Shown: positions 1 to 64,000 of the stretch, piece by piece
How positions within the stretch are numbered: position 1 is the stretch's first letter
Layout of the letters: each line of letters opens with the position of its first letter
Assembly: GCA_965201115.1 (NCBI GenBank)
Contig: OZ241745.1
Coordinates: 1,810,449-1,874,448, forward strand
Direction of reading: 5' to 3'
From: Alphaproteobacteria bacterium
GTDB taxonomy: Bacteria; Pseudomonadota; Alphaproteobacteria; UBA7887
Length of the DNA: 64,000 nt
The notes under the pieces: model-generated
What the model was told of the DNA's origin: nothing
The model's input: the letters and a program-made list of their open reading frames with translations, nothing else
Databases searched by the model: none
Position numbers and translations under genes: made by a program

Positions 1-822
1 CAGCTGCGTTTCCTTGAAATTGGCCACGATATAGGTGTCGTAGAGCGGCACCACGGCCATGGTGGGCCAGCCGGCCTCGGTGTACATGCCGGGCTCCACG
101 CGCAGATTGCCGATTACCCCGTCCAGCGGCGAGACCACGACCGTGTCGGTGAGCGCGATCTCGGCCGAGTCGAGCGCCGAAGCCGCCTGCGCCGCCAGGG
201 CGCGCAAGCGATCGATCTCGCGCTCGAGCCGCCGGATTTCGCTGTCGAAAACGGGGAGGCGCTCGCGCGCCGCCGCAAGTTCGGCGTCCGCATGCGCCAC
301 GTCGGCGACCGCGGTGCGGCGCGCGGTGACGACCGCCTCGTATTTTTGGCGGCTGCCCGTTTGGCGCTCGAGCAATTCGCGGTAGCGCTCCACCTCGCGC
401 CCGGCCTGGTCGGCGCGCGCCCGCGCGGCCTCCGCCCGCGCCGCCGCCTTCGCGATCAGCGATTGCTGCAGCCGCCGCTGCGCGCTGACGTTTTCCACCG
501 TCGCGAGACCGATCTCCACGTCGGCTTCCGCCGCGCGCAGCTCCGCCCGCGCCGCATCGACCGCCGCCTCGAAGCGATCGCCGCGAATGGTGAACAGCGG
601 TTCGCCGGCGCGCACGGTCTGGTGCGACGAGACGTGGATTTCCTCGATATAACCGTCGATCAGGCTGGCGATCATCGCCGTGTTGCCGCGCACATAGGCG
701 TTGTCGGTGGACACCACGAGCTGGCGCAGCTCCCACCAGTTCACGCCGTAAGCGCCGCCGGCCAGCGCGAGCCCCGCGAAGCCGACGCCGAACGCCGTGG
801 TTCGCAATTTCCGGATGCCCAT
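1..822 (-). CDS. HlyD/EmrA-family efflux periplasmic adaptor (3' end runs off window)
   Basis: Manual translation from ATG at 822: N-terminal TM segment, 'STDNAYVRG', coiled-coil hairpin, 'VVSPLDGVIGN', 'YIVANFKETQL'; not in the ORF track because there is no stop in the window. Confidence 0.85.
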   Translation of the reverse strand, partial: MGIRKLRTTAFGVGFAGLALAGGAYGVNWWELRQLVVSTDNAYVRGNTAMIASLIDGYIEEIHVSSHQTVRAGEPLFTIRGDRFEAAVDAARAELRAAEADVEIGLATVENVSAQRRLQQSLIAKAAARAEAARARADQAGREVERYRELLERQTGSRQKYEAVVTARRTAVADVAHADAELAAARERLPVFDSEIRRLEREIDRLRALAAQAASALDSAEIALTDTVVVSPLDGVIGNLRVEPGMYTEAGWPTMAVVPLYDTYIVANFKETQL

Positions 823-988
823 CGCCGCAAGCGCTCCGCGCGGAAACATTCCCGATTGCCGACGAGGGTTAACATGGACCGCGCGAGGCTTGCGCGCAAC
901 GCCAGTCATGCAATGCAGCTGTGCAAAAACCGTATGGCCGCGGCGCGCTATACTGGGCCGCGGCGCGGCGGACGGGGAGAGCGGAGCC

Positions 989-1837
989 ATGACGGCGATC
1001 TTCGACGACTCCGGCGGCGCGGCCGTCGAGGCGCTGGCCGCGCTTGTACCCGACGGCGCCTCGGTCGTATCGCCGACCGACCGCAACGGCGCGCCGATGG
1101 CGGCGACCTTCGCGCTGCTGCGCCGCGGCGCGCGCGGCCTGCGGCTCGTCGGCGGCCCGACAAGCGGCCTGCAGGCCGAGTTGCTGATCGGCGCCGGCGC
1201 GGCGAGCGAAATCGAGACCGCCGCGGTGACGCTCGGCGAATACGGCGCCGCGCCGCGCTTTCGCGCCGCCGTCGAGGCGGGGCGCATCGCGGTGCGCGAT
1301 ACGACATGCCCGGCGCTGCACGCCGGCTTGCAGGCGGCGGAAAAGGGAGTCCCTTTCATGCCCCTGCGCGGGCTGATCGGCTCCGACCTGCTCCGGGCGC
1401 GCCCCGACTGGCGGGTTATCGACAACCCGTTCGCCGGGGACGCGGACCCCGTCGCGCTGCTGCCCGCGCTCCGGCCCGACATTGCGCTCATCCACGCGCC
1501 GCGCGCCGACCGGCATGGCAATGCCTGGATCGGCATGAGGCGCGAGGCGATGACGATGGCGCACGCCGCGCGGCGCACGCTGGTTACCGTGGAGACTTTC
1601 GTCGAAGGCGATCTGTTCGACGATCCGGACGCGGCGCCGGGAACGCTGTCGTCGCTTTATGTAGAGGCGGTCGCCGCGGCGCCGGGCGGGGCGTGGCCGG
1701 TAGGTCTCGGCGCGCTGTATCCGCCCGACGACGCGGCGCTGCGCGCCTATTGCGCGGCGGCGGCGACCGAAGCGGGCTTCGCGCGCGCGCTGGCCGCGCT
1801 TCTCGATCCGCCGCGCGCCCGCGCCGCCGCCGCGTGA
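989..1837 (+). CDS. CoA-transferase subunit A (GctA/family I-like)
   Basis: 'ALHAGLQAAEKGVPFMPLRGLIGSDL', 'LPALRPDIALIHAPRADRHGN'; RBS-like GGAG before ATG 989. Confidence 0.85.
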   Translation: MTAIFDDSGGAAVEALAALVPDGASVVSPTDRNGAPMAATFALLRRGARGLRLVGGPTSGLQAELLIGAGAASEIETAAVTLGEYGAAPRFRAAVEAGRIAVRDTTCPALHAGLQAAEKGVPFMPLRGLIGSDLLRARPDWRVIDNPFAGDADPVALLPALRPDIALIHAPRADRHGNAWIGMRREAMTMAHAARRTLVTVETFVEGDLFDDPDAAPGTLSSLYVEAVAAAPGGAWPVGLGALYPPDDAALRAYCAAAATEAGFARALAALLDPPRARAAAA

Positions 1838-2580
1838 GCGCCGCGGCGCCCGCCTGGAGCCCGCGCGAACTCCTCGCCGTTGCGCTTTCGCGGCGCCTGC
1901 CGGAGCGCGGGCACGTCGTGGTCGGCGCGGTGTCGCCGGTTCCGGCGGCGGCGGCGCTGTTGGCGGAGCGCCGCGCGGGCGGCGGGCTGCGCGTGAGCAT
2001 TCTCGGCGCGCCGCGGCATTTCCGCTTCAGCGACGGCGGGCGCGAATTGTTCGACGCCGCCGGGCAGGGCCGCATCGACGCCTTCTTCCTGAGCGGCGGC
2101 CAAATCGACGGACGCGCCAACATCAACCTCGTCGGCGCGGGCGGGCGCTATCCGCGTGTTGGGGCGCGCTTCCCCGGCTCGTTCGGCTCGGCGTACATGT
2201 ACTACGTCGTGCCGAAGGTCATCCTGTTTCGCGAGGAGCACACGCCGCGCGTTCTCGTAAGGCGCGTCGATTTCGTCAGTGCGCCGGGGGTAAGCCCGCC
2301 GGGCGTCTATCGCCCCGGCGGCCCTGCGGCGCTGGTCACGGGGCGCGCGGCGTTTGCGTTCGACCGCGGCGCGGCGCGCTTCGCGCTCGACAGCGTCCAC
2401 CCGGGGGAAACGGTCGAATCGGTGCGCGCGGCGACGGGCTTCGATTTCGCGGCGCCGCCCGGCGCGGGCGAAACCCCGCCGCCCGGCGCGGAAGCGCTGG
2501 CCGAACTGCGCGGCCCGGTGCGCGAGGCGCTGGCGCCGATCTACCCCGCTTTCGCCGCAACGCTGCGCCCGCCGCGGTAG
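1834..2580 (+). CDS. CoA-transferase subunit B
   Basis: GTGA-coupled to subunit A; 'FFLSGGQIDGRANINL', 'RFPGSFGS', 'VHPGETVESVRAATGF'. Confidence 0.85.
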   Translation: MSAAAPAWSPRELLAVALSRRLPERGHVVVGAVSPVPAAAALLAERRAGGGLRVSILGAPRHFRFSDGGRELFDAAGQGRIDAFFLSGGQIDGRANINLVGAGGRYPRVGARFPGSFGSAYMYYVVPKVILFREEHTPRVLVRRVDFVSAPGVSPPGVYRPGGPAALVTGRAAFAFDRGAARFALDSVHPGETVESVRAATGFDFAAPPGAGETPPPGAEALAELRGPVREALAPIYPAFAATLRPPR

Positions 2581-2611
2581 CGCCGAACCGCCGCGGAAAA
2601 CAGGGAGCGCC

Positions 2612-3094
2612 ATGACCGCCCGCAAGACGCTGTTTCTGTCGAACGCCTACGGTTTCTCCGCGCAGCAGCGCGCGGGGCCGCTGGCGGCGCTCGCCGCCGC
2701 GCTGGAGGCCGCCGGCGCCGAGGTGTGGGAGCCGTTCGCGCGCAACAACCAGGACCCGCGCGCGCGGCCCGGCTGGGCGTGGCGCATCGGCCAGGCCGAT
2801 TTCCGCGACGTGCGCGAGGCCGACGGCCTGTTCGCCGTCGTGAACGGCTGCCCGCCCGACGAAGGCGTGATGGTCGAGCTCGGCATGGCCATCGCCTTGC
2901 GCAAGCCCGTCTTCCTGTTCCGCGACGACTGGCGCCGCAGCGCCGATTGCGAGGAATACCCCCTGAACCTGATGATCTTCACCGGCCTGCCCGAGGTCGG
3001 CTGGCAGGCGTACTACTACCGCTCGCTCGACGAAATCCCCGACCCCGGCAAGGCGCTCGCCGAATGGCTTCGCGGCGCGGACGCATCTGCGTGA
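2612..3094 (+). CDS. Nucleoside 2-deoxyribosyltransferase family protein
   Basis: 'PPDEGVMVELGMAIALRKPVFLFRDD..YPLNLMI' motif. Confidence 0.85.
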   Translation: MTARKTLFLSNAYGFSAQQRAGPLAALAAALEAAGAEVWEPFARNNQDPRARPGWAWRIGQADFRDVREADGLFAVVNGCPPDEGVMVELGMAIALRKPVFLFRDDWRRSADCEEYPLNLMIFTGLPEVGWQAYYYRSLDEIPDPGKALAEWLRGADASA

Positions 3095-3374
3095 CGAACG
3101 GCCAACGGGGGCCGCGCCGCGGCAGCCCGGCCGCGGGTGTCGAAACGCGCATGAACGCCCAATCCCCCGACCGGCGACAAACCCGGCAAACACAGTGTAT
3201 CGTCCGACATGGCCGGCTGGAACTCCAGGGGCGTGAAAACGATGCGAGCTCGCAACCGCATTCGTACAACACGCCAACTGCTTGGCGAATAATCCGGGGG
3301 TACGGCGGCGGCGAGGGACCGGGCGGCCATTCGATCCCGGCCGGCGTCTTCCGGATGCCGGCGCGCCGGGGCCG

Positions 3375-4634
3375 TTACCCTCCGGGCCCGTTGTTCCGGG
3401 CGAGGCGGGATATCCTGCTCTCCGAGACCATCCCGTCCGCTATTCCTTTCAGGGTAACATAGGGTTGCAGGAGCGGGTTTATGAAGCGGTAGCGATACCG
3501 CCGATTTTGCCCCTGTTTCTGGAGAACCGGCCCGCGCGCCGCGCTTGTAAAGCTGTTCAGATGTCTGGAATAGCTCGATATATCGCACGGCCGCTTCATT
3601 ATGGCGCTCATGGGGCCGCGGACCGCGGCGGCGGTGAAATAGCCGTGCGAATCGTTGGGCGCCAGGGCCGACGCCAAAAGGACCTGCCCGAAACGGCTGT
3701 CCGTTCTCGGGCTTGCCGTGGCTTGGCTGTACAGATTCCGAATCGACAACTGGCTTTCGTGCAGAGCTCCGTTTATCGCTTCCTTGATGTCTGCTGGCTC
3801 GACCTCCAGCGACTCGCGGGCAAGCGCCGCCTGGGCGGCATGCAGACCCAACAGGTGCGCGTAGTGCGGGAGCCCGTGCGACAGGCGCGATATCCGTCGC
3901 AGCGTCTCGTCCTTTATCGACATGCCCAGGGCCCGCGTCAGGCGTTTCACGATAATCTCGTCGATCTCTTCCATCGACATGCGCGGCATCCGGATTTGAG
4001 CCAGGGATCGCTCCACGGATTGGTGATGATCGATCAGCCGGTCCACCGAGTCCGCGACGCCGACCGGTATAATCGTTGCGTTAACGGATCGATCCGACAG
4101 CAATTTTATCGTGTCGGAAAAGAGACCGGTCTGATCCCGGCGCATTCGATCGAATTCATCGACAACGATTATCATTGCCCGGGATTCGACGATTGGCGAC
4201 AAAACCCGCCTGACGGTTTCCGGCGAGGTTCCGTTCTCCAGGTAATCCGACAAGGCCGAGGCGACGGTTTCCGTTTCCGACGCGAAACCTATCCGTTGCT
4301 TGTCCTCGGAAACGGCAATGTTGGAGAATATCTTTCTCCACACGGACGCAAACGTATCGTTTGCGTCGCAGCTGACAAGGACCACAGGAATGCCCCCGGC
4401 GCCGCCGAAATGTTCGATCAACGGTTGCAGAACATTGACCAGCGACGTTTTGCCGACGCCGCGCTCGCCGTACAGCACGGCGTGCTGCCCCCGCCGGGCG
4501 CAGGCGGTCAGTATTTCCTTGAATTGATTCAATCGGCCGGCAAGCAGATCCAGCGAGTCGATGGGCGCCGAGGGGCTGAACACCGTGTTCGCCCGAAGCG
4601 ACAGCCGATCGTATTCCGGGAGCTCCGCCGCCAT
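3375..4634 (-). CDS. AAA+ ATPase (Orc1/Cdc6-like architecture, probable C-terminal winged helix)
   Basis: 'LAGR', Walker A GERGVGKT, Walker B IIVVDEFD, 'SHGLPHY', C-terminal 'YRYRFINPLL'. Confidence 0.75.
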   Translation of the reverse strand: MAAELPEYDRLSLRANTVFSPSAPIDSLDLLAGRLNQFKEILTACARRGQHAVLYGERGVGKTSLVNVLQPLIEHFGGAGGIPVVLVSCDANDTFASVWRKIFSNIAVSEDKQRIGFASETETVASALSDYLENGTSPETVRRVLSPIVESRAMIIVVDEFDRMRRDQTGLFSDTIKLLSDRSVNATIIPVGVADSVDRLIDHHQSVERSLAQIRMPRMSMEEIDEIIVKRLTRALGMSIKDETLRRISRLSHGLPHYAHLLGLHAAQAALARESLEVEPADIKEAINGALHESQLSIRNLYSQATASPRTDSRFGQVLLASALAPNDSHGYFTAAAVRGPMSAIMKRPCDISSYSRHLNSFTSAARGPVLQKQGQNRRYRYRFINPLLQPYVTLKGIADGMVSESRISRLARNNGPGG

Positions 4635-4716
4635 GTCCGGTTGCTTTTCGATCCCGCCGCGCCCGGACCGCCGGGCGGGCAGTCGAGCCGATTCGCGGCG
4701 CCGCGGGCGCGCGCGC

Positions 4717-5829
4717 CTATTCCGCCGCCACCTTCGTTTCCGACGCCTCGACGCGGGGGGCGACCTCGCGGATGGTGAGCTCCATCGAGCGCATGGCGTT
4801 GGCCGCCGGCATGCCGCCCAGATTGGGCCACAGCACGAACTCCGTAATGCCCAGACGGTCGCGCAAATTGCACAGTTTCTCGGCGCAGACCGCGGGCTCG
4901 TCGGCGATGGCGGCGCCGTGTTCGTACAGTTTCTCGAACGACAGATAGCCGCCCGACAGCGTCTTGCGGCTCTCGGCCATGGTGAGTTCGTAGCCCTTCA
5001 CCACCTCGGGCTGCCCGGCGACCGATTTCTGGTTGCGCGTCACCTTGGCGTAAAACCACTCCACGCGCTCGCCGAAGGTTTCCCGCGCCTCCGCGCCGTC
5101 CTCCGCCGCGTAGTACGGCAGCAGCATCATGCGTTCGCCGCCTTTCGGGTCGAGCCCGCGCGCGGCGCGTTCGTCTTCGTAGGCGCGGATGCTTTCCGCC
5201 AGCCGGTCGACCCACCGCTCGCGATAGGTGCGGTAGCTGAACGGCGAGGCGATTTGCAGGTTGCAGCCCATGCGCGCCGCGGTGCGGAAGCTTTCCGGCG
5301 AGATGCAAGCCTGATAGATCGGCGGGTGGGGCTTCTGCGCGGGTTTCGGCAGCACTTCCACGGGTTCGGGGATGGTCCAGAACCTGCCCTTGTGCGCGAT
5401 CTTCTCCCCGGTCCAGGCGCGGATCACGATGTCGAGGCCTTCGTCGTACATGGCGCGGCTGTCTTCCATCGGCAGGCCGAGGCCGAGGAACTCGTGCGGC
5501 TGATACGCCCGTCCGGCGCCGAACAGCAGCCGCCCGTGCGACAGCACGTCCACCAGCGCGAAATCCGACGCCGTGCGCAGCGGGTGGTTGAACGGGATCA
5601 CGACCACCGCCGTGCCGATGGCGATGCGGCTCGTGCGCGCGGCGACGGCGGCGGCATAGACCTGCGTCGAGGTCACCACGCCGTAGTTCGAGAACAGATG
5701 CTCGGCGAGCCAGACCGTGTCGTATCCCAGTTCTTCCGCGCGCTGGAAATACGCCATGTCGCTGTCGAACGACTCGGTCGTGCGTTCGGAATCGGGGATC
5801 TGGCTCAGGCTGAAAACGCCCCACTTCAT
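4717..5829 (-). CDS. LLM-class flavin-dependent oxidoreductase (luciferase-like)
   Basis: 'AEELGYDTVWLAEHLF', 'DVLSHGRLLFGAGRAY', 'PKPAQKPHPP'. Confidence 0.9.
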   Translation of the reverse strand: MKWGVFSLSQIPDSERTTESFDSDMAYFQRAEELGYDTVWLAEHLFSNYGVVTSTQVYAAAVAARTSRIAIGTAVVVIPFNHPLRTASDFALVDVLSHGRLLFGAGRAYQPHEFLGLGLPMEDSRAMYDEGLDIVIRAWTGEKIAHKGRFWTIPEPVEVLPKPAQKPHPPIYQACISPESFRTAARMGCNLQIASPFSYRTYRERWVDRLAESIRAYEDERAARGLDPKGGERMMLLPYYAAEDGAEARETFGERVEWFYAKVTRNQKSVAGQPEVVKGYELTMAESRKTLSGGYLSFEKLYEHGAAIADEPAVCAEKLCNLRDRLGITEFVLWPNLGGMPAANAMRSMELTIREVAPRVEASETKVAAE

Positions 5830-5890
5830 GACGGCCTCCCTGTTCGGCGTTGCGGCGCCACTATACCCGCCCGCGGCGGCGCGCGCATCG

Positions 5891-6313
5891 TCACCGCGCG
5901 GCGATGGCGATGACCCCGAGCGCGCCGATGGCCGCCGCCGACAGCGGCTTGCGCAGGCCCATATACCACGGCGGCGCGAGCCCCGCCCGGGCGGCGCGCG
6001 CGTCGATGGCGAAGGCCGCCGCGAAACCGCCGATCAGCAGCAGCGTGCGCAGGGTCGGGTGGACCGCCGCGAGCGCCACCCACGCGATGGCGACCGGCGC
6101 CGCGCCGGCGATATACCAGCCGCCGCGCGCGCCCGCCGCGGCGGCGAAGCCCCACAGCGCCGCCCCCGGCGCGGCGAGCGCCAGCGCGGCGAAATTGGTG
6201 GCGTGGAAAAACGCCGTCGCGCGCACCCAGTCGGGGCCGATGACCGCCGCCGCGGCGCCGAGAACCAGCGGCGCCGCGCTCGCCGCGCCGAGCCACAGCG
6301 CCGCCCGCGGCAT
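5891..6313 (-). CDS. DUF3429-like membrane protein
   Basis: Four hydrophobic segments, 'GAALWG', C-terminal 'PPWYMGLRKPLS'. Confidence 0.65.
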   Translation of the reverse strand: MPRAALWLGAASAAPLVLGAAAAVIGPDWVRATAFFHATNFAALALAAPGAALWGFAAAAGARGGWYIAGAAPVAIAWVALAAVHPTLRTLLLIGGFAAAFAIDARAARAGLAPPWYMGLRKPLSAAAIGALGVIAIAAR

Positions 6314-6323
6314 GGCGCGCCCG

Positions 6324-6608
6324 CTAGAGATTGTCCATGAACGCGGCGAGCTCGATGTCGCGGGCCGTCACGCCGCCCGCGTCGTGCGTCGCCAGCGTCA
6401 CCTCGACGCGGTTATGGACGTTGGTCCATTCCGGGTGGTGGTCCATGCTCTCGGCCTTGAGCGCCGCGCGGCACATCCACCCGAAGGCGGCGTTGAAATC
6501 GGCGAAGCGCCAGCTCTTGACGATGGCGCCGCCGCCCGGCGCGGCGGTCCAGCCGTCGAGCCCGGCAAGCGCGGCGGCGAGGGCGTCTCCGGCGAGTTTC
6601 TCCGGCAT
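6324..6608 (-). CDS. phhB: Pterin-4-alpha-carbinolamine dehydratase
   Basis: 'AESMDHHPEWTNVHNRVEVTLATHDAGGVT' signature. Confidence 0.93.
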   Translation of the reverse strand: MPEKLAGDALAAALAGLDGWTAAPGGGAIVKSWRFADFNAAFGWMCRAALKAESMDHHPEWTNVHNRVEVTLATHDAGGVTARDIELAAFMDNL

Positions 6609-6622
6609 TGTCGTCTCCCTGC

Positions 6623-6654
6623 GGCGAATCGGCGAACCGGCGAATCGGCGAATC
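6623..6654. repeat. 4 x 8-bp tandem repeat GGCGAA(T/C)C in the phhB/amidohydrolase divergent intergenic region
   Basis: ggcgaatc-ggcgaacc-ggcgaatc-ggcgaatc read directly. Confidence 0.8.
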
Positions 6655-6784
6655 GGTCGGCGGCGGGCGCGACCATACCCGCTTTCCGCCGCCTGCGCGA
6701 AGGGGCGCGCGAAGGCGCGGCGCGGTGTATGATGGCGCCCGCCGCCGCGACGCGGGAGAGCCCCCGAGCCATGAAGTGCGCGCC

Positions 6785-7972
6785 ATGAAATACGAGACCA
6801 TCTCCGCCGACTGCCATATCGACCTGGTATGGCTGCCGCCCGACCTGTTCACGGCCAACGCGCCCCCGGCGCTCGCCGATCGCATGCCCTACGTGACCCA
6901 GGGCAGGAAGGGGCCGGAATGGGTAAGCCGCAACGGCGCGCGTTTCGGCCTGCAAAACGGCATGGGCTCGGCGGGGCGCGAATACGTGCCCGGCCAGATC
7001 CGCCGCTCCGACCGCATGGCCGAAACCGGCCTCTACGAAGACGGCAAGCGGGGCGTGCGGCGCCTTACCGATCCCGGCCTGCGCCTCGCCGACCAGGACC
7101 GAGACGGGGTTCAGGGCGAGGTGCTTTACGGCATTCTCGGCGCCGCGCAGCGCCTCGGCGACCCGCCCGCCGCGACCGCGATGATGGAAATCTACAACCG
7201 CTGGCTCGCCGAATTCTGCGGCGCCCATCCCGCGCGCTACGCCGGCGTCGCCGCCATACCGGGCCACGACATCGCGGCCGCCGCGCGCGAGATCGAGCGC
7301 GTCGGCGCCGAGGGCGTATTGCGCGGCGTGGAGATCCCCCTCGCGCGCGGCATGGCGCCGCTCTACGATCCGCAATGGGAGCCGCTGTGGGCGGCCGCGG
7401 CGGCGGCGCGCCTGCCCGTCCACTTCCACACCATCGGCGATGCGCCGCCGCGGCTCGACGGCTTGCCGAAACTGCGCCAGCGCCAGGCGTGGGCGGTGTT
7501 CATCTCCGGCTTCCAGCTCGGCATGGCGCGCTATCTGATGGAGGTCGTGTTCGGCGGCGTGCTCGAACGCCATCCCGCCCTGACGATAGTGATCGGCGAG
7601 AGCGGAATCGGCTGGATCCCCTATGTTCTCGACCGCATGGACTTGGAGTGGGAAGACCAGTTCCGCGACCTGACGCTGACCATGAAGCCGTCGCTCTACT
7701 GGCGGCGGCAGTGCCGCGCGACCTATCAATCCGACCCCGTGGGCGTGAAACTGCTCGACGAACTGGGCGACGACAACGTGATGTGGGGGTCGGATTTTCC
7801 GCACCCCGACGGCGTCTGGCCCGACAGCCGGGAGTTCATCGCCCGCGAGCTCGGCCATCTTCCCGCCGCGCGGCGGCGCAAGATCGTTTGCGAAAACGCC
7901 GCGCGGCTATACGGTTTCCCCATCGGCGACGATAACGGCGAACGAGGCGAACGAGAGGAGCGCGCGCCATGA
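6785..7972 (+). CDS. Amidohydrolase_2 family protein
   Basis: 'ISADCHI', 'PVHFH', 'ESGIGWIPY', 'WGSDFPHPD', 'ENAARLY'. Confidence 0.9.
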   Translation: MKYETISADCHIDLVWLPPDLFTANAPPALADRMPYVTQGRKGPEWVSRNGARFGLQNGMGSAGREYVPGQIRRSDRMAETGLYEDGKRGVRRLTDPGLRLADQDRDGVQGEVLYGILGAAQRLGDPPAATAMMEIYNRWLAEFCGAHPARYAGVAAIPGHDIAAAAREIERVGAEGVLRGVEIPLARGMAPLYDPQWEPLWAAAAAARLPVHFHTIGDAPPRLDGLPKLRQRQAWAVFISGFQLGMARYLMEVVFGGVLERHPALTIVIGESGIGWIPYVLDRMDLEWEDQFRDLTLTMKPSLYWRRQCRATYQSDPVGVKLLDELGDDNVMWGSDFPHPDGVWPDSREFIARELGHLPAARRRKIVCENAARLYGFPIGDDNGERGEREERAP

Positions 7973-9003
7973 AACTGGGGCTTCTGCTGGGGCTGGCGAC
8001 GGCGGATTTCCGCATCGATATCGAGCGCATTCGCGAGGCCGAGGCGCTGGGCTGCGATTCGGTGTGGAGCAGCGAGGCCTACGGCTCCGACGCCGTAAGC
8101 CCGGCCGCGTGGGTGCTGGCCCAAACCTCGCGGATACGCGTGGGCACGGCGATCATGCAGATCGCGGCGCGCACCCCCGCCGCGGCCGCCGGAACGGCCA
8201 TGACCCTCGACAGGCTGTCGGGCGGGCGCTTCATGCTCGGCCTCGGCCCCTCCGGCCCGCAGGTGGTCGAGGGCTGGCACGGCATGCCCTATGCCGACCC
8301 GCTCGGGCGCATGCGCGAATACATCGCCATCGTCCGCGCCGTCATGCGCCGCGCCGCGCCGGTCGAGTTCGCCGGCGAGCATTACCGCCTGCCCTACGAC
8401 GGGCCGGGCGCCACCGGCCTCGGCAAGCCCCTCAAGAGCATGATGCGCGCCGCGCCGGCCATGCCCATCTACACCGCCGCGATCACCCCCGCGGGGCTGC
8501 GGCTGGCGGCCGCGCTCGCCGACGGCGTGTTCCCCGTTTTCGCCGATCCCGACCGCTGCGCCGCGTTCCGCGAGCCCCTCGAGCGGGGTTTCGCGGAAGC
8601 GGGGCGGGAGCCGGGCGCGTTCGACGCCGCGCCTTTCGTGTGGGTAAACATGGGCGCGGATGTTGCGGAGTGCCGCGCGCCCATCAAGCGCGACCTGGCG
8701 CTCTATATCGGCGGCATGGGCGCGCGGAAGAAGAACTTCTACAACGACTATGCGCGGCGCATGGGCTACGGCGGCGCGGCGGCGGAGATCCAGGACCTGT
8801 TCCTGGGCGGCCGCCGCGCCGAGGCCGCCGCCGCGGTCCCCGACGAACTGGTGGACGCCACATCGCTCGTCGGCCCCGCGGAGCGCATCGTCGAGCGCCT
8901 GCAGGCATGGAAGGAAGCCGGCCGCCGCGGCGACATAACAACCATGCTGCTGCGCGGCGCCTCCCCCGAGGCCCTCCGCGTAATCGCCGCGGAAATGCTC
9001 TGA
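7969..9003 (+). CDS. LLM-class (F420-dependent-like) oxidoreductase
   Basis: 'SEAYGSDA', 'GLGPSGPQVVEGWHG', 'LYIGGMGARKKNFYN'. Confidence 0.88.
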   Translation: MKLGLLLGLATADFRIDIERIREAEALGCDSVWSSEAYGSDAVSPAAWVLAQTSRIRVGTAIMQIAARTPAAAAGTAMTLDRLSGGRFMLGLGPSGPQVVEGWHGMPYADPLGRMREYIAIVRAVMRRAAPVEFAGEHYRLPYDGPGATGLGKPLKSMMRAAPAMPIYTAAITPAGLRLAAALADGVFPVFADPDRCAAFREPLERGFAEAGREPGAFDAAPFVWVNMGADVAECRAPIKRDLALYIGGMGARKKNFYNDYARRMGYGGAAAEIQDLFLGGRRAEAAAAVPDELVDATSLVGPAERIVERLQAWKEAGRRGDITTMLLRGASPEALRVIAAEML

Positions 9004-9022
9004 CCCTCGCGCCCCGCCCCGA

Positions 9023-9190
9023 CCCCGCCGAAGGCGGGGCCCGGGACCGCGGCCTTCCAGGCCGCACGTTGTCTGCGCGGCGCGATGTTGCCCGGCAGTC
9101 GCGGTCTCCGCGTCCTTCCCGGCGTCGTTCGCGGCTGTCGAGACGTGCGGGCAGGGATGCCCGCGGTCCCGGGCCCCGCCTTCGGCGGGG
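9023..9190. repeat. Inverted pair of REP-like elements (REPIN/BIME-like)
   Basis: CCCCGCCGAAGGCGGGG-CCCGGGACCGCGG at 9023 and its reverse complement ending at 9190. Confidence 0.8.
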
Positions 9191-9316
9191 TTGCGCCGCC
9201 CCGCCTGGACGCCGCCCCCATCCGCCCTAATTGACGCGGCGCGGCGCGCTGTTGGCGCCGCCGCCCGCTTCGCCGAATGCCGGGCGCGCCCCGCTCCCTC
9301 CGCCGAGGAGCCGAAC

Positions 9317-10363
9317 ATGGAGTCCGGCCGCTTCCCCGTCCGCGCCGCCGCCCTGGCCGCCGCCGCCCTGGCCGCCGCCTGGACCGCGCACCCCGCCCGC
9401 GCCGACGACATGGAGCGCGCGCTGGCGCTGGCCGCCGGGGCGCGCTACGCCGAGGCCCGCGCCGCGCTCGACCCGCTGCTCGGCGCCGCCGGCGGCCCGC
9501 CGCCCCGCGCGCGCCTCCTGCACGGCGTCCTCCGCGCCCGCGAGGGCCGCCTCGACGACGCCGCGCAAATCCTTGAGGCGCTGCGGCGCGACCGGCCCGA
9601 CATGCCCGAGACATACAACAATCTCGCCGTGCTGCACGCCGCGCGCGGCCGCCCCGGGGAGGCGCTCGCGCTGCTGCGCGGCGCCCTCGAGCGCTGGCCC
9701 GATTTCGCCGCCGCCCACGAAAACCTCGGCGAGGTCCACGCGCAACTCGCGCGCCGCGCCTGGGCGCGGGCGCGCGAACTCGAGCCCGACCGCGAGGCCA
9801 GCGGCTTCGAAAACCTCCTCGCGAGCCTGATCGCGCCCGCCGCGCCCGCCGCGCCGGGCGCGGAGGATGCCGCCGCCGCCGCGGCGCCCGTGGAGCCGCC
9901 CGCGCCGATGGCGCCGCTCTGCGCCGCCGCATGGTTCGAGGACGCCGCCGCCGCCGCCCGCGCCGCCGCGTGGCTGCGCGCGCGCGGCGCGGCGGCCGAA
10001 TCGCGCGCCGAATCGCGCGCCGCCGCGCAATCGCGGGTCTATATCCCGCCGTTCGCCGACCGCGCGGCGGCGGCCGCGGCGCTGCGCGAGCTCCGCGGCC
10101 GCGGCCTGCGCGACGTAGGCGTCATCGGCGACGGACCCCTCGCCAACGGCGTTTCGCTGGGCGTGTTCCGCTCCGCCGACCGCGCGCGCCGCCGCGCCGC
10201 GGAGCTGCGCGGCATGGGCTACGCGCCGCAAATCGAGACCCGCGCCGCGCCCGCCGCCGGATACGCCGTCGAGGCCCGCTTCGCCGCCCCGCCCGGCGCG
10301 CCGCAAGCCGAATGGGCCGCCGCCTGGCCCGCCCGCCCCCTCGCCCCCGCCCCCTGCCGATGA
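9317..10363 (+). CDS. Secreted TPR-repeat protein with C-terminal SPOR-like domain
   Basis: Signal peptide; TPR 'PETYNNLAVLHAARG...AAHENLGEVH'; C-terminal 'RVYIPP...NGVSLGVFRS...LRGMGY'. Confidence 0.75.
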   Translation: MESGRFPVRAAALAAAALAAAWTAHPARADDMERALALAAGARYAEARAALDPLLGAAGGPPPRARLLHGVLRAREGRLDDAAQILEALRRDRPDMPETYNNLAVLHAARGRPGEALALLRGALERWPDFAAAHENLGEVHAQLARRAWARARELEPDREASGFENLLASLIAPAAPAAPGAEDAAAAAAPVEPPAPMAPLCAAAWFEDAAAAARAAAWLRARGAAAESRAESRAAAQSRVYIPPFADRAAAAAALRELRGRGLRDVGVIGDGPLANGVSLGVFRSADRARRRAAELRGMGYAPQIETRAAPAAGYAVEARFAAPPGAPQAEWAAAWPARPLAPAPCR

Positions 10364-10383
10364 ACGCGAACGCCCCGCGCCAA

Positions 10384-10472
10384 CCCCGCCGAAGGCGGGG
10401 CCCGGGACCGCGGGCTTCCAGCCCGCACGTTTCCGCACGCTTCCTGGGTGCGCGGGCGTCTCGCCCGCACGT
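10384..10472. repeat. REP-like element cluster
   Basis: CCCCGCCGAAGGCGGGG + GCGGGCTTCCAGCCCGCACGT + GCGGGCGTCTCGCCCGCACGT. Confidence 0.8.
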
Positions 10473-10559
10473 TGCAACCGGCGCGAACGCCCCCGGGGGA
10501 GGCGCGGCGACTACGCCCCCTCCCCGCGCCCGGGCAGTGCGCCCGAAATACGCAAACTA

Positions 10560-10729
10560 CGCGCGATTCGCGAATCGCGCGAAAAAACCGTGCAACGGCG
10601 GTTGACAGCCCCAAGCGTTATGATAACTATAAATGGCAAATCCAGGGTAGCTGCTCGTTTCTCGCCGGAAACGCGCCGGGGGGGGGGGGCTCCTTTATGC
10701 CCGCAATCCGGAACGGAGGCGCTGAAGCC
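10560..10729 (+). promoter_or_regulatory. Putative sigma70 promoter/5' leader with G12 tract (copy 1)
   Basis: TTGACA at 10602, AT-rich TGATAACTATAAAT downstream, G12 at 10678-10689, GGAGG RBS; region near-identical to 13870-14039. Confidence 0.6.
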
Positions 10730-13552
10730 ATGTATCTTCGAACGACCCTTGCCTGCTGTGCGTGCTGCGCCGCGCTCGGCCTCGCCGCCTGCGGCGGCGG
10801 CGGCGGCGGCGTGTCGACCGCGGAACTCGAACAGGTCCGGGCCGCGCTCGCGGCCTCCGACGCCGACCGCAAGGAGGCGCAAGGCGCGCTCGCGGAAGCG
10901 CAGGCCGCGCTCGCGGCCGCCAACGCCCTGCTGCGGGCGGGCGTCGGCGAACCCGAGGCGCGCGCGCAGCTCGGCGAGACGCTGACCGAAAACGGCAAAC
11001 GCCTCGGCGAAGCGGCGGCGAGTGTGGCGGATCTGCCCCCTCCCCCCGCCGGCGCCGCCCCCGAAGAGCGGCAAGCCGTCATCGACGCGCGGCGCGCCAC
11101 GGTCAATGCGCTGAACCTGACGGAGACGGCGATCGATCTGCTCGGCGAAGCGGTGCGGCAGGCCGACGCCGCCGCCGCGGCGCCCGTCGCGGCCGCCGCC
11201 CACACGGCGCTCGACCGCGCGCAAACGGCGCTGACGACGGCCGTCGACGCGGTCGCCGACGCACAGGCCCTGCTCGCCGAAATACCCGACTCCGGCGCCC
11301 TCGATGCGTTCCTGCGAACGGCGCGCACCGCGCTGCTGACCGGGCAGCTCTCGCTCGCCCCCGTCATCCGCGCCGAGCTCGACGAATCGCAAGCCGGCCT
11401 CGCGGCCGCGCGCGCCGACGTGACCAGACTCACGGGCGTCGTGAATACGCGCACGACCGAACGCGACAACGCGCAGCGCGAACTCGCGGCGGCGCGGGCC
11501 GAAGTAACCAGGCTCGAGGGCGTCGTGGCCGCGCGGCAACGCGAGCTGGACGCGCGCACAGGCGACCTGAAGGATCGCACGGCCGAACGCGACAAGGCCC
11601 AACGCGAACTCGCGGCGGCGCAAGCCGAAGTCACCAGACTCGCCGGCGTCGTGGCCGCGCGCACCGGCGAACGCGACCGGGCCCGGCGCGACCTCGCCGA
11701 CGCGCGGGCCGAACTGATGCGGGTCGAGGGCCGGCTCGACGCCATGACCCTCGTGTTCGGCGAGGACGTCGAAATGCCGGAGGGCAACCGCGTCGGCTCG
11801 GGCGTCGAGAGGATACGGCGCATGGCCGACGCCGAGATCGAGATCCGCGAGGGCTTCGGCGCCGGAGCCGGCAGCGGATGGGGCCAGCAGACCAGATACA
11901 ACGCCAGGGGCGGGACATACACGCCGAGGCCGGCGGCCCCCGCGGTGGGATACGCCGCAGACACGCCGATGCTTTTCGGCACGGAGACGCCGCCGCAAAC
12001 GACTCTCCCCGGGCGCGGAACGATCTTCCGCGGCGAGATCCGCGCCCCCCGGGCCCAGGCGAACGCGGCCACCGCCGCACGCCTCACCACGTCTACGGTC
12101 ACCGTGGAGGTGGGAGACTATGTTCTCGCGAGCGAACAGGGCGGCTACGAGCTGAAGGACAGGTTCGTCATCCAGGGCCGGCGCGTGACGGGCGGCCCCA
12201 GCGATGACCCCGGCGGCGCGGCCGCCGGCCTCGTCAGGGCCGAGCTCGACAAGGAGACGGAGTGGAAAAACTGGGACGCGATTCCGCAGACCTCGTTCCG
12301 CTACGACCCCGAAGGCGGCTTGACGATGTTTTTCGGCGGGACCTCCGACGGCGCGCTCATCTTCGGCGACCTCGAGCCCTTCGCCGCAAGGGGCGCCGTG
12401 GACGGCGACCTGGTGCATGACAACCGGATCACCGACGACATCGAAATCTCCTTCGGCGCGCCGAAACCCGATCCCTACGGCGACCGCGGATACTGGTGGC
12501 TGGTGGAAACGCCGAACCCCAAGAGGGACCTGGTCCGCGACGCCGACGGCGATCCGGTCACGACGACCGTGGCGGAAGGGAACTACAAGTGGATGAACGC
12601 GGCCGGCACCGCCCAGCAGGAAGACCCCGACGGAAATCCGCTTTACGTCACCCTCGAGGACGATCCCCCCGCGGGAGTCGTCGCCGGCTCCTACGAGGCG
12701 TTTCTGTCGAACCATGCCGGCGCCGCCGCCGGCGCCGACGGAACGCCGGGCACCGCCGACGACGAACAGCGCTACCTGCGCTACGCCGCCTACGGGCTGC
12801 TCAACTTCGTGGACTACAACACCACCGACGTGCGCCCGGGCCGCTTCCAGACCTTCCACTACGGGTTCGACGCCTTCGACGCCGACGCCGATACGGCGAC
12901 GCCGGCCGTTCCGCCGGCGGACGGCGATTCGATCGCCGCGACCTTCGCCGGCAGGACCTCGGGCTGGGTGGCGTTGCCCATCGCAACCGGACACTGGACC
13001 ACGACCTGGGGGAAGGATCATCTGAACAACTGCGGCTCGGCCGGCACGACCCGATGCAACGGGAACCTCATCGAGCAGTTGGTCCGCATGCGCGGCGACG
13101 TCAGGCTCACCGCCTGCATCGGCGGCGGCGGCTGCTCGGGAGTCGCCGCCGGCGCCGCCGGCGGCGCCAACGAGATCGAGGGCTCGATCTCCAACTTCGA
13201 ATACGCGCTGCAAATCGGCCAGTGGACCGACCGGAACAGCGCCGTGCTCGACAAGGCCCGGGAAACGCTCCACGGCAGGATCGATCTCGCCGGCGCGATC
13301 GCCGCCGACGGCAGCTACAAGGGCGAAGTGACGCCCAACGCGCAAGAGGAGATGGTGACCGGGAGCGCGACGGCGACCGCCGCCATGTCCGATGCATGGG
13401 GCGTCGGCGAGTTCGAGGGCGCGTTCTACGGCCCGCAAGACGCTCTCGAGACCGCGGGCACATGGTGGGTCCCGGCCCGCGAGAACGTCGACCGGTATGT
13501 CGGCATGGTCGGCAGTTTCGGCGCCGCCTGCACCGACTGCGGCGGCGAATAG
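10730..13552 (+). CDS. Surface lipoprotein: coiled-coil stalk + C-terminal TbpB-like beta-barrel (paralog 1)
   Basis: Lipobox LAAC followed by poly-Gly; repeats 'AARAEVTRLEGVVAART.ERD'; C-terminal 'GEFEGAFYGP..ETAGTWWV..VGSFGA'. Confidence 0.75.
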   Translation: MYLRTTLACCACCAALGLAACGGGGGGVSTAELEQVRAALAASDADRKEAQGALAEAQAALAAANALLRAGVGEPEARAQLGETLTENGKRLGEAAASVADLPPPPAGAAPEERQAVIDARRATVNALNLTETAIDLLGEAVRQADAAAAAPVAAAAHTALDRAQTALTTAVDAVADAQALLAEIPDSGALDAFLRTARTALLTGQLSLAPVIRAELDESQAGLAAARADVTRLTGVVNTRTTERDNAQRELAAARAEVTRLEGVVAARQRELDARTGDLKDRTAERDKAQRELAAAQAEVTRLAGVVAARTGERDRARRDLADARAELMRVEGRLDAMTLVFGEDVEMPEGNRVGSGVERIRRMADAEIEIREGFGAGAGSGWGQQTRYNARGGTYTPRPAAPAVGYAADTPMLFGTETPPQTTLPGRGTIFRGEIRAPRAQANAATAARLTTSTVTVEVGDYVLASEQGGYELKDRFVIQGRRVTGGPSDDPGGAAAGLVRAELDKETEWKNWDAIPQTSFRYDPEGGLTMFFGGTSDGALIFGDLEPFAARGAVDGDLVHDNRITDDIEISFGAPKPDPYGDRGYWWLVETPNPKRDLVRDADGDPVTTTVAEGNYKWMNAAGTAQQEDPDGNPLYVTLEDDPPAGVVAGSYEAFLSNHAGAAAGADGTPGTADDEQRYLRYAAYGLLNFVDYNTTDVRPGRFQTFHYGFDAFDADADTATPAVPPADGDSIAATFAGRTSGWVALPIATGHWTTTWGKDHLNNCGSAGTTRCNGNLIEQLVRMRGDVRLTACIGGGGCSGVAAGAAGGANEIEGSISNFEYALQIGQWTDRNSAVLDKARETLHGRIDLAGAIAADGSYKGEVTPNAQEEMVTGSATATAAMSDAWGVGEFEGAFYGPQDALETAGTWWVPARENVDRYVGMVGSFGAACTDCGGE

Positions 13553-13579
13553 CCCGCCCGCCCGCGCTCCCGGAAACCG

Positions 13580-13820
13580 ACCCCGCCGAAGGCGGGGCCC
13601 GGGACCGCGGGCTTCCAGCCCGCACGTCCCGACCCACGCCAACCCCGCCGAAGGCGGGGCCCGGGACCGCGGGCTTCCAGCCCGCACGTTTCCGCGCGCT
13701 TCCCGGGCGCGCGGGCGTCTCGCCCGCACGTTTCCGGAAGGCGCGGTGTTTGCATGGCCTGCCCGGCGGCCGTTTGCGAAGGCGGCGGCGTGCGGGCGAG
13801 ACGCGCGGGCGCCCGGGAAG
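13580..13820. repeat. REP-like element cluster between lipoprotein paralogs
   Basis: Two tandem CCCCGCCGAAGGCGGGG-CCCGGGACCGCGGGCTTCCAGCCCGCACGT units plus an inverted GCGGGCGTCTCGCCCGCA pair. Confidence 0.8.
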
Positions 13821-13869
13821 TTGGCCCCCCTCCCCGCGCCCGACCGGCGCGCCCGAAGTACACAAAATA

Positions 13870-14039
13870 CGCGCGATTCGCGAATTGCGCGAAAAAACCG
13901 TGCAACGGCGGTTGACAACCCCGACCGTTGCGATAACTGTAACCGGCAAATCCGGGGCAGCCGCTCGTTTTCTCTCCGGAATGCGCCGGGGGGGGGGGGC
14001 TCCTTCATGCCCGCAATCCGGAACGGAGGCGCTGAAGCC
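13870..14039 (+). promoter_or_regulatory. Putative sigma70 promoter/5' leader with G12 tract (copy 2)
   Basis: TTGACA at 13912, G12 at 13988-13999, same RBS region as copy 1. Confidence 0.6.
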
Positions 14040-16901
14040 ATGTATTTCCGAACGACCCTTGCCTGCTGCGCGTGCTGCGCCGCGCTCGGCCTCGCCGCCT
14101 GCGGCGGCGGGACCGGCGGCGTGCCGACCGCGGAGCACGAACGTGTCCAGGCCGCGCTCGCCGGCGCCGAGGCCGAGCGCGACGGCGCGCGGACAGCGCT
14201 CCAGGAAGCGCAGGCCGCGCTCGCGGCCGCCAACGCCCTGCTGGCGGACGCCGACAACCCCGAGCAGCGGGAAAAACTCGGCGCGACGCTGACCGAGACG
14301 CGCGTCGAAATCGTCGAGGCGGCGGCGAGGGTGGCGGCTCTGCCCCCGCCCCCCGCCGAGGCCGAACCCGAGGCGCGGCAAGCCATTATCGCGACGCGGG
14401 AAGCCACCGTCAGGGCGCTGAACGCGACGGGGACGGCGCTCGATGCGATGGCCGAAGCGGTGCGGCGGGCCGACGCCGCCGCCGCGGCGCCCGTCGCGGC
14501 CGACGCCCACACGGCGCTCGACCGCGCGCAAACGGCGATGACGACGGCGCTCGGCGCGGTTGCCGACGCCCGCGCCCTGCTCGCCGAAACGCCCGACCCC
14601 GACGCCTCCGACGCGCTCCTGCAGGCGCAGAACGCGCTGCTGACCGCGCAACTCTCGCTGACGCCCGTCATCCGCGCCGAGCTCGACGAATCGCAAACCG
14701 GCCTCGCCGCCGCGCGCGCCGCCCTCGCGGACGAGCGCGCCGCCCTCGCGACCGCGCGCGCCGAGGCGACCAGGCTCGCCGGCGTCGTGACCGCGCGCAC
14801 CGGCGAACGCGACACGGCCCGGCGCGACCTCGCGGCCGCGCGCGCCGAAGTCACCAGGCTCGAGGGCGTCGTGGCCGCGCGGCAACGCGAGCTGGACGCG
14901 CGCACGGGCGACCTGAAGGATCGCACGGCCGAACGCGACAAGGCCCAACGCGACCTCGCGGCGGCGCGGGCCGATGTAACCAGGCTCGAGGGCGAAGTAA
15001 CCAGGCTCGAGGGCGTCGTGACCGCGCGCACGACCGAACGCGACGAGGCCCGGCGCCGGCTCGACGCGCTGACCCTCGCGTTCGGCGAGGACGTCGAAAT
15101 GCCGGAGGGCAACCCCCTCGGCTCAAGCGTCGAAAGGACGCGGCGCATGGCCATCGGCGGCGCCGACGGCGTCGATCTCAGCTTCCGCGTGGGCTTCGAC
15201 GCCCGCGCCGGCACCAGCTGGAGCCAGCAGATCAGATACACCGCCACCGGCGGAACGTACACGCCGAGGCCGGCGCCCGGCCCGGTCGGATACACCGCAG
15301 ACACGCCGATGCTTTTCGGCACGGAGACGCCGCCGCAAACGATTTTCCCCGGGCGCGGAACGGTCTTCCGCGGCGGACTGCGCGCGCCCCGGGCCCGGGC
15401 CGACTCGACCACCGCCACACGCCTCAGCGTGAGTGTGGGAGCCTATATTCTTGCGACCGAACGGGGCGGCTACGCGCCGAAGGAGAGGCTCATGATCCAG
15501 GGCCGGCGCGTGGAGAGCGGCCCCAGCTTCGACGCCGACAGCGCGGCCGCCGACGGTCTCGTCAGGGCCGCGGGCGACAAGGCGCGGGCGTGGAGGAACT
15601 GGGACGCGGTTCCGCAGACCTCGTTCCGCTACGACCCCGAAGGCGGCTTGACGATGTTTTTCGGCGGGACCGCCGACGGCGCGCTCATCTTCGGCGACCT
15701 CGAGCCCTTCGCCGCGAAGGGCGGCGCGGCCGGCGACCTGGACCGCGACAACCGGATCGTCGACGACATCGACATCTCCTTCGGCGCGCCGAAACCCGAT
15801 CCCTACGGCGACCGCGGATACTGGTGGCTGATGGAAACGCCGAACCCCAAGAGGGACCTGAAGCGCGACGCAGACGGCGATCCGGTCCTCGTCGGCATCG
15901 CGGCCGGCGAGACCGTGCCCGAGGGGCACTACAAGTGGATGGGCGCCAACGTCGGCGACCCCCAGGAAACCGATCCCGTCAGCGGAAATCCGGCCTACGT
16001 CACCCTCGAGGACGATCCTCCCGCGGGGTTCGTCGCCGGCACCTACGAGGCGTTTCTGTCGAACCATGCCGGCGCGGCCGCCGGCGCCGACGAAACGCCG
16101 GGCACCGCCGACGACGAACAGCGCTACCTGCGCTACGCCGCCTACGGGCTGTTCAACTTCGTGGACTACAACACCTCCGACGCGCGGCCGGGCCGCTTCC
16201 AGACCTTCCACTACGGGTTCGACGCCTTCGACGAAGACGCCGGCACGGCGACGCCGGCCGTTCCGCCGGTAACGGAGAATTCGATCGCCGCGACCTTCGC
16301 CGGCAAGACCTCGGGATGGGTGCTGTTGCCCGTCAACAGAAACCACCTGGATCATACGACCTGGGGGGAGCCTCGCGGGAGGGTTTGCGGCAATGCGGGC
16401 ACGGCGCAATGCACCGGGACCTTTATCAGCCAGTTGATCCGCCTGCGCGGCGACGTCGCGCTCACCGCCTGCATCGGCGGCGGCGGCTGCTCGGGAATCG
16501 CCGCCGCCGACGCCAACGAGATCGAGGGATCGATCTCCAACTTCGAATACGCGCCGCAGGTCGGCTACTGGACCAACCGGGACTCCGGCGTGCTCGACCG
16601 CGTCGCGAGAACGCTCCACGGCAGGATCGATCTCGCCGGCACGATCTCTGCCGACGGCGCCTACAAGGGCGCCGTGACGCCGAATACGGAGCAGGAGCGG
16701 ACGACCCAGGAGGTGGAAGGCACAAACATGGCCGCCATGTCCTATACATGGGGCGAGGGCGAGTTCGAGGGCGCGTTCTACGGCCCGCAAGACGCTCTCG
16801 AGACCGCGGGCACATGGTGGGTCCCGGCCCGCGAGCATATCCCCGAATACGCCGGCATGGCCGGCAGTTTCGGCGCCCGCTGCACCGACTGCGGCGAATA
16901 G
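14040..16901 (+). CDS. Surface lipoprotein: coiled-coil stalk + C-terminal TbpB-like beta-barrel (paralog 2)
   Basis: Same architecture and long near-identical blocks as 10730-13552. Confidence 0.75.
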   Translation: MYFRTTLACCACCAALGLAACGGGTGGVPTAEHERVQAALAGAEAERDGARTALQEAQAALAAANALLADADNPEQREKLGATLTETRVEIVEAAARVAALPPPPAEAEPEARQAIIATREATVRALNATGTALDAMAEAVRRADAAAAAPVAADAHTALDRAQTAMTTALGAVADARALLAETPDPDASDALLQAQNALLTAQLSLTPVIRAELDESQTGLAAARAALADERAALATARAEATRLAGVVTARTGERDTARRDLAAARAEVTRLEGVVAARQRELDARTGDLKDRTAERDKAQRDLAAARADVTRLEGEVTRLEGVVTARTTERDEARRRLDALTLAFGEDVEMPEGNPLGSSVERTRRMAIGGADGVDLSFRVGFDARAGTSWSQQIRYTATGGTYTPRPAPGPVGYTADTPMLFGTETPPQTIFPGRGTVFRGGLRAPRARADSTTATRLSVSVGAYILATERGGYAPKERLMIQGRRVESGPSFDADSAAADGLVRAAGDKARAWRNWDAVPQTSFRYDPEGGLTMFFGGTADGALIFGDLEPFAAKGGAAGDLDRDNRIVDDIDISFGAPKPDPYGDRGYWWLMETPNPKRDLKRDADGDPVLVGIAAGETVPEGHYKWMGANVGDPQETDPVSGNPAYVTLEDDPPAGFVAGTYEAFLSNHAGAAAGADETPGTADDEQRYLRYAAYGLFNFVDYNTSDARPGRFQTFHYGFDAFDEDAGTATPAVPPVTENSIAATFAGKTSGWVLLPVNRNHLDHTTWGEPRGRVCGNAGTAQCTGTFISQLIRLRGDVALTACIGGGGCSGIAAADANEIEGSISNFEYAPQVGYWTNRDSGVLDRVARTLHGRIDLAGTISADGAYKGAVTPNTEQERTTQEVEGTNMAAMSYTWGEGEFEGAFYGPQDALETAGTWWVPAREHIPEYAGMAGSFGARCTDCGE

Positions 16902-17099
16902 CCCGCCCCAACGCCGCGCGCGCCGGGCCGCCCCCGCGGCCCGGCGCGCAACCCCGCCGAAGGCGGGGCCCGGGACCGCGGGCGTCCTGCCCGCGCGTGC
17001 CCGCAGGGCGCGGACCCGCTTCCTGGGCCCCCCGCGTTGCATCGCAACGACGACCGGGCCAAGATGCCCCGGCGCGGGGTCGCGCCGGGAGAACGAGCG

Positions 17100-17975
17100 A
17101 TGGCCGAGCCCACCGCCTTGCCGCGGGTCGCCCGAACGATAGCCGCGCTGCGCGCCGCCGTCGCGCGCTGGCGCGCCGAAGGCGCCGGCCGCATCGGCGT
17201 CGTCCCCACCATGGGCTGCCTCCACGCCGGCCACATGGCGCTCGTCGCCGCCGCGCGCGCGCGCTGCGCCCGCACCGTCGTCACCATCTTCGTAAACCCC
17301 GCCCAGTTCGGCCCCGACGAAGACTTCGCCGACTACCCGCGCGACGAACGAGGCGACCTCCGCGCGCTCCGCGAAGCCGGGGTCGATCTCGCCTTCGCGC
17401 CCGCCGCCGCCGAAATGTACCCGCCGGGCTTCGCCGCGACCGTCTCGGTCCCGGGTCTCGCGCGCGAGCTGTGCGGCGCCGCGCGGCCCGGCCACTTCGA
17501 CGGCGTCGCCACCGTGGTCGCCAAACTGTTCCTGCAATGCGCCGCCGACGAGGCGTTTTTCGGCGAGAAAGACTGGCAGCAACTCAAAATCGTGGCCCGC
17601 ATGGCGCGCGATCTCGATATCCCCACGCAGGTGATAGCCGTGCCCACCGTGCGCGAGGCCGACGGCCTCGCGATCTCGTCGCGCAATGTGCGCCTCGACC
17701 CCCGCCGCCGCGCCATCGCCCCCGAACTGGCGCGCGCGCTGCGCGCCGCCGCCGCCGCGATCGCGCGCGGCGCCCCCCCCGCGCAAGCCGTCGCCGAAGC
17801 CCGCGCCCGCCTCGCCCGCGCCGGCTTCGACAGCATCGACTACCTGGAATGCCGCGACGGCGAAACCCTCGCCCCCATAACCCGCCCCGCCCCCGCCGCC
17901 CGCATCTTCGCCGCCGCCCGCCTCGGCCGAACCCGCCTCATCGACAACCTCCCCCTCCCCCCCCCCCCCCCCTGA
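17100..17975 (+). CDS. panC: Pantoate--beta-alanine ligase
   Basis: 'VPTMGCLHAGH', 'IFVNPAQF', 'RPGHFDGV', 'FGEKDWQQ', 'GLAISSRN', 'RLIDN'. Confidence 0.97.
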   Translation: MAEPTALPRVARTIAALRAAVARWRAEGAGRIGVVPTMGCLHAGHMALVAAARARCARTVVTIFVNPAQFGPDEDFADYPRDERGDLRALREAGVDLAFAPAAAEMYPPGFAATVSVPGLARELCGAARPGHFDGVATVVAKLFLQCAADEAFFGEKDWQQLKIVARMARDLDIPTQVIAVPTVREADGLAISSRNVRLDPRRRAIAPELARALRAAAAAIARGAPPAQAVAEARARLARAGFDSIDYLECRDGETLAPITRPAPAARIFAAARLGRTRLIDNLPLPPPPP

Positions 17976-17983
17976 TTCCCGCA

Positions 17984-19042
17984 ACCCCGCCGAAGGCGGG
18001 GCCTGGGTGCGCGGGCGTCCCCGCCCGCACGTTCCCGCGCGGCGCGGCGTCGGCAGGGAGGGCCGCGGCGCGCTTCCTGGGCGCCCGCGCGTCCCGCCGG
18101 CATGTTCCCGCGCGACGCGGCGTCGGCAGGGAGGAGCGCGCACCCCGCCCGCCAACATTCGCGGCAGTCGAGACGCACGGCGCCGCCGCGCACGCGCAAC
18201 CCCGCCGAAGGCGGGGCCCGGGACCGCGGGCTTCCAGCCCGCACGTTCCCGCGCGGCGCGATGTCGGCAGGAAGGGCCGCGGCGCACTTCCTGGGCGCCC
18301 GCGCGTCCCGCCCGCACGTTCCCGCAAGGCGCGATGTCGGCAGGGAGAGGCGCGGCCCGCCCGCCAGCATTCGCGGCAGTCGAGACGTGCGGGCGAGACG
18401 CCCGCGCACCCAGGCCCCGCCTTCGGCGGGGTTTCCCGAGGCGCGCAGCGCACTCCCCCGGGCGCCCGCACGTCCCGCCCGCACGTCGGCAGTCCGCACG
18501 GCGCCGCCACGCATGCGCAACCCCGCCGAAGGCGGGGCCTGGGTGCGCGGGCATCCTGCCCGCACGTTCCCGCGCGGCGCGATGTCGGCAGGAAGGGCCG
18601 CGGCGCACTTCCTGGGTGCGCGAGCGTCCCGCCCGCACGTTCCCGCGCGACGCGGCGTCGGCAGGGAGAGGCGCGGCCCGCCCCGCCCGCCGGCGTTCGC
18701 GGCGGTCGCAACGTGCGGGCAGGGATGCCCGCGGTCCCGGGCCCCGCCTTCGGCGGGGTTTCCCGAGGCGCGCAGCGCACTCCCCCGGGCGCCCGCGCGT
18801 CTCGCCCGCACGTCGCCGCAAGCCGCGGCGTTGCCGGGGAAGGCGCGGTCTTCACGCCCCGCCCGCCGACATTCGCGGCGGTGGCAACGTGCGGGCGAGA
18901 CGCGCGGGCGCCCAGGAAGTCCGCGCCTTCGGCGCGGCGTTGCCGGGGAAGGCGCGGTCGTCGCGCCCCGCCCGCCGGCGTTCGCGGTTGTCGAGACGTG
19001 CGGGCAGGATGCCCGCGGTCCCGGGCCCCGCCTTCGGCGGGG
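17984..19042. repeat. ~1.06 kb mosaic array of REP-like elements between convergent panC and mutL
   Basis: Six CCCCGCCGAAGGCGGGG hairpins (about 17985, 18200, 18415, 18521, 18743, 19027; both orientations) plus many GCGGGCNNNNNGCCCGCACGT units and repeated linkers. Confidence 0.85.
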
Positions 19043-20852
<1,810 letters not shown>

Positions 20853-20856
<4 letters not shown>

Positions 20857-22190
20857 GGCCCCGCCCCCGCGCGCCGCCGCGCCAGCGCCGCCAGCCGCGC
20901 GCGCGCCCGCCGCTTGCCCGCCTCCACCGCCGGCTGGTCGAACGGATCCACGCCCCACATATGCGCCGCGATAACCGTCTCCAGCATGAAATGCATGAAC
21001 AGCGCCCCGAGGCGATACTCGTCGAGCGCGGCGATGCGGATGCGCCGCGCGGGCCGCCCGGCCGCCGCCAGCGCCTCGGCCGTCGCCGCGGCCATCGCGC
21101 ACGCCAGATCGTCGAGACTCGCGCCCGCGAGCCACGCCAGTTCCGGGTCGCCGGCGGCGAAGCCCGGCGCGGCGCGCGGCGCGTCCCCCGCCGCGCCGCA
21201 CGAGACGATGGTGACGAAAACCCCCGGCGGGCCGTCGAGCCACAATTGCAGCTGGCTGTGCTGGTCGCGCGGGCCGAGCGCCGCCGCCGGCGCCGTGCCC
21301 TTGCCGCCCTTGCCGAGCGATTCGGCCCACAATTGCGCATGCCAGCGCGCGAACGCCGCCAGCCGGTCGGCATACGGCATGGTCACGGCGAGGCGCGCGC
21401 CGCGCGTCTCCGCCAGCGCAACATGGACCGCGGCGCCGAGCGCGGGCGGCGAATCGGCGGGCCGCGAAGCGCCGAGCGCCCGATCGAGCGCCGCCGCCGC
21501 CCCCGCGCACGCCGCCGCCGCGTCGAGCCCCGCGAACAACGCCGGCAACAGCCCCACGGGCGACAGAACCGAATAGCGCCCGCCCAGATCGGGCGGATGA
21601 TCCACGACCGCAAGGCCGAGCCGCGCCGCGAGGCGGCGCAGCGGATTCGCGCCCGGCGCGCACACAACGATGAAATGCGCGCGCGCCGCCGCTTCGCCCA
21701 GCGCCGCGCGCGCCGCCTGCCAGGCAAGCGCGAACTGCGCCAGCGTTTCCGCCGTCGCGCCGGATTTCGAAACGACCAGGAACTGCGCGCGCGCAAAATC
21801 CAGCCCGCCGAGCAGCGCCGCGAAACTCCGCGCGTCGGCGTTGTCGGGAAAATGCATGCGCGCCCCCGCGACGGGCGCGCGATCCTGCGCCAGCGCGCAC
21901 AGCGCCCGCCCGCCCAGGCTCGCGCCGCCGGCGCCGAGCACAACGACGTCATCCGCCGCGCCGCGCCGTTCGGCGGCAAGCGGCGCGAGCGCGTCCGCGC
22001 CGCCGCGGCGCGCCGGCTGCGCCATGAACGCGAGCGCGCCGGCGCCGCGCGCGCGCCGCAGCGCCTCCAGCGCCGGGCCCGCGCGCGCCAGCGCCGCCTC
22101 GAGCTCCGCCGCGCCCGCGCCGCCCGCCCCGGCGGCCTCCGCGCGGCACAGCGTTATGTCGTGCTCGTAAAGCCCGCCCCCGCCGCCCAT
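20853..22190 (-). CDS. pgi: Glucose-6-phosphate isomerase (short form)
   Basis: '[10 protein letters not shown]', 'GGRYSVLS', 'QLWAESLGK', 'DQHSQLQL', '[12 protein letters not shown]'. Confidence 0.92.
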
Positions 22191-22316
22191 GCGCACGAAT
22201 ATCGCACATCGCCCCCCGCCCCGCCAGCGCCCCCGCGCTTGCCCCCGCCCCCGCCTTCGGGCTTAATCCGCGCTCCCCAACATCGCCGCGGCGCGGCGCG
22301 ATCGAAAGGAACGGCT

Positions 22317-23084
22317 ATGCGCGAAAACCGGGTGCGGACCGTCTGGGAGCAGGGCGGCGCGGTCGTCAACGGCTGGCTCGCCATCCCCCACGCCTTTTCC
22401 GCCGAGACCATGGCCAACGCGCCGTGGGACAGCGTCACCATCGACACGCAGCACGGCATGGTCGATTTCCCCGACGCGGTCCCGATGTTCGCCGCCATGT
22501 CGGCCTACGCCCCGGCGCCGCTGGCGCGCGTGCCGTGGAACGACCCCGCGGCGATCATGAAACTGCTCGACGCCGGCGCCTACGGCATCATCTGCCCGAT
22601 GATCAATACCGCCGAGGAATGCGAACGCTTCGTCGGCGCCTGCCGCTACGCGCCCGCGGGCTACCGCAGTTTCGGCCCCGCGCGCGGCCTGCTCTACGGC
22701 GGCCCCGACTACGCCGCCGCGGCCAACGGAACCATCGTCGCCATGGCCATGATCGAAACCGCGCAGGCGGTCGACAACGTCGAGGAGATCATGGCCGTGC
22801 CGGGGCTCGACGGCGTATATATCGGCCCCAACGACCTCGCCATCAGCCTCGGCAACCCGCCCAACCCCGAGCCCACCGCCGCCAACGTCGTCGAGGCGTG
22901 CGAGACCGTGCTCGCCTGCGCCCGGCGCCGCGGCATCGCCGCCGGCATGCACACGCCCTCGGGCGCCTCCGCCCGCGACAAGATCGAGAAGGGCTACACC
23001 TTCGTGACCGTGGCCAACGACACCCGCCTCCTGGCCGCCGCCGCCGCCGCCGAAATCGCCGCCGCCCGCGGCGCCAACGCCTGA
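22317..23084 (+). CDS. HpcH/HpaI aldolase family protein
   Basis: 'IDTQHG', 'RVPWND', 'LDAGAYGIICPMI', 'MIET', 'YIGPNDL'. Confidence 0.9.
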   Translation: MRENRVRTVWEQGGAVVNGWLAIPHAFSAETMANAPWDSVTIDTQHGMVDFPDAVPMFAAMSAYAPAPLARVPWNDPAAIMKLLDAGAYGIICPMINTAEECERFVGACRYAPAGYRSFGPARGLLYGGPDYAAAANGTIVAMAMIETAQAVDNVEEIMAVPGLDGVYIGPNDLAISLGNPPNPEPTAANVVEACETVLACARRRGIAAGMHTPSGASARDKIEKGYTFVTVANDTRLLAAAAAAEIAAARGANA

Positions 23085-23109
23085 CGCCGCGCGGCGCCGG
23101 CAAGCGCAA

Positions 23110-23450
23110 CCCCGCCGAAGGCGGGGCCCGGGACCGCGGGCTTCCAGCCCGCACGTTTCCACCGCGCCGAAGGCGCGGCCTGGGTGCGCGGGCATCCTGC
23201 CCGCACGTTTCCGCGCGGCGCGCCGCCGCCGCGGAGGGCGCGCCTTCGGCGCGGGAGCGGCAAGACGCCAGCCCGGAGTCCACGGCGCGCTTCCCGGGTG
23301 CGCGGGCGTCCCGCCCGCACGTCTCGACCGCCTCGGACGCCGCCGAGCGAAACGCGCCGGCCCGGAGTCCACGGCGCGCTTCCCGGGTGCGCGGGCGTCC
23401 CGCCCGCACGTCTCGACCGCCTCGGACGCCGCCGAGCGAAACGCGCCGAC
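23110..23450. repeat. REP-like cluster including an 89-bp direct tandem duplication
   Basis: Hairpin at 23110; GCCCGGAGTCCACGGCGCGCTTCCCGGGTGCGCGGGCG... repeated at 23271 and 23360. Confidence 0.8.
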
Positions 23451-23471
23451 CGCAACGCCCCGCCGGCGTCT

Positions 23472-23585
23472 TCATCTCCAGCGCTCTACGCGCATGCCGG
23501 CGGCCCCGGGAAACGAGTCGACGCCGATAACCGGCGGACCAAGAAGCGGCGAAAGCACATTGGTATCGAAAATATGCCCGCCCAT
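23472..23585 (-). pseudogene. Probable 5' remnant of a PIN-domain gene
   Basis: 'MGGHIFDTNVLS' matches the PIN N-terminal hhDTNh motif; starts 4 nt after the preceding stop and ends after 37 codons next to the REP cluster. Confidence 0.45.
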
Positions 23586-23589
23586 CCCG

Positions 23590-24762
23590 TCACACCCCGT
23601 ATTTCCCGAAAAGCGCCGCTTCGTTTTCGGGCAGCGGCCGGAAAACATCGAGAACCCACGCGCCGCGCCCCCGGAACTTGCCCGACACGCGCTCCGCCAG
23701 CGTCTGCCCGGGCGCCGGATACGCCTCGTCCCAGTGCCGCCACGGGTGCGCTGCCGGCCTGCGCGATCCCCGAAACACGGAAAGCAGCTTGCGCTCGAGC
23801 CGCGCGGGCAATTTGTACATATCGAGCGCCGCCGCATCGATCCGCGTCAGCAGATTTTCCATGTCTCGCTTGTATTCGCCCGATGCCCGCGCCCGCCGAA
23901 CCGCGTGCGTATAACTTTCGACCAGCTTCCCCAAGCCGCCCGGATCTCCTTCGGGGACCGGGATCGACTTCACCGTATCGATCGGCAATTCCGACTCCTT
24001 GTCGCGAGCCGACAAAAAAGCATTCGCAAACGGACCGTTAATGATCGCCGAGTATCCCGGCAATTCCGAATTGCCCATGGCGAAACGCGGCCACAGGCCG
24101 ATAACCTGCCGGAAGTACAACAAGCCCTCCTTGTCGAACGCCGCCGCCATGCGCCATGCGCCTCCGCCCGTTCCGGACGCCTTCAAAAGTATCTTCGGCA
24201 GATTCCAAACCCACGCGCCAATGACTTGTCCGACTTTCGTTCGGCGGTAGTCGAACGGCGCGGGCGCCGGCAATACGAATTGGCTCATACCCTCTGTCGA
24301 ATGCAGACACTTCACGCAGCCTTCGCGCTCGTCGCGGTCGTCCGGCTCGAGCGAATATCCCGTCTTCCACGGTATGCCCCTGCGTATATCAAACCGGTCG
24401 CCCAGGCGCGGCAGGCCTTCGGTATACTCCCATATCTCCTCGAGCGCCGGCGCCAGCGCCGCCGCCCGCCCGCCGCCGCCGGCCCGCAACCGCGCCCCGG
24501 CCTCGCAATACTCCGCAACGGCCTCCCGTACCGGCGCCGCAAGCCGCGCCCAGTCGGCGTCGTCCGCCTTCGTCACCGCCGCGAAGCCCGGCCCCAGCGC
24601 CACCGCCTTCACGCCCCCGATCCGGAACAGCCGTCTCGCCAGCGGAGATCGCGCCGCCGCCGCCGGCTCGGCGAAACCGGCCTCGCTCCATCCGGCCCCG
24701 GCGCCCTCCGGCAAAAACCTCACCGTCGCCGGATTCGCCGTCCGCTCCGTCCGCACAATCAT
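23590..24762 (-). CDS. Chimeric protein: Nfu/NifU N-terminal domain fused to a DNA methyltransferase C-terminal target-recognition-like region
   Basis: aa 1-90 'IVRTERTANPATVRFLP..SPLARRLFRIGGVKAV..GFAAVTK..W' = Nfu_N; remainder 'PRLGDRFDIRRG..PKILL..AAAFDKEGL..AIINGPFANAF..IPVP..IDAAALDMYKL' resembles TaqI_C-type TRD; no MTase catalytic motifs. Confidence 0.65.
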   Translation of the reverse strand: MIVRTERTANPATVRFLPEGAGAGWSEAGFAEPAAAARSPLARRLFRIGGVKAVALGPGFAAVTKADDADWARLAAPVREAVAEYCEAGARLRAGGGGRAAALAPALEEIWEYTEGLPRLGDRFDIRRGIPWKTGYSLEPDDRDEREGCVKCLHSTEGMSQFVLPAPAPFDYRRTKVGQVIGAWVWNLPKILLKASGTGGGAWRMAAAFDKEGLLYFRQVIGLWPRFAMGNSELPGYSAIINGPFANAFLSARDKESELPIDTVKSIPVPEGDPGGLGKLVESYTHAVRRARASGEYKRDMENLLTRIDAAALDMYKLPARLERKLLSVFRGSRRPAAHPWRHWDEAYPAPGQTLAERVSGKFRGRGAWVLDVFRPLPENEAALFGKYGV

Positions 24763-24918
24763 GACGCGCTCCCTCGCCGCACAGGCGCCGCCCGGCCGCC
24801 CGCCGAACATGCGGCGCTTCCGCCGCCCCGGTCAACCCCCCGGTTGCCGCCGCCGCCGGCGCGGCGTATGGCATGGCCCCGCGCGCAACCGCGCCGCGCC
24901 CGCCCGTCGAGGAGAGCC

Positions 24919-27900
24919 ATGACCGCGCTTGCCGACACGGCCGCGAAAATCGCGCGCATCGTCGCCGGCGGGATCGAAAGCCTGCGCGCGATCGACGCCC
25001 CCTCCGAGGCCGATACGCAGGACCGGCTCGTCGCGCCCGTGCTCGAGGCGCTCGGCTACCCGCCGGAAAACGTCCGCCGCCACGTAACCGACCGCGGCAA
25101 CCGCCCCGACCGCATCGTCTGGGGCGTCCCGCTCCGCCATGCCGAACGGCGCGACGCGGCGGCCCGGTTCATCGTCGAGGAAAAACCCCTCGGCGCCGAT
25201 TTCGAGCGCCCCCGCGCCAGCCGCGCCGACACGCCCGCGCGCCAGATCCAGCGCTACCTCCGCCAGCACCGCCTCGCCGGCGACGCCACGCTCGGCATCC
25301 TTACCGACGGCCGCCGCTGGCGCGTGTACGAACGCGCCGCCGCCCCGCGCGGCGGCCCCCCCGCCGTGCGGCAAACGGCGGAGTTCGATCTGTGCGCCGC
25401 CGGCGCCGCGCCGCGCGCGCGCGAAATCGAAAGTTTCGTCGCCCGGCTGGCGGCGGAGTTCTTCCGCGCCGCCGGCGACGCGCCGCTCTATCCGCTCGGG
25501 CGGCGGTTCCTGGCGCGGGCGCTGCGCGCCATCGCCGAGGGCGACGCGGCCGCCGTCGCCGGCGGCCTCGCCGGCGCGCCGCTTCGCGAATTCGCCGCGC
25601 CGCGCCTGCCCGCCACCGGCCTCGTCGCCGACGCCCGCGCCAACGACTGGGCCGGGGACTTCGTCGTCGGCCTCGGCCCCGCATGCCGCGCCGGGCATCG
25701 GCGGGAGTCGCTGCTCGAAGACAACGATTCGCGCGTTCGCCTCGCCGCCGTGCCGTTCCGCTGGGCGCCGGGCGCCGCCGGCGCGCGCCTCTGCAAGGGC
25801 GATATCGCCCTGTGCGCGCGGGCGCTCGCAAAGGACGGCGGCCCCCTTGTGCTGTCCGCCTGGACGCAGCGCCCCGGCGGCCTCGAAGTCGGTATGCGCA
25901 TCGCCGTCCACATCGACGGGCGGACGGCGATGACGCCCGAATTCGACCCCGATCTGCCGCCCGCCAGCGTGCTGCTGAAAATCGACAAGCTCGCCGCCAT
26001 TCTCCAGGCGCCGAGGGAGAAGCGCACGGCGCCGGCCCTGTTCAGGGCGTTCGACATCCTGCCTCTCCAGAGGGAGTTCTACGCCCGCGTCGAGGCGTGG
26101 CTCGAACGCCGGCTCGAGGACGGCGCCGGCGGCGCGCGCGGCGCCGCGCTCGTGCGCCACCTGATCCGCACGCTGTTCGCCTGGGCGCTGAAGGAACACG
26201 GCATCGTTCCGCGCAGCCTGTTCGACCGCGATTTCGTCCGCGCCGCGCTGGCGGAGACGCCCGCCGGCGCCTGCGCATACCACGAACTCGTGCTCGCGCA
26301 TCTGTTTCACGAAGCGCTCAACCGCCCGGAAGACCGCCGCGCGCCGCACCCCATCGCCGATATCGGGGGCCGCCTCGCCGCCGTCCCGTTTCTCAACGGA
26401 TCCGTCTTCGCGCACCGCCCCGGCGACGATCTCGCGCGCCTTCCCGATACCGCCTACTGGAGCGGCGACCCGGACGCGCCCGGCCTGTTCGACATACTCG
26501 AGGCCTTCCAGTGGACGCTGGACGAGCATTCCGCGCAAACGCACGATCTGACCCTCGACCCCGAGCTCCTCGGCGCGCTGTTCGAGCGTCTCATCGGCCT
26601 CGTCGACCGCTCCCGGCCGAAACCGAACCGCAAGCCCAACGGCGCCTACTACACGCCGCGCGACGTCGTCGCGGTCATGGCGCAGGACGCGCTCGTCGCC
26701 CGGATGCTGCGCGAGAACGACCCCGATATCGCCGAACCCGAACTCCGCGCGCTGTTCTCCGCGTCCGACGACGCGCCGCCGCGCTGGACGCCCGGCGTGC
26801 GCCAGCGCGCGCTGCGCACATTGCGGAGCCTCGCGGTTTTCGACCCCGCGGTCGGCTCGGGCGCGTTTCTTCTCGGCGTCCTCGAAACCCTGATGACCGC
26901 CTACCGGAAGCTCGACCCGAACCTTCGCGACCGCCGCGCGCGCGGCGCCGCCGTCCGCGCCATCGTCCGCGACCAGCTGCACGGCGGCGATATCCAGCCG
27001 CTGGCCTCGCAGATCGCCAAACTGCGGCTCTATCTCGCCATCGAGGCCGCCGAAGGCGCCGATACCGGGCCGCTCCCCAATCTCGAGGCGCGCATCGTCA
27101 ACGCCGACGCCCTCGCCGCGGCGCCCGATCCCGCTTGGCGCCCGGGCGCCGACGGCGGCCTCGCCGGCGCCGACCCCGAGTTCCGCCGCCTGCTCGCAAG
27201 CCTCATGGCCAGCCGCCGCGCGTGGTTCGACGCGCACGACGAAGACGCGAAACGCGAACTCGCGGCGCGCGACGAACGCCTGCGCGGCGCGCTCGCCGCC
27301 TGCGCGCGCAAACTCCCCCTGCCGCCGGAAACCCTCGCCTTCGTCGAATGGTCGCCGCTCGATCCCGGCGGCGCCGTCGCCCGCGCCGACCCGCGGCTCA
27401 TCTTCTCCCGCGACCCGTGGCCCGGCTTCGACATCGTGATCGGCAACCCGCCGTACCAGGCGCTGCCCGCCGCCGCGCGCCGCCGCGCGCGCGAGCGCGG
27501 CTGCCGCGCCGCCGGCGCCGGCCGCAGCGAGGCGCTGTTCCTCGAACTCGCGCTGGCCCTCGCCTCGCCCACCCACGGCGTCGTCGAGTTCGTCCTGCCG
27601 CTCGGCGTGTCGTTCCGCCGCGACCACGCCGCCTTGCGCGCCGCCGCGCAAGACATGTGCGAACGCATCGAACTCCGCCACCACGACATGACGCCGGGCC
27701 GCATCTTCGATAACGACCCGACGGCCAAGGCCTGGCCGAACAAGCAGCGCGCGACCCTGCTGACCGCCGTCCGCGGCGCCGGCGGCGCCGTGCGGACGAC
27801 CGGCCTGCGGCGCTGGTTCGAGAAACCCGAACGCAACGAACGCGCCGCCTGCCTCGCGAACCGCCGCACCGTCGCGGCCCCCCGCCTGTCCGATTCCGCC

Positions 27901-28494
27901 GTCGATGAGCGCATCGCCGGCCAATGGCTGCGCGTCCCCGCCGGCGCCGCCGGCGCCCTCGTCCGCGCCCTCGCCGCGCAACGCGCGACCATCGGCGCCC
28001 TCGCCGGCCCCGGCGCCCACACCCTCGTCCTGCCGCGCACGGGCTACCGGTACATAACCGCGCTGCCCGCCGGCGCCGTCGCCCCGCGCCAGGAACAATC
28101 GCTGTCGTTCCCCGCCGAGGCCGATTTCAAGATCGCACTCGCGGCGCTGAACGGCCACGCCGCCTATGGCTGGTGGATCGCCGTCGACGACGGCTTCCAC
28201 GTCAACATGCACACGTTCCGGGCCTTCGGCGTGCCCGCCCCGTGGCTCCGCGCCGGCCCCGAACGCGCCCGCGCCCTCGCCCTGGCCGACGCCCTGATCG
28301 CCGCCATCCCGCAATCCGCGACGGGCAAGCTGAACGCCGGAACCCGCTGGAAAAACGCCGACTTCTTCTCCGGCGCCCCCGATATCATCGCCGAGCTCGA
28401 CAAGCTGCAAATCGATTCGCTGGGCCTCCCCCGCGCCCCCCTCCTCGACCAGCTCCGCGTCATGCGCTCAAGCAGCAGCTGGCGCCTCCCGTAA
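24919..28494 (+). CDS. Type IIG-like restriction-modification enzyme (nuclease + N6-adenine MTase + TRD)
   Basis: N-terminal 'SEADTQDRLVAPVLEALGY..RPD..IVEEK..QIQRYL..GILTDGRRW'; 'FLNGSVF', 'LGALFE', 'GAYYTP', motif I 'FDPAVGSGAF', motif IV 'FDIVIGNPPY'. Confidence 0.85.
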   Translation: MTALADTAAKIARIVAGGIESLRAIDAPSEADTQDRLVAPVLEALGYPPENVRRHVTDRGNRPDRIVWGVPLRHAERRDAAARFIVEEKPLGADFERPRASRADTPARQIQRYLRQHRLAGDATLGILTDGRRWRVYERAAAPRGGPPAVRQTAEFDLCAAGAAPRAREIESFVARLAAEFFRAAGDAPLYPLGRRFLARALRAIAEGDAAAVAGGLAGAPLREFAAPRLPATGLVADARANDWAGDFVVGLGPACRAGHRRESLLEDNDSRVRLAAVPFRWAPGAAGARLCKGDIALCARALAKDGGPLVLSAWTQRPGGLEVGMRIAVHIDGRTAMTPEFDPDLPPASVLLKIDKLAAILQAPREKRTAPALFRAFDILPLQREFYARVEAWLERRLEDGAGGARGAALVRHLIRTLFAWALKEHGIVPRSLFDRDFVRAALAETPAGACAYHELVLAHLFHEALNRPEDRRAPHPIADIGGRLAAVPFLNGSVFAHRPGDDLARLPDTAYWSGDPDAPGLFDILEAFQWTLDEHSAQTHDLTLDPELLGALFERLIGLVDRSRPKPNRKPNGAYYTPRDVVAVMAQDALVARMLRENDPDIAEPELRALFSASDDAPPRWTPGVRQRALRTLRSLAVFDPAVGSGAFLLGVLETLMTAYRKLDPNLRDRRARGAAVRAIVRDQLHGGDIQPLASQIAKLRLYLAIEAAEGADTGPLPNLEARIVNADALAAAPDPAWRPGADGGLAGADPEFRRLLASLMASRRAWFDAHDEDAKRELAARDERLRGALAACARKLPLPPETLAFVEWSPLDPGGAVARADPRLIFSRDPWPGFDIVIGNPPYQALPAAARRRARERGCRAAGAGRSEALFLELALALASPTHGVVEFVLPLGVSFRRDHAALRAAAQDMCERIELRHHDMTPGRIFDNDPTAKAWPNKQRATLLTAVRGAGGAVRTTGLRRWFEKPERNERAACLANRRTVAAPRLSDSAVDERIAGQWLRVPAGAAGALVRALAAQRATIGALAGPGAHTLVLPRTGYRYITALPAGAVAPRQEQSLSFPAEADFKIALAALNGHAAYGWWIAVDDGFHVNMHTFRAFGVPAPWLRAGPERARALALADALIAAIPQSATGKLNAGTRWKNADFFSGAPDIIAELDKLQIDSLGLPRAPLLDQLRVMRSSSSWRLP

Positions 28495-28499
28495 CTCCC

Positions 28500-29005
28500 C
28501 GCGCACTTCCTGGGCGCCCGCACGTCGCCGACCCACCCGGCGCACTTCCTCTGAGTGTCTGCGCCGAAATGCTTGCCCCGCCGAAGGCGGGGCCCGGGAC
28601 CGCGGGCATCCTGCCCGCACGTTGCCCACCCGCGCGGCGCACTCCCTCCGAGTGTCTGTACTGAAATGCTTACCCCGCCGAAGGCGGGGCCTGGGACCGC
28701 GGGCATCCTGCCCGCACGTCAGCGCCCCGCGCGGCGCACTCCCTCCGAGTGTCTGTGCCGAAATGCTTGCCCCGCCGAAGGCGGGGCCTGGGTGCGCGGG
28801 CGTCCCCGCCCGCACGTTCCCGCAAGCCGCGATGTTGCCGTGGAAGCAAGGCCTTTCGCGCCCCCTCCCCGGCGCCCGTAGCGTCGAGACGTGCGGGCGA
28901 GACGCCCGCGCACCCAGGCCCCGCCTTCGGCGGGGTTGCGCTTCACCCCGGAGATCGCGCCGAAGGCGCGGACTTCCCGGGACCGCGGGCATCCTGCCCG
29001 CACGT
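28500..29005. repeat. Three ~97-bp tandem units built on the REP hairpin plus an inverted REP
   Basis: GCGCACT.CCTC.GAGTGTCTG..C.GAAATGCTT.CCCCGCCGAAGGCGGGGCC at about 28540, 28637 and 28734; inverted copy near 28919. Confidence 0.8.
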
Positions 29006-29114
29006 CGCCGCCCCGCGCGGCGCCCGTTGACCCCGCCCGCGCCGCCCGATATACCGTCGGCCGCCCCGCAACCGCCGCGGCGCGCCATACGCCACGAACC
29101 CCGCGAGCACGGCA

Positions 29115-30512
29115 ATGCCGAACGGCCCTATCTACCGTTTCGAAAACATAGGCCCGATCGCCAGCGCCGGGCTCGAGCTCGGCGACCTCACCATCGTCGC
29201 CGGCCGCAACAACACCGGCAAAACCCGGTTGGTCCACGCGCTCTACGGTTTCCTGGCGGGCTGGCCTCATGTCGACCGCTACGGACCGGCCGTCCCGGGA
29301 TACTCTTCGCCCGTGTTCGATCGGCTCGTCGACAGCCTCGCCGAACGCGGCGAGGCGTCGATTCCCATGAACCGCAAAACGCTCGCCGGGGAGCGCAAAA
29401 CCATCCTGCGGCAAATATGCAAGGTCTTTTCCGACTTCGGCTTCGCCGACGTCTTCAACGCCCCGGAGGACGATTTTTCGGAAACGCGCCTCGAAATCGA
29501 TCTTGCCTCCCCCGCGCCCGAATGCAGTGTATCGAAGGATTTCCCCGCGCCCCGAACCGGGGCCGCCGCTATTCGTTGCGACGGCAAGACGATAGACGCG
29601 ATCCTCGATACGGGGCAGCCGCCGCCGGGCGGGGATTCCACCCGCTTCCGCATGGCGCTGGCAAAGGCGTATATCTCGTTCCTGTTTCCGGAATTTCCGA
29701 TGAGGCCCTTTCCGCTTGCGTCCGAACGACACGGAATTTCGCTCTTCTACAAGGATCTCGACCGCAACCGGAGCGACATCGTGGACGCCCTGCGGAAAGC
29801 CCGGCGCGATGAAAGAACGAATATCGCCGGCTTGCCCGACTTCGCGGATTCGGCGTCCGGCCGCTGCTCCCTTCCGGTTCGCGACAACACAGTGTTCGCC
29901 AGGGACATAACCCGGCTGCCGGAAACGCGCGGCGGCGCCCGCGGCAGGAAACTCTCCGGAAATATCGGCAAGATGCTGCGGGGCGCATACCGCGTCGCCA
30001 ACGACGATATACAATTCGTTCCCGAATCGCCCGATGGCGATGACATTGCGCTCCCCCTCTACCGCGCATCCTCCTCGGTCCGCGAACTCTCCGATTTCTA
30101 CTTCTTCCTGCGCCGCGCCGCCGACCGCTACGATCTGCTTGTCATCGACGAACCCGAAAGCCATCTCGACACCGCGAATCAGATCCGCATGGCGCGCCTG
30201 CTTGTCCGCGCGGTAAACACGGGCTTGAAAGTGCTCATCACGACCCACAGCGATTATATAATCAAGGAACTCAACAATCTGATCATGTTGAACAGCCTTG
30301 ACGATACTTTTTTGGAAAAGCATGGATACAGGACTGGCGACAGACTCGACCCGGGCAGAATACGGGCATACGTCGCCGGGAACAACAGCCTCGCCGAATC
30401 CCGTATCGACGAATTCGGCGTCGAAATGCCGGTCTTCGACAATACGATCAACGATATAAACTACGTGGCCAACGATTTGGCGGCCTGGCTCGAAGCGCGC
30501 TCCCATGACTGA
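29115..30512 (+). CDS. ABC-type ATPase (AAA_15/AAA_21-like), putative defence/TA component
   Basis: 'FENIGPI', Walker A GRNNTGKT, signature-like 'ASSSVRE', Walker B 'LVIDEPESHL', 'ITTHSDY'. Confidence 0.85.
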   Translation: MPNGPIYRFENIGPIASAGLELGDLTIVAGRNNTGKTRLVHALYGFLAGWPHVDRYGPAVPGYSSPVFDRLVDSLAERGEASIPMNRKTLAGERKTILRQICKVFSDFGFADVFNAPEDDFSETRLEIDLASPAPECSVSKDFPAPRTGAAAIRCDGKTIDAILDTGQPPPGGDSTRFRMALAKAYISFLFPEFPMRPFPLASERHGISLFYKDLDRNRSDIVDALRKARRDERTNIAGLPDFADSASGRCSLPVRDNTVFARDITRLPETRGGARGRKLSGNIGKMLRGAYRVANDDIQFVPESPDGDDIALPLYRASSSVRELSDFYFFLRRAADRYDLLVIDEPESHLDTANQIRMARLLVRAVNTGLKVLITTHSDYIIKELNNLIMLNSLDDTFLEKHGYRTGDRLDPGRIRAYVAGNNSLAESRIDEFGVEMPVFDNTINDINYVANDLAAWLEARSHD

Positions 30513-31224
30513 CGCCGGATTGGCGCAAGCCATTGTCGCGTTGGGCCTTGTTCCAGACAATTATCTGACCGCGCCCGAGAACGGCAAACTCGCGCTCGAA
30601 GACAAGACCGCAAATATGACAATGGAGATCATCGGCCCGCCCGCGGGAGCGGTCGGGATTCGCATGGAGAACCTGGGGCATCTGCCCGGTATCCGGCCGA
30701 AGTTGCGGCTCGATCGCGAGCGCACGATCAGGATATGCGATTTTCTCGTGCTCGCCGAACTGGACGACGTATCGTACGCCGTATTCATCGAGATGAAGAG
30801 GACGCAGTCCGATGAAGAAAGACCGAAAGAACAGTTATTGTGGTCGGCGCCGATTTTACATTACCTCCAGCGCTTGTGCGCAATCGCCGGCCGATTCTCG
30901 TCGACTAAGACGCAGTCTGCCGAGGAACGACCGCAAGAGAAACTGTTGTGGTCGTTGCCGATTTTACATTACCTCCGGCGCTTGTGCGCGATTGCCAGCC
31001 GATTCTCGTCGACTAAACCGCGAATTCCTGCACACGCCGGGATTGTGGAACGTTATTGGTTAGTCAGCGAGTACGGCGGGCGCAGACAACTCGACAAACA
31101 AACTGTTAGTAGAATCCGACAGACAGAGATTGCCCGAGAGCCAGAGATGGTAACCTATCGAGGCATTACAATCGCTAAACACGTTGGATTGTCGGTTCCC
31201 TTCTCCATGCTTGTGGAACGGTAA
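30505..31224 (+). CDS. Hypothetical partner of the ATPase, possible PD-(D/E)XK nuclease, with internal 36-aa duplication
   Basis: 'ICDFLV..VFIEMK..EQL' resembles a D..EXK..Q core; overlaps the ATPase stop; 108-bp repeat 30802-31017. Confidence 0.55.
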   Translation: MTDAGLAQAIVALGLVPDNYLTAPENGKLALEDKTANMTMEIIGPPAGAVGIRMENLGHLPGIRPKLRLDRERTIRICDFLVLAELDDVSYAVFIEMKRTQSDEERPKEQLLWSAPILHYLQRLCAIAGRFSSTKTQSAEERPQEKLLWSLPILHYLRRLCAIASRFSSTKPRIPAHAGIVERYWLVSEYGGRRQLDKQTVSRIRQTEIAREPEMVTYRGITIAKHVGLSVPFSMLVER

Positions 31225-31519
31225 ATTCGGATGTGGCGGGACACGGCCCAAAAGCGTTGGGCGATTAAGTCAGGATGCAGGCTCGCCGATCGGTCGTGAA
31301 ACTGCGCGCACGGCGAGCCGCCGATTCGGCAACGCACAGCCGACGGGAACGACAAGTAGTATGCGATCCACGCAGATGCACTTCTTGGGGGGCATCTTGC
31401 CCGCGCGCCGGCGATCCGCGCGACCACTCGGATATAGGCACGCGCCCCGGCAACGCCGTGGCGCATGCCTCCGCAAGTGCCAACGTATTGGAATTCTCAC
31501 GCATATTTGGAATACTCGT

Positions 31520-32086
31520 CTATTCGACCCAACCAGACAGGCATGAGCCGCTTCTGTTGCGTCCGAACTGACGACGACTATTGTCCGGCGGAGGAGTGCC
31601 AGCCCGTCTCTCGAACGCGCGATGAACCCAACGTTTGACAATTCCCGCGAAGTCCGTGCGCGGCCAATCGTAAACGCGTGCATAGGGATCAACCCCGTCG
31701 CAGTTGTCCGCCAACCGCGGCGGCATCAAGCGAACGCGGTATTTGCCCCGGCCGAAATCGTCGTGGTTGGGAAGGGTTATGCCCACGAGACCGCAACGCG
31801 GATTCCAGGAAGTGTGACGCAAGCTGGAGCCGATTTCCCAATCCACATGCTTTCTCTGCCATGTGCAGGGGCCGACCAAAACCACCGTCACGGTCGCATC
31901 GCGTATGAACCGCTCGCGAATTCGCTGACGAATGGCGTCGGTCTTCGAGACGGTGTCGTCTATGTCGCCGTCCCCGACAGACTGGTCGACTATATCGGTT
32001 CCGATTTGGGCAACGAATTTGTCCTTCCAGCGCTGATCGTCGTGATGGAAGCTGATGAAGACCCTGTGTCTGGGTACCGCGTTCAT
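31520..32086 (-). CDS. TIR-domain protein (ThsB/DUF1863-like)
   Basis: 'HRVFISFHHDD', 'IRERFIRDATVTVVLVG', 'RKHVDWEIGSSL' with the catalytic Glu. Confidence 0.88.
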   Translation of the reverse strand: MNAVPRHRVFISFHHDDQRWKDKFVAQIGTDIVDQSVGDGDIDDTVSKTDAIRQRIRERFIRDATVTVVLVGPCTWQRKHVDWEIGSSLRHTSWNPRCGLVGITLPNHDDFGRGKYRVRLMPPRLADNCDGVDPYARVYDWPRTDFAGIVKRWVHRAFERRAGTPPPDNSRRQFGRNRSGSCLSGWVE

Positions 32087-32598
32087 TTCTCTCCTCCTGT
32101 CGTCTCAAGGTTGGTGAGGTCTTCGACGCCGGCCATTTCCGCCAGCATGCGGCTGTAACTACGCAACTTTTCCTGCAAGGCCGCCAATTCGTCCCGAAAC
32201 TCGTGTTTCCGTGCATCGTCTTCGAAAGCGCCTTCCAACGACAACCGATGCCACTTTGCCGTGAACGGACGTACTACCTGGTTCAATACAGGTATGGCAA
32301 CCTTGCTGAAATCGGCGGCGTTCGGCCCGTGTCTGCGCAAGATTTCCCTCGTCATCGGAAAAACAGCGTAAACGCTATCCAACGCAGTCTTGTCGTCTCC
32401 ATCGCGAAACGGCAACGGTTGCGTCGCAATTCTGGTCAACAACTCCACATACAGCTCCCACGCGGCGCCGCGATTGGCGTCGGTTAAACGTATTCTCGCC
32501 TGCACAAAACCCGCGCCAATACTTATATTCTCGAAACCATGCCTGTCGAACAGCGTTCGCAGCGCCATTCCGGAGTTTCGCCTGAACAGATGCCTCAT
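32083..32598 (-). CDS. Predicted helical hypothetical protein translationally coupled to TIR
   Basis: GGAGA RBS before ATG 32598 (alternative 32568); 'AAWELYVELLTRIATQPL..DDKTALDSVY..TREILR..VLNQVVRPFTAKWH'; ATGA overlap with the TIR gene. Confidence 0.7.
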   Translation of the reverse strand: MRHLFRRNSGMALRTLFDRHGFENISIGAGFVQARIRLTDANRGAAWELYVELLTRIATQPLPFRDGDDKTALDSVYAVFPMTREILRRHGPNAADFSKVAIPVLNQVVRPFTAKWHRLSLEGAFEDDARKHEFRDELAALQEKLRSYSRMLAEMAGVEDLTNLETTGGEK

Positions 32599-33131
32599 CG
32601 ATCTTCTCCAAAACCCGTAGCTTGCCGCCGATATTCGAACCGCACACGGTAACCGCGACCGGCGTATCCTTGCCGGACGCCGCGTGTCCATGGTGGCCGT
32701 AGCGGGTTCCGCTGCAACCTCGTTCGTCGCCGCGCGGCCATACGCCCGCATTTTTCCGCAAAGCGTTGCAAAAATAGCACAGTGTTGCGGGACGCCAAGC
32801 AGTGCGGCCGACAATGTACGCGGTCCGAGCGTCGCAGGCGCCGCCGGCCCCCGGGGCGATGGCGGCCTGCCCCGATCCGGCCGCCAGGCGCGAACGAGAA
32901 ACCGCGAATCGATTCGCCCAATCGGCGAATCGTGTGTACCTGCAGCCGTCTTGGGGGCGGAACGCCCAGGCGCCGTTGCGCCGTGGTTGCGCTCTGGTAG
33001 CGCGTCCGCCCCCCCCCCCCCCCGCTGCCCTGCGGTCGATAAGCGCATCGCCTGCCAACGGTAGCGCATTCCCGCTGACGCGCCATCCGCGCCGTTGGTC
33101 GCGCAACGCGCCGCCTTGGCGCCGTAAATCG

Positions 33132-34691
33132 CTACGAACGCCGTTCGTCGCCTGCCTTGTCGGGCTTCCATGCAACGATCCGGCGCGTTCGCGCCTCAGC
33201 CCGTATGCGGCAAAGCGCCTCGCCCGGCGGGAGCGCCGTCAACGACCTGCCGCCGCCGAATATATGCCGAACGGGACCGGGGCGCGCCTGTGTGACGAAC
33301 GCTACCGTTAGCCCCATATTGTCGAGAAACTCCTCGTCCTGACCCTCGAAGTCATCCGGCGACTGCGAGACCAGCATAAGGACCCCGCCCTTCGATCTGC
33401 TCATGCGAACCAGGTTCGCCAACGCCGGCAGTCGAGTCCGAAGAATGACATGCGCCTCGTCCAACAGGCACACATGCCGAATAGTCTGATAGCCATCGAC
33501 AATCGGGGCATCGGAGAGCGAGTTTAGCCACCGATCCAGCGAATCCAGCGTCAAATTGACGATAAACCGCCTGACCTCGGGAGTGCTGTCCTGCGGCAGC
33601 CGGATAATCCACCGCTTGCCGAAGAAATCGGATGGGCGCATCGTCGGTCGGAAGAGCGTGAACTGCGTCATCTCGTTGAGCGTAGCCATCAACTCGTCGG
33701 GTCTTTGCTCTCTCTCCGCATACTCGGTTGCGAGCGCTCTCGCGACATGGTCGATTTCCGCCGGTCTCTCGTCCGTCTGCCCGCGCAATGCACTCTGGAT
33801 CGCTTCGCGCAGCGCATCCATTTGCATGCCTCCCGGCCTGCTCTCCTTGACGCGCGAGATAGACTCTCGTATCCGGCTCGCCGCTTCCGCGACCCCTATA
33901 TCATCCTGTTTCTCGATAGCCAATACGTCCAACGGAACCGGCCCCCGCGGAGGCGCAACCACCTCCGCGCCAATCTCGCCGGCAAGTCGTTCCGAAAGAT
34001 CGCCCTTGAAGTCGAAGGCCAAGAACGGCGCGGCGCACTGCTTGTGAAGGTGCGTGAGTATGGTAGTCGCCGTATATGTCTTGCCCGAATTCGTGCCGCC
34101 CATAATCGCCATATGCGGGCTCCCGCCGGATATGTTCAACGGGAACGCCACCTCCTCCCCGGTGTCTGCGTCTTGCGCCACCGGTCCTACCGGCAACATG
34201 ATTCTCCTCCGCGACGCTTCCGGAATGTTACTGCCATTGCCGACAGTGTCGGTCCCATCGCTGGGCCCTGTCGACAGGTTCGCCAAATCCGCAAGGTGGA
34301 CAACAAAAACACCGAGATCCTCGCCGGCGTCCCGCCAATCCTGGGCCAGCAGCTCCGCGCCGCGATGCCAGTGCGCAGCCACCAGCGCTCGAAACTCCCT
34401 GATGCCCAAATCCTGCTGCCCCGAATGCTGGACGATGAGCGCAAGCCACGCAGCCGGCGTCGCGCCATCGCCGAACATCTGCTGGCCTCTTATGCTCCGA
34501 GCCATATCTTCGCTGCTACCGACGGCTTCGGGCGCGCCCGCCACCGACAATGATCGCGCAACGGCCAAGCGCGCGCCCAAATAGCGCACGTTATGTCCGA
34601 GCCGCCTAAGCACGTCATGACATTGGGCGTCCGCCGTCCTCGTGGTGCGATACTCGGTGTTGACCGCTTCCATAACGTGTATGGGCATCAC
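33132..34691 (-). CDS. dndE: DndE-like N-terminal domain fused to a HerA/FtsK/VirB4-type ATPase
   Basis: N-terminal 'ARLAVARSL..FGD..AHWHRGAELL' is DndE-like; C-terminal 'PHMAIMGGTNSGKT', 'FDFKGD', 'LLDEAH', 'RSKG', 'SQSPDDF'; overlaps dndD stop. Confidence 0.72.
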   Translation of the reverse strand: MMPIHVMEAVNTEYRTTRTADAQCHDVLRRLGHNVRYLGARLAVARSLSVAGAPEAVGSSEDMARSIRGQQMFGDGATPAAWLALIVQHSGQQDLGIREFRALVAAHWHRGAELLAQDWRDAGEDLGVFVVHLADLANLSTGPSDGTDTVGNGSNIPEASRRRIMLPVGPVAQDADTGEEVAFPLNISGGSPHMAIMGGTNSGKTYTATTILTHLHKQCAAPFLAFDFKGDLSERLAGEIGAEVVAPPRGPVPLDVLAIEKQDDIGVAEAASRIRESISRVKESRPGGMQMDALREAIQSALRGQTDERPAEIDHVARALATEYAEREQRPDELMATLNEMTQFTLFRPTMRPSDFFGKRWIIRLPQDSTPEVRRFIVNLTLDSLDRWLNSLSDAPIVDGYQTIRHVCLLDEAHVILRTRLPALANLVRMSRSKGGVLMLVSQSPDDFEGQDEEFLDNMGLTVAFVTQARPGPVRHIFGGGRSLTALPPGEALCRIRAEARTRRIVAWKPDKAGDERRS

Positions 34692-36769
34692 CTTGTCTCC
34701 TCTATGCTTTCAGATTCCACAGTAGTGACGGCAACCCCGTCCGCCGCACGGACTCGCAACTGGTACGCTGCCCCAATACGGTCGCGGATCGCCTCGAGTT
34801 TGTCGCCAACCACCTCTTCGTCCGTCGACAACAACACAACTTGCCCTGGGCGTCTGAGGAATGTCCTAAGCACTCCAAACCGGTGTTCAGTGCTTAATCG
34901 GGCAAGCGGCGTGTCAACTATGAAAGGGAAGTCTTGACCGCTCACCTGAGTAATCGCCATAATCAGGGCTTGAGTGAAAATTTGATTGGCGCCAGCCGAT
35001 TTCTCTATCCCCTGTATATCCTCGCCCTTTGCGTTCAGCATCCTTACCTCGCATTCCGGAGATATCGCAATTCGGTCGATACGATCCTCCATCTGCGCCA
35101 TCGATTTCCATGCTTCGGTCATCGCGGTAGCCACCATGTCGACCTGTGTCGGCACAGCCTCCTTTAAAATATTGTCGATTAAAATGGCAACGTCATTGGC
35201 CTTCTTCGCTTGTTGAAGAGCGGGCGCGTAACGGCCGACGGCCTCGGCGTAACGGCCCTGATCCTGACGAAGCTTGGCGAGTTCGCCCACGGCTGCCTCA
35301 CGAGCTCTTGTTGCCGTGTTGCGGCGTTCGCGTACACGGTTTATCTCGTCGCTCACTTCTATGAGTCTGTTCGTCAGCGGTTCGATCTCGGGAATTACGG
35401 CCTCAAGATTCAGCCTTTCCCCCTTCACAATATCGGCGCGGGATGCCGAAGATTGAAAACGCCCAACCAATTCTCTCAACTCCGTGGCCGTTCGCCCGGC
35501 TGCGCTGTCCAAACGCTCAAGCGCATGCTCTCTACTGAGTCCTTTCAATCCCGAGTGCAGATAGTAATCGGGGCAGCCTTCGGGCGCGGGATGCCACAGC
35601 GCTTGCCATGCGGATCGCGCGGCGTCCACGATTTCGAGTTCGCGTTCGCCAACTACCGGCGGCGACAAGATTCCGAGTCGGGTAGAGAAGTCGGTCAGGT
35701 ACCGGTCAAGGCGATCATTGCCTTGGTTTCTCGCCATCTCCCAGTCCTCTCGCGCCTTTTCGGCCCGCAAGCGTTCTACTGTTGCGGTCCGCAGTTCGGC
35801 TCCGCAAAGGGTTAATGCTATGTCGCCCGATAGCAATTTCATAAGTTCGTCGAATGCCTTGCTCGATGCCGTTCTGTATCTTTCTTCCTGTTTCACCAGA
35901 TCGGCCACTTCGGCCATTGTGCCTTCGCCGCCGCTCCCCAATCGTTGCGCGAGTTTGTCTCGTTCCGATTCCAAGCCATCGAGGATCGTGGAGGCATCAT
36001 CGATAATGTGCTGTTGTTTTTCTTGTTCGGCGTCCAGTCGTTCAATATCTTCCTTGATCGCGGTCATCTTTTGATCCGATGGAGCAACCGAATTGGCTCG
36101 TCTCGCGGTCGCGTAGCGGCCCAACGATTTCTGTAGTTCGTATAGTATAGGCAATCCCAAGAGACCCTCTATCCCCCGTCGTATCTGGGCGGTCATGTCG
36201 CGGTGCGCATAACGCTGAACCTGCTCGCCGTCGAACATGAAAAATTCGGCCAAATGGGGAGGAAGAAAATTGCGTGCAACGAATTGTCGATGCCACCCGT
36301 CGGAGTCCGCCGTTGCCGCAACGGGGACGATCAGGGGTTCGCGCTCACGCCCCTCGTATATCTGCAACTGATCCTCGTTGGGCCGATGGTCGCCTTTCGC
36401 GCTAAAATACCAAGTTCGAACAAGCTCTATTCGCTCGCCGTTATCGCCTTCGAACACAAGCGTCACGGCGCAGCTCGGCTTGCTGTGCCCGGATAACCGT
36501 CGGTGAAGCGCGCCTTCGAGAAACTTGCTGTACGAAACGAGCGGACGGTCCGCTCGACTATCGACGGCTGTGTTGCGGGCGCGAGGCAGCAGCGGCAGCC
36601 CGTCTCTACCGAACAAACCCAGAATAACGGCCTCGAAAAACGACGTTTTCCCGGCCTCGTTTGGCGCGCGGACCAAGATCACGTTGCGATTGCCGTCGGG
36701 CGGCGGAAACTCGAAGACCGCGTGCCGGTACGAACGCCAGTGTCGTAGTTCGACGGTACGCAGATGCAT
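34688..36769 (-). CDS. dndD: DNA sulfur modification protein DndD (SMC-like ATPase)
   Basis: Walker A 'APNEAGKT', 'FFMFDGEQ', long coiled coil, 'SAGANQ', 'FIVDTPLARLS..HR', 'QVVLLSTDEE'; downstream of dndC. Confidence 0.88.
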   Translation of the reverse strand: MHLRTVELRHWRSYRHAVFEFPPPDGNRNVILVRAPNEAGKTSFFEAVILGLFGRDGLPLLPRARNTAVDSRADRPLVSYSKFLEGALHRRLSGHSKPSCAVTLVFEGDNGERIELVRTWYFSAKGDHRPNEDQLQIYEGREREPLIVPVAATADSDGWHRQFVARNFLPPHLAEFFMFDGEQVQRYAHRDMTAQIRRGIEGLLGLPILYELQKSLGRYATARRANSVAPSDQKMTAIKEDIERLDAEQEKQQHIIDDASTILDGLESERDKLAQRLGSGGEGTMAEVADLVKQEERYRTASSKAFDELMKLLSGDIALTLCGAELRTATVERLRAEKAREDWEMARNQGNDRLDRYLTDFSTRLGILSPPVVGERELEIVDAARSAWQALWHPAPEGCPDYYLHSGLKGLSREHALERLDSAAGRTATELRELVGRFQSSASRADIVKGERLNLEAVIPEIEPLTNRLIEVSDEINRVRERRNTATRAREAAVGELAKLRQDQGRYAEAVGRYAPALQQAKKANDVAILIDNILKEAVPTQVDMVATAMTEAWKSMAQMEDRIDRIAISPECEVRMLNAKGEDIQGIEKSAGANQIFTQALIMAITQVSGQDFPFIVDTPLARLSTEHRFGVLRTFLRRPGQVVLLSTDEEVVGDKLEAIRDRIGAAYQLRVRAADGVAVTTVESESIEETR

Positions 36770-36975
36770 CAGACCGACTCCTCGGCGAACACAGTGTCGA
36801 AAACACGGTCGAACTCATCCCACAGGCCTGCTTTACGCAGCTTCCCCCGCTGTTCGACTTCGGCGTTCACCAAGGCTTCGAAAACAGCCATGGAAATGCC
36901 GGCATCTTCGCACTTCTTTCGCACGAGCTGTCGTCCCTCGTCGGTCTCGAGCAGCACAACGGTATTACCGGGCAT
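36769..36975 (-). CDS. Small Dnd-associated protein (68 aa)
   Basis: TAATG overlap with dndC stop and TGATG overlap with dndD start; 'LVRKKCEDAGISMAVFEALVNAE..RKAGLWDEFD'. Confidence 0.7.
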   Translation of the reverse strand: MPGNTVVLLETDEGRQLVRKKCEDAGISMAVFEALVNAEVEQRGKLRKAGLWDEFDRVFDTVFAEESV

Positions 36976-38144
36976 TAGCCAACCCTCCGGGAATATACGA
37001 ACTGCTCCGTATGCCGACCTGCCAAACGCCCAGCCATGGCGAGCGCGTCTTCCGCCCACAAGCTGCGTATGCGTTCGACCTCGGCATCGGACACGAGTGC
37101 GCGGTCGATGCGATTCTGCAATCGCAATAGCTTATCGAGTATTTCTGCGCGGGTAGCAAGCGTAAACGGGCCGGGTATATGCGCGCCGTTCGCGGCGAAC
37201 GTCACGCGACCGTTGCGACGCCGCGCCAACCGTCGATGCGGGTCGTTGCGAATCCGTACGAGCCAGTCCCGAAAATCGAGCAGCGGCGTGAACTCGTCGA
37301 AGCCTGCATTGACGAAGCCCCGCAAGCTGCGGTCCTTGTCGACCACCGTGCAGGTCCAGCACCCGAAGCGCGGTGAAGTGCTGCCGCACGAAGGCGCGTC
37401 CGAGAGGCTGGTAACGACGGGGCACTCCCCGCCGCCGGCGTTCCGGTACAGCCTGATCAAGGCGTCGTGCGAACCGCCCCAAGGGGGCGCTTCGGTCGCC
37501 AGAAATTCCCACACGTCGTCGGTGCTTATTTCGACTATCGGTCGGAAAACAAAGCAGTTTCTCAAGTCGCTGTGGCGATTGAGGCGTTCGCCGTTGTCGT
37601 AACGCGCGACGCTGTTCGCCCGCATGGCGCTCTCGTCGCGCCGAACTCCCAGAAGCAGGATCGCTTCGCCCGCCGCATCCGCCTGTTCCCGGATATACGC
37701 GCTGGTGGGCAGTATCTTCATGCGATCCGTACACCACCGGAACGCCCGATTCGGCGACGGATAGCCGCGCCCGATCAGATTGACCCAGAACGTATGGTCG
37801 GGGTCGGGCGCCGTCGTGGCGACCGTAACGGGCAGATGGAAGGCCTTGGCGGCGGCGCGAATTTCGTCTTGTACCTTGCGGATATGCCCGATCACCAAGG
37901 GGCTTTCGACCAACGTGTCGTTGGCGACGATATGCACGCGCCGGCGCCGGTCGCTGCGCGGCAGCGACAGCAGATGCTCGACGACCAGATGGGCTACGAC
38001 CGTGCTGTCTTTCCCGCCGGAGAAGCCCACGATCCACGGCCGCGCATGCTGTTCGGCGTATTCGTCAGCGATCTCGGCGCGAATCGCCCGCCACGGCGCG
38101 GCGCCTGCCTCACGCTCGGCCGAATACGCTGCTTCCGCGATCAT
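36975..38144 (-). CDS. dndC: DNA phosphorothioation sulfurtransferase DndC (PAPS-reductase family)
   Basis: 'WIVGFSGGKDS', 'NDTLVESP', 'FWVNLIGRGYPSP', 'RWCTDRMKI', 'GECP..SCG..RFGCWTCTVV'. Confidence 0.95.
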   Translation of the reverse strand: MIAEAAYSAEREAGAAPWRAIRAEIADEYAEQHARPWIVGFSGGKDSTVVAHLVVEHLLSLPRSDRRRRVHIVANDTLVESPLVIGHIRKVQDEIRAAAKAFHLPVTVATTAPDPDHTFWVNLIGRGYPSPNRAFRWCTDRMKILPTSAYIREQADAAGEAILLLGVRRDESAMRANSVARYDNGERLNRHSDLRNCFVFRPIVEISTDDVWEFLATEAPPWGGSHDALIRLYRNAGGGECPVVTSLSDAPSCGSTSPRFGCWTCTVVDKDRSLRGFVNAGFDEFTPLLDFRDWLVRIRNDPHRRLARRRNGRVTFAANGAHIPGPFTLATRAEILDKLLRLQNRIDRALVSDAEVERIRSLWAEDALAMAGRLAGRHTEQFVYSRRVG

Positions 38145-38789
38145 GCCGACATTTCCCGCGCCCAACGCGATGGACCGACAGCGGCGTCCGCCCGTCCGCG
38201 CTGGCGCGTATACCGCAGCCGGCGCGGCGCCGCAACCCGGTACACACGGGAAATCGTATTTTTTGCCGCGGCATATGCGGCGCGCTCGCCCGCTGTCGCG
38301 CCGAAGGCGCCGACTTCCCGGCGGGACCGCGGGCGTCCCGCCCGCACATCCCCACTGAGCCGAGGGTCGCCGACGGGCGCGACGCCCACGCTTCCCCGAA
38401 AATCCCTCGCCGCGCGGACGCGCGCGGGCGGGGACGCCCGAATTCCCCGCCAGTCCGCGCCTTCGGCTCTGGCGATCGAGACATCCGCGCGCCTATACGG
38501 CGCCTATAGCAGCCGGGCGAGAAACAAGACCGGTGCTTACGATTCGCGAATCGCACGATAGCGGCTCGTCAGCGCCGCCGGGTTGGCGAAGGCGCGGTAT
38601 AGCCGCATGATACTCAAATCGACAGAGGAGCCAACAAGCCCGAATTCTTCAACGCGCCGGTAACCGCCGTAGCCTGCGCTGCGGATCGGGAGATCGCCCG
38701 TCGCAACGTCGATAGCCCCGATACGAAGCATCGGATCGAGACTCTCGACACGAATCGGCAAACAGCATCTACGCTCCGCTCACGATCCG

Positions 38790-40496
38790 TCATCGATCTT
38801 CCCAATTTAAAAGCCTCTCGACGGCCGAATCGGTTACCTCTCCGCCATCGAGAAGCACTTGGGGTATCCCGGCGCCATAAAAACGCACATTCTCCTTCCC
38901 GAACAGATCCTGCGCCGCCTCCAAGGTCGGGCGGGGCGACTTCCCGGAATCCAAATTCTCAATAATCTTTGGCCATTCCGACGGACCGAGCCATCTCGCA
39001 GCCTGATCCGTTCCCACAATCACGCTGCACTTCACCGGTTTGTTGTCGGGACCGTGGCTGCGCCGGGCGGCAAAGAAGGCGCGATAGTCCACGTCGTCCG
39101 GCGGAAGCCTATAGCCCATCAACACAATGTGGTCGGCGTTCTCGACGGTGACCCGCAGATCGCGCCAAATCTCTTCCAGGAACGGCGGCAATGCGTCCTT
39201 GAAATTGCTCTGCATTACCGTTGGCGTATGATGCGCGTAGGTCAATTCGTCGCAATGCACGCAGGCGCGTGCATCCACTTCCCCTTTGTTCCAAGCCTCG
39301 AGCTCCTTGTCGTTCCGACGATAAAACGGGTTGGATTCGCCGTCGGATTCGACGAACGCCTTGAGCGGCGGCGGGGGAATCAATGTACGCGAATACAATT
39401 CCCACTCCCCGCTCTCATCGGAATCGCCCACGTACGACGATAACTTGCCGCAATTGGGGCATTCCCGCCACCACAGGCAGCCATGAGGCAACAGGAACTT
39501 GCCCATCCGGATGCGATCTTCGGACTCGTGATCTTCGTCGTTCAGACGCTGCGCGGCCGATTCGTTCATCGGATGCCACGGCGTTTCGCCGTCATACTTC
39601 CTCTTGTCGAAGCGGGACGTGCTGACGAAGTGTCCAAGATCATGGAAGATTTTCAACCTGCGTGCCGGACAGCCGATATGTGGCGCGCCGGGACTCTTGT
39701 TCAAATTACGGTTGGCAACGAACTGGCACCACAGGGCAATGGGGTCGTAGTTCATGCTGGCGAAAGCGACATCGCCCATGTAGAATTTACGGGCCCTGTG
39801 AAAATTACGGTCGTCGCCTTTCCCACCGCTGTTGGCCAGCGCCATGCCTTGCCGCTGCATGCGCCGCCCCAGCGCCTCGGCGAAGTCGTAGTGTTTGTGT
39901 ATATCCTCGGTCTCTTGCTCGCATACGCGGCGCCAGTCCACGTAGAACAACGTATTCAACAGCATCCGCAAGGCGTTGCGCGCCGCCGACACCCGTAACG
40001 GTGGCAGGAAAACTTCGCCTTTCACGCGGAATCCGTGGCGGCTCCGGCTGTGCATGTCCAGGATATTGAACAGATCGACGAGTTGGATCTCTCCTTTCGG
40101 CGGCGCCGGGCAGATGCCGATGACGAGTTTCAAGGCGGGCCAGTCGTATAGGGTACACAGATCGATAATGCGGTACCGAATGGCTTCATCGTCGGCGCCC
40201 GCCCGCCAGTTGCGGCGCATGGCGCTCATCCGATCCTCGGAGATGGAGGAGAGAGGGTGTTTGTCGCCGACGCAATCGCCCAAGATAATCAACAGGTCGC
40301 GAAGCGCCGATACCCAGCGTTCGCCGACTTCGCGACCCAACGCGTCGCGAACACGCCGGTCCAGCGGGCCGTGTTCGCGATTTCGCCCGACCGAGATCGT
40401 GCTGACGAAGCGAGACTGCCGCTCGGTCGTGGACATGCCGACCGACGCAGTCGCGCCGGCGCCCCAGAAGACGACTGTTCCACGGGGATTGCTCAT
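38790..40496 (-). CDS. SIR2-like domain protein with Zn-ribbon (putative NADase defence effector)
   Basis: 'VVFWGAGAT', 'SMNYD', 'LPHGC', CxxC pairs (CPNC, CVHC), 'IVLMGYRLPPDD'. Confidence 0.75.
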   Translation of the reverse strand: MSNPRGTVVFWGAGATASVGMSTTERQSRFVSTISVGRNREHGPLDRRVRDALGREVGERWVSALRDLLIILGDCVGDKHPLSSISEDRMSAMRRNWRAGADDEAIRYRIIDLCTLYDWPALKLVIGICPAPPKGEIQLVDLFNILDMHSRSRHGFRVKGEVFLPPLRVSAARNALRMLLNTLFYVDWRRVCEQETEDIHKHYDFAEALGRRMQRQGMALANSGGKGDDRNFHRARKFYMGDVAFASMNYDPIALWCQFVANRNLNKSPGAPHIGCPARRLKIFHDLGHFVSTSRFDKRKYDGETPWHPMNESAAQRLNDEDHESEDRIRMGKFLLPHGCLWWRECPNCGKLSSYVGDSDESGEWELYSRTLIPPPPLKAFVESDGESNPFYRRNDKELEAWNKGEVDARACVHCDELTYAHHTPTVMQSNFKDALPPFLEEIWRDLRVTVENADHIVLMGYRLPPDDVDYRAFFAARRSHGPDNKPVKCSVIVGTDQAARWLGPSEWPKIIENLDSGKSPRPTLEAAQDLFGKENVRFYGAGIPQVLLDGGEVTDSAVERLLNWEDR

Positions 40497-40849
40497 GGGG
40501 CGGGGATGGTAATGCCCACGAGTTTTAACCGTTTTTTGCCTTTCTTCACCTTGATCTTCACTTTACATTGCTTCGTGGCCGCGTGAGTGAGGGTGTCGTA
40601 AATACCCGCAGAGACGGATTTACCCAGTCTCTTAAACCGGATACATACAACCTTCTTCGTGTCGCATTTCGAAACGCGCGCGGGTTTTGTCGATCCCGCA
40701 CGATCACGAACGAACACGGCGTAAAGATGGCCGTCGCACCGTACGGAGTGATCGCCGTCGGGGATGAAAAACACCTTGACTTTGGCATTCTTCGTCGTCC
40801 AAGACCACTGCACGTTCACGGTTCCCATTGACGTGTATCTACTCATCAT
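40493..40849 (-). CDS. Small basic hypothetical protein coupled to the SIR2-like gene
   Basis: 118 aa, Lys-rich, beta-rich; GGAG RBS; ATGA overlap with the SIR2 start. Confidence 0.55.
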   Translation of the reverse strand: MMSRYTSMGTVNVQWSWTTKNAKVKVFFIPDGDHSVRCDGHLYAVFVRDRAGSTKPARVSKCDTKKVVCIRFKRLGKSVSAGIYDTLTHAATKQCKVKIKVKKGKKRLKLVGITIPAP

Positions 40850-41194
40850 TCAGTCTCCCGTTGGGCAGATGCGATTGCGCCCCCCCGTCGCCCTACGGAA
40901 GCGCACCGATTCGGAGTTTGGCACATCGCGGGGCTGCGTGCAAGCTCGCTCGTAGGAACGTGCGCACGGGATATGCGAAGGCGCCGCATGTAGTGGCCCG
41001 ATTCAGCAGGCGCGGCGACGATTCGCCAGCGGGCCATCGCGATGCCCAATTTAGCGAGTTCGAGTTTCGCCGCGTGCTTTCGTTGCACTACCAAACGCCT
41101 TTCCCCACCTTGGCGATGGCGTTGTCGACGGTCCCGGTTGCGGATATTGCGGCAACACGACGCCAGCCGTCGGCATGTCTGGCCGGGAATCGAT

Positions 41195-41600
41195 GCGGAC
41201 CAACCCCGGAAATCGGGAAACGGCGTGAATTCGTCGAAGCCATGCGGGCTATGGTCGCTATCGCCCGCCGCGCACGGCCTGCCCCGCTCGCTACGCGGCA
41301 GCAGATGCTTGACGACCGGATGGGCTGCCACCGTGCTGTCTTCCCCGCCGGAGGGGCCCGCGATCCGGGGCCGCGCGTGCGGTTCGGGGCGCCCGGCCGC
41401 GACCCCGGCGCGAATTGCCCGCCGCGACGCGGCGCCTGCCTTATGCTCGGCCGGATATGTTGCTTCCGCGATCATGTCGATATTTCCCGCGCCCAACGCG
41501 ATGGACCGACAGCGGCGTCCGCCCCGCCCACGCCATCGTGTGTGTACCGTAACCGGCGCGGCGACGCAACCCCGTACACGCGGGAAATCGTACTTTATTT
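41195..41600 (-). pseudogene. Degenerate duplicate of the dndC upstream region and 5' end with internal deletions
   Basis: 41285-41595 aligns by eye to 37945-38260 (e.g. TGCTTCCGCGATCATG.CGA.ATTTCCCGCGCCCAACGCGATGGACCGACAGCGGCGTCCGCCC); 41200-41242 aligns to 37262-37304 ('GFDEFTP..DFR.W'). Confidence 0.85.
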
Positions 41601-42146
41601 TCTGTCTCGCAACACCGCGCCCGTCCTGCGCCGCGCCGAAGGCGCGGACTGCCCGGGATCGCGGGCGTCTCGCCCGCGCGTTTCCGCAAGGCGCGCCCTC
41701 GGCGGGGAGGCGTGTCCCGGCCCCGCCGAGCCCGACAGCGCCGCCGCCACAGCCCCCGGCGCCCGCCCCTCGCACGATGCCCCCCGTAACCCTGACGCCG
41801 TCCGCGCGGCGCGGGAACGCCGCGCCTTCCCGCCCCGGGCCCGGCGGAGCCCCGCAATGCCCCGCAACCGCGCCCCGGAACGGCCCGGGCCCGGCCGGCG
41901 CGCGGGCGCGATATCCGGGTGCGCCGGCCTCCAGGCCGGCATCCCCCGGGCCCCGCCGTCCCGGGAGGCGCTCCCCGAACGATCCACGCCAGCCCGCCCC
42001 GGAGCCCGGCGGATCCCCGCGGATCCCCGCAACCGCGCCGCGCCCGCCGGCGCCGCGCCACCGTGCGCAAACGTGCGGGCGAGACGCCCGCGCACCCGGG
42101 AAGTGCGCGCTTGCGGGGGCGGGGGGCGGCGGGCATAGTGGCGGGC

Positions 42147-42620
42147 ATGTCCGGCTCGGATGCGCCTTGCGCGGGGGCGGCGCCCGGCGGCGCGCCCGCC
42201 TTCGATCTTGCCGACGCCGCCGGCTTTCGCTTCTGGCGGCGCGACATCCTGCGCTGGGGCGACACCGACGGCCTCGGCCACATCAACAACGTCACGTTCA
42301 CGCGGTTCTGCGAATCCGGGCGCATCGCCTATACCGCCGCCTGCGCGCGCGGAACGGGCCTGAGCGCCGACGATTTCGTCGTCGCCCATCTGTCGATCGA
42401 TTTCCGCGCGCAGATGCATTTCCCCGGCGAAGTCATGGGCGGGACGCGGCTTGTGCGGCTGGGGCGCAGTTCCGTGCGGCTCGGGCACGGGCTGTTTCAG
42501 GACGGGCGCTGCACGGCGACCGCCGAGAGCGTGCTGGTCATGTTCGACCGCGCGGCGCAGAAGCCCGCGCCGATTCTGCCCGCGCTGCGCGCGGCGCTGG
42601 AAAACCCGCCGGCCGCATAG
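42147..42620 (+). CDS. Acyl-CoA thioesterase (4HBT/FcbC family)
   Basis: 'RWGDTDGLGHINNV..ESGR', 'IDFRAQMHFPG'. Confidence 0.88.
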   Translation: MSGSDAPCAGAAPGGAPAFDLADAAGFRFWRRDILRWGDTDGLGHINNVTFTRFCESGRIAYTAACARGTGLSADDFVVAHLSIDFRAQMHFPGEVMGGTRLVRLGRSSVRLGHGLFQDGRCTATAESVLVMFDRAAQKPAPILPALRAALENPPAA

Positions 42621-42637
42621 GCGCGCCCCCCGCCGCC

Positions 42638-44488
42638 ATGGCCATCGCGCCGCCGGAGCTGCTCGCGCCCCCCGCGTGGCACATGTGGGCGGTATTCGCG
42701 CTCGCCGCCGCCGCCGTCGCGGCGTTCGCGTGGGAGAAGTGGCCGCTGGAAATCACCGCGCTGGGCCTGCTCTCGGCGCTGCTGGTGTTGTTCCAGGCGG
42801 CGCCGCTCGAGGGGCCGGACGGCGCCAACCGCCTCGGCGCGGCGCGGTTGCTCGAGGGGTTCGCCAACCCCGGGCTGATCGCCATCGCCGCGCTGCTGGT
42901 TATCGGCCAGGCGCTGACGCAGACCGGCGCGCTCGAGGGCGTCGCCGAGCGCCTCTACCGCCTCGGCGGCCGCCGCCCCTCCGCGGTGCTGGCGATGACC
43001 CTCGCGCCCGTGGCGCTGCTGTCGAGCATCCTCAACAACACGCCGGTGGTGGTGATGTTCGTCCCCATCCTCGGCGCGCTGGCGGAGCGCCTCCGCGTCG
43101 CCGCGAGCCGCGTGCTCATGCCGCTGAGTTTCGCGGCGATCCTCGGCGGCATGACGACGCTCATCGGCTCCTCGACCAACCTTCTGGTGGCCGGGGTGGC
43201 GGCGGAGATGGGGCTGCCGGCGGTCGGTTTCTTCGACTTTCTGATCCCCGGCTCGGTGCTGGCGGCGGCGGGGCTGCTCTATGCGATTTTCGTCATGCCG
43301 CGCATATTGCCCGACCGCGCCGACCTGGCGGGCAGGCTGGCCGCCGACGGGCGGCAGTTCGTGGCGCAGATCGAAATCCGCCGCGACTCGCCGCTGATCG
43401 GCGCGCGCGCCGTCGCGGGCATGTTTCGCGGCCTGTCGAACGCAACCGTGCGCGTGGTCCAGCGGGGCGAGCGCGCGTTTCTGCCGCCGTTCGACGACTT
43501 GACGCTCAGGGAGGGCGACGCGGTGGTGCTGGCCGCCACGCGCGCGGCGCTGACCGAAATCCTGGCGCGCCGCGGCGGCGCGCTCGGCCCCGGCGCCGGC
43601 GGCTCGGCCCCCGGCGGCGCGCAGGTACTCGCCGAGGCGCTGGCGCCGCCGGGCTCGCGCATGGCCGGGCAGACGCTGGAGCAATACGGATTTCGCCGCC
43701 GCACGGGCTGCATCGTTCTCGGCGTGCAGCGCCGATCGCGCATGTTCCGCCAGCGCCTCACCGACATCCGCATCGAGGCCGGCGACAGCCTGTTGATCCA
43801 GGGCCCGCCCGGCAAGGTGCGCGCGCTGCGCGCCAGCGGCGACGCGCTGGTTATCGAGCGCACGGCGCAGGCGCTGCCGCGCTACCGCCACGCCGGGCGC
43901 GCGGCGCTGACCTTCGCCGCCGTGGTGCTGGCGTCGGCGACCGCGCTGGCGCCGATCGTCGTGGCCGCCGTGGCCGGCGCCGCGGCAATGCTGGCGCTGG
44001 GCTGCATCGACGTGCGCCAGGCGGCGCGCGCGCTCGACCGCACGGTGATCCTCGCCGTGGCCTCGACCCTGGCGCTCGGCGCGGCGCTGCTCGAGACCGG
44101 CGGCGCCGCGTGGCTGGCGGCGCAAATCGCCGGCGCGCTCGCCGGCGCCGGGCCGGGATGGATACTCTCGGCGCTCTTCATCTCCATCGCGCTGGCCACC
44201 AACATCCTCAGCAACAACGCGGCGGCGGTGCTGTTCGCGCCCATCGCCGCCGTGCTCGCGGGCCGCCTCGGCCTCGACCCGACGCCGTTCGTCCACACGG
44301 TCATACTGGCGGCGAGCTGCTCCTTCGCCTCGCCGATCGGCTATCAGACGAACCTGCTCGTCATGGCGCCGGGCCACTACCGCTTCGCCGATTACGCGCG
44401 CGCCGGCCTGCCGCTCACCGTCTTGCTGTGGGCGGCGTTCACGGCGTTCGCGCCGTGGTACTACGGCCTGCCGCTGGCGGCGCCGTGA
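42638..44488 (+). CDS. SLC13/DASS family permease with two TrkA-C domains
   Basis: 'LNNTPVV', 'GGMTTLIGSSTNLL', 'SNNAAA', 'SPIGYQTNLLV..PGHYRF.DY'. Confidence 0.9.
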   Translation: MAIAPPELLAPPAWHMWAVFALAAAAVAAFAWEKWPLEITALGLLSALLVLFQAAPLEGPDGANRLGAARLLEGFANPGLIAIAALLVIGQALTQTGALEGVAERLYRLGGRRPSAVLAMTLAPVALLSSILNNTPVVVMFVPILGALAERLRVAASRVLMPLSFAAILGGMTTLIGSSTNLLVAGVAAEMGLPAVGFFDFLIPGSVLAAAGLLYAIFVMPRILPDRADLAGRLAADGRQFVAQIEIRRDSPLIGARAVAGMFRGLSNATVRVVQRGERAFLPPFDDLTLREGDAVVLAATRAALTEILARRGGALGPGAGGSAPGGAQVLAEALAPPGSRMAGQTLEQYGFRRRTGCIVLGVQRRSRMFRQRLTDIRIEAGDSLLIQGPPGKVRALRASGDALVIERTAQALPRYRHAGRAALTFAAVVLASATALAPIVVAAVAGAAAMLALGCIDVRQAARALDRTVILAVASTLALGAALLETGGAAWLAAQIAGALAGAGPGWILSALFISIALATNILSNNAAAVLFAPIAAVLAGRLGLDPTPFVHTVILAASCSFASPIGYQTNLLVMAPGHYRFADYARAGLPLTVLLWAAFTAFAPWYYGLPLAAP

Positions 44489-44505
44489 ACCCGCGGCCCG
44501 CCGCG

Positions 44506-45300
44506 ATGCGCGAGTTCGACCCCCGCCGCCTGCATCTCTTCTACGGGACCGCGCGGCAGCCCTGCCCGTATCTCCCCGGACGCGAGGAGCGCAAGGCGGC
44601 GGTCGCGCTGTCCGGCCCCGGCGCGCGCGCATTGCTCGACTCGCTCACCGCCGCGGGGTTCCGCCGCACATATTCCGCGGCGTGGCGCCCGGCCTGCCAC
44701 GGCTGCGACGCCTGCGTTCCGGTGCGCATTCCCGTCGCCGCGTTCCGCCCGTCGCGGTCGCAGCGGCGCGTGCAGCGGCGCAACGCCGACCTGCGCGCGC
44801 GCGAATGCCCGCCGTTCGGCACGCTGGAGCAATACGGCGTGTTCCGCGCCTACGAATCCTCGCGCCACGGCGGCGACATGGCGGCGATGGGGTTCGGCGA
44901 GTTCCGCGCCATGATCGAGGATACGCCCGCCGACACGCGCATGGCGGAGTTCCGCGACGCCGCCGGCCGCCTCGCCGCCGCCGCGCTGCTCGACAGGGTG
45001 GCGGACGGGCTCTCGGCGGTCTATACGTTCTTCGCGCCCGGGCGCGAGCGCGCCAGCCCCGGCGTGTACGCGGTGCTGTGGCTGGTGTCGCGCGCGCGGG
45101 CGCTCGGGCTGCCCTACGTCTATTTGGGATACTGGATACGCGACTGCCCCAAGATGGCCTACAAGACGCGCTTCCGCCCGCTCGAGGCCCTTGTCGGCGG
45201 GCGGTGGCTGCCTTTCGGGCCGCAACGCTTCGGCGCCCCGGCCGGCCTCGGGATGGGCGGCGGCGCCGACGGCGGGGACGGAGACGGGAACGACACATGA
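44506..45300 (+). CDS. bpt: Aspartate/glutamate leucyltransferase (bacterial ATE-like)
   Basis: 'PCPYLPGR', 'GFRR', 'C..CDACVPVR', 'LSAVYTFF', 'YVYLGYWI..CPKMAYK'; alternative GTG start at 44485. Confidence 0.88.
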   Translation: MREFDPRRLHLFYGTARQPCPYLPGREERKAAVALSGPGARALLDSLTAAGFRRTYSAAWRPACHGCDACVPVRIPVAAFRPSRSQRRVQRRNADLRARECPPFGTLEQYGVFRAYESSRHGGDMAAMGFGEFRAMIEDTPADTRMAEFRDAAGRLAAAALLDRVADGLSAVYTFFAPGRERASPGVYAVLWLVSRARALGLPYVYLGYWIRDCPKMAYKTRFRPLEALVGGRWLPFGPQRFGAPAGLGMGGGADGGDGDGNDT

Positions 45301-46439
45301 AACGACGCGATTTCATCGCCGGCGCCGCGGGCGCGGCCGCCGGCGCCGGCGCGGTGTACGGCGCGCTGGCCGGCCGCGCGACGACGCTGGAGACCGGAAG
45401 CCCCGGCGCGCCGGCGCGCGCCCCCGCCGCGGGCGCCGCGCATTTCGAGTGGAAAATGGTCACGACGTGGCCGAAGAACTTCCCCGGTTCGGGCACGAAC
45501 GCGCAGCTGGTCGCCGACCGCATAATGGAACTGTCGGACGGGCGGCTGGCGGTCAAGCTGTTCGCCGCCGGCGAACTCGTGCCGGCGTTCGAATCGTTCG
45601 ACGCGGTGCGCGAGGATGTCGCCCAGTGCGCCCACAGCGCCGCCTATTACTGGGTCGCGAAAAACAAGAGCATCCCGTTTTTCTGCGCCGTGCCGGGCGG
45701 CCTCACCATAATGGAGCACAATGCCTGGATACTCTACGGCGGCGGGCAGGAGCTGTGGGACGAGGTCTATGCTGATTTCGGCGTGCGCGCCTTCATGGCC
45801 GGCAACACCGACACCCAGATGGGCGGGTGGTACCAAAAGGAAATAAACGCCCCGACCGATTTCCAGGGCCTCAAGATCCGCATCCCCGGCCTGGCGGCGG
45901 AAGTGCTGAACCGCCTCGGCGCCACGGCCGTCAACCTCCCCGCCGGCGAGATCATGCCGGCGCTGCAATCGGGCGTCATCGACGCCGCCGAATGGGTCGG
46001 CCCGTGGGTCGACCTGGCGATGGGCTTCTACAAGGTGGCGCGCAACTATTACGGACCGGGCTTCCACGAAGGCTCGACCGCCAACGAACTGCTGATCGGC
46101 GCGCGGCCGTGGGCCGAGCTGCCGCCCGACCTCAAGGAGATCGTCCGCGCCGCGGCCCACGAGGTCAACATGCTCGGCCCGGCGGAGTATTTCGCCCGCA
46201 ACGCCGAGTCGCTCGCGGTGCTGACGGAGCAACACGGAGTCGCGGTGCGCAACTTCCCGGATACGGCGCTGCGCCGCATGTACGCCTTGTCGGAAGACGT
46301 CAACGCGGAAACCGCCGCCGAAGGGGAGCTCAACCGCCGCGTGTGGGAGAACTGGAGCGCCTTCCGCAAGCGCGCGATGGACTACCAGCCGCTCTCGCAT
46401 TACGGCTTCATGCGCAACCGCGCCCTCGGCCGCGCCTGA
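45297..46439 (+). CDS. TRAP transporter substrate-binding protein (TakP-like), Tat-exported
   Basis: 'KRRDFI' Tat motif; 'WKMVTTWP', 'QMGGW', 'GLKIRIPG', 'IDAAEWVGP'. Confidence 0.9.
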   Translation: MKRRDFIAGAAGAAAGAGAVYGALAGRATTLETGSPGAPARAPAAGAAHFEWKMVTTWPKNFPGSGTNAQLVADRIMELSDGRLAVKLFAAGELVPAFESFDAVREDVAQCAHSAAYYWVAKNKSIPFFCAVPGGLTIMEHNAWILYGGGQELWDEVYADFGVRAFMAGNTDTQMGGWYQKEINAPTDFQGLKIRIPGLAAEVLNRLGATAVNLPAGEIMPALQSGVIDAAEWVGPWVDLAMGFYKVARNYYGPGFHEGSTANELLIGARPWAELPPDLKEIVRAAAHEVNMLGPAEYFARNAESLAVLTEQHGVAVRNFPDTALRRMYALSEDVNAETAAEGELNRRVWENWSAFRKRAMDYQPLSHYGFMRNRALGRA

Positions 46440-46531
46440 ACGTCTTCTCCCCCTCCCCCCCCCCCCTCCCGCGCGCCGCGCGCGCCGCGCGGGATACGCA
46501 GCGCCCCAATACGTCGAAAGGACCGCCGATC

Positions 46532-47620
46532 ATGACGAAATCCACGAGCCGCCGGGGCTTTCTGTCCGCCGCCGCGGCCGGCGCCGCCGCCGCGGCGCTG
46601 CCCGCCCCCGCCATAGCCCAGGGCCGCGTGCGCTGGAAGATGGTCACCACGTGGCCGCGCAACTTCCCCGGCCTCGGCACCGGCGCGCAGCGCATCGCCG
46701 ACCGCATCGCCGCGCTCACCGACGGACGCATGGAAGTGCGCCTCTACGCCGGCGGCGAGCTGGTTCCGCCGTTCGAATCCTTCGACGCGGTGCGCAACGG
46801 CATCGCCGAAATGTCGCACGGCGCCGCCTATTACTGGGTCGCCAAGCACAAGAGCGCGCCGTTTTTCTGCACCGTGCCCGGCGGGCTTACGCAGCAGGAG
46901 CACATGGGCTGGATCTATCACGGCGGCGGCCAGCAGCTGTGGGACGAACTCTATGCCGGGTTCGGCCTCAAGGCCTTTCTCGCCGGCGGCACCGGCGTGC
47001 AGATGGGCGGCTGGTTCCAACGGGAAATCGCCGGCCTCGAGTCCTTCCGGGGCCTCAAGATGCGCATTCCCGGCCTCGGCGCCGAGGTCGTCAACCGCCT
47101 CGGAGCCACGGCCGTAAACCTGCCCGGCGGCGAGATCATGCCGGCGCTGCAATCCGGCGTCATCGACGCCACCGAATGGGTCGGGCCGTGGAACGACCTC
47201 GCCTTCGGCTTCCACAAGGTGGCGAAGTTCTATTACGGCCCCGGCTTCCACGAACCCAGCTCGGCGCTCGAAACCATCGTCCACAAGGAAAAATTCGAGG
47301 CCCTGCCGGGCGACATGCAAGCCGCGGTCGAAAACGCCTGCATGGCCGAAAACGGCTACATGCTGAGCGAGTTCACCGCCGCCAACGGCGCCGCCCAAAC
47401 GGTACTGACCGAGCGCCACGGCGTCCGCATCGGCTCGTTCCCCGACGACGTCATGCGCGGAGCGTTCGCCGTGGCCGAGGACGTGCTGGCCGAAACCGCC
47501 GCCGAAGGGGAGCTAGCGCGGCGCATCTACGACAGCTGGTTCGCCTTCCGCCGCGAGGCCGTCGCGCGCGGCCCCTACGCCGAACAGGGCTACATGAACA
47601 AGCGCGCGCTCGGCGGATAG
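46532..47620 (+). CDS. TRAP transporter substrate-binding protein (TakP-like), Tat-exported, second paralog
   Basis: 'SRRGFL', 'PAPAIAQ', 'WKMVTTWP', 'IDATEWVGPWND', 'PGFHEP'. Confidence 0.9.
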   Translation: MTKSTSRRGFLSAAAAGAAAAALPAPAIAQGRVRWKMVTTWPRNFPGLGTGAQRIADRIAALTDGRMEVRLYAGGELVPPFESFDAVRNGIAEMSHGAAYYWVAKHKSAPFFCTVPGGLTQQEHMGWIYHGGGQQLWDELYAGFGLKAFLAGGTGVQMGGWFQREIAGLESFRGLKMRIPGLGAEVVNRLGATAVNLPGGEIMPALQSGVIDATEWVGPWNDLAFGFHKVAKFYYGPGFHEPSSALETIVHKEKFEALPGDMQAAVENACMAENGYMLSEFTAANGAAQTVLTERHGVRIGSFPDDVMRGAFAVAEDVLAETAAEGELARRIYDSWFAFRREAVARGPYAEQGYMNKRALGG

Positions 47621-47634
47621 CCGCGCGCCGCGCG

Positions 47635-49716
<2,082 letters not shown>

Positions 49717-49737
49717 TGCCACGGCGGCGTCCTCCGC

Positions 49738-49760
49738 TATAATGTTGTAGTATGCATTAC
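49738..49760. promoter_or_regulatory. AT-rich imperfect palindrome with TATAAT in the copA/lipoprotein divergent region (Zur/Fur-family box-like)
   Basis: TATAATGTTGTAGTATGCATTAC; TAATG...CATTA inverted arms; resembles AATGTTATA-N-TATAACATT. Confidence 0.35.
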
Positions 49761-49890
49761 CCGCCCCGCCTATGCGAGCCATGAAGCGCCGTCGGCGCGA
49801 AGCGCGTCCCGCCCGCCCGCGCGCGCAAGGCCGCGCCGCGCAAGACGGCGGAACTCGCCGCTGTTCCCGCCCGATACCGGAGCCGTCGGG

Positions 49891-52800
49891 ATGACCGGCG
49901 CGGCGCGCGTGTACCGATTCCGTATTGCCGCCGCCGTCGCGGCGCTGTTCATGCTCGCGGCTTGCGGCGGGGGCGGCGGCGGAGGGGGCGGCATCGATCC
50001 GGTCGCGGCGCAAGACCTGACCGGCGCCCAACCGCCCGCCGAAACGCCGGCGGATCAGAACGCGCGGGCGGCCGGAATCCTGTCGCGCGCCGACTCGCTC
50101 ATCCTCTCGACGATACACGAGGACGCCCGCGCCCGGGCCCCGATCGAGTTCCGGTTCCGGACCGACGGGAACAGGGGCGAGCTGCGCGCGCGCAGCTACG
50201 AGGTGGCGACCGAATGCGCCGGCGCGCAGTGCAACTGGACCGCGCCGGGTACCGGAAGGGCGGTCGAGATCCCTCTCCGGTATCTTGCGTTTCTGCCGGG
50301 CGCCGCCGCGGCAATCCTCGCGAAAAGCGGCGTCTCGCTGGTCGAGGGCCGGGGAAGCGCCGCGCCCGTTATCGACGTTGCCCGGGTGGCGCCGGTATCC
50401 GGAGCCGTCGAGGGCGCCTGGGCCGAATCGCTGGGCGCCTGGATGGACCACGGCTGGTTCGCCGTGCAACAGGAAGGAGCGCAAATCGGCAATTACGACG
50501 TAACCGCGCGATACGCGATCGCCGGCGGCGATCTGACCGGGAGCCTGCCGGGCGTGGCCGCGACGTGGACCGGCCTTATGGTCGGCGCGCCGCGAGGCGG
50601 CGATTTCCGCAACGGCGTCCTGCAAGGCGACGCCAGGCTGACGCTCACCTTTGCGGGCAACGACCCGCGGCTCGGGGCGGCGTTCTCGAACATCGTCGAT
50701 CTCCGCAAGGGCACGGCGTACGTCACGACCGATGTACGTTTCGATAACATATTCCTCACGCGGACCGCGGCGGGCGCGTATCGGGCGGGCGCCGCCGGCA
50801 ACCGCATCCAGGGCGGATTCTACGGGCCGAACCACGCCGAGACCGCGGGTATATTCGAGCAGGCCGGCATAACCGGCGCATTCGGCGCGAAGCGGGATCC
50901 TGCGGTATTCGCTTCCACGGTGTTCGTTTCCACGATACACGGCGCGACGAACGCATTGAAGTTTCCCGGTTTCGAAGTGCTGCCCGTTTGCATCGGGGCG
51001 CAATGCCGATGGCGCATACCCGAGACCGCCGTCACCGAGGTCGTCGGGCTGGAATACTTGGATATTGCGCCCGACACGAATGGAGAAACGGAATCTTTCG
51101 CAAGGCGCGGCATCGAGATACACAAGGGCCGCGGAAAGCCCCGGCAGGATACGGAAGGCGACGCGGAAATCGAGTATTACATCGCCAGGACAGGGATGGG
51201 GATGGAGCATGCGTCCTTCGCGTTGGCGCAAGGTATGTGGAACAGAACCGACAATGTCGAAATTGTCGGCCGATTCGGTATAGCGGGCGGTAGCCGTTTG
51301 AGCGGCGCGCCGCCGCGCTCGCCCGGCATATCGGCCCGCTGGAGCGGGCTCATGGTCGGCGCGCCGAAAGGCGGCGACTACCGCGGCAACGTTCTGGTCG
51401 GCAACGCTGCCTTGACCTACAATTATTCGGACGCGAACCCGACACTCGACGCGGAATTCTCGAGTATCGAGAATATCGAGCAAGGCAAGACATATTCCCC
51501 GTCGAGCATGCGATTCGACGACGTACCCGTTGCGCGCGACGGTTCGTATCGGAAGGGCGAGGTCGGCGACCGTATCCATGGCGGCTTTTTCGGCCCCGGC
51601 CACGACGAAGCGGCGGGGGCGTTCGAGCAACACGGCATTGTCGCGGCGTTCGGCGCAAAACGGGAACGCGGGGTATTCGTTACCGCGGTACAGGGCGAAG
51701 ATTTTCCCGATTCCGGAGTTCTGCCCGTTTGCCTCGATACGCAGTGCCGGTGGCTCATGCCCGGCAGCGATATTTCCGGGATCGTCGCCCGGGAACATTT
51801 GGAAGTTGCGCCGGTTTCATCCGAAGAGTCGGCGGTCCCCGGGGGCGGCGTCGAGATAGTCAGAGGCCGCGGAGATCTCGACATAGAGATAACCGCGGGC
51901 CGCGGCGAGCTCGACGATTCGAAAGTCGAATATTACAGGGCCAGGATGGACCGCGCCTCCTTCTCTTTGGCGCAAGCGGCGTGGGGCGGGGCCGGCGACG
52001 CCGACATTACGGGGAGATTCGGGATTGCGGGCGGCGACGCGACGGGAACGCCGCTCGGCAACGTGTCGGCCAGCTGGAGCGGCCTCATGGTCGGCGCCCC
52101 GAAGGACGGCGCTTTCCGCGACAACGTTCTGGTCGGCGACGCCGATCTGGCGTACACATACTCTTCGGATACGGGCGGCGCGATCGACGCGGCGTTCTCG
52201 AATATAGAGAATGTTCGCCAAGGCGCCGCGCATTCCACGCCGAGCGTGCGGTTCGACGACGTGCCCGTTGCGCCGGACGGCTCGTATCGAAAGGGCGGGA
52301 TCGGCAACCGTATCCACGGCGGCTTTTTTGGCCCGAACCATGAAGAAGCGGCGGGAGTATTCGAGCGATCCGGCATTGTGGGCGCGTTCGGCGCAAAGCC
52401 CGCGCCCGCGTTGTTCGCTACCGCGATATACAGCGATATGTTCCCCGATCCTGGCGTCCCGCCTCTCTGCATCGATACCGAATGCCGATGGCGCGCGCCG
52501 GACAGCGGCGGGCCTGTTCTCTTTGCCTTGCGCCACCTGAACATCGAGCCCGGATCGTCCGGAGAGACTCGCGTTTTCGGGAAAGAAGGTATCGAGATCG
52601 CCAAAGGCCGCGGAAAGGCCGGCGATACGGATGTCGAGTATTACAGGGCCAGGATGAACGGCGCCTCCTTCTCATTGGCGCAAGCAATGTGGGACAGGCC
52701 CGGCAACGGCGATCCAGCGGGGAGACTCGGGATCGCCGGCGCCGAGCGTCTGACGGGGACTCCGCCCGGCAACATGTCGGCCAGCTGGAGCGGCCTCATG

Positions 52801-53118
52801 GTCGGCGCCCCGAAGGACGGCGCTTTCCACGATAACGTTCTGGTCGGCGACGCTAACCTCACCTATACATATTCGGATACCGGCGGCATGATCGACGCGG
52901 CGTTCTCGAATATCGTGGATCTGGAGCAGCGCATGGCGCACTCCACGCCGAGCGTGCGGTTCGACGATGTGCCCGTGGCGCCGAACGGCTCCTATCGAAA
53001 GGGCGGGGCCGGTAACCGTATCCACGGCGGCTTTTTCGGCTCCGGCCGCGACGAAACGGCGGGAGTATTCGAGAAAGAGGGTATAATCGGCGCGTTCGGC
53101 GCGAAGCGCGGCGAGTAG
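49891..53118 (+). CDS. Surface lipoprotein with four tandem TbpB-like handle+barrel lobes
   Basis: Lipobox LAAC + poly-Gly; four repeats of 'W.GLMVGAP..G....N.L.G.A.LTY..DA.FS.I..RFD.V..GNRI.GGF.GP.H.E.AG.FE..GI.GAFGAK', each preceded by a C-x4-C-x-W motif. Confidence 0.8.
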   Translation: MTGAARVYRFRIAAAVAALFMLAACGGGGGGGGGIDPVAAQDLTGAQPPAETPADQNARAAGILSRADSLILSTIHEDARARAPIEFRFRTDGNRGELRARSYEVATECAGAQCNWTAPGTGRAVEIPLRYLAFLPGAAAAILAKSGVSLVEGRGSAAPVIDVARVAPVSGAVEGAWAESLGAWMDHGWFAVQQEGAQIGNYDVTARYAIAGGDLTGSLPGVAATWTGLMVGAPRGGDFRNGVLQGDARLTLTFAGNDPRLGAAFSNIVDLRKGTAYVTTDVRFDNIFLTRTAAGAYRAGAAGNRIQGGFYGPNHAETAGIFEQAGITGAFGAKRDPAVFASTVFVSTIHGATNALKFPGFEVLPVCIGAQCRWRIPETAVTEVVGLEYLDIAPDTNGETESFARRGIEIHKGRGKPRQDTEGDAEIEYYIARTGMGMEHASFALAQGMWNRTDNVEIVGRFGIAGGSRLSGAPPRSPGISARWSGLMVGAPKGGDYRGNVLVGNAALTYNYSDANPTLDAEFSSIENIEQGKTYSPSSMRFDDVPVARDGSYRKGEVGDRIHGGFFGPGHDEAAGAFEQHGIVAAFGAKRERGVFVTAVQGEDFPDSGVLPVCLDTQCRWLMPGSDISGIVAREHLEVAPVSSEESAVPGGGVEIVRGRGDLDIEITAGRGELDDSKVEYYRARMDRASFSLAQAAWGGAGDADITGRFGIAGGDATGTPLGNVSASWSGLMVGAPKDGAFRDNVLVGDADLAYTYSSDTGGAIDAAFSNIENVRQGAAHSTPSVRFDDVPVAPDGSYRKGGIGNRIHGGFFGPNHEEAAGVFERSGIVGAFGAKPAPALFATAIYSDMFPDPGVPPLCIDTECRWRAPDSGGPVLFALRHLNIEPGSSGETRVFGKEGIEIAKGRGKAGDTDVEYYRARMNGASFSLAQAMWDRPGNGDPAGRLGIAGAERLTGTPPGNMSASWSGLMVGAPKDGAFHDNVLVGDANLTYTYSDTGGMIDAAFSNIVDLEQRMAHSTPSVRFDDVPVAPNGSYRKGGAGNRIHGGFFGSGRDETAGVFEKEGIIGAFGAKRGE

Positions 53119-53227
53119 TCGCGGACGCGTCCCGGCGGCGGCGGAGACATGCCTGCGATACCGGTACATTCCCTCGTGGCGGTCGCGGCAGCGCGGCGCA
53201 GCGATTGCGCTGACTCGCCGACACCCG

Positions 53228-53818
53228 ATGCCTGCTGACCGGGCCGCCGCCGCGGGGCCCCGCCGGCGGCGCTGGCGAACGCCCGCCATCTGGCTCGCGC
53301 TGGCGGCGCTCGCCGCGGGCGTGTTCGCGCTCGACCGCGCGGGCGTGTTCGCGCCGCCGCCGCCGACCGACGCCCACGGCCACGTACTCGGAGCCGGGCC
53401 GCGCTTTCTCGTGCGTACGCCGATCGACCGCCTCGCGGGCGCGGAAATCGCCATCGACGGCGTCGCGCGGCGCTTCGACCGCGGCGCGAACGGCGCATGG
53501 CGGCACGGCGAAACCGGCGGAGCGGAACTGTCGGCGCGCATCGCCGCCGCGCTGGAAGCGTTCGGCCGCGCGCGCATCGTGCGCGAAGTCACCGCCTCGC
53601 GGGATGTGAAGGCATACGGCGTCCTGGCGCCGCGCATGTCGGTCGTCCTCTACGCCGACGATTCCGGCGTCCCGCGCGAACGCTATTTCTTCGGCGACCC
53701 CGCGCCCGACGGCCTCAACCGCTACGTGTTGATATTCGGCGAGTTTCTCGTGGTGACCGTGCCCGAATACCACGTGGAAAACCTCGCCGCGCTCGTCGCA
53801 AGCCTCGGCGAAGGGTAG
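53228..53818 (+). CDS. Membrane-anchored periplasmic hypothetical protein (DUF4340-like)
   Basis: N-terminal TM; 'YGVLAP', 'FGDPAPDG..RYV'. Confidence 0.55.
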   Translation: MPADRAAAAGPRRRRWRTPAIWLALAALAAGVFALDRAGVFAPPPPTDAHGHVLGAGPRFLVRTPIDRLAGAEIAIDGVARRFDRGANGAWRHGETGGAELSARIAAALEAFGRARIVREVTASRDVKAYGVLAPRMSVVLYADDSGVPRERYFFGDPAPDGLNRYVLIFGEFLVVTVPEYHVENLAALVASLGEG

Positions 53819-53986
53819 GGGCCGGCTTCCTGGGTGCGCGGGCGTCTCGCCCGCACGTTTCCAACGCGCCGAAAGCCGCCGGGGAAGGCGCGCCGCACGC
53901 CCCTCACCGCCAACACCGCGCCGCCGCGGCGCGCCGCGCCTCCCGCGCGCTTGCGGGCGGCGCGGCGGCGCGCTACGGTTTTCGGC

Positions 53987-54358
53987 ATGATGCCTGTGCT
54001 TTCCGGCGCGGCGCGAATTCGGCGCCAGTGCCTCGCTTGGTTCGCGGTGGCGCGCCTGGCGGCGGCGCAGCTGCATGTGTGGCGACGCACGGCCGGGCGC
54101 GGCCGCGACGCGCATGAGCACGGCGAGGACGAACGCGGCGCGGCGGCGGGAGCGCCGCGCCTGCTTGCCGACCATCCGCCGATCGCGTCGAGCGGCGCGC
54201 CGCGCATAACGCGCATCCGCGCGCCGCCGCAAATTGAGCGCGCCGCCGCAGGCCCCGCAGGCGCTGCCCCGCGCATAACGCGCATCCGCGCGCCGCCGCA
54301 AATCCGTTTCTCCGCGCAAGCGTTTTCTCCCGGCGCCCCGGCGCCGGTAGCCGTATGA
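53987..54358 (+). CDS. Putative leader/arrest peptide with His/acidic patch and two RAPP motifs upstream of zrgA
   Basis: Signal-like N-terminus, 'DAHEHGEDE', 'PRITRIRAPPQI' twice (35-bp direct repeat at 54200 and 54269); stop is just upstream of the zrgA RBS. Confidence 0.45.
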   Translation: MMPVLSGAARIRRQCLAWFAVARLAAAQLHVWRRTAGRGRDAHEHGEDERGAAAGAPRLLADHPPIASSGAPRITRIRAPPQIERAAAGPAGAAPRITRIRAPPQIRFSAQAFSPGAPAPVAV

Positions 54359-54378
54359 CGACGACAGGAGTTCGGACG

Positions 54379-54960
54379 ATGAAACGAATAGCCGCGGCGG
54401 CGCTCGCCGCCCTGTGGGGCGCCGCCCCCGGAATCGCGGAAGACGACGCGCCGAGACGCGATCTCGACGCGCACGAACACGGCAGCGGAACGCTCAACAT
54501 CGCCGTGGAAAACGGCGCCGTGTGGATGGAGCTCGAGGTTCCCGGCGCCGACATCGTGGGTTTCGAGCACGCCGCCGAAAGCGCGGAAGACCGGCAAGCC
54601 GTCGAAGCCGCCAAGGCGGTTCTGGCGCGCCCGCTGGACCTGTTCGCGTTCCCGGAGGCCGCCGGATGCGCGGTCGAGGACGCGCATGTCGCGATCGCCG
54701 GCGAGGAACACGACGAGGAGCACGACGGCGGGGAAGCGGAAGCCCACGACGAAGACGAAGGCGAGCCGCACAACGAGTTCCACGCCGAATACACGCTCCG
54801 TTGCGCCGCTCCGGGAGAAATCGACGAAATCGGGTTCCCCTGGTTCACGGCGTTTCCGGGTTCGGAAGAGCTCGCCGCGAACATAACCTCGGGCATGGGC
54901 CAGGCCGCGTTCGAGGTTTCGCGCGACGCGCCGACGATCGACGTCGAGGCGTATTTCTGA
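54379..54960 (+). CDS. zrgA: ZrgA/DUF2796 family periplasmic zinc-binding protein
   Basis: Signal peptide, 'AHEHG', 'PGADIVGFEH', His/Glu-rich loop, 'H.EFHAEY..C', 'F..FP'. Confidence 0.85.
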   Translation: MKRIAAAALAALWGAAPGIAEDDAPRRDLDAHEHGSGTLNIAVENGAVWMELEVPGADIVGFEHAAESAEDRQAVEAAKAVLARPLDLFAFPEAAGCAVEDAHVAIAGEEHDEEHDGGEAEAHDEDEGEPHNEFHAEYTLRCAAPGEIDEIGFPWFTAFPGSEELAANITSGMGQAAFEVSRDAPTIDVEAYF

Positions 54961-54965
54961 CCGCC

Positions 54966-55712
54966 ATGCCCGACCGTTCCGACGGTTCGGGGCCGGAAGG
55001 GGCCGGCGCCGCGCTCATGCGAGGCGTCGGCTTCGCTTGGCCGGGGCGCGCGCGCTTCGGGATCGCGGTCGAGCGCTTCGCCGTCGCGCGCGGCGAGCGC
55101 GTCCTGCTGCTCGGGCCGTCGGGTTCGGGCAAATCGACCCTGCTCACGCTGCTGTGCGGCATCGCCGCGCCGCAACGCGGGCGCATCCAGGTGCTTGGCC
55201 GCGACCTCGCGGCCATGAGCGGCCCGCGGCGCGACCGCTTCCGCGGCGAGCATTTCGGGATCGTGTTCCAGATGTTCAACCTGCTGCCTTGGGCGAGCGC
55301 GCTCGATAACGTGCTGACGGCGCTGACCTTCGCGCCCCGGCGCCGGGCGCGCGCGGCGGCGGCGGGCGGCGCCCGCGCCGAGGCCGATAGGTTGTTGCGC
55401 GCGCTCGGCGTCGCGGTCGAGGGCCCCGCGGCGGCGCTCAGCGTCGGCCAGCAACAACGCGTCGCGGCGGCGCGCGCGCTCATCGGCGCGCCGGAACTGA
55501 TCGTCGCCGACGAACCCACCTCCGCGCTCGACGCCGCCGCGCAGAGGATCTTCCTCGATCTGCTGTTCGAACAGGCGGCGGAAGCCGGCGCGACGCTGCT
55601 CACGGTGAGCCACGACGAGCGCCTCGCGCCGTTGTTCGACCGCGCGGTGGCGCTCGCCGACATCGCCGCCGTCGCGCGCGGCGGAAACGCCGCCTCGCCA
55701 TGCTCCGCCTGA
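54966..55712 (+). CDS. ABC transporter ATP-binding protein (ZrgB-like)
   Basis: GPSGSGKST, 'FQMFNLLP', 'LSVGQQQRVA', 'ADEPTSALD', 'VSHD'. Confidence 0.92.
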   Translation: MPDRSDGSGPEGAGAALMRGVGFAWPGRARFGIAVERFAVARGERVLLLGPSGSGKSTLLTLLCGIAAPQRGRIQVLGRDLAAMSGPRRDRFRGEHFGIVFQMFNLLPWASALDNVLTALTFAPRRRARAAAAGGARAEADRLLRALGVAVEGPAAALSVGQQQRVAAARALIGAPELIVADEPTSALDAAAQRIFLDLLFEQAAEAGATLLTVSHDERLAPLFDRAVALADIAAVARGGNAASPCSA

Positions 55713-56953
55713 CGCTTCTGTCGCTCGGCAACCGCCGCGGCGCGGCCGCGCTGACCGTGCTCGCCATCGCGTTCAGCGTCGCCCTGTTCCTCGGCGTCGA
55801 GAAGGTGCGCTCCGGCGCGCGCGCCAGCTTCGCCGACACGGTTTCGGGAACCGATCTCATCGTCGGCGCGCGCGGCGGAAGCGTGAACCTGCTGCTCTAC
55901 TCGGTCTTTCGCATCGGCAACGCCACCGCCAACATGAGCTGGGAGAGCTACGGGGACATCGCCGCGCACACCGACGTCGCGTGGAGCGTGCCGCTCTCGC
56001 TCGGCGACAGCCACCGCGGCTTTCGCGTGTTGGGAACCTCGCGCGACTATTTCGCGCGCTACCGGTTCCGCGGCGGGCGCGGGCTGGAGTTCGCCGCCGG
56101 CGCGCCGTTCGACGACCTGTTCGACGCCGTTCTGGGCGCCGATGTCGCGGCGCGCCTGGGTTACGCGGCGGGCGACGCCATCGTCGTGGCGCACGGCCTC
56201 GGCGCCGCGTCGTTCGTCGATCACGCCGACAAGCCGTTCCGCGTGTCCGGCATCCTGGCCAAGACCGGAACGCCGGTCGATCGCACGGTGCATGTGAGCC
56301 TGGAAGCGATCGAGGCGATACATGTGGACTGGCGCGGCGGCGCGCCGGCGCCGGGCGCGGCGATCTCCGCCGAACAGGCGCGCGCGATGGACCTGTCGCC
56401 GAAAGCGATCACGGCGGCGATGGTCGGCGTCAAATCCAGGATCGCGACCTTCCGCGTCAAGCGCTGGATCGACGAATATCCCGAAGAAGCGCTGCTCGCG
56501 ATCCTGCCCGGCGTGGCGTTGCAGGAACTGTGGGATCTGCTGGGGACGGCGGAAACCGCCCTCGGCGCGGTGTCGGCAATGGTCGTGGTCACCGCGCTGC
56601 TCGGCATGGCGGTCATGATCCTGTCGAGCCTGAACGAACGCCGGCGCGAAATGGCGATCCTGCGTTCGGTGGGCGCGCGCCCGCGCGCCATCGCCGCCAT
56701 GCTGATGACCGAGGCCGCGCTGCTATCGGCCGCCGGGGTCGCGGTGGGCGCGGCGCTGCTTTACGCCGCGCTCATCGCCGCGCGCGCGTGGATCGATGCG
56801 CGCTACGGCCTTTACCTTCCGGTGTCGCCGCCCCATATAAGGGAGTGGTACATGCTTGCCGCGGTGGCGGCCGGCGGAACGCTCGTGGGCGCGATACCCG
56901 CGGCGCGCGCTTGGCGCATGTCGCTCGCCGACGGTATGACCGTTCGGGCCTGA
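55700..56953 (+). CDS. ABC transporter permease, MacB/FtsX type (ZrgC-like)
   Basis: 'GTDLIVGAR..LLLYSVFRIG', 'PLSLGDSHRGFRV.GT', 'NERRREMAILRSVGARP'. Confidence 0.9.
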   Translation: MLRLTLLSLGNRRGAAALTVLAIAFSVALFLGVEKVRSGARASFADTVSGTDLIVGARGGSVNLLLYSVFRIGNATANMSWESYGDIAAHTDVAWSVPLSLGDSHRGFRVLGTSRDYFARYRFRGGRGLEFAAGAPFDDLFDAVLGADVAARLGYAAGDAIVVAHGLGAASFVDHADKPFRVSGILAKTGTPVDRTVHVSLEAIEAIHVDWRGGAPAPGAAISAEQARAMDLSPKAITAAMVGVKSRIATFRVKRWIDEYPEEALLAILPGVALQELWDLLGTAETALGAVSAMVVVTALLGMAVMILSSLNERRREMAILRSVGARPRAIAAMLMTEAALLSAAGVAVGAALLYAALIAARAWIDARYGLYLPVSPPHIREWYMLAAVAAGGTLVGAIPAARAWRMSLADGMTVRA

Positions 56954-56980
56954 CAACGCGCAAGAGAGGAGCGAAAAGCC

Positions 56981-57499
56981 ATGACAACCACCGTAAAGGC
57001 AGCGATTTTCGCGTTCGTCGCGATGGCGGCGGTCGCACTCGCCGGCGCACCCGCGGGCGCCGCCGGCCCCGTCGATCTGAAATGGGAGCAACTCGTTCCG
57101 GCGGACGCGGCCGGCGGCGACGTCGAGTCGCTGTTCGGCATCGTCGAGCACGGGCAGATCGCCGCCCCCGACGAGGCGGCGGAGGGCGCCTACGAGGTCG
57201 TCGACGATTTCAACGGCGAGACGGTGCGCCTGCCCGGCTATCTCGTGCCGCTCGATCTGAACGCCCAGGGCGGGACCGAGTTTCTTCTCGTCCCCTATTT
57301 CGGCGCCTGCATCCACGTGCCCCCGCCGCCCCCGAACCAGATCGTGTATGTGACTGTGGAAGAGCCATACGTGCTCGAGGCGCTGTTCGAGCCCGTCTGG
57401 GTCACCGGCGAGTTCGACGTCGTGGCGCTTGCGACCGACCTCGCCGAGGTCGCCTACTCCCTGTCGGCGGACGATATCGAGGCCTACATATACGAGTAG
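56981..57499 (+). CDS. DUF3299 family protein
   Basis: 'W..L.P', 'LPGYLVPL', 'EFLLVPYFGACIHVPPPPPNQIVYV'. Confidence 0.9.
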   Translation: MTTTVKAAIFAFVAMAAVALAGAPAGAAGPVDLKWEQLVPADAAGGDVESLFGIVEHGQIAAPDEAAEGAYEVVDDFNGETVRLPGYLVPLDLNAQGGTEFLLVPYFGACIHVPPPPPNQIVYVTVEEPYVLEALFEPVWVTGEFDVVALATDLAEVAYSLSADDIEAYIYE

Positions 57500-57511
57500 C
57501 GCCGGCGAAGG

Positions 57512-57785
57512 TTAAAACCCGAGCGTGCCATGCGAGCCCAAGCGAACGAACTCCAGCGATTCGCTGTCCGGTTTGCGGCAAACGAGTACGAGGTCGGGCC
57601 GCGGATGGCAGTCTCGATGATCTCGCCATTGCCCGGACAGCGCATGATCGCGGCGGCGCCGGGTTATCGGCCGCCAAGGCCGCCGCGATTTCCTCGATCT
57701 CCCCATCGAGTACGCCCGCGAAACGGTCCCTCTTCTCGCGCCGGTAGTCGCGCTTGAAGGCCGCCGTCCATTTAATTGTCCGCAT
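57512..57785 (-). pseudogene. yafQ: YafQ-family toxin, frameshifted near 57655-57665
   Basis: 'MRTIKWTAAFKRDYRRE' in one frame, 'RDHALSGQWRDHRDCH.RPDLVL..VRLGSH..L' in another; 274 nt start-to-stop. Confidence 0.8.
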
Positions 57786-58428
57786 TAAGATCGGCCATCG
57801 TGTCGTCGAAGCTGCCGGTCCCGGCAAATTCCCCCCGCCGGGCCGCCTCCATGGCCGCAACCGTTGCATCGTTGGGAATCGATTCTCCGTTACCCAGCCT
57901 TGTGCGCTGAAGTATGGCGCGGTCGATCGGTCCTTCGACTGTCGGATCGACGTTGCGCATCTGGATCCGGGACATGAAGCTTCGCGGACCGAGCTTAACG
58001 AACGAACGCCCGAACACTTCGTCGGCGAAGCTGCTGGTAAAGAGACCGACGCCGTCGAAATCGATAACGATTGTGCGCCGGTCTCGCAACAGGTTTTCAA
58101 TCATGCCGCGAACGCGGATGCCTCCCGACCGGGAACCGAAATCGCGCCGTCCCTCTGTTTTTAAATCGAATGCCAATTCGTCCTCTTCGGTTTCGAATTT
58201 CTTCTCTATGTAGTCGAACGCGGGATCGTGGGATCTGCCTTTGAATCGGAGCGCGTTCTCAAGCAAGGCCGGATATCCGATGCTTATGCGGCGCCGAACT
58301 GCCGTCCCGGAGTACGGTATACCCATCTTTCTCGCCAAAATGTCGTCGCGGCAGTATAGGTGTCCGTACATGGAATCGATTTCGAACGGTCCGCCCGACA
58401 GTACCGCAACCCGATAATACCAATACAA
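57772..58428 (-). CDS. 5'-truncated chimera: STAS-like (DUF4325) domain + DinJ-like antitoxin C-terminus
   Basis: 'GSRSGG..R..IDFDGV...SSFADEVFG' (DUF4325) followed by 'IPNDATVAAMEAARRGE...SFDDTMADLNADN' (DinJ tail); abuts the IS66 end. Confidence 0.6.
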   Translation of the reverse strand: MYWYYRVAVLSGGPFEIDSMYGHLYCRDDILARKMGIPYSGTAVRRRISIGYPALLENALRFKGRSHDPAFDYIEKKFETEEDELAFDLKTEGRRDFGSRSGGIRVRGMIENLLRDRRTIVIDFDGVGLFTSSFADEVFGRSFVKLGPRSFMSRIQMRNVDPTVEGPIDRAILQRTRLGNGESIPNDATVAAMEAARRGEFAGTGSFDDTMADLNADN

Positions 58429-58435
58429 CGTGAAG

Positions 58436-60329
58436 GTAGGCGTTCGGTTATGGGGTTATTGGGTTTTTACGGTGGGGGTTTTGTGTTCCCGGTTCCACGG
58501 CATGAGTTCGTGGATTCGGTTTGTTTTGTAGTCCTGGATACGGTTGAGTGTGTCTGCGATCCATGCGCGCGGGTCGACGCCGTTTAGTTTTGCGGTTTCG
58601 ATGAGCGTATATGCGGTTGCGGCGGTTGCGCCGCCGGCTTCGGAGCCTGCGAACAACCGGTTCTTGCGTCCGAGGGCGATGCCGCGGATGGCGCGTTCGG
58701 CGGTGTTGTTGTCGAGTTCGAGCGTTCCGTTGTCGAGCCACGGGCGCAGGCGGGCCAGTCGGGCGCGGGCGTAGCGGATGGCGCCGGCCAGCGGCGTTCT
58801 GGCGGGTATGTTCGGGCTCTGTCGGGCGAGCCATGTTTCGAGGTCGTCGAAGAGGGGCCTGGCCCTGGCCTGGCGGATACGGACGCGCTCTTCGGGCGTG
58901 TGCCCGCGGGCTTCGGCCTCGACGGCGTACAAGGCGGCGATGCGCTCGACGGCTTCCCTGGCGACCGGCGCGCCCCGATTGCGCGCGAGGTCGACGAACT
59001 TGCGCCGGACATGGGCCATGCAGGGGGCTTCGCGGATGCGGCCTGTGCGGTAGAGTTCCGCGAACCCGGCATAGCCGTCGGCGTGCATCCAGCCCTTGAA
59101 GCCGGCGAGGCATCGGCGCGGGTTCTCGCCCTTGCGGTTGGCGCTGAAGCGGTAGCAGGCGGCCGGCGGCGCGGTTCCGCGCCACGGTCGTTCGTCGCGG
59201 GCATAGACCCATAGCCGCGCCATGCGGGTCTTGCCCTTGGCGCCTGCGCCGCGCGGGGTTTGCAGGCGCACCGTGGTATCGTCGGCGAAGATGGCGCCGC
59301 CGGCGCGCACATGGTTGCCGATCCCGTTGGCGACCGGCTCCAGCAAGGCGGCGCTCTTGCCGACCCATTCGGCCAGTGTCGAGCGGTCGAGGTCGATGCC
59401 GTCGCGGGCGAACATTTGCGCTTGGCGGTAGAGGGGGAGATGGTCTGCATATTTGCTCACCAGCACATGGGCAAGCAGGCCGGGTCCGGGGCGTCCGCGC
59501 TCGATGGGGCGCGGCGGCAGCGGCGCCTGGCAAAAGCATGCGCAGGCGCGGCAGACCGTGCGCGGTCTCACGATGCGGTTGACCGTGAAACGACCGGGTA
59601 TGTACTCCAGTTCCTCGGTGACATCCGCGCCGACGGTCTTGACCGCGCCGCCGCAGGCCCCGCAGGGGCTTGCGGGTTCCAGCACCGTCTCGCGGCGCGG
59701 CAGCCGGTCCGGCAAGGGGCGGCGCTTGCGCCGCGGCGCGCGTGCGGCGGCGGGTTCGGGTTGCGGGGGCGGGCTTGCGGCGCGGGCTATCTCCTCGTTC
59801 TCCAGCGTCAGTTGCAACTGCGCCAAGGCTTCCGAGCGCGCCCCGAAACGATGCCGGCGCATCCCCGCCAACTCGTGACGCAACTTCTCAATCAGGATAT
59901 CGCGCGCCTTCAACGCCTCCGCACGCGACCGCAGCGCCTCCTCGCGGGCCCGCAGCGCCTCCTCGCGGGCCTGCAACTTGGCCGCCAAGGACGCCACCAT
60001 GCCCTTCAGGCGGGCGGGATCGTCGGGGAGAGGCGCGGCGCGGTCAAACATGAACGAACAATGCCGCCCCCAACACCATAAGGCAAGCGTAAAAGAGGAA
60101 ATATAGAAAAAGAACTCCGCCCGATACCCATCCAATGCTATACCGCGACCGCAAGCCGCCGCGTTCGAACCGGCCACCGCCAACCGACGTCGTCAAGCCG
60201 CATCGATAACCGCGCAGGCATCGAAACACGATCCCCATACAAAGCCGACCGTCAAACAAAACGACCCCCGAAATACCGAAACCCATAAACATACTCATCA
60301 ATCGCCAAGCGGGATAACCGGACGCTTAC
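58436..60329 (-). mobile_element. IS66-family element, tnpC-only, ~1.89 kb
   Basis: Terminal IRs GTAGGCGTTCGGTTAT (58436) and ATAACCGGACGCTTAC (60314-60329); no matching 8-bp flanking duplication. Confidence 0.85.
58456..60051 (-). CDS. tnpC: IS66 transposase TnpC
   Basis: Leucine zipper, C..C zinc finger, 'KYADHLPLYRQ', 'ADDT', 'ADGYAGF', 'CMAHVRRKF', 'DNNTAERAIR..ALGRKN'. Confidence 0.95.
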   Translation of the reverse strand: MFDRAAPLPDDPARLKGMVASLAAKLQAREEALRAREEALRSRAEALKARDILIEKLRHELAGMRRHRFGARSEALAQLQLTLENEEIARAASPPPQPEPAAARAPRRKRRPLPDRLPRRETVLEPASPCGACGGAVKTVGADVTEELEYIPGRFTVNRIVRPRTVCRACACFCQAPLPPRPIERGRPGPGLLAHVLVSKYADHLPLYRQAQMFARDGIDLDRSTLAEWVGKSAALLEPVANGIGNHVRAGGAIFADDTTVRLQTPRGAGAKGKTRMARLWVYARDERPWRGTAPPAACYRFSANRKGENPRRCLAGFKGWMHADGYAGFAELYRTGRIREAPCMAHVRRKFVDLARNRGAPVAREAVERIAALYAVEAEARGHTPEERVRIRQARARPLFDDLETWLARQSPNIPARTPLAGAIRYARARLARLRPWLDNGTLELDNNTAERAIRGIALGRKNRLFAGSEAGGATAATAYTLIETAKLNGVDPRAWIADTLNRIQDYKTNRIHELMPWNREHKTPTVKTQ

Positions 60330-60659
60330 GTCCGTATAGCGATGCCGCGTCTGCATATCCACGAACAAGCGTGCATATATCCGGCACGTTTCGATGAAAT
60401 CGCGGAGCGCTCCTTCATTCTGAAATTTGTTTTTCGCTTCGCCATGTTCAAGGGCTCGATATGCGTGCCGCCACGCGCGTTCGCTGCGCCTCGCCTTCGA
60501 GGCGCCAACGACCGTATCTGCCGCGCACCGTGCAAGGCAATGAAACAATGCATAGTACGCCGTGCCGAGCGCACGGTGCAGGTTAGCTTGGCGTGGCGCT
60601 CCCTGTTCGTCGGCCGGCGCGAGGATGCGCGCCGCCTCCAGCAGATCAAAGGGATTCAT
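60330..60659 (-). pseudogene. HEPN-domain protein truncated by the IS66 end
   Basis: 'RALGTAYYALFH', 'YRALEH', ends 'MQTRHRYTD' exactly at the IR, where the reading frame runs into the IS. Confidence 0.65.
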
Positions 60660-60948
60660 CGGGGTCGGCGTCCCATTCGGATTTCGGGCAGAACGACGTT
60701 ACCGGCAATGCTTCGATCCCTGCGTCTTGCACGCCGTTCCAGAGGTGCTCGATGACGTCGATGGTTTCATCGATATCGATGTCGGTTTCCGCCGTGTCGT
60801 CGAAAATCGCCGTGACGAAGATCACTTCGTCGCCGTCGGCGTCGTAACCCGGGCGCAACGCCACCTTGTCGAACCGTGCGCTCTTGACGTGCTTGCGAAG
60901 CACGTTTTCGATAACGCGCCGCGCCTTCCGTAACTCTTTGTCCCTCAT
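60646..60948 (-). CDS. Small acidic protein, probable MNT-like partner of the HEPN gene
   Basis: 100 aa, 'YDADGDEVIFV', overlaps the HEPN start. Confidence 0.5.
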   Translation of the reverse strand: MRDKELRKARRVIENVLRKHVKSARFDKVALRPGYDADGDEVIFVTAIFDDTAETDIDIDETIDVIEHLWNGVQDAGIEALPVTSFCPKSEWDADPDESL

Positions 60949-61415
60949 GACCTTCTGCTCCCTCCATGCCGGAAACGGCGGGCGGGCGGCCCGCCTTGCC
61001 GCTCACGACCGCGGCGGAATACGCGCCCACCGCAAGTCTGCCCGATGTCCTACGGCAACCGAGGGCTGCGCGCAAGGCGCCGCCGGCGGGCCGGGCTCCG
61101 CGCGGGTGGCGGGCGTTGCCGAACGGGCGGCGCGTCGACGTTGCGTGCGGCCCGGCCATGCCGGCGAAGACCGGGCGCGGCGGCGCGTTACGGTATCCGG
61201 CAGCCGCATTTTCCCGCCCGCCTTGCCGTCCGTTGGCGCGGCTTCCCTCGCGGCATGGCGCGGATTGCCGGCGCGCGGGCGGGTTGGAAGTCCGCAGGCT
61301 TGTGTTATGCGCGGCCGGGCCCGGGGCCGCCGCGGCGCCGCGGCGCCGGTGCGGTCGTGGACAACACACCCGGTCGACCGTATGTTGGCGCATGGCTGCA
61401 CGAGGGGGGAAGTGC

Positions 61416-62408
61416 ATGGCCAGGCAACGGCTACGGGTTGCGCGGACGGCGGCCGGATTGTCGCTCCGGCAGCTGTCGCGGCGCATCGGCGGTATGGTTA
61501 CCGCGCAGGCGATCAGCTATTACGAGCGGGGGGAAACGACGCCCTCGCAAGAGACGCTCGCGGCGATAGCGGAGGCGGTCGGCGTGTCGGCGGCGTATCT
61601 CGCCGGCGACGGCGCGGCGATGCCCGAGGGGCTGGCGTTTCGCAAACTGCGGCTCGCGAGCCGCCGGGAAGAAGGACGGTTCGAGGCTCTCGCGCTACAG
61701 CTCCTGGAGCGCTGTCTGACGGTGGAGGAACTGCTCGGCCGGCCGGGCGCGGCGTGGCAGATGCCGGAGGGCGCGCCGTGGCCCGTATCGCGCGATGCTT
61801 CGGAGGCCGAGCGCGCCGCAAGCGCACTGCGCGAATCGTGGGGGCTGGACGCCGACCCGCTTCCCGATCTCGTCGATTACCTCGAAGCGCGCGGCGTCAT
61901 GATCTTGCCGCTGCCGCTGCCGGTGGGCGACGGGTCCATGGCGCACATGCGCGGCCGCGCCGACGGGGCCCCGCCGGTTATCGCGCTGAACGCCGGCGAC
62001 ACGGCCGCGCGGCGGCGTTTTGCGGTCGCGCGCGAACTCGGCCACATGGTCATGGAGGTCGGGCCGACGGCCGACGCGGAGCGCATCGCGCGCCGGTTCG
62101 CGAGGGCGTTCCTCATGCCGGCGGATACGCTGCGGGCGGAGACGGGCGCGCGCCGCCGGTCGATCGGCTGGGACGAGCTCTTTGCGCTCAAGCGGTTGTT
62201 CGGCGTGGACACGATTACGCTGTCGCGGCGCTGCGAGGAGCTCGGCATATTCGGCCAAATTCTGTCGCGGCGGCTGTCGGCGGAATGTACGCGGCGCGGC
62301 TGGCGCGGCGACCCCGCCACCGAGCCCGGCGCAAGGGACGGGGAGCATCCGCGGCGTTTCGAGCGGCTGTACATGCGCGCGCTGTCGGAGGGCGCGGTTT
62401 CGGAGTAA
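61416..62408 (+). CDS. XRE-family HTH + ImmA/IrrE (peptidase M78)-like regulator
   Basis: 'RLRVAR..GLS..LS...TAQAISYYERG..TPS'; 'FRKL'; 'RRRFAVARELGH' (degenerate HEXXH); 'FARAFLMP'; stop codon supplied by the IS66 IR. Confidence 0.85.
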   Translation: MARQRLRVARTAAGLSLRQLSRRIGGMVTAQAISYYERGETTPSQETLAAIAEAVGVSAAYLAGDGAAMPEGLAFRKLRLASRREEGRFEALALQLLERCLTVEELLGRPGAAWQMPEGAPWPVSRDASEAERAASALRESWGLDADPLPDLVDYLEARGVMILPLPLPVGDGSMAHMRGRADGAPPVIALNAGDTAARRRFAVARELGHMVMEVGPTADAERIARRFARAFLMPADTLRAETGARRRSIGWDELFALKRLFGVDTITLSRRCEELGIFGQILSRRLSAECTRRGWRGDPATEPGARDGEHPRRFERLYMRALSEGAVSE

Positions 62409-64000
62409 GCGTCCGGTTATGGGGCTATTGGGTTTTTACGGTGGTGTTTTGTGTTTCCAGTTCCACGGCATGAGTTCGTGGATTCGGTTTGTTTTGTAGT
62501 CCTGGATACGATTGAGTGTGTCTGCGATCCATGCTCGTGGGTCGACGCCGTTTAGTTTTGCGGTTTCGATGAGCGTGTATGCGGTTGCGGCGGTTGCGCC
62601 GCCGGCTTCGGAGCCGACGAAGAGCCAGTTTTTGCGTCCGAGGGCGACGCCGCGGATGGCGCGTTCGGCAGTATTGTTGTCGAGTTCGAGCGTTCCGTTG
62701 TCGAGCCATGGGCGCAGGCGGGCCAGTCGCGCGCGTGCATAGCGGATGGCGCCGGCCAGCGGCGTCCTGGCGGGTATGTTCGGGCTCTGTCGGGCGAGCC
62801 ATGTTTCGAGGTCGTCGAAGAGGGGCCTGGCCCTGGCCTGGCGGATACGGACGCGCTCTTCGGGCGTTTGCCCGCGAGCTTCGGCCTCGACGGCGTACAA
62901 GGCGGCGATGCGCTCGACGGCTTCCCTGGCGACCGGCGCGCCCCGATTGTGCGCGAGGTCGACGAACTTGCGCCGGACATGGGCCATGCAGGGGGCTTCG
63001 CGGATGCGGCCTGTGCGGTAGAGTTCCGCGAACCCGGCATAGCCGTCGGCGTGCATCCAGCCCTTGAAGCCGGCGAGGTGTCGGCGCGGATTCTCGCCCT
63101 TGCGGTTGGCGCTGAAGCGGTAGCAGGCGGCCGGCGGCGCGGTTCCGCGCCACGGTCGTTCGTCGCGGGCATAGACCCATAGCCGTGCAGTGCGGGTCTT
63201 GCCCCTGGCGCCTTCGCCGCGCGGGGTTTGCAGGCGCACCGTGGTATCGTCGGCGAAGATGGCGCCGCCAGCGCGCACATGGTTGCCGATCCCGTTGGCG
63301 ACCGGCTCCAGCAAGGCGGCGCTCTTGCCGACCCATTCGGCCAGTGTCGAGCGGTCGAGGTCGATGCCGTCGCGGGCGAACATTTGCGCTTGGCGGTAGA
63401 GCGGGAGATGGTCGGCATATTTGCTCACCAGAACATGGGCAAGCAGGCCGGGTCCGGGGCGTCCGCGCTCGATGGGGCGCGGCGGCAGCGGCGCCTGGCA
63501 AAAGCGTGCGCAGGCGCGGCAGACCGTGCGCGGTCTCACGATGCGGTTGACTACGAAACGACCGGGTATGTACTCCAGTTCCTCGGTGACATCCGCGCCG
63601 ACGGTCTTGAGCGCGCCGCCGCAGGCCCCGCAGGGGCTTGCGGGTTCCAGCACCGTCTCGCGGCGCGGCAGACGGTCCGGCAACGGGCGGCGCTTGCGCC
63701 GCGGCGCGCGGGCGGCGGCGGGTTCGGGTTGCGGGGGCGGGCTTGCGGCGCGGACGATCTCTTCGTTCTCCAGCGCCAGTTGCAACTGCGCCAAGGCTTC
63801 CGAGCGCGCCCCGAAACGATGCCGGCGCATCCCCGCCAACTCGTGACGCAACTTCTCAATCAGGATATCGCGCGCCTTCAACGCCTCCGCGCGCGACCGC
63901 AGCGCTTCCTCGCGAGCCTGCAACTCGGCCGCCAGGGACGCCACCATGTCCTTCAGGCGGGCGGGATCGTCGGGGAGAGGCGCGGCGCGGTCAAGCATGA
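62405..64000 (-). mobile_element. IS66-family element, second copy (left end outside window)
   Basis: IR GTAAGCGTCCGGTTAT at 62405; near-identical to 58436-60050, same orientation. Confidence 0.88.
62436..63998 (-). CDS. tnpC: IS66 transposase TnpC (second copy)
   Basis: Same motifs as the first copy, with one fewer 'REEALRA' heptad. Confidence 0.95.
   Translation of the reverse strand: MLDRAAPLPDDPARLKDMVASLAAELQAREEALRSRAEALKARDILIEKLRHELAGMRRHRFGARSEALAQLQLALENEEIVRAASPPPQPEPAAARAPRRKRRPLPDRLPRRETVLEPASPCGACGGALKTVGADVTEELEYIPGRFVVNRIVRPRTVCRACARFCQAPLPPRPIERGRPGPGLLAHVLVSKYADHLPLYRQAQMFARDGIDLDRSTLAEWVGKSAALLEPVANGIGNHVRAGGAIFADDTTVRLQTPRGEGARGKTRTARLWVYARDERPWRGTAPPAACYRFSANRKGENPRRHLAGFKGWMHADGYAGFAELYRTGRIREAPCMAHVRRKFVDLAHNRGAPVAREAVERIAALYAVEAEARGQTPEERVRIRQARARPLFDDLETWLARQSPNIPARTPLAGAIRYARARLARLRPWLDNGTLELDNNTAERAIRGVALGRKNWLFVGSEAGGATAATAYTLIETAKLNGVDPRAWIADTLNRIQDYKTNRIHELMPWNWKHKTPP

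Follow-up and report, generated by a model that had tools for sequence, protein, structure and literature searches.

Layout of the cassette

The window analysed here, a stretch of 64,000 nucleotides, comes from a genome of 3.67 Mb that is assembled as a single contig and is 99% complete. According to the ORF list the cassette consists of four consecutive ORFs, all on the minus strand, which encode the following proteins and domains.

36975..38165, minus strand: dndC core, PP-loop ATP pyrophosphatase / sulfurtransferase (396 aa from TTG; matches to TIGR03183 and PF01507)
36769..36975, minus strand: 68-aa small subunit, assigned as the detached C-terminal segment of DndC (PDLC02662 and hhalign)
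34688..36769, minus strand: DndD-related ABC ATPase (693 aa; TIGR03185, AAA_23 and PADLOC models)
33132..34691, minus strand: dndE::herA/ftsK fusion, DndEi-type (matches from Pfam, NCBIfam and PADLOC; AlphaFold model; hhalign)
34281..34691, minus strand: DndE domain of the fusion, residues 1-137, predicted tandem ribbon-helix-helix fold (profile and Foldseek)
33135..34223, minus strand: HerA/FtsK-class ATPase domain of the fusion (Foldseek and conserved motifs)

The gene calls of an earlier note on this DNA, which described four genes joined by overlapping stop and start codons, proved right. The junctions read TAATG, TGATG and TGATG, with a one-base stop/start overlap at each. The last one, between DndD and the fusion, becomes a four-base overlap if the fusion starts at GTG, which gives 519 aa. 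The ATG at 34688 gives 518 aa, and this shorter form is 100% identical to entry P0001 of the protein collection. For the dndC core the TTG at 38165 yields 396 aa, with the ATG at 38144, the position at which the earlier note ended the cassette, as residue 8; this ATG is likely the actual start. The 68-aa ORF begins at an ATG inside a 96-aa ORF (36769-37059) and is translationally coupled to both of its neighbours (TAATG, TGATG). A scan for promoters and terminators showed no excess over shuffled sequence (4 against 2.8 expected and 2 against 10.1 expected).

Homologues of the fusion are numerous (427 in one search), and PF08870 was found in all but 4 of the 120 matches listed. The same four-gene order recurs in 79 related genomic loci, so the arrangement is not due to chance. 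The fusion is present in all 79, a DndD in 76, a DndC in 69 and the small ORF in 67, and in 76/79 the DndD lies directly upstream of the fusion.

The DndE-motor fusion

Both halves of the fusion proposed in the earlier note were recovered in a single ORF. Pfam places DndE (PF08870) at residues 15-118, borderline at 25.1 bits against a cut-off of 25, and the HerA central domain (PF01935) at residues 178-312. The AlphaFold model of the whole protein has a mean pLDDT of 90.5, and its sole low-confidence stretch, residues 140-155, is the linker that had been described as Gly/Ser and is rich in Gly, Ser, Thr and Asp. A profile of 68 N-terminal domains matches the DndE of PDB 7x4e (E 5.4e-5). The DndE domain is modelled with a pLDDT of 93, and its top ten Foldseek matches in the PDB are all DndE structures (7x4e, 4lrv, 5wtu; TM on target 0.63-0.78), and the F relaxosome protein TraY comes next. 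A failure of the N-terminus to model as DndE, which the earlier note had named as grounds for giving up its reading, was not found; the domain is identified as DndE both by profile and by predicted fold. Because the fusion is the only DndE match that a profile search detected in the genome, it must also supply the DndE function.

For the ATPase half, PADLOC DndH models match residues 193-456 of the fusion. The best Foldseek match of this domain in the PDB is 7es4, the C-domain of DndH (E 7.7e-18, TM on target 0.79, 380 columns), after which come HerA, VirB4, SIR2-HerA and TrwB. The motifs GGTNSGKT, LLDEAH, RSKG and SQ are all present, as had been stated. In an alignment of 77 sequences G198, G203, K204, T205, E412, R429, R432, S433, K434, G435 and Q443 are invariant, and D411 is kept in 90% or more of them. 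The domain displays the P-loop fold, Walker A/B, R429/R432 and Q443 by which the HerA/FtsK class is recognised. This class is described as having an arginine finger upstream of strand 4 and a Gln sensor-1 (PMC10853773); following that description, the finger would be found among R429/R432 and Q443 would be the sensor. Since its nearest structural relative is the C-domain of the restriction motor DndH, the ATPase may have a role beyond modification. DndH itself measures about 1700 aa, and its nuclease and other domains are all absent from the window fusion.

The split DndC and the DndD-related ATPase

The dndC core exceeds the TIGR03183 cut-off (363.3 bits against 290.4) but covers only positions 4-364 of the 447 in the model; it also matches PAPS_reduct (PF01507). 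No other DndC match was found in the genome. The alignment ends at position 364, the C-terminal part of the model has no counterpart in the core ORF, and a full-length DndC in a single polypeptide was not encountered. The SGGKDS PP-loop and the cysteines C145, C204, C248, C260, C269 and C272 do not vary among 61 DndC homologues.

The 68-aa ORF that follows matches the PADLOC DndC model PDLC02662 at positions 407-460 of 481, and 40/61 members of its family match the same model (22/61 match TIGR03183). When the family was aligned by hhalign to four canonical DndC proteins, it matched only their C-terminal region, with probabilities of 77-89%. In five Bacteroidota loci this segment is part of one undivided DndC ORF (profile E < 0.03 in four); there DndC is a single ORF of 448-458 aa in 5/5 loci having it. 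A search of 1.84 billion representatives with the family profile returned 140 clusters, almost all of them stand-alone proteins of 39-131 aa, the exceptions being three longer proteins of 175, 327 and 481 aa. The search brought up no canonical DndC at E 1e-3 or better, so the link between the 68-aa protein and DndC rests on the family models and the profile-profile comparison. A region search with the canonical DndC C-terminus gave 2 proteins only, and a sequence search of the PDB found no DndC structure. By these sequence comparisons the 68-aa ORF is the C-terminal piece of DndC, detached from the core. An origin of the split in a frameshift or an assembly error was considered and rejected, because the small ORF is a separate gene in 65/65 assessable related loci and all of them keep the stop and the restart, in varying frames.

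The small protein probably serves as an adaptor towards DndD. Such a role is suggested by its persistence as a separate protein throughout the proteobacterial clade, and by a Bacteroidota relative that has no DndC (L120), in which a 61-aa ORF that matches weakly is retained beside DndD. A separate small protein would also offer a clean handle for dissecting the assembly of the DndC-DndD-DndE complex.

The 693-aa protein contains AAA_23 (Pfam) and aligns with TIGR03185 from end to end (residues 25-672 against 25-635 of 650). Its score of 203.8 bits lies below the equivalog cut-off of 245.85, which makes 'DndD-related' the safer name.

Known systems, genomic setting and proposed role

The DndE-motor architecture is already known and widespread, and the split DndC is a small twist in the present case. 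RefSeq names such fusions 'DndE family protein'. Rakesh, Aravind and Krishnan (2024), citing Krishnan et al. 2020, describe a 'clade-3' HerA/FtsK ATPase shared by DndH and DndE fusions, and note computationally, in one sentence, that these fusions adjoin a DndD-related ABC ATPase (PMC10853773). The window has exactly the described architecture and gene neighbour, and the occurrence of this clade in some DndH proteins agrees with 7es4 being the top structural match of the window ATPase. According to a 2018 review that summarises Barbier 2013 and Zheng 2016 (PMC6435447), the DndEi of Riemerella anatipestifer has an extra domain with helicase and ATPase activity, its ATPase is stimulated by DNA with the modification motif GAAC/GTTC, and inactivation of the extra domain abolishes phosphorothioation (PT). 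DndEi-type systems are given there for R. anatipestifer ATCC 11845, Flavobacterium indicum and Kordia algicida. As a fusion named in RefSeq, noted by comparative genomics and reported to be biochemically tested, the architecture carries little weight as a discovery, and the claim of the earlier note to a new variant does not stand. That note had reckoned with an architecture already characterised together with a dndFGH module elsewhere that explains restriction; the architecture is indeed characterised, as DndEi, but the genome holds no such module. In the parts of the two literatures consulted, the 'clade-3' and DndEi work deal with one and the same thing, and neither cites the other; the text of PMC10853773 has no occurrence of DndEi, and the passages drawn on from it do not mention a split DndC.

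Like the DndEi-type systems, the window encodes DndE and a helicase/ATPase domain in one polypeptide alongside dndC and dndD. Homology to flavobacterial and Chryseobacterium fusions (517-528 aa in those compared) extends over both domains: hhalign of the fusion alignment (A3) with a Chryseobacterium 'DndE family protein' gave a probability of 99.6% and E 5.3e-24 over 468 columns (residues 12-496 against 3-510). In tblastn the window fusion is colinear with Bacteroidota fusions but only 22-27% identical; it belongs to a proteobacterial-type clade, and its DndC is split where the Bacteroidota loci have a single ORF. Architecture, taxonomy and the homology seen with other flavobacterial fusions suggest a link to the R. 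anatipestifer DndEi. That the motor is recruited into the DndC/DndD machinery, as the earlier note proposed, fits the DndEi reports (PMC6435447). With the canonical DndABCDE/DptBCDE plus IscS systems the window shares the DndC chemistry module, a DndD-type ATPase, the DndE fold and, presumably, an IscS-type desulfurase as sulfur source. It differs from them in the absence of dndA and dndB, in the motor that extends DndE, in the DndC C-terminal segment that forms its own gene, and in a DndD below the equivalog cut-off. IscS, DndC, DndD and DndE have been found to co-purify, and DndE tolerates a C-terminal tag (PMC4611135).

The absence of dndA, dndB, dndFGH and pbe genes, which had been reported for the window, holds for the whole 3.67-Mb genome. 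No dndA was found there, only distant IscS-type desulfurases; the genome search for iscS proposed earlier gave four cysteine desulfurase matches (best 427 bits), and an IscS/NifS-type gene lies about 1.4 Mb away from the cassette. The whole-genome search gave no match for DndB, nor for DndF/G/H (dptF/G/H; TIGR03238, TIGR03236, TIGR03237). DptH was detected in 0/40 other genomes carrying the cassette; as a positive control, the DptH search produced a strong match in 2/401 genomes of the phylum. The cassette itself is set in a low-GC defence island, and a degraded second dndC fragment is present 3 kb upstream. On one side stands a TIR pair (a ThsB-type TIR and an unknown protein), with some 490 bp, apparently non-coding, between it and the fusion, and on the other side a SIR2-like gene. 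No tRNA gene in the window marks an integration site. The neighbouring defence genes are probably systems independent of the cassette.

The locus is probably best explained as a complete, solitary DndEi-type DNA PT modification cassette inside the defence island. As no cognate restriction module accompanies it, it is most likely an orphan modification system. Persulfide sulfur would be supplied by the housekeeping IscS/NifS-type cysteine desulfurase encoded some 1.4 Mb off. The DndC core, with its PP-loop ATP pyrophosphatase and conserved cysteines, would carry out the sulfur chemistry, and the DndC C-terminal segment, provided as a separate 68-aa polypeptide, would probably connect it to DndD. 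Together with the DndE domain, the DndD-related ABC ATPase would make up the DNA-handling core, as judged from the families of both. By homology, the HerA/FtsK-class ATPase fused to DndE may spend ATP on unwinding or translocating DNA at the target site.

Three other explanations have to be considered. A self-contained modification and restriction system, in which the DndH-like motor acts as a translocase or PT sensor that passes DNA lacking the modification to a neighbouring, variable effector, seems unlikely. It would account for the resemblance of the ATPase to the C-domain of DndH, part of the DndFGH restriction complex, in a genome without dndFGH and in a set of carriers without DptH. The survey of loci with DndE-ATPase fusions that the earlier note had suggested also turned up candidate effectors: a DGQHR protein and a small partner lie within 4 kb downstream in 29/79 loci. 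One partner type is GIY-YIG nuclease-like (4/12 members match PF01541, best E 0.003) and another is a membrane protein. In the window, where the cassette sits between the TIR pair and the SIR2-like gene, either of these could perhaps take that part. However, none of the six flanking proteins in the window recurs in any of the 79 loci, which leaves the earlier proposal of a sensor for a non-canonical effector without support here. The DGQHR pair is absent from the window, and as tblastn with the relatives' DGQHR and small-partner proteins gave chance-level matches only, no relic of it is present either. Housekeeping genes directly flank the core in many loci, the four-gene core has no nuclease domain, and the non-coding gap lies between the fusion and the TIR pair. 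The sole experimental report on this architecture, moreover, puts the motor in modification (PMC6435447).

That the cassette is an inactive, decaying passenger of the island is improbable; the degraded dndC fragment and the lack of a dedicated dndA would fit such decay, but none of the four ORFs is shortened in comparison with its homologues (98-100% coverage), the catalytic motifs are intact and the coupled junctions are kept. Still harder to credit is a Pbe/CxC-type restriction-like module in place of a modification system. This idea arises from the PADLOC model 'PbeC' (PDLC02736), which matches the 693-aa protein from end to end with E 5.6e-196, above any DndD model, the DndD models coming next. 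PbeABCD and CxC-ABC systems do pair an ABC ATPase, one that bears a coiled-coil insertion, with a DndE cognate (PMC10853773), and the window also pairs an ABC ATPase with DndE. Yet the 693-aa translation has no CxC motif, and among the ten proteins scanned there is no pbe gene, including the HKD nuclease-SF2 helicase PbeA; the disordered PbeB is lacking as well. The window has instead a complete DndC core that is coupled in translation, and the neighbour of DndE-HerA fusions is called 'DndD-related' by Rakesh et al. (PMC10853773). The 'PbeC' label would then probably be a training-set artefact.

Beyond the orphan modification system preferred above, a wider proposal can be formulated for the proteobacterial DndEi clade with its split DndC and DndH-like motor, namely that it constitutes a self-sufficient PT immune system with an exchangeable two-gene effector. 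We regard this as quite unlikely. If it were true, the DndE-tethered motor would drive modification on self DNA, but on incoming DNA that lacks the modification it would go on translocating and bring in the two-gene effector docked downstream. The effector would be DGQHR with the GIY-YIG-like nuclease, DGQHR with the membrane protein, or, in the window, the pair of the unknown protein and ThsB-type TIR. The detached 68-aa piece of DndC would then be the adaptor, one that can be switched, through which the chemistry module is joined to the motor module.

A tblastn search of plasmids with the ATPase domain retrieved only the Methylorubrum extorquens copy and one weak Rhizobium match, and no DndH that could have served as a control. 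The model methylotroph M. extorquens AM1 carries the same cassette on its megaplasmid, which makes the cassette testable in a tractable strain.

Organization of the cassette and domains of its proteins

The G+C content is about 73% across the window and drops to 57-66% at roughly 30000-42000. Four consecutive minus-strand ORFs are located inside this low-GC stretch:

36975-38165, minus, dndC core, 396 aa from TTG; ATG at 38144
36769-36975, minus, small ORF, 68 aa
34688-36769, minus, DndD-related ORF, 693 aa
33132-34691, minus, DndE-ATPase fusion, 519 aa from GTG; 518 aa from ATG 34688

The three gene junctions read, in order, TAATG, TGATG and TGATG, which makes the whole set of four genes translationally coupled, in agreement with the overlapping stop and start codons described in the earlier note.

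The fusion protein is listed in the protein collection in its 518-aa form. Pfam places DndE at residues 15-118 with 25.1 bits (cut-off 25) and the HerA central domain at residues 178-312, and the ATPase part is matched by PADLOC DndH models. In an alignment of 77 fusion sequences (A3), the Walker A residues G198, G203, K204 and T205, the Walker B residue E412, the RxxRSKG residues R429 and R432-G435, and Q443 are invariant; D411 is kept in at least 90%. With a mean pLDDT of 90.5, the AlphaFold model is disordered in the linker alone (residues 140-155). Its top PDB match is the C-domain of DndH (7es4; E 7.7e-18, TM 0.79 on the target), followed by HerA, VirB4, SIR2-HerA complexes and TrwB. The assignment of the N-terminus to DndE, made in the earlier note, was upheld: when a separate model was made of the first 142 residues (pLDDT 93), the top ten structural matches were exclusively DndE structures (7x4e, 4lrv, 5wtu; TM on the target 0.63-0.78), the next being TraY of the F relaxosome, and a profile built from 68 N-terminal domains matched DndE 7x4e with E 5.4e-5.

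The DndC core scores 363.3 bits against TIGR03183 (cut-off 290.4), with an alignment that stops at model position 364 of 447. A Pfam scan of the 68-aa protein gave no family; a PADLOC model of DndC matches the protein with its C-terminal part (positions 407-460 of 481). When the members of the small-ORF family were scanned singly, this model was matched by 40 of 61, a second DndC model by 31, TIGR03183 by 22 and PRK06850, a DndC-type model that also matches the window DndC, by 8; with PRK06850 set aside, only two of the 61 match an unrelated model. In hhalign comparisons with four canonical full-length DndC proteins the matches are confined to the C-terminal region (probability 77-89%, E 2e-5 to 2.5e-6), with residues 420-472 of 530 covered in one of the four.

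A stop codon parts the small ORF from dndC in all 65 assessable related loci, a count that leaves out 13 non-assessable loci and one with two matches far apart. An ATG immediately follows the stop in 24 of these loci and a one-base overlap is found in 15, and the frames vary; the split is therefore conserved and is no sequencing error. The DndC model alignment in one genome of the same class runs past an in-frame TAA and reaches position 445. DndC is encoded as a single ORF of 448-458 aa in five Bacteroidota loci with this system; its last ~45 residues match the small-ORF profile with E 7e-4 to 0.022 at four loci and with E 0.37 at the fifth. A library of 1.84 billion proteins contains the small-ORF family as 140 clusters, nearly all of them stand-alone small proteins. 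We infer that the 68-aa DndC segment acts as an adaptor towards DndD.

A sixth Bacteroidota locus, of Flavobacterium profundi type (L120, ~4941-8477), encodes the DndD-like protein and the DndE-motor fusion and is without DndC. A 61-aa ORF that weakly matches the small-ORF profile (E 0.035) stands before its dndD, and the locus appears to be a DndC-less derivative still keeping the DndC tail.

The 693-aa protein aligns end to end with the DndD model TIGR03185 at 203.8 bits, below the cut-off of 245.85. Its best PADLOC model carries the label 'PbeC' (E 5.6e-196); a CxC motif was not found in its translation, nor a Pbe partner gene near it. Given this label without the motif or the context, automatic annotation would probably mislabel the cassette.

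Distribution and relation to DndEi

When 8000 candidates were scored in a protein search with the fusion, 427 homologues reached E <=1e-3. The 120 homologues listed are 447-524 aa long and 52-100% identical, all but four have a precomputed PF08870 match, and several bear the name 'DndE family protein'. A locus survey using one genome per species returned 179 matched stretches and 116 confirmed relatives, the best 80 of which correspond to 79 distinct loci. These are mostly from Alpha- and Gammaproteobacteria, with a few from Dehalococcoidia, Poribacteria, Rhodothermales, Planctomycetales and Ekhidna. By tblastn all 79 loci have the fusion, 76 have DndD, 69 the DndC core and 67 the small ORF; most of the inspected cases of missing genes are contig ends or broken copies. 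The gene order is the same throughout, except in a Poribacteria MAG (L061, 5414-8355) where dndC lies downstream of the fusion instead of upstream. A GmrSD-type DUF262/DUF1524 nuclease, also matched by SspE models, follows this dndC. The same block is present on the megaplasmid of Methylorubrum extorquens AM1 with identities of 65%, 47%, 36% and 42%. The PLSDB gene table has no feature at this position (L086, NC_012811.1, ~1013870-1018821), and the literature searched gave no link between M. extorquens and phosphorothioation (PT).

The name DndEi has been used for the extended DndE of Riemerella anatipestifer ATCC 11845, Flavobacterium indicum and Kordia algicida, and GAAC/GTTC DNA strongly stimulates DndEi's ATPase activity (PMC6435447). 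Rare dndEi genes are described in Prevotella and Bacteroides (PMC7464106). The word DndEi is absent from Rakesh et al. (PMC10853773), and no further treatment of a DndE fusion with HerA, FtsK or an ATPase was found in the literature searched. When 401 sampled Bacteroidota genomes were compared with A3, ten matched at E <=1e-10, the centre genome counted. The nine other fusions are 517-528 aa long, align colinearly with that of the window (22-27% identity), and are preceded by a DndD-like gene. Clusters of such fusions named 'DndE family protein' come from Flavobacterium profundi, Winogradskyella, Dokdonia, Nonlabens, Daejeonia, Mucilaginibacter and others, and a search from one Bacteroidota fusion adds Chryseobacterium and Flavobacterium restrictum. 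An hhalign comparison of A3 with the Chryseobacterium fusion spans 468 columns and both domains (probability 99.6%, E 5.3e-24). The proteobacterial fusions and those of Bacteroidota thus belong to one family; R. anatipestifer DndEi is not among the named hits.

Proposed mode of action and genomic neighbours

The cassette reads as a solitary DndEi-type PT modification cassette, of an already known type. Its genes have intact motifs, matching folds, a conserved order and a split DndC, and are accompanied by no dedicated dndA, dndB or dndFGH. The genome is a single contig of 3,674,140 bases and 99% complete; it contains a single DndE match, the fusion itself, and a single DndC match. Neither DndB nor DptH, DptG or DptF was found in the whole genome. 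The DptH search works, because two of 401 genomes of the phylum score above 1200 bits; among 40 other cassette-carrying genomes, none has a DptH match. Four cysteine desulfurases were matched, all under the DndA cut-off, the best (427 bits) about 1.4 Mb away. At none of the 79 loci is a cysteine desulfurase encoded less than 10 kb from the fusion. DndC, DndD and DndE have been reported to co-purify with IscS, a C-terminal tag on DndE being tolerated (PMC4611135). Judging from the family, IscS would supply the sulfur and DndC, DndD and DndE would form one complex, and by homology ATP-driven unwinding or translocation by the motor may be needed for modification.

The six proteins flanking the window cassette were found by tblastn in 0 of 79 related loci, and clustering of flanking ORFs gave no conserved upstream gene. 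Downstream, where at least 1.5 kb of sequence is available in 73 of the 79 loci, a DGQHR protein is encoded on the same strand in 29. In 15 loci it is TIGR04172, 'DNA phosphorothioation-associated DGQHR protein 1' (494.6 bits), preceded in at least 13 by a ~180-aa membrane protein. In the other 14 it is DndB-like (PF14072 at E 2e-22) and is preceded in at least 10 by a ~162-aa protein with a GIY-YIG-like motif set. This small partner is a weak candidate for a GIY-YIG-like protein: PF01541 is matched weakly by 4 of 12 members (best E 0.003), and the best PDB match is UvrC (E 0.11). Next to the core, the other loci carry varied defence genes or ordinary housekeeping genes. No trace of a DGQHR/small-partner pair is present downstream in the window. 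The structural kinship of the motor with DndH-C and the recurrence of DGQHR pairs could mean that the DndH-like motor works for a restriction arm as well, one whose neighbours are exchangeable, but we consider this rather improbable, as the window is without any conserved neighbour and many related loci are without any defence neighbour.

In ten loci the opposite strand encodes, immediately downstream of the cassette, a membrane-anchored class I methyltransferase of ~354 aa (PADLOC mad2-like, E 3e-20; cluster 4, including L032, L035, L037, L040, L074, L079, L080, L081 and L084).

Other features of the low-GC island

Further genes surround the cassette:

29115-31224, plus, PD-T4-4-like pair; A subunit E 5e-82, weak PDC-M47B-like partner
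31520-32086, minus, ThsB-type TIR protein; PF08937, E 1.6e-16; PADLOC PDC-M50B
32083 to ~32640, minus, TIR partner of ~175-185 aa, no assigned family; precedes the TIR gene with a 4-base overlap
38790-40496, minus, 568-aa protein resembling SIR2-like clusters by language-model features, score 0.97
40493-40849, minus, 118-aa protein, no assigned family; 4-base overlap with the 568-aa SIR2-like gene

By features, the TIR partner is nearest to unnamed ~160-aa clusters, and there is a DUF6650 lead (0.85). Between the TIR pair and the dnd cassette lie about 490 bp that appear to be non-coding. The 568-aa protein has no Pfam, NCBIfam or PADLOC match; together with the 118-aa protein it is possibly an independent NADase-type defence pair.

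This SIR2-like pair sits between the live dndC and a degraded second dndC (41161-41496, minus) located 3 kb upstream. In the degraded copy residues 1-75 (65% identical) are joined directly to residues 272-314 (47%), so it carries an internal deletion and is also truncated. A direct repeat (37964-38321 and 41295-41656) comprises ~360 bp of the dndC 5' end and upstream DNA at 80-86% identity. GC-rich repeated palindromic elements at 28516-29019, 38281-38440 and 41616-42116 flank the island and its sub-blocks and may mark recombination joints; those at 28516-28806 are three tandem 97-nt units. The second gene of the PD-T4-4-like pair contains a 108-nt tandem duplication (30801-31016, 84% identical).
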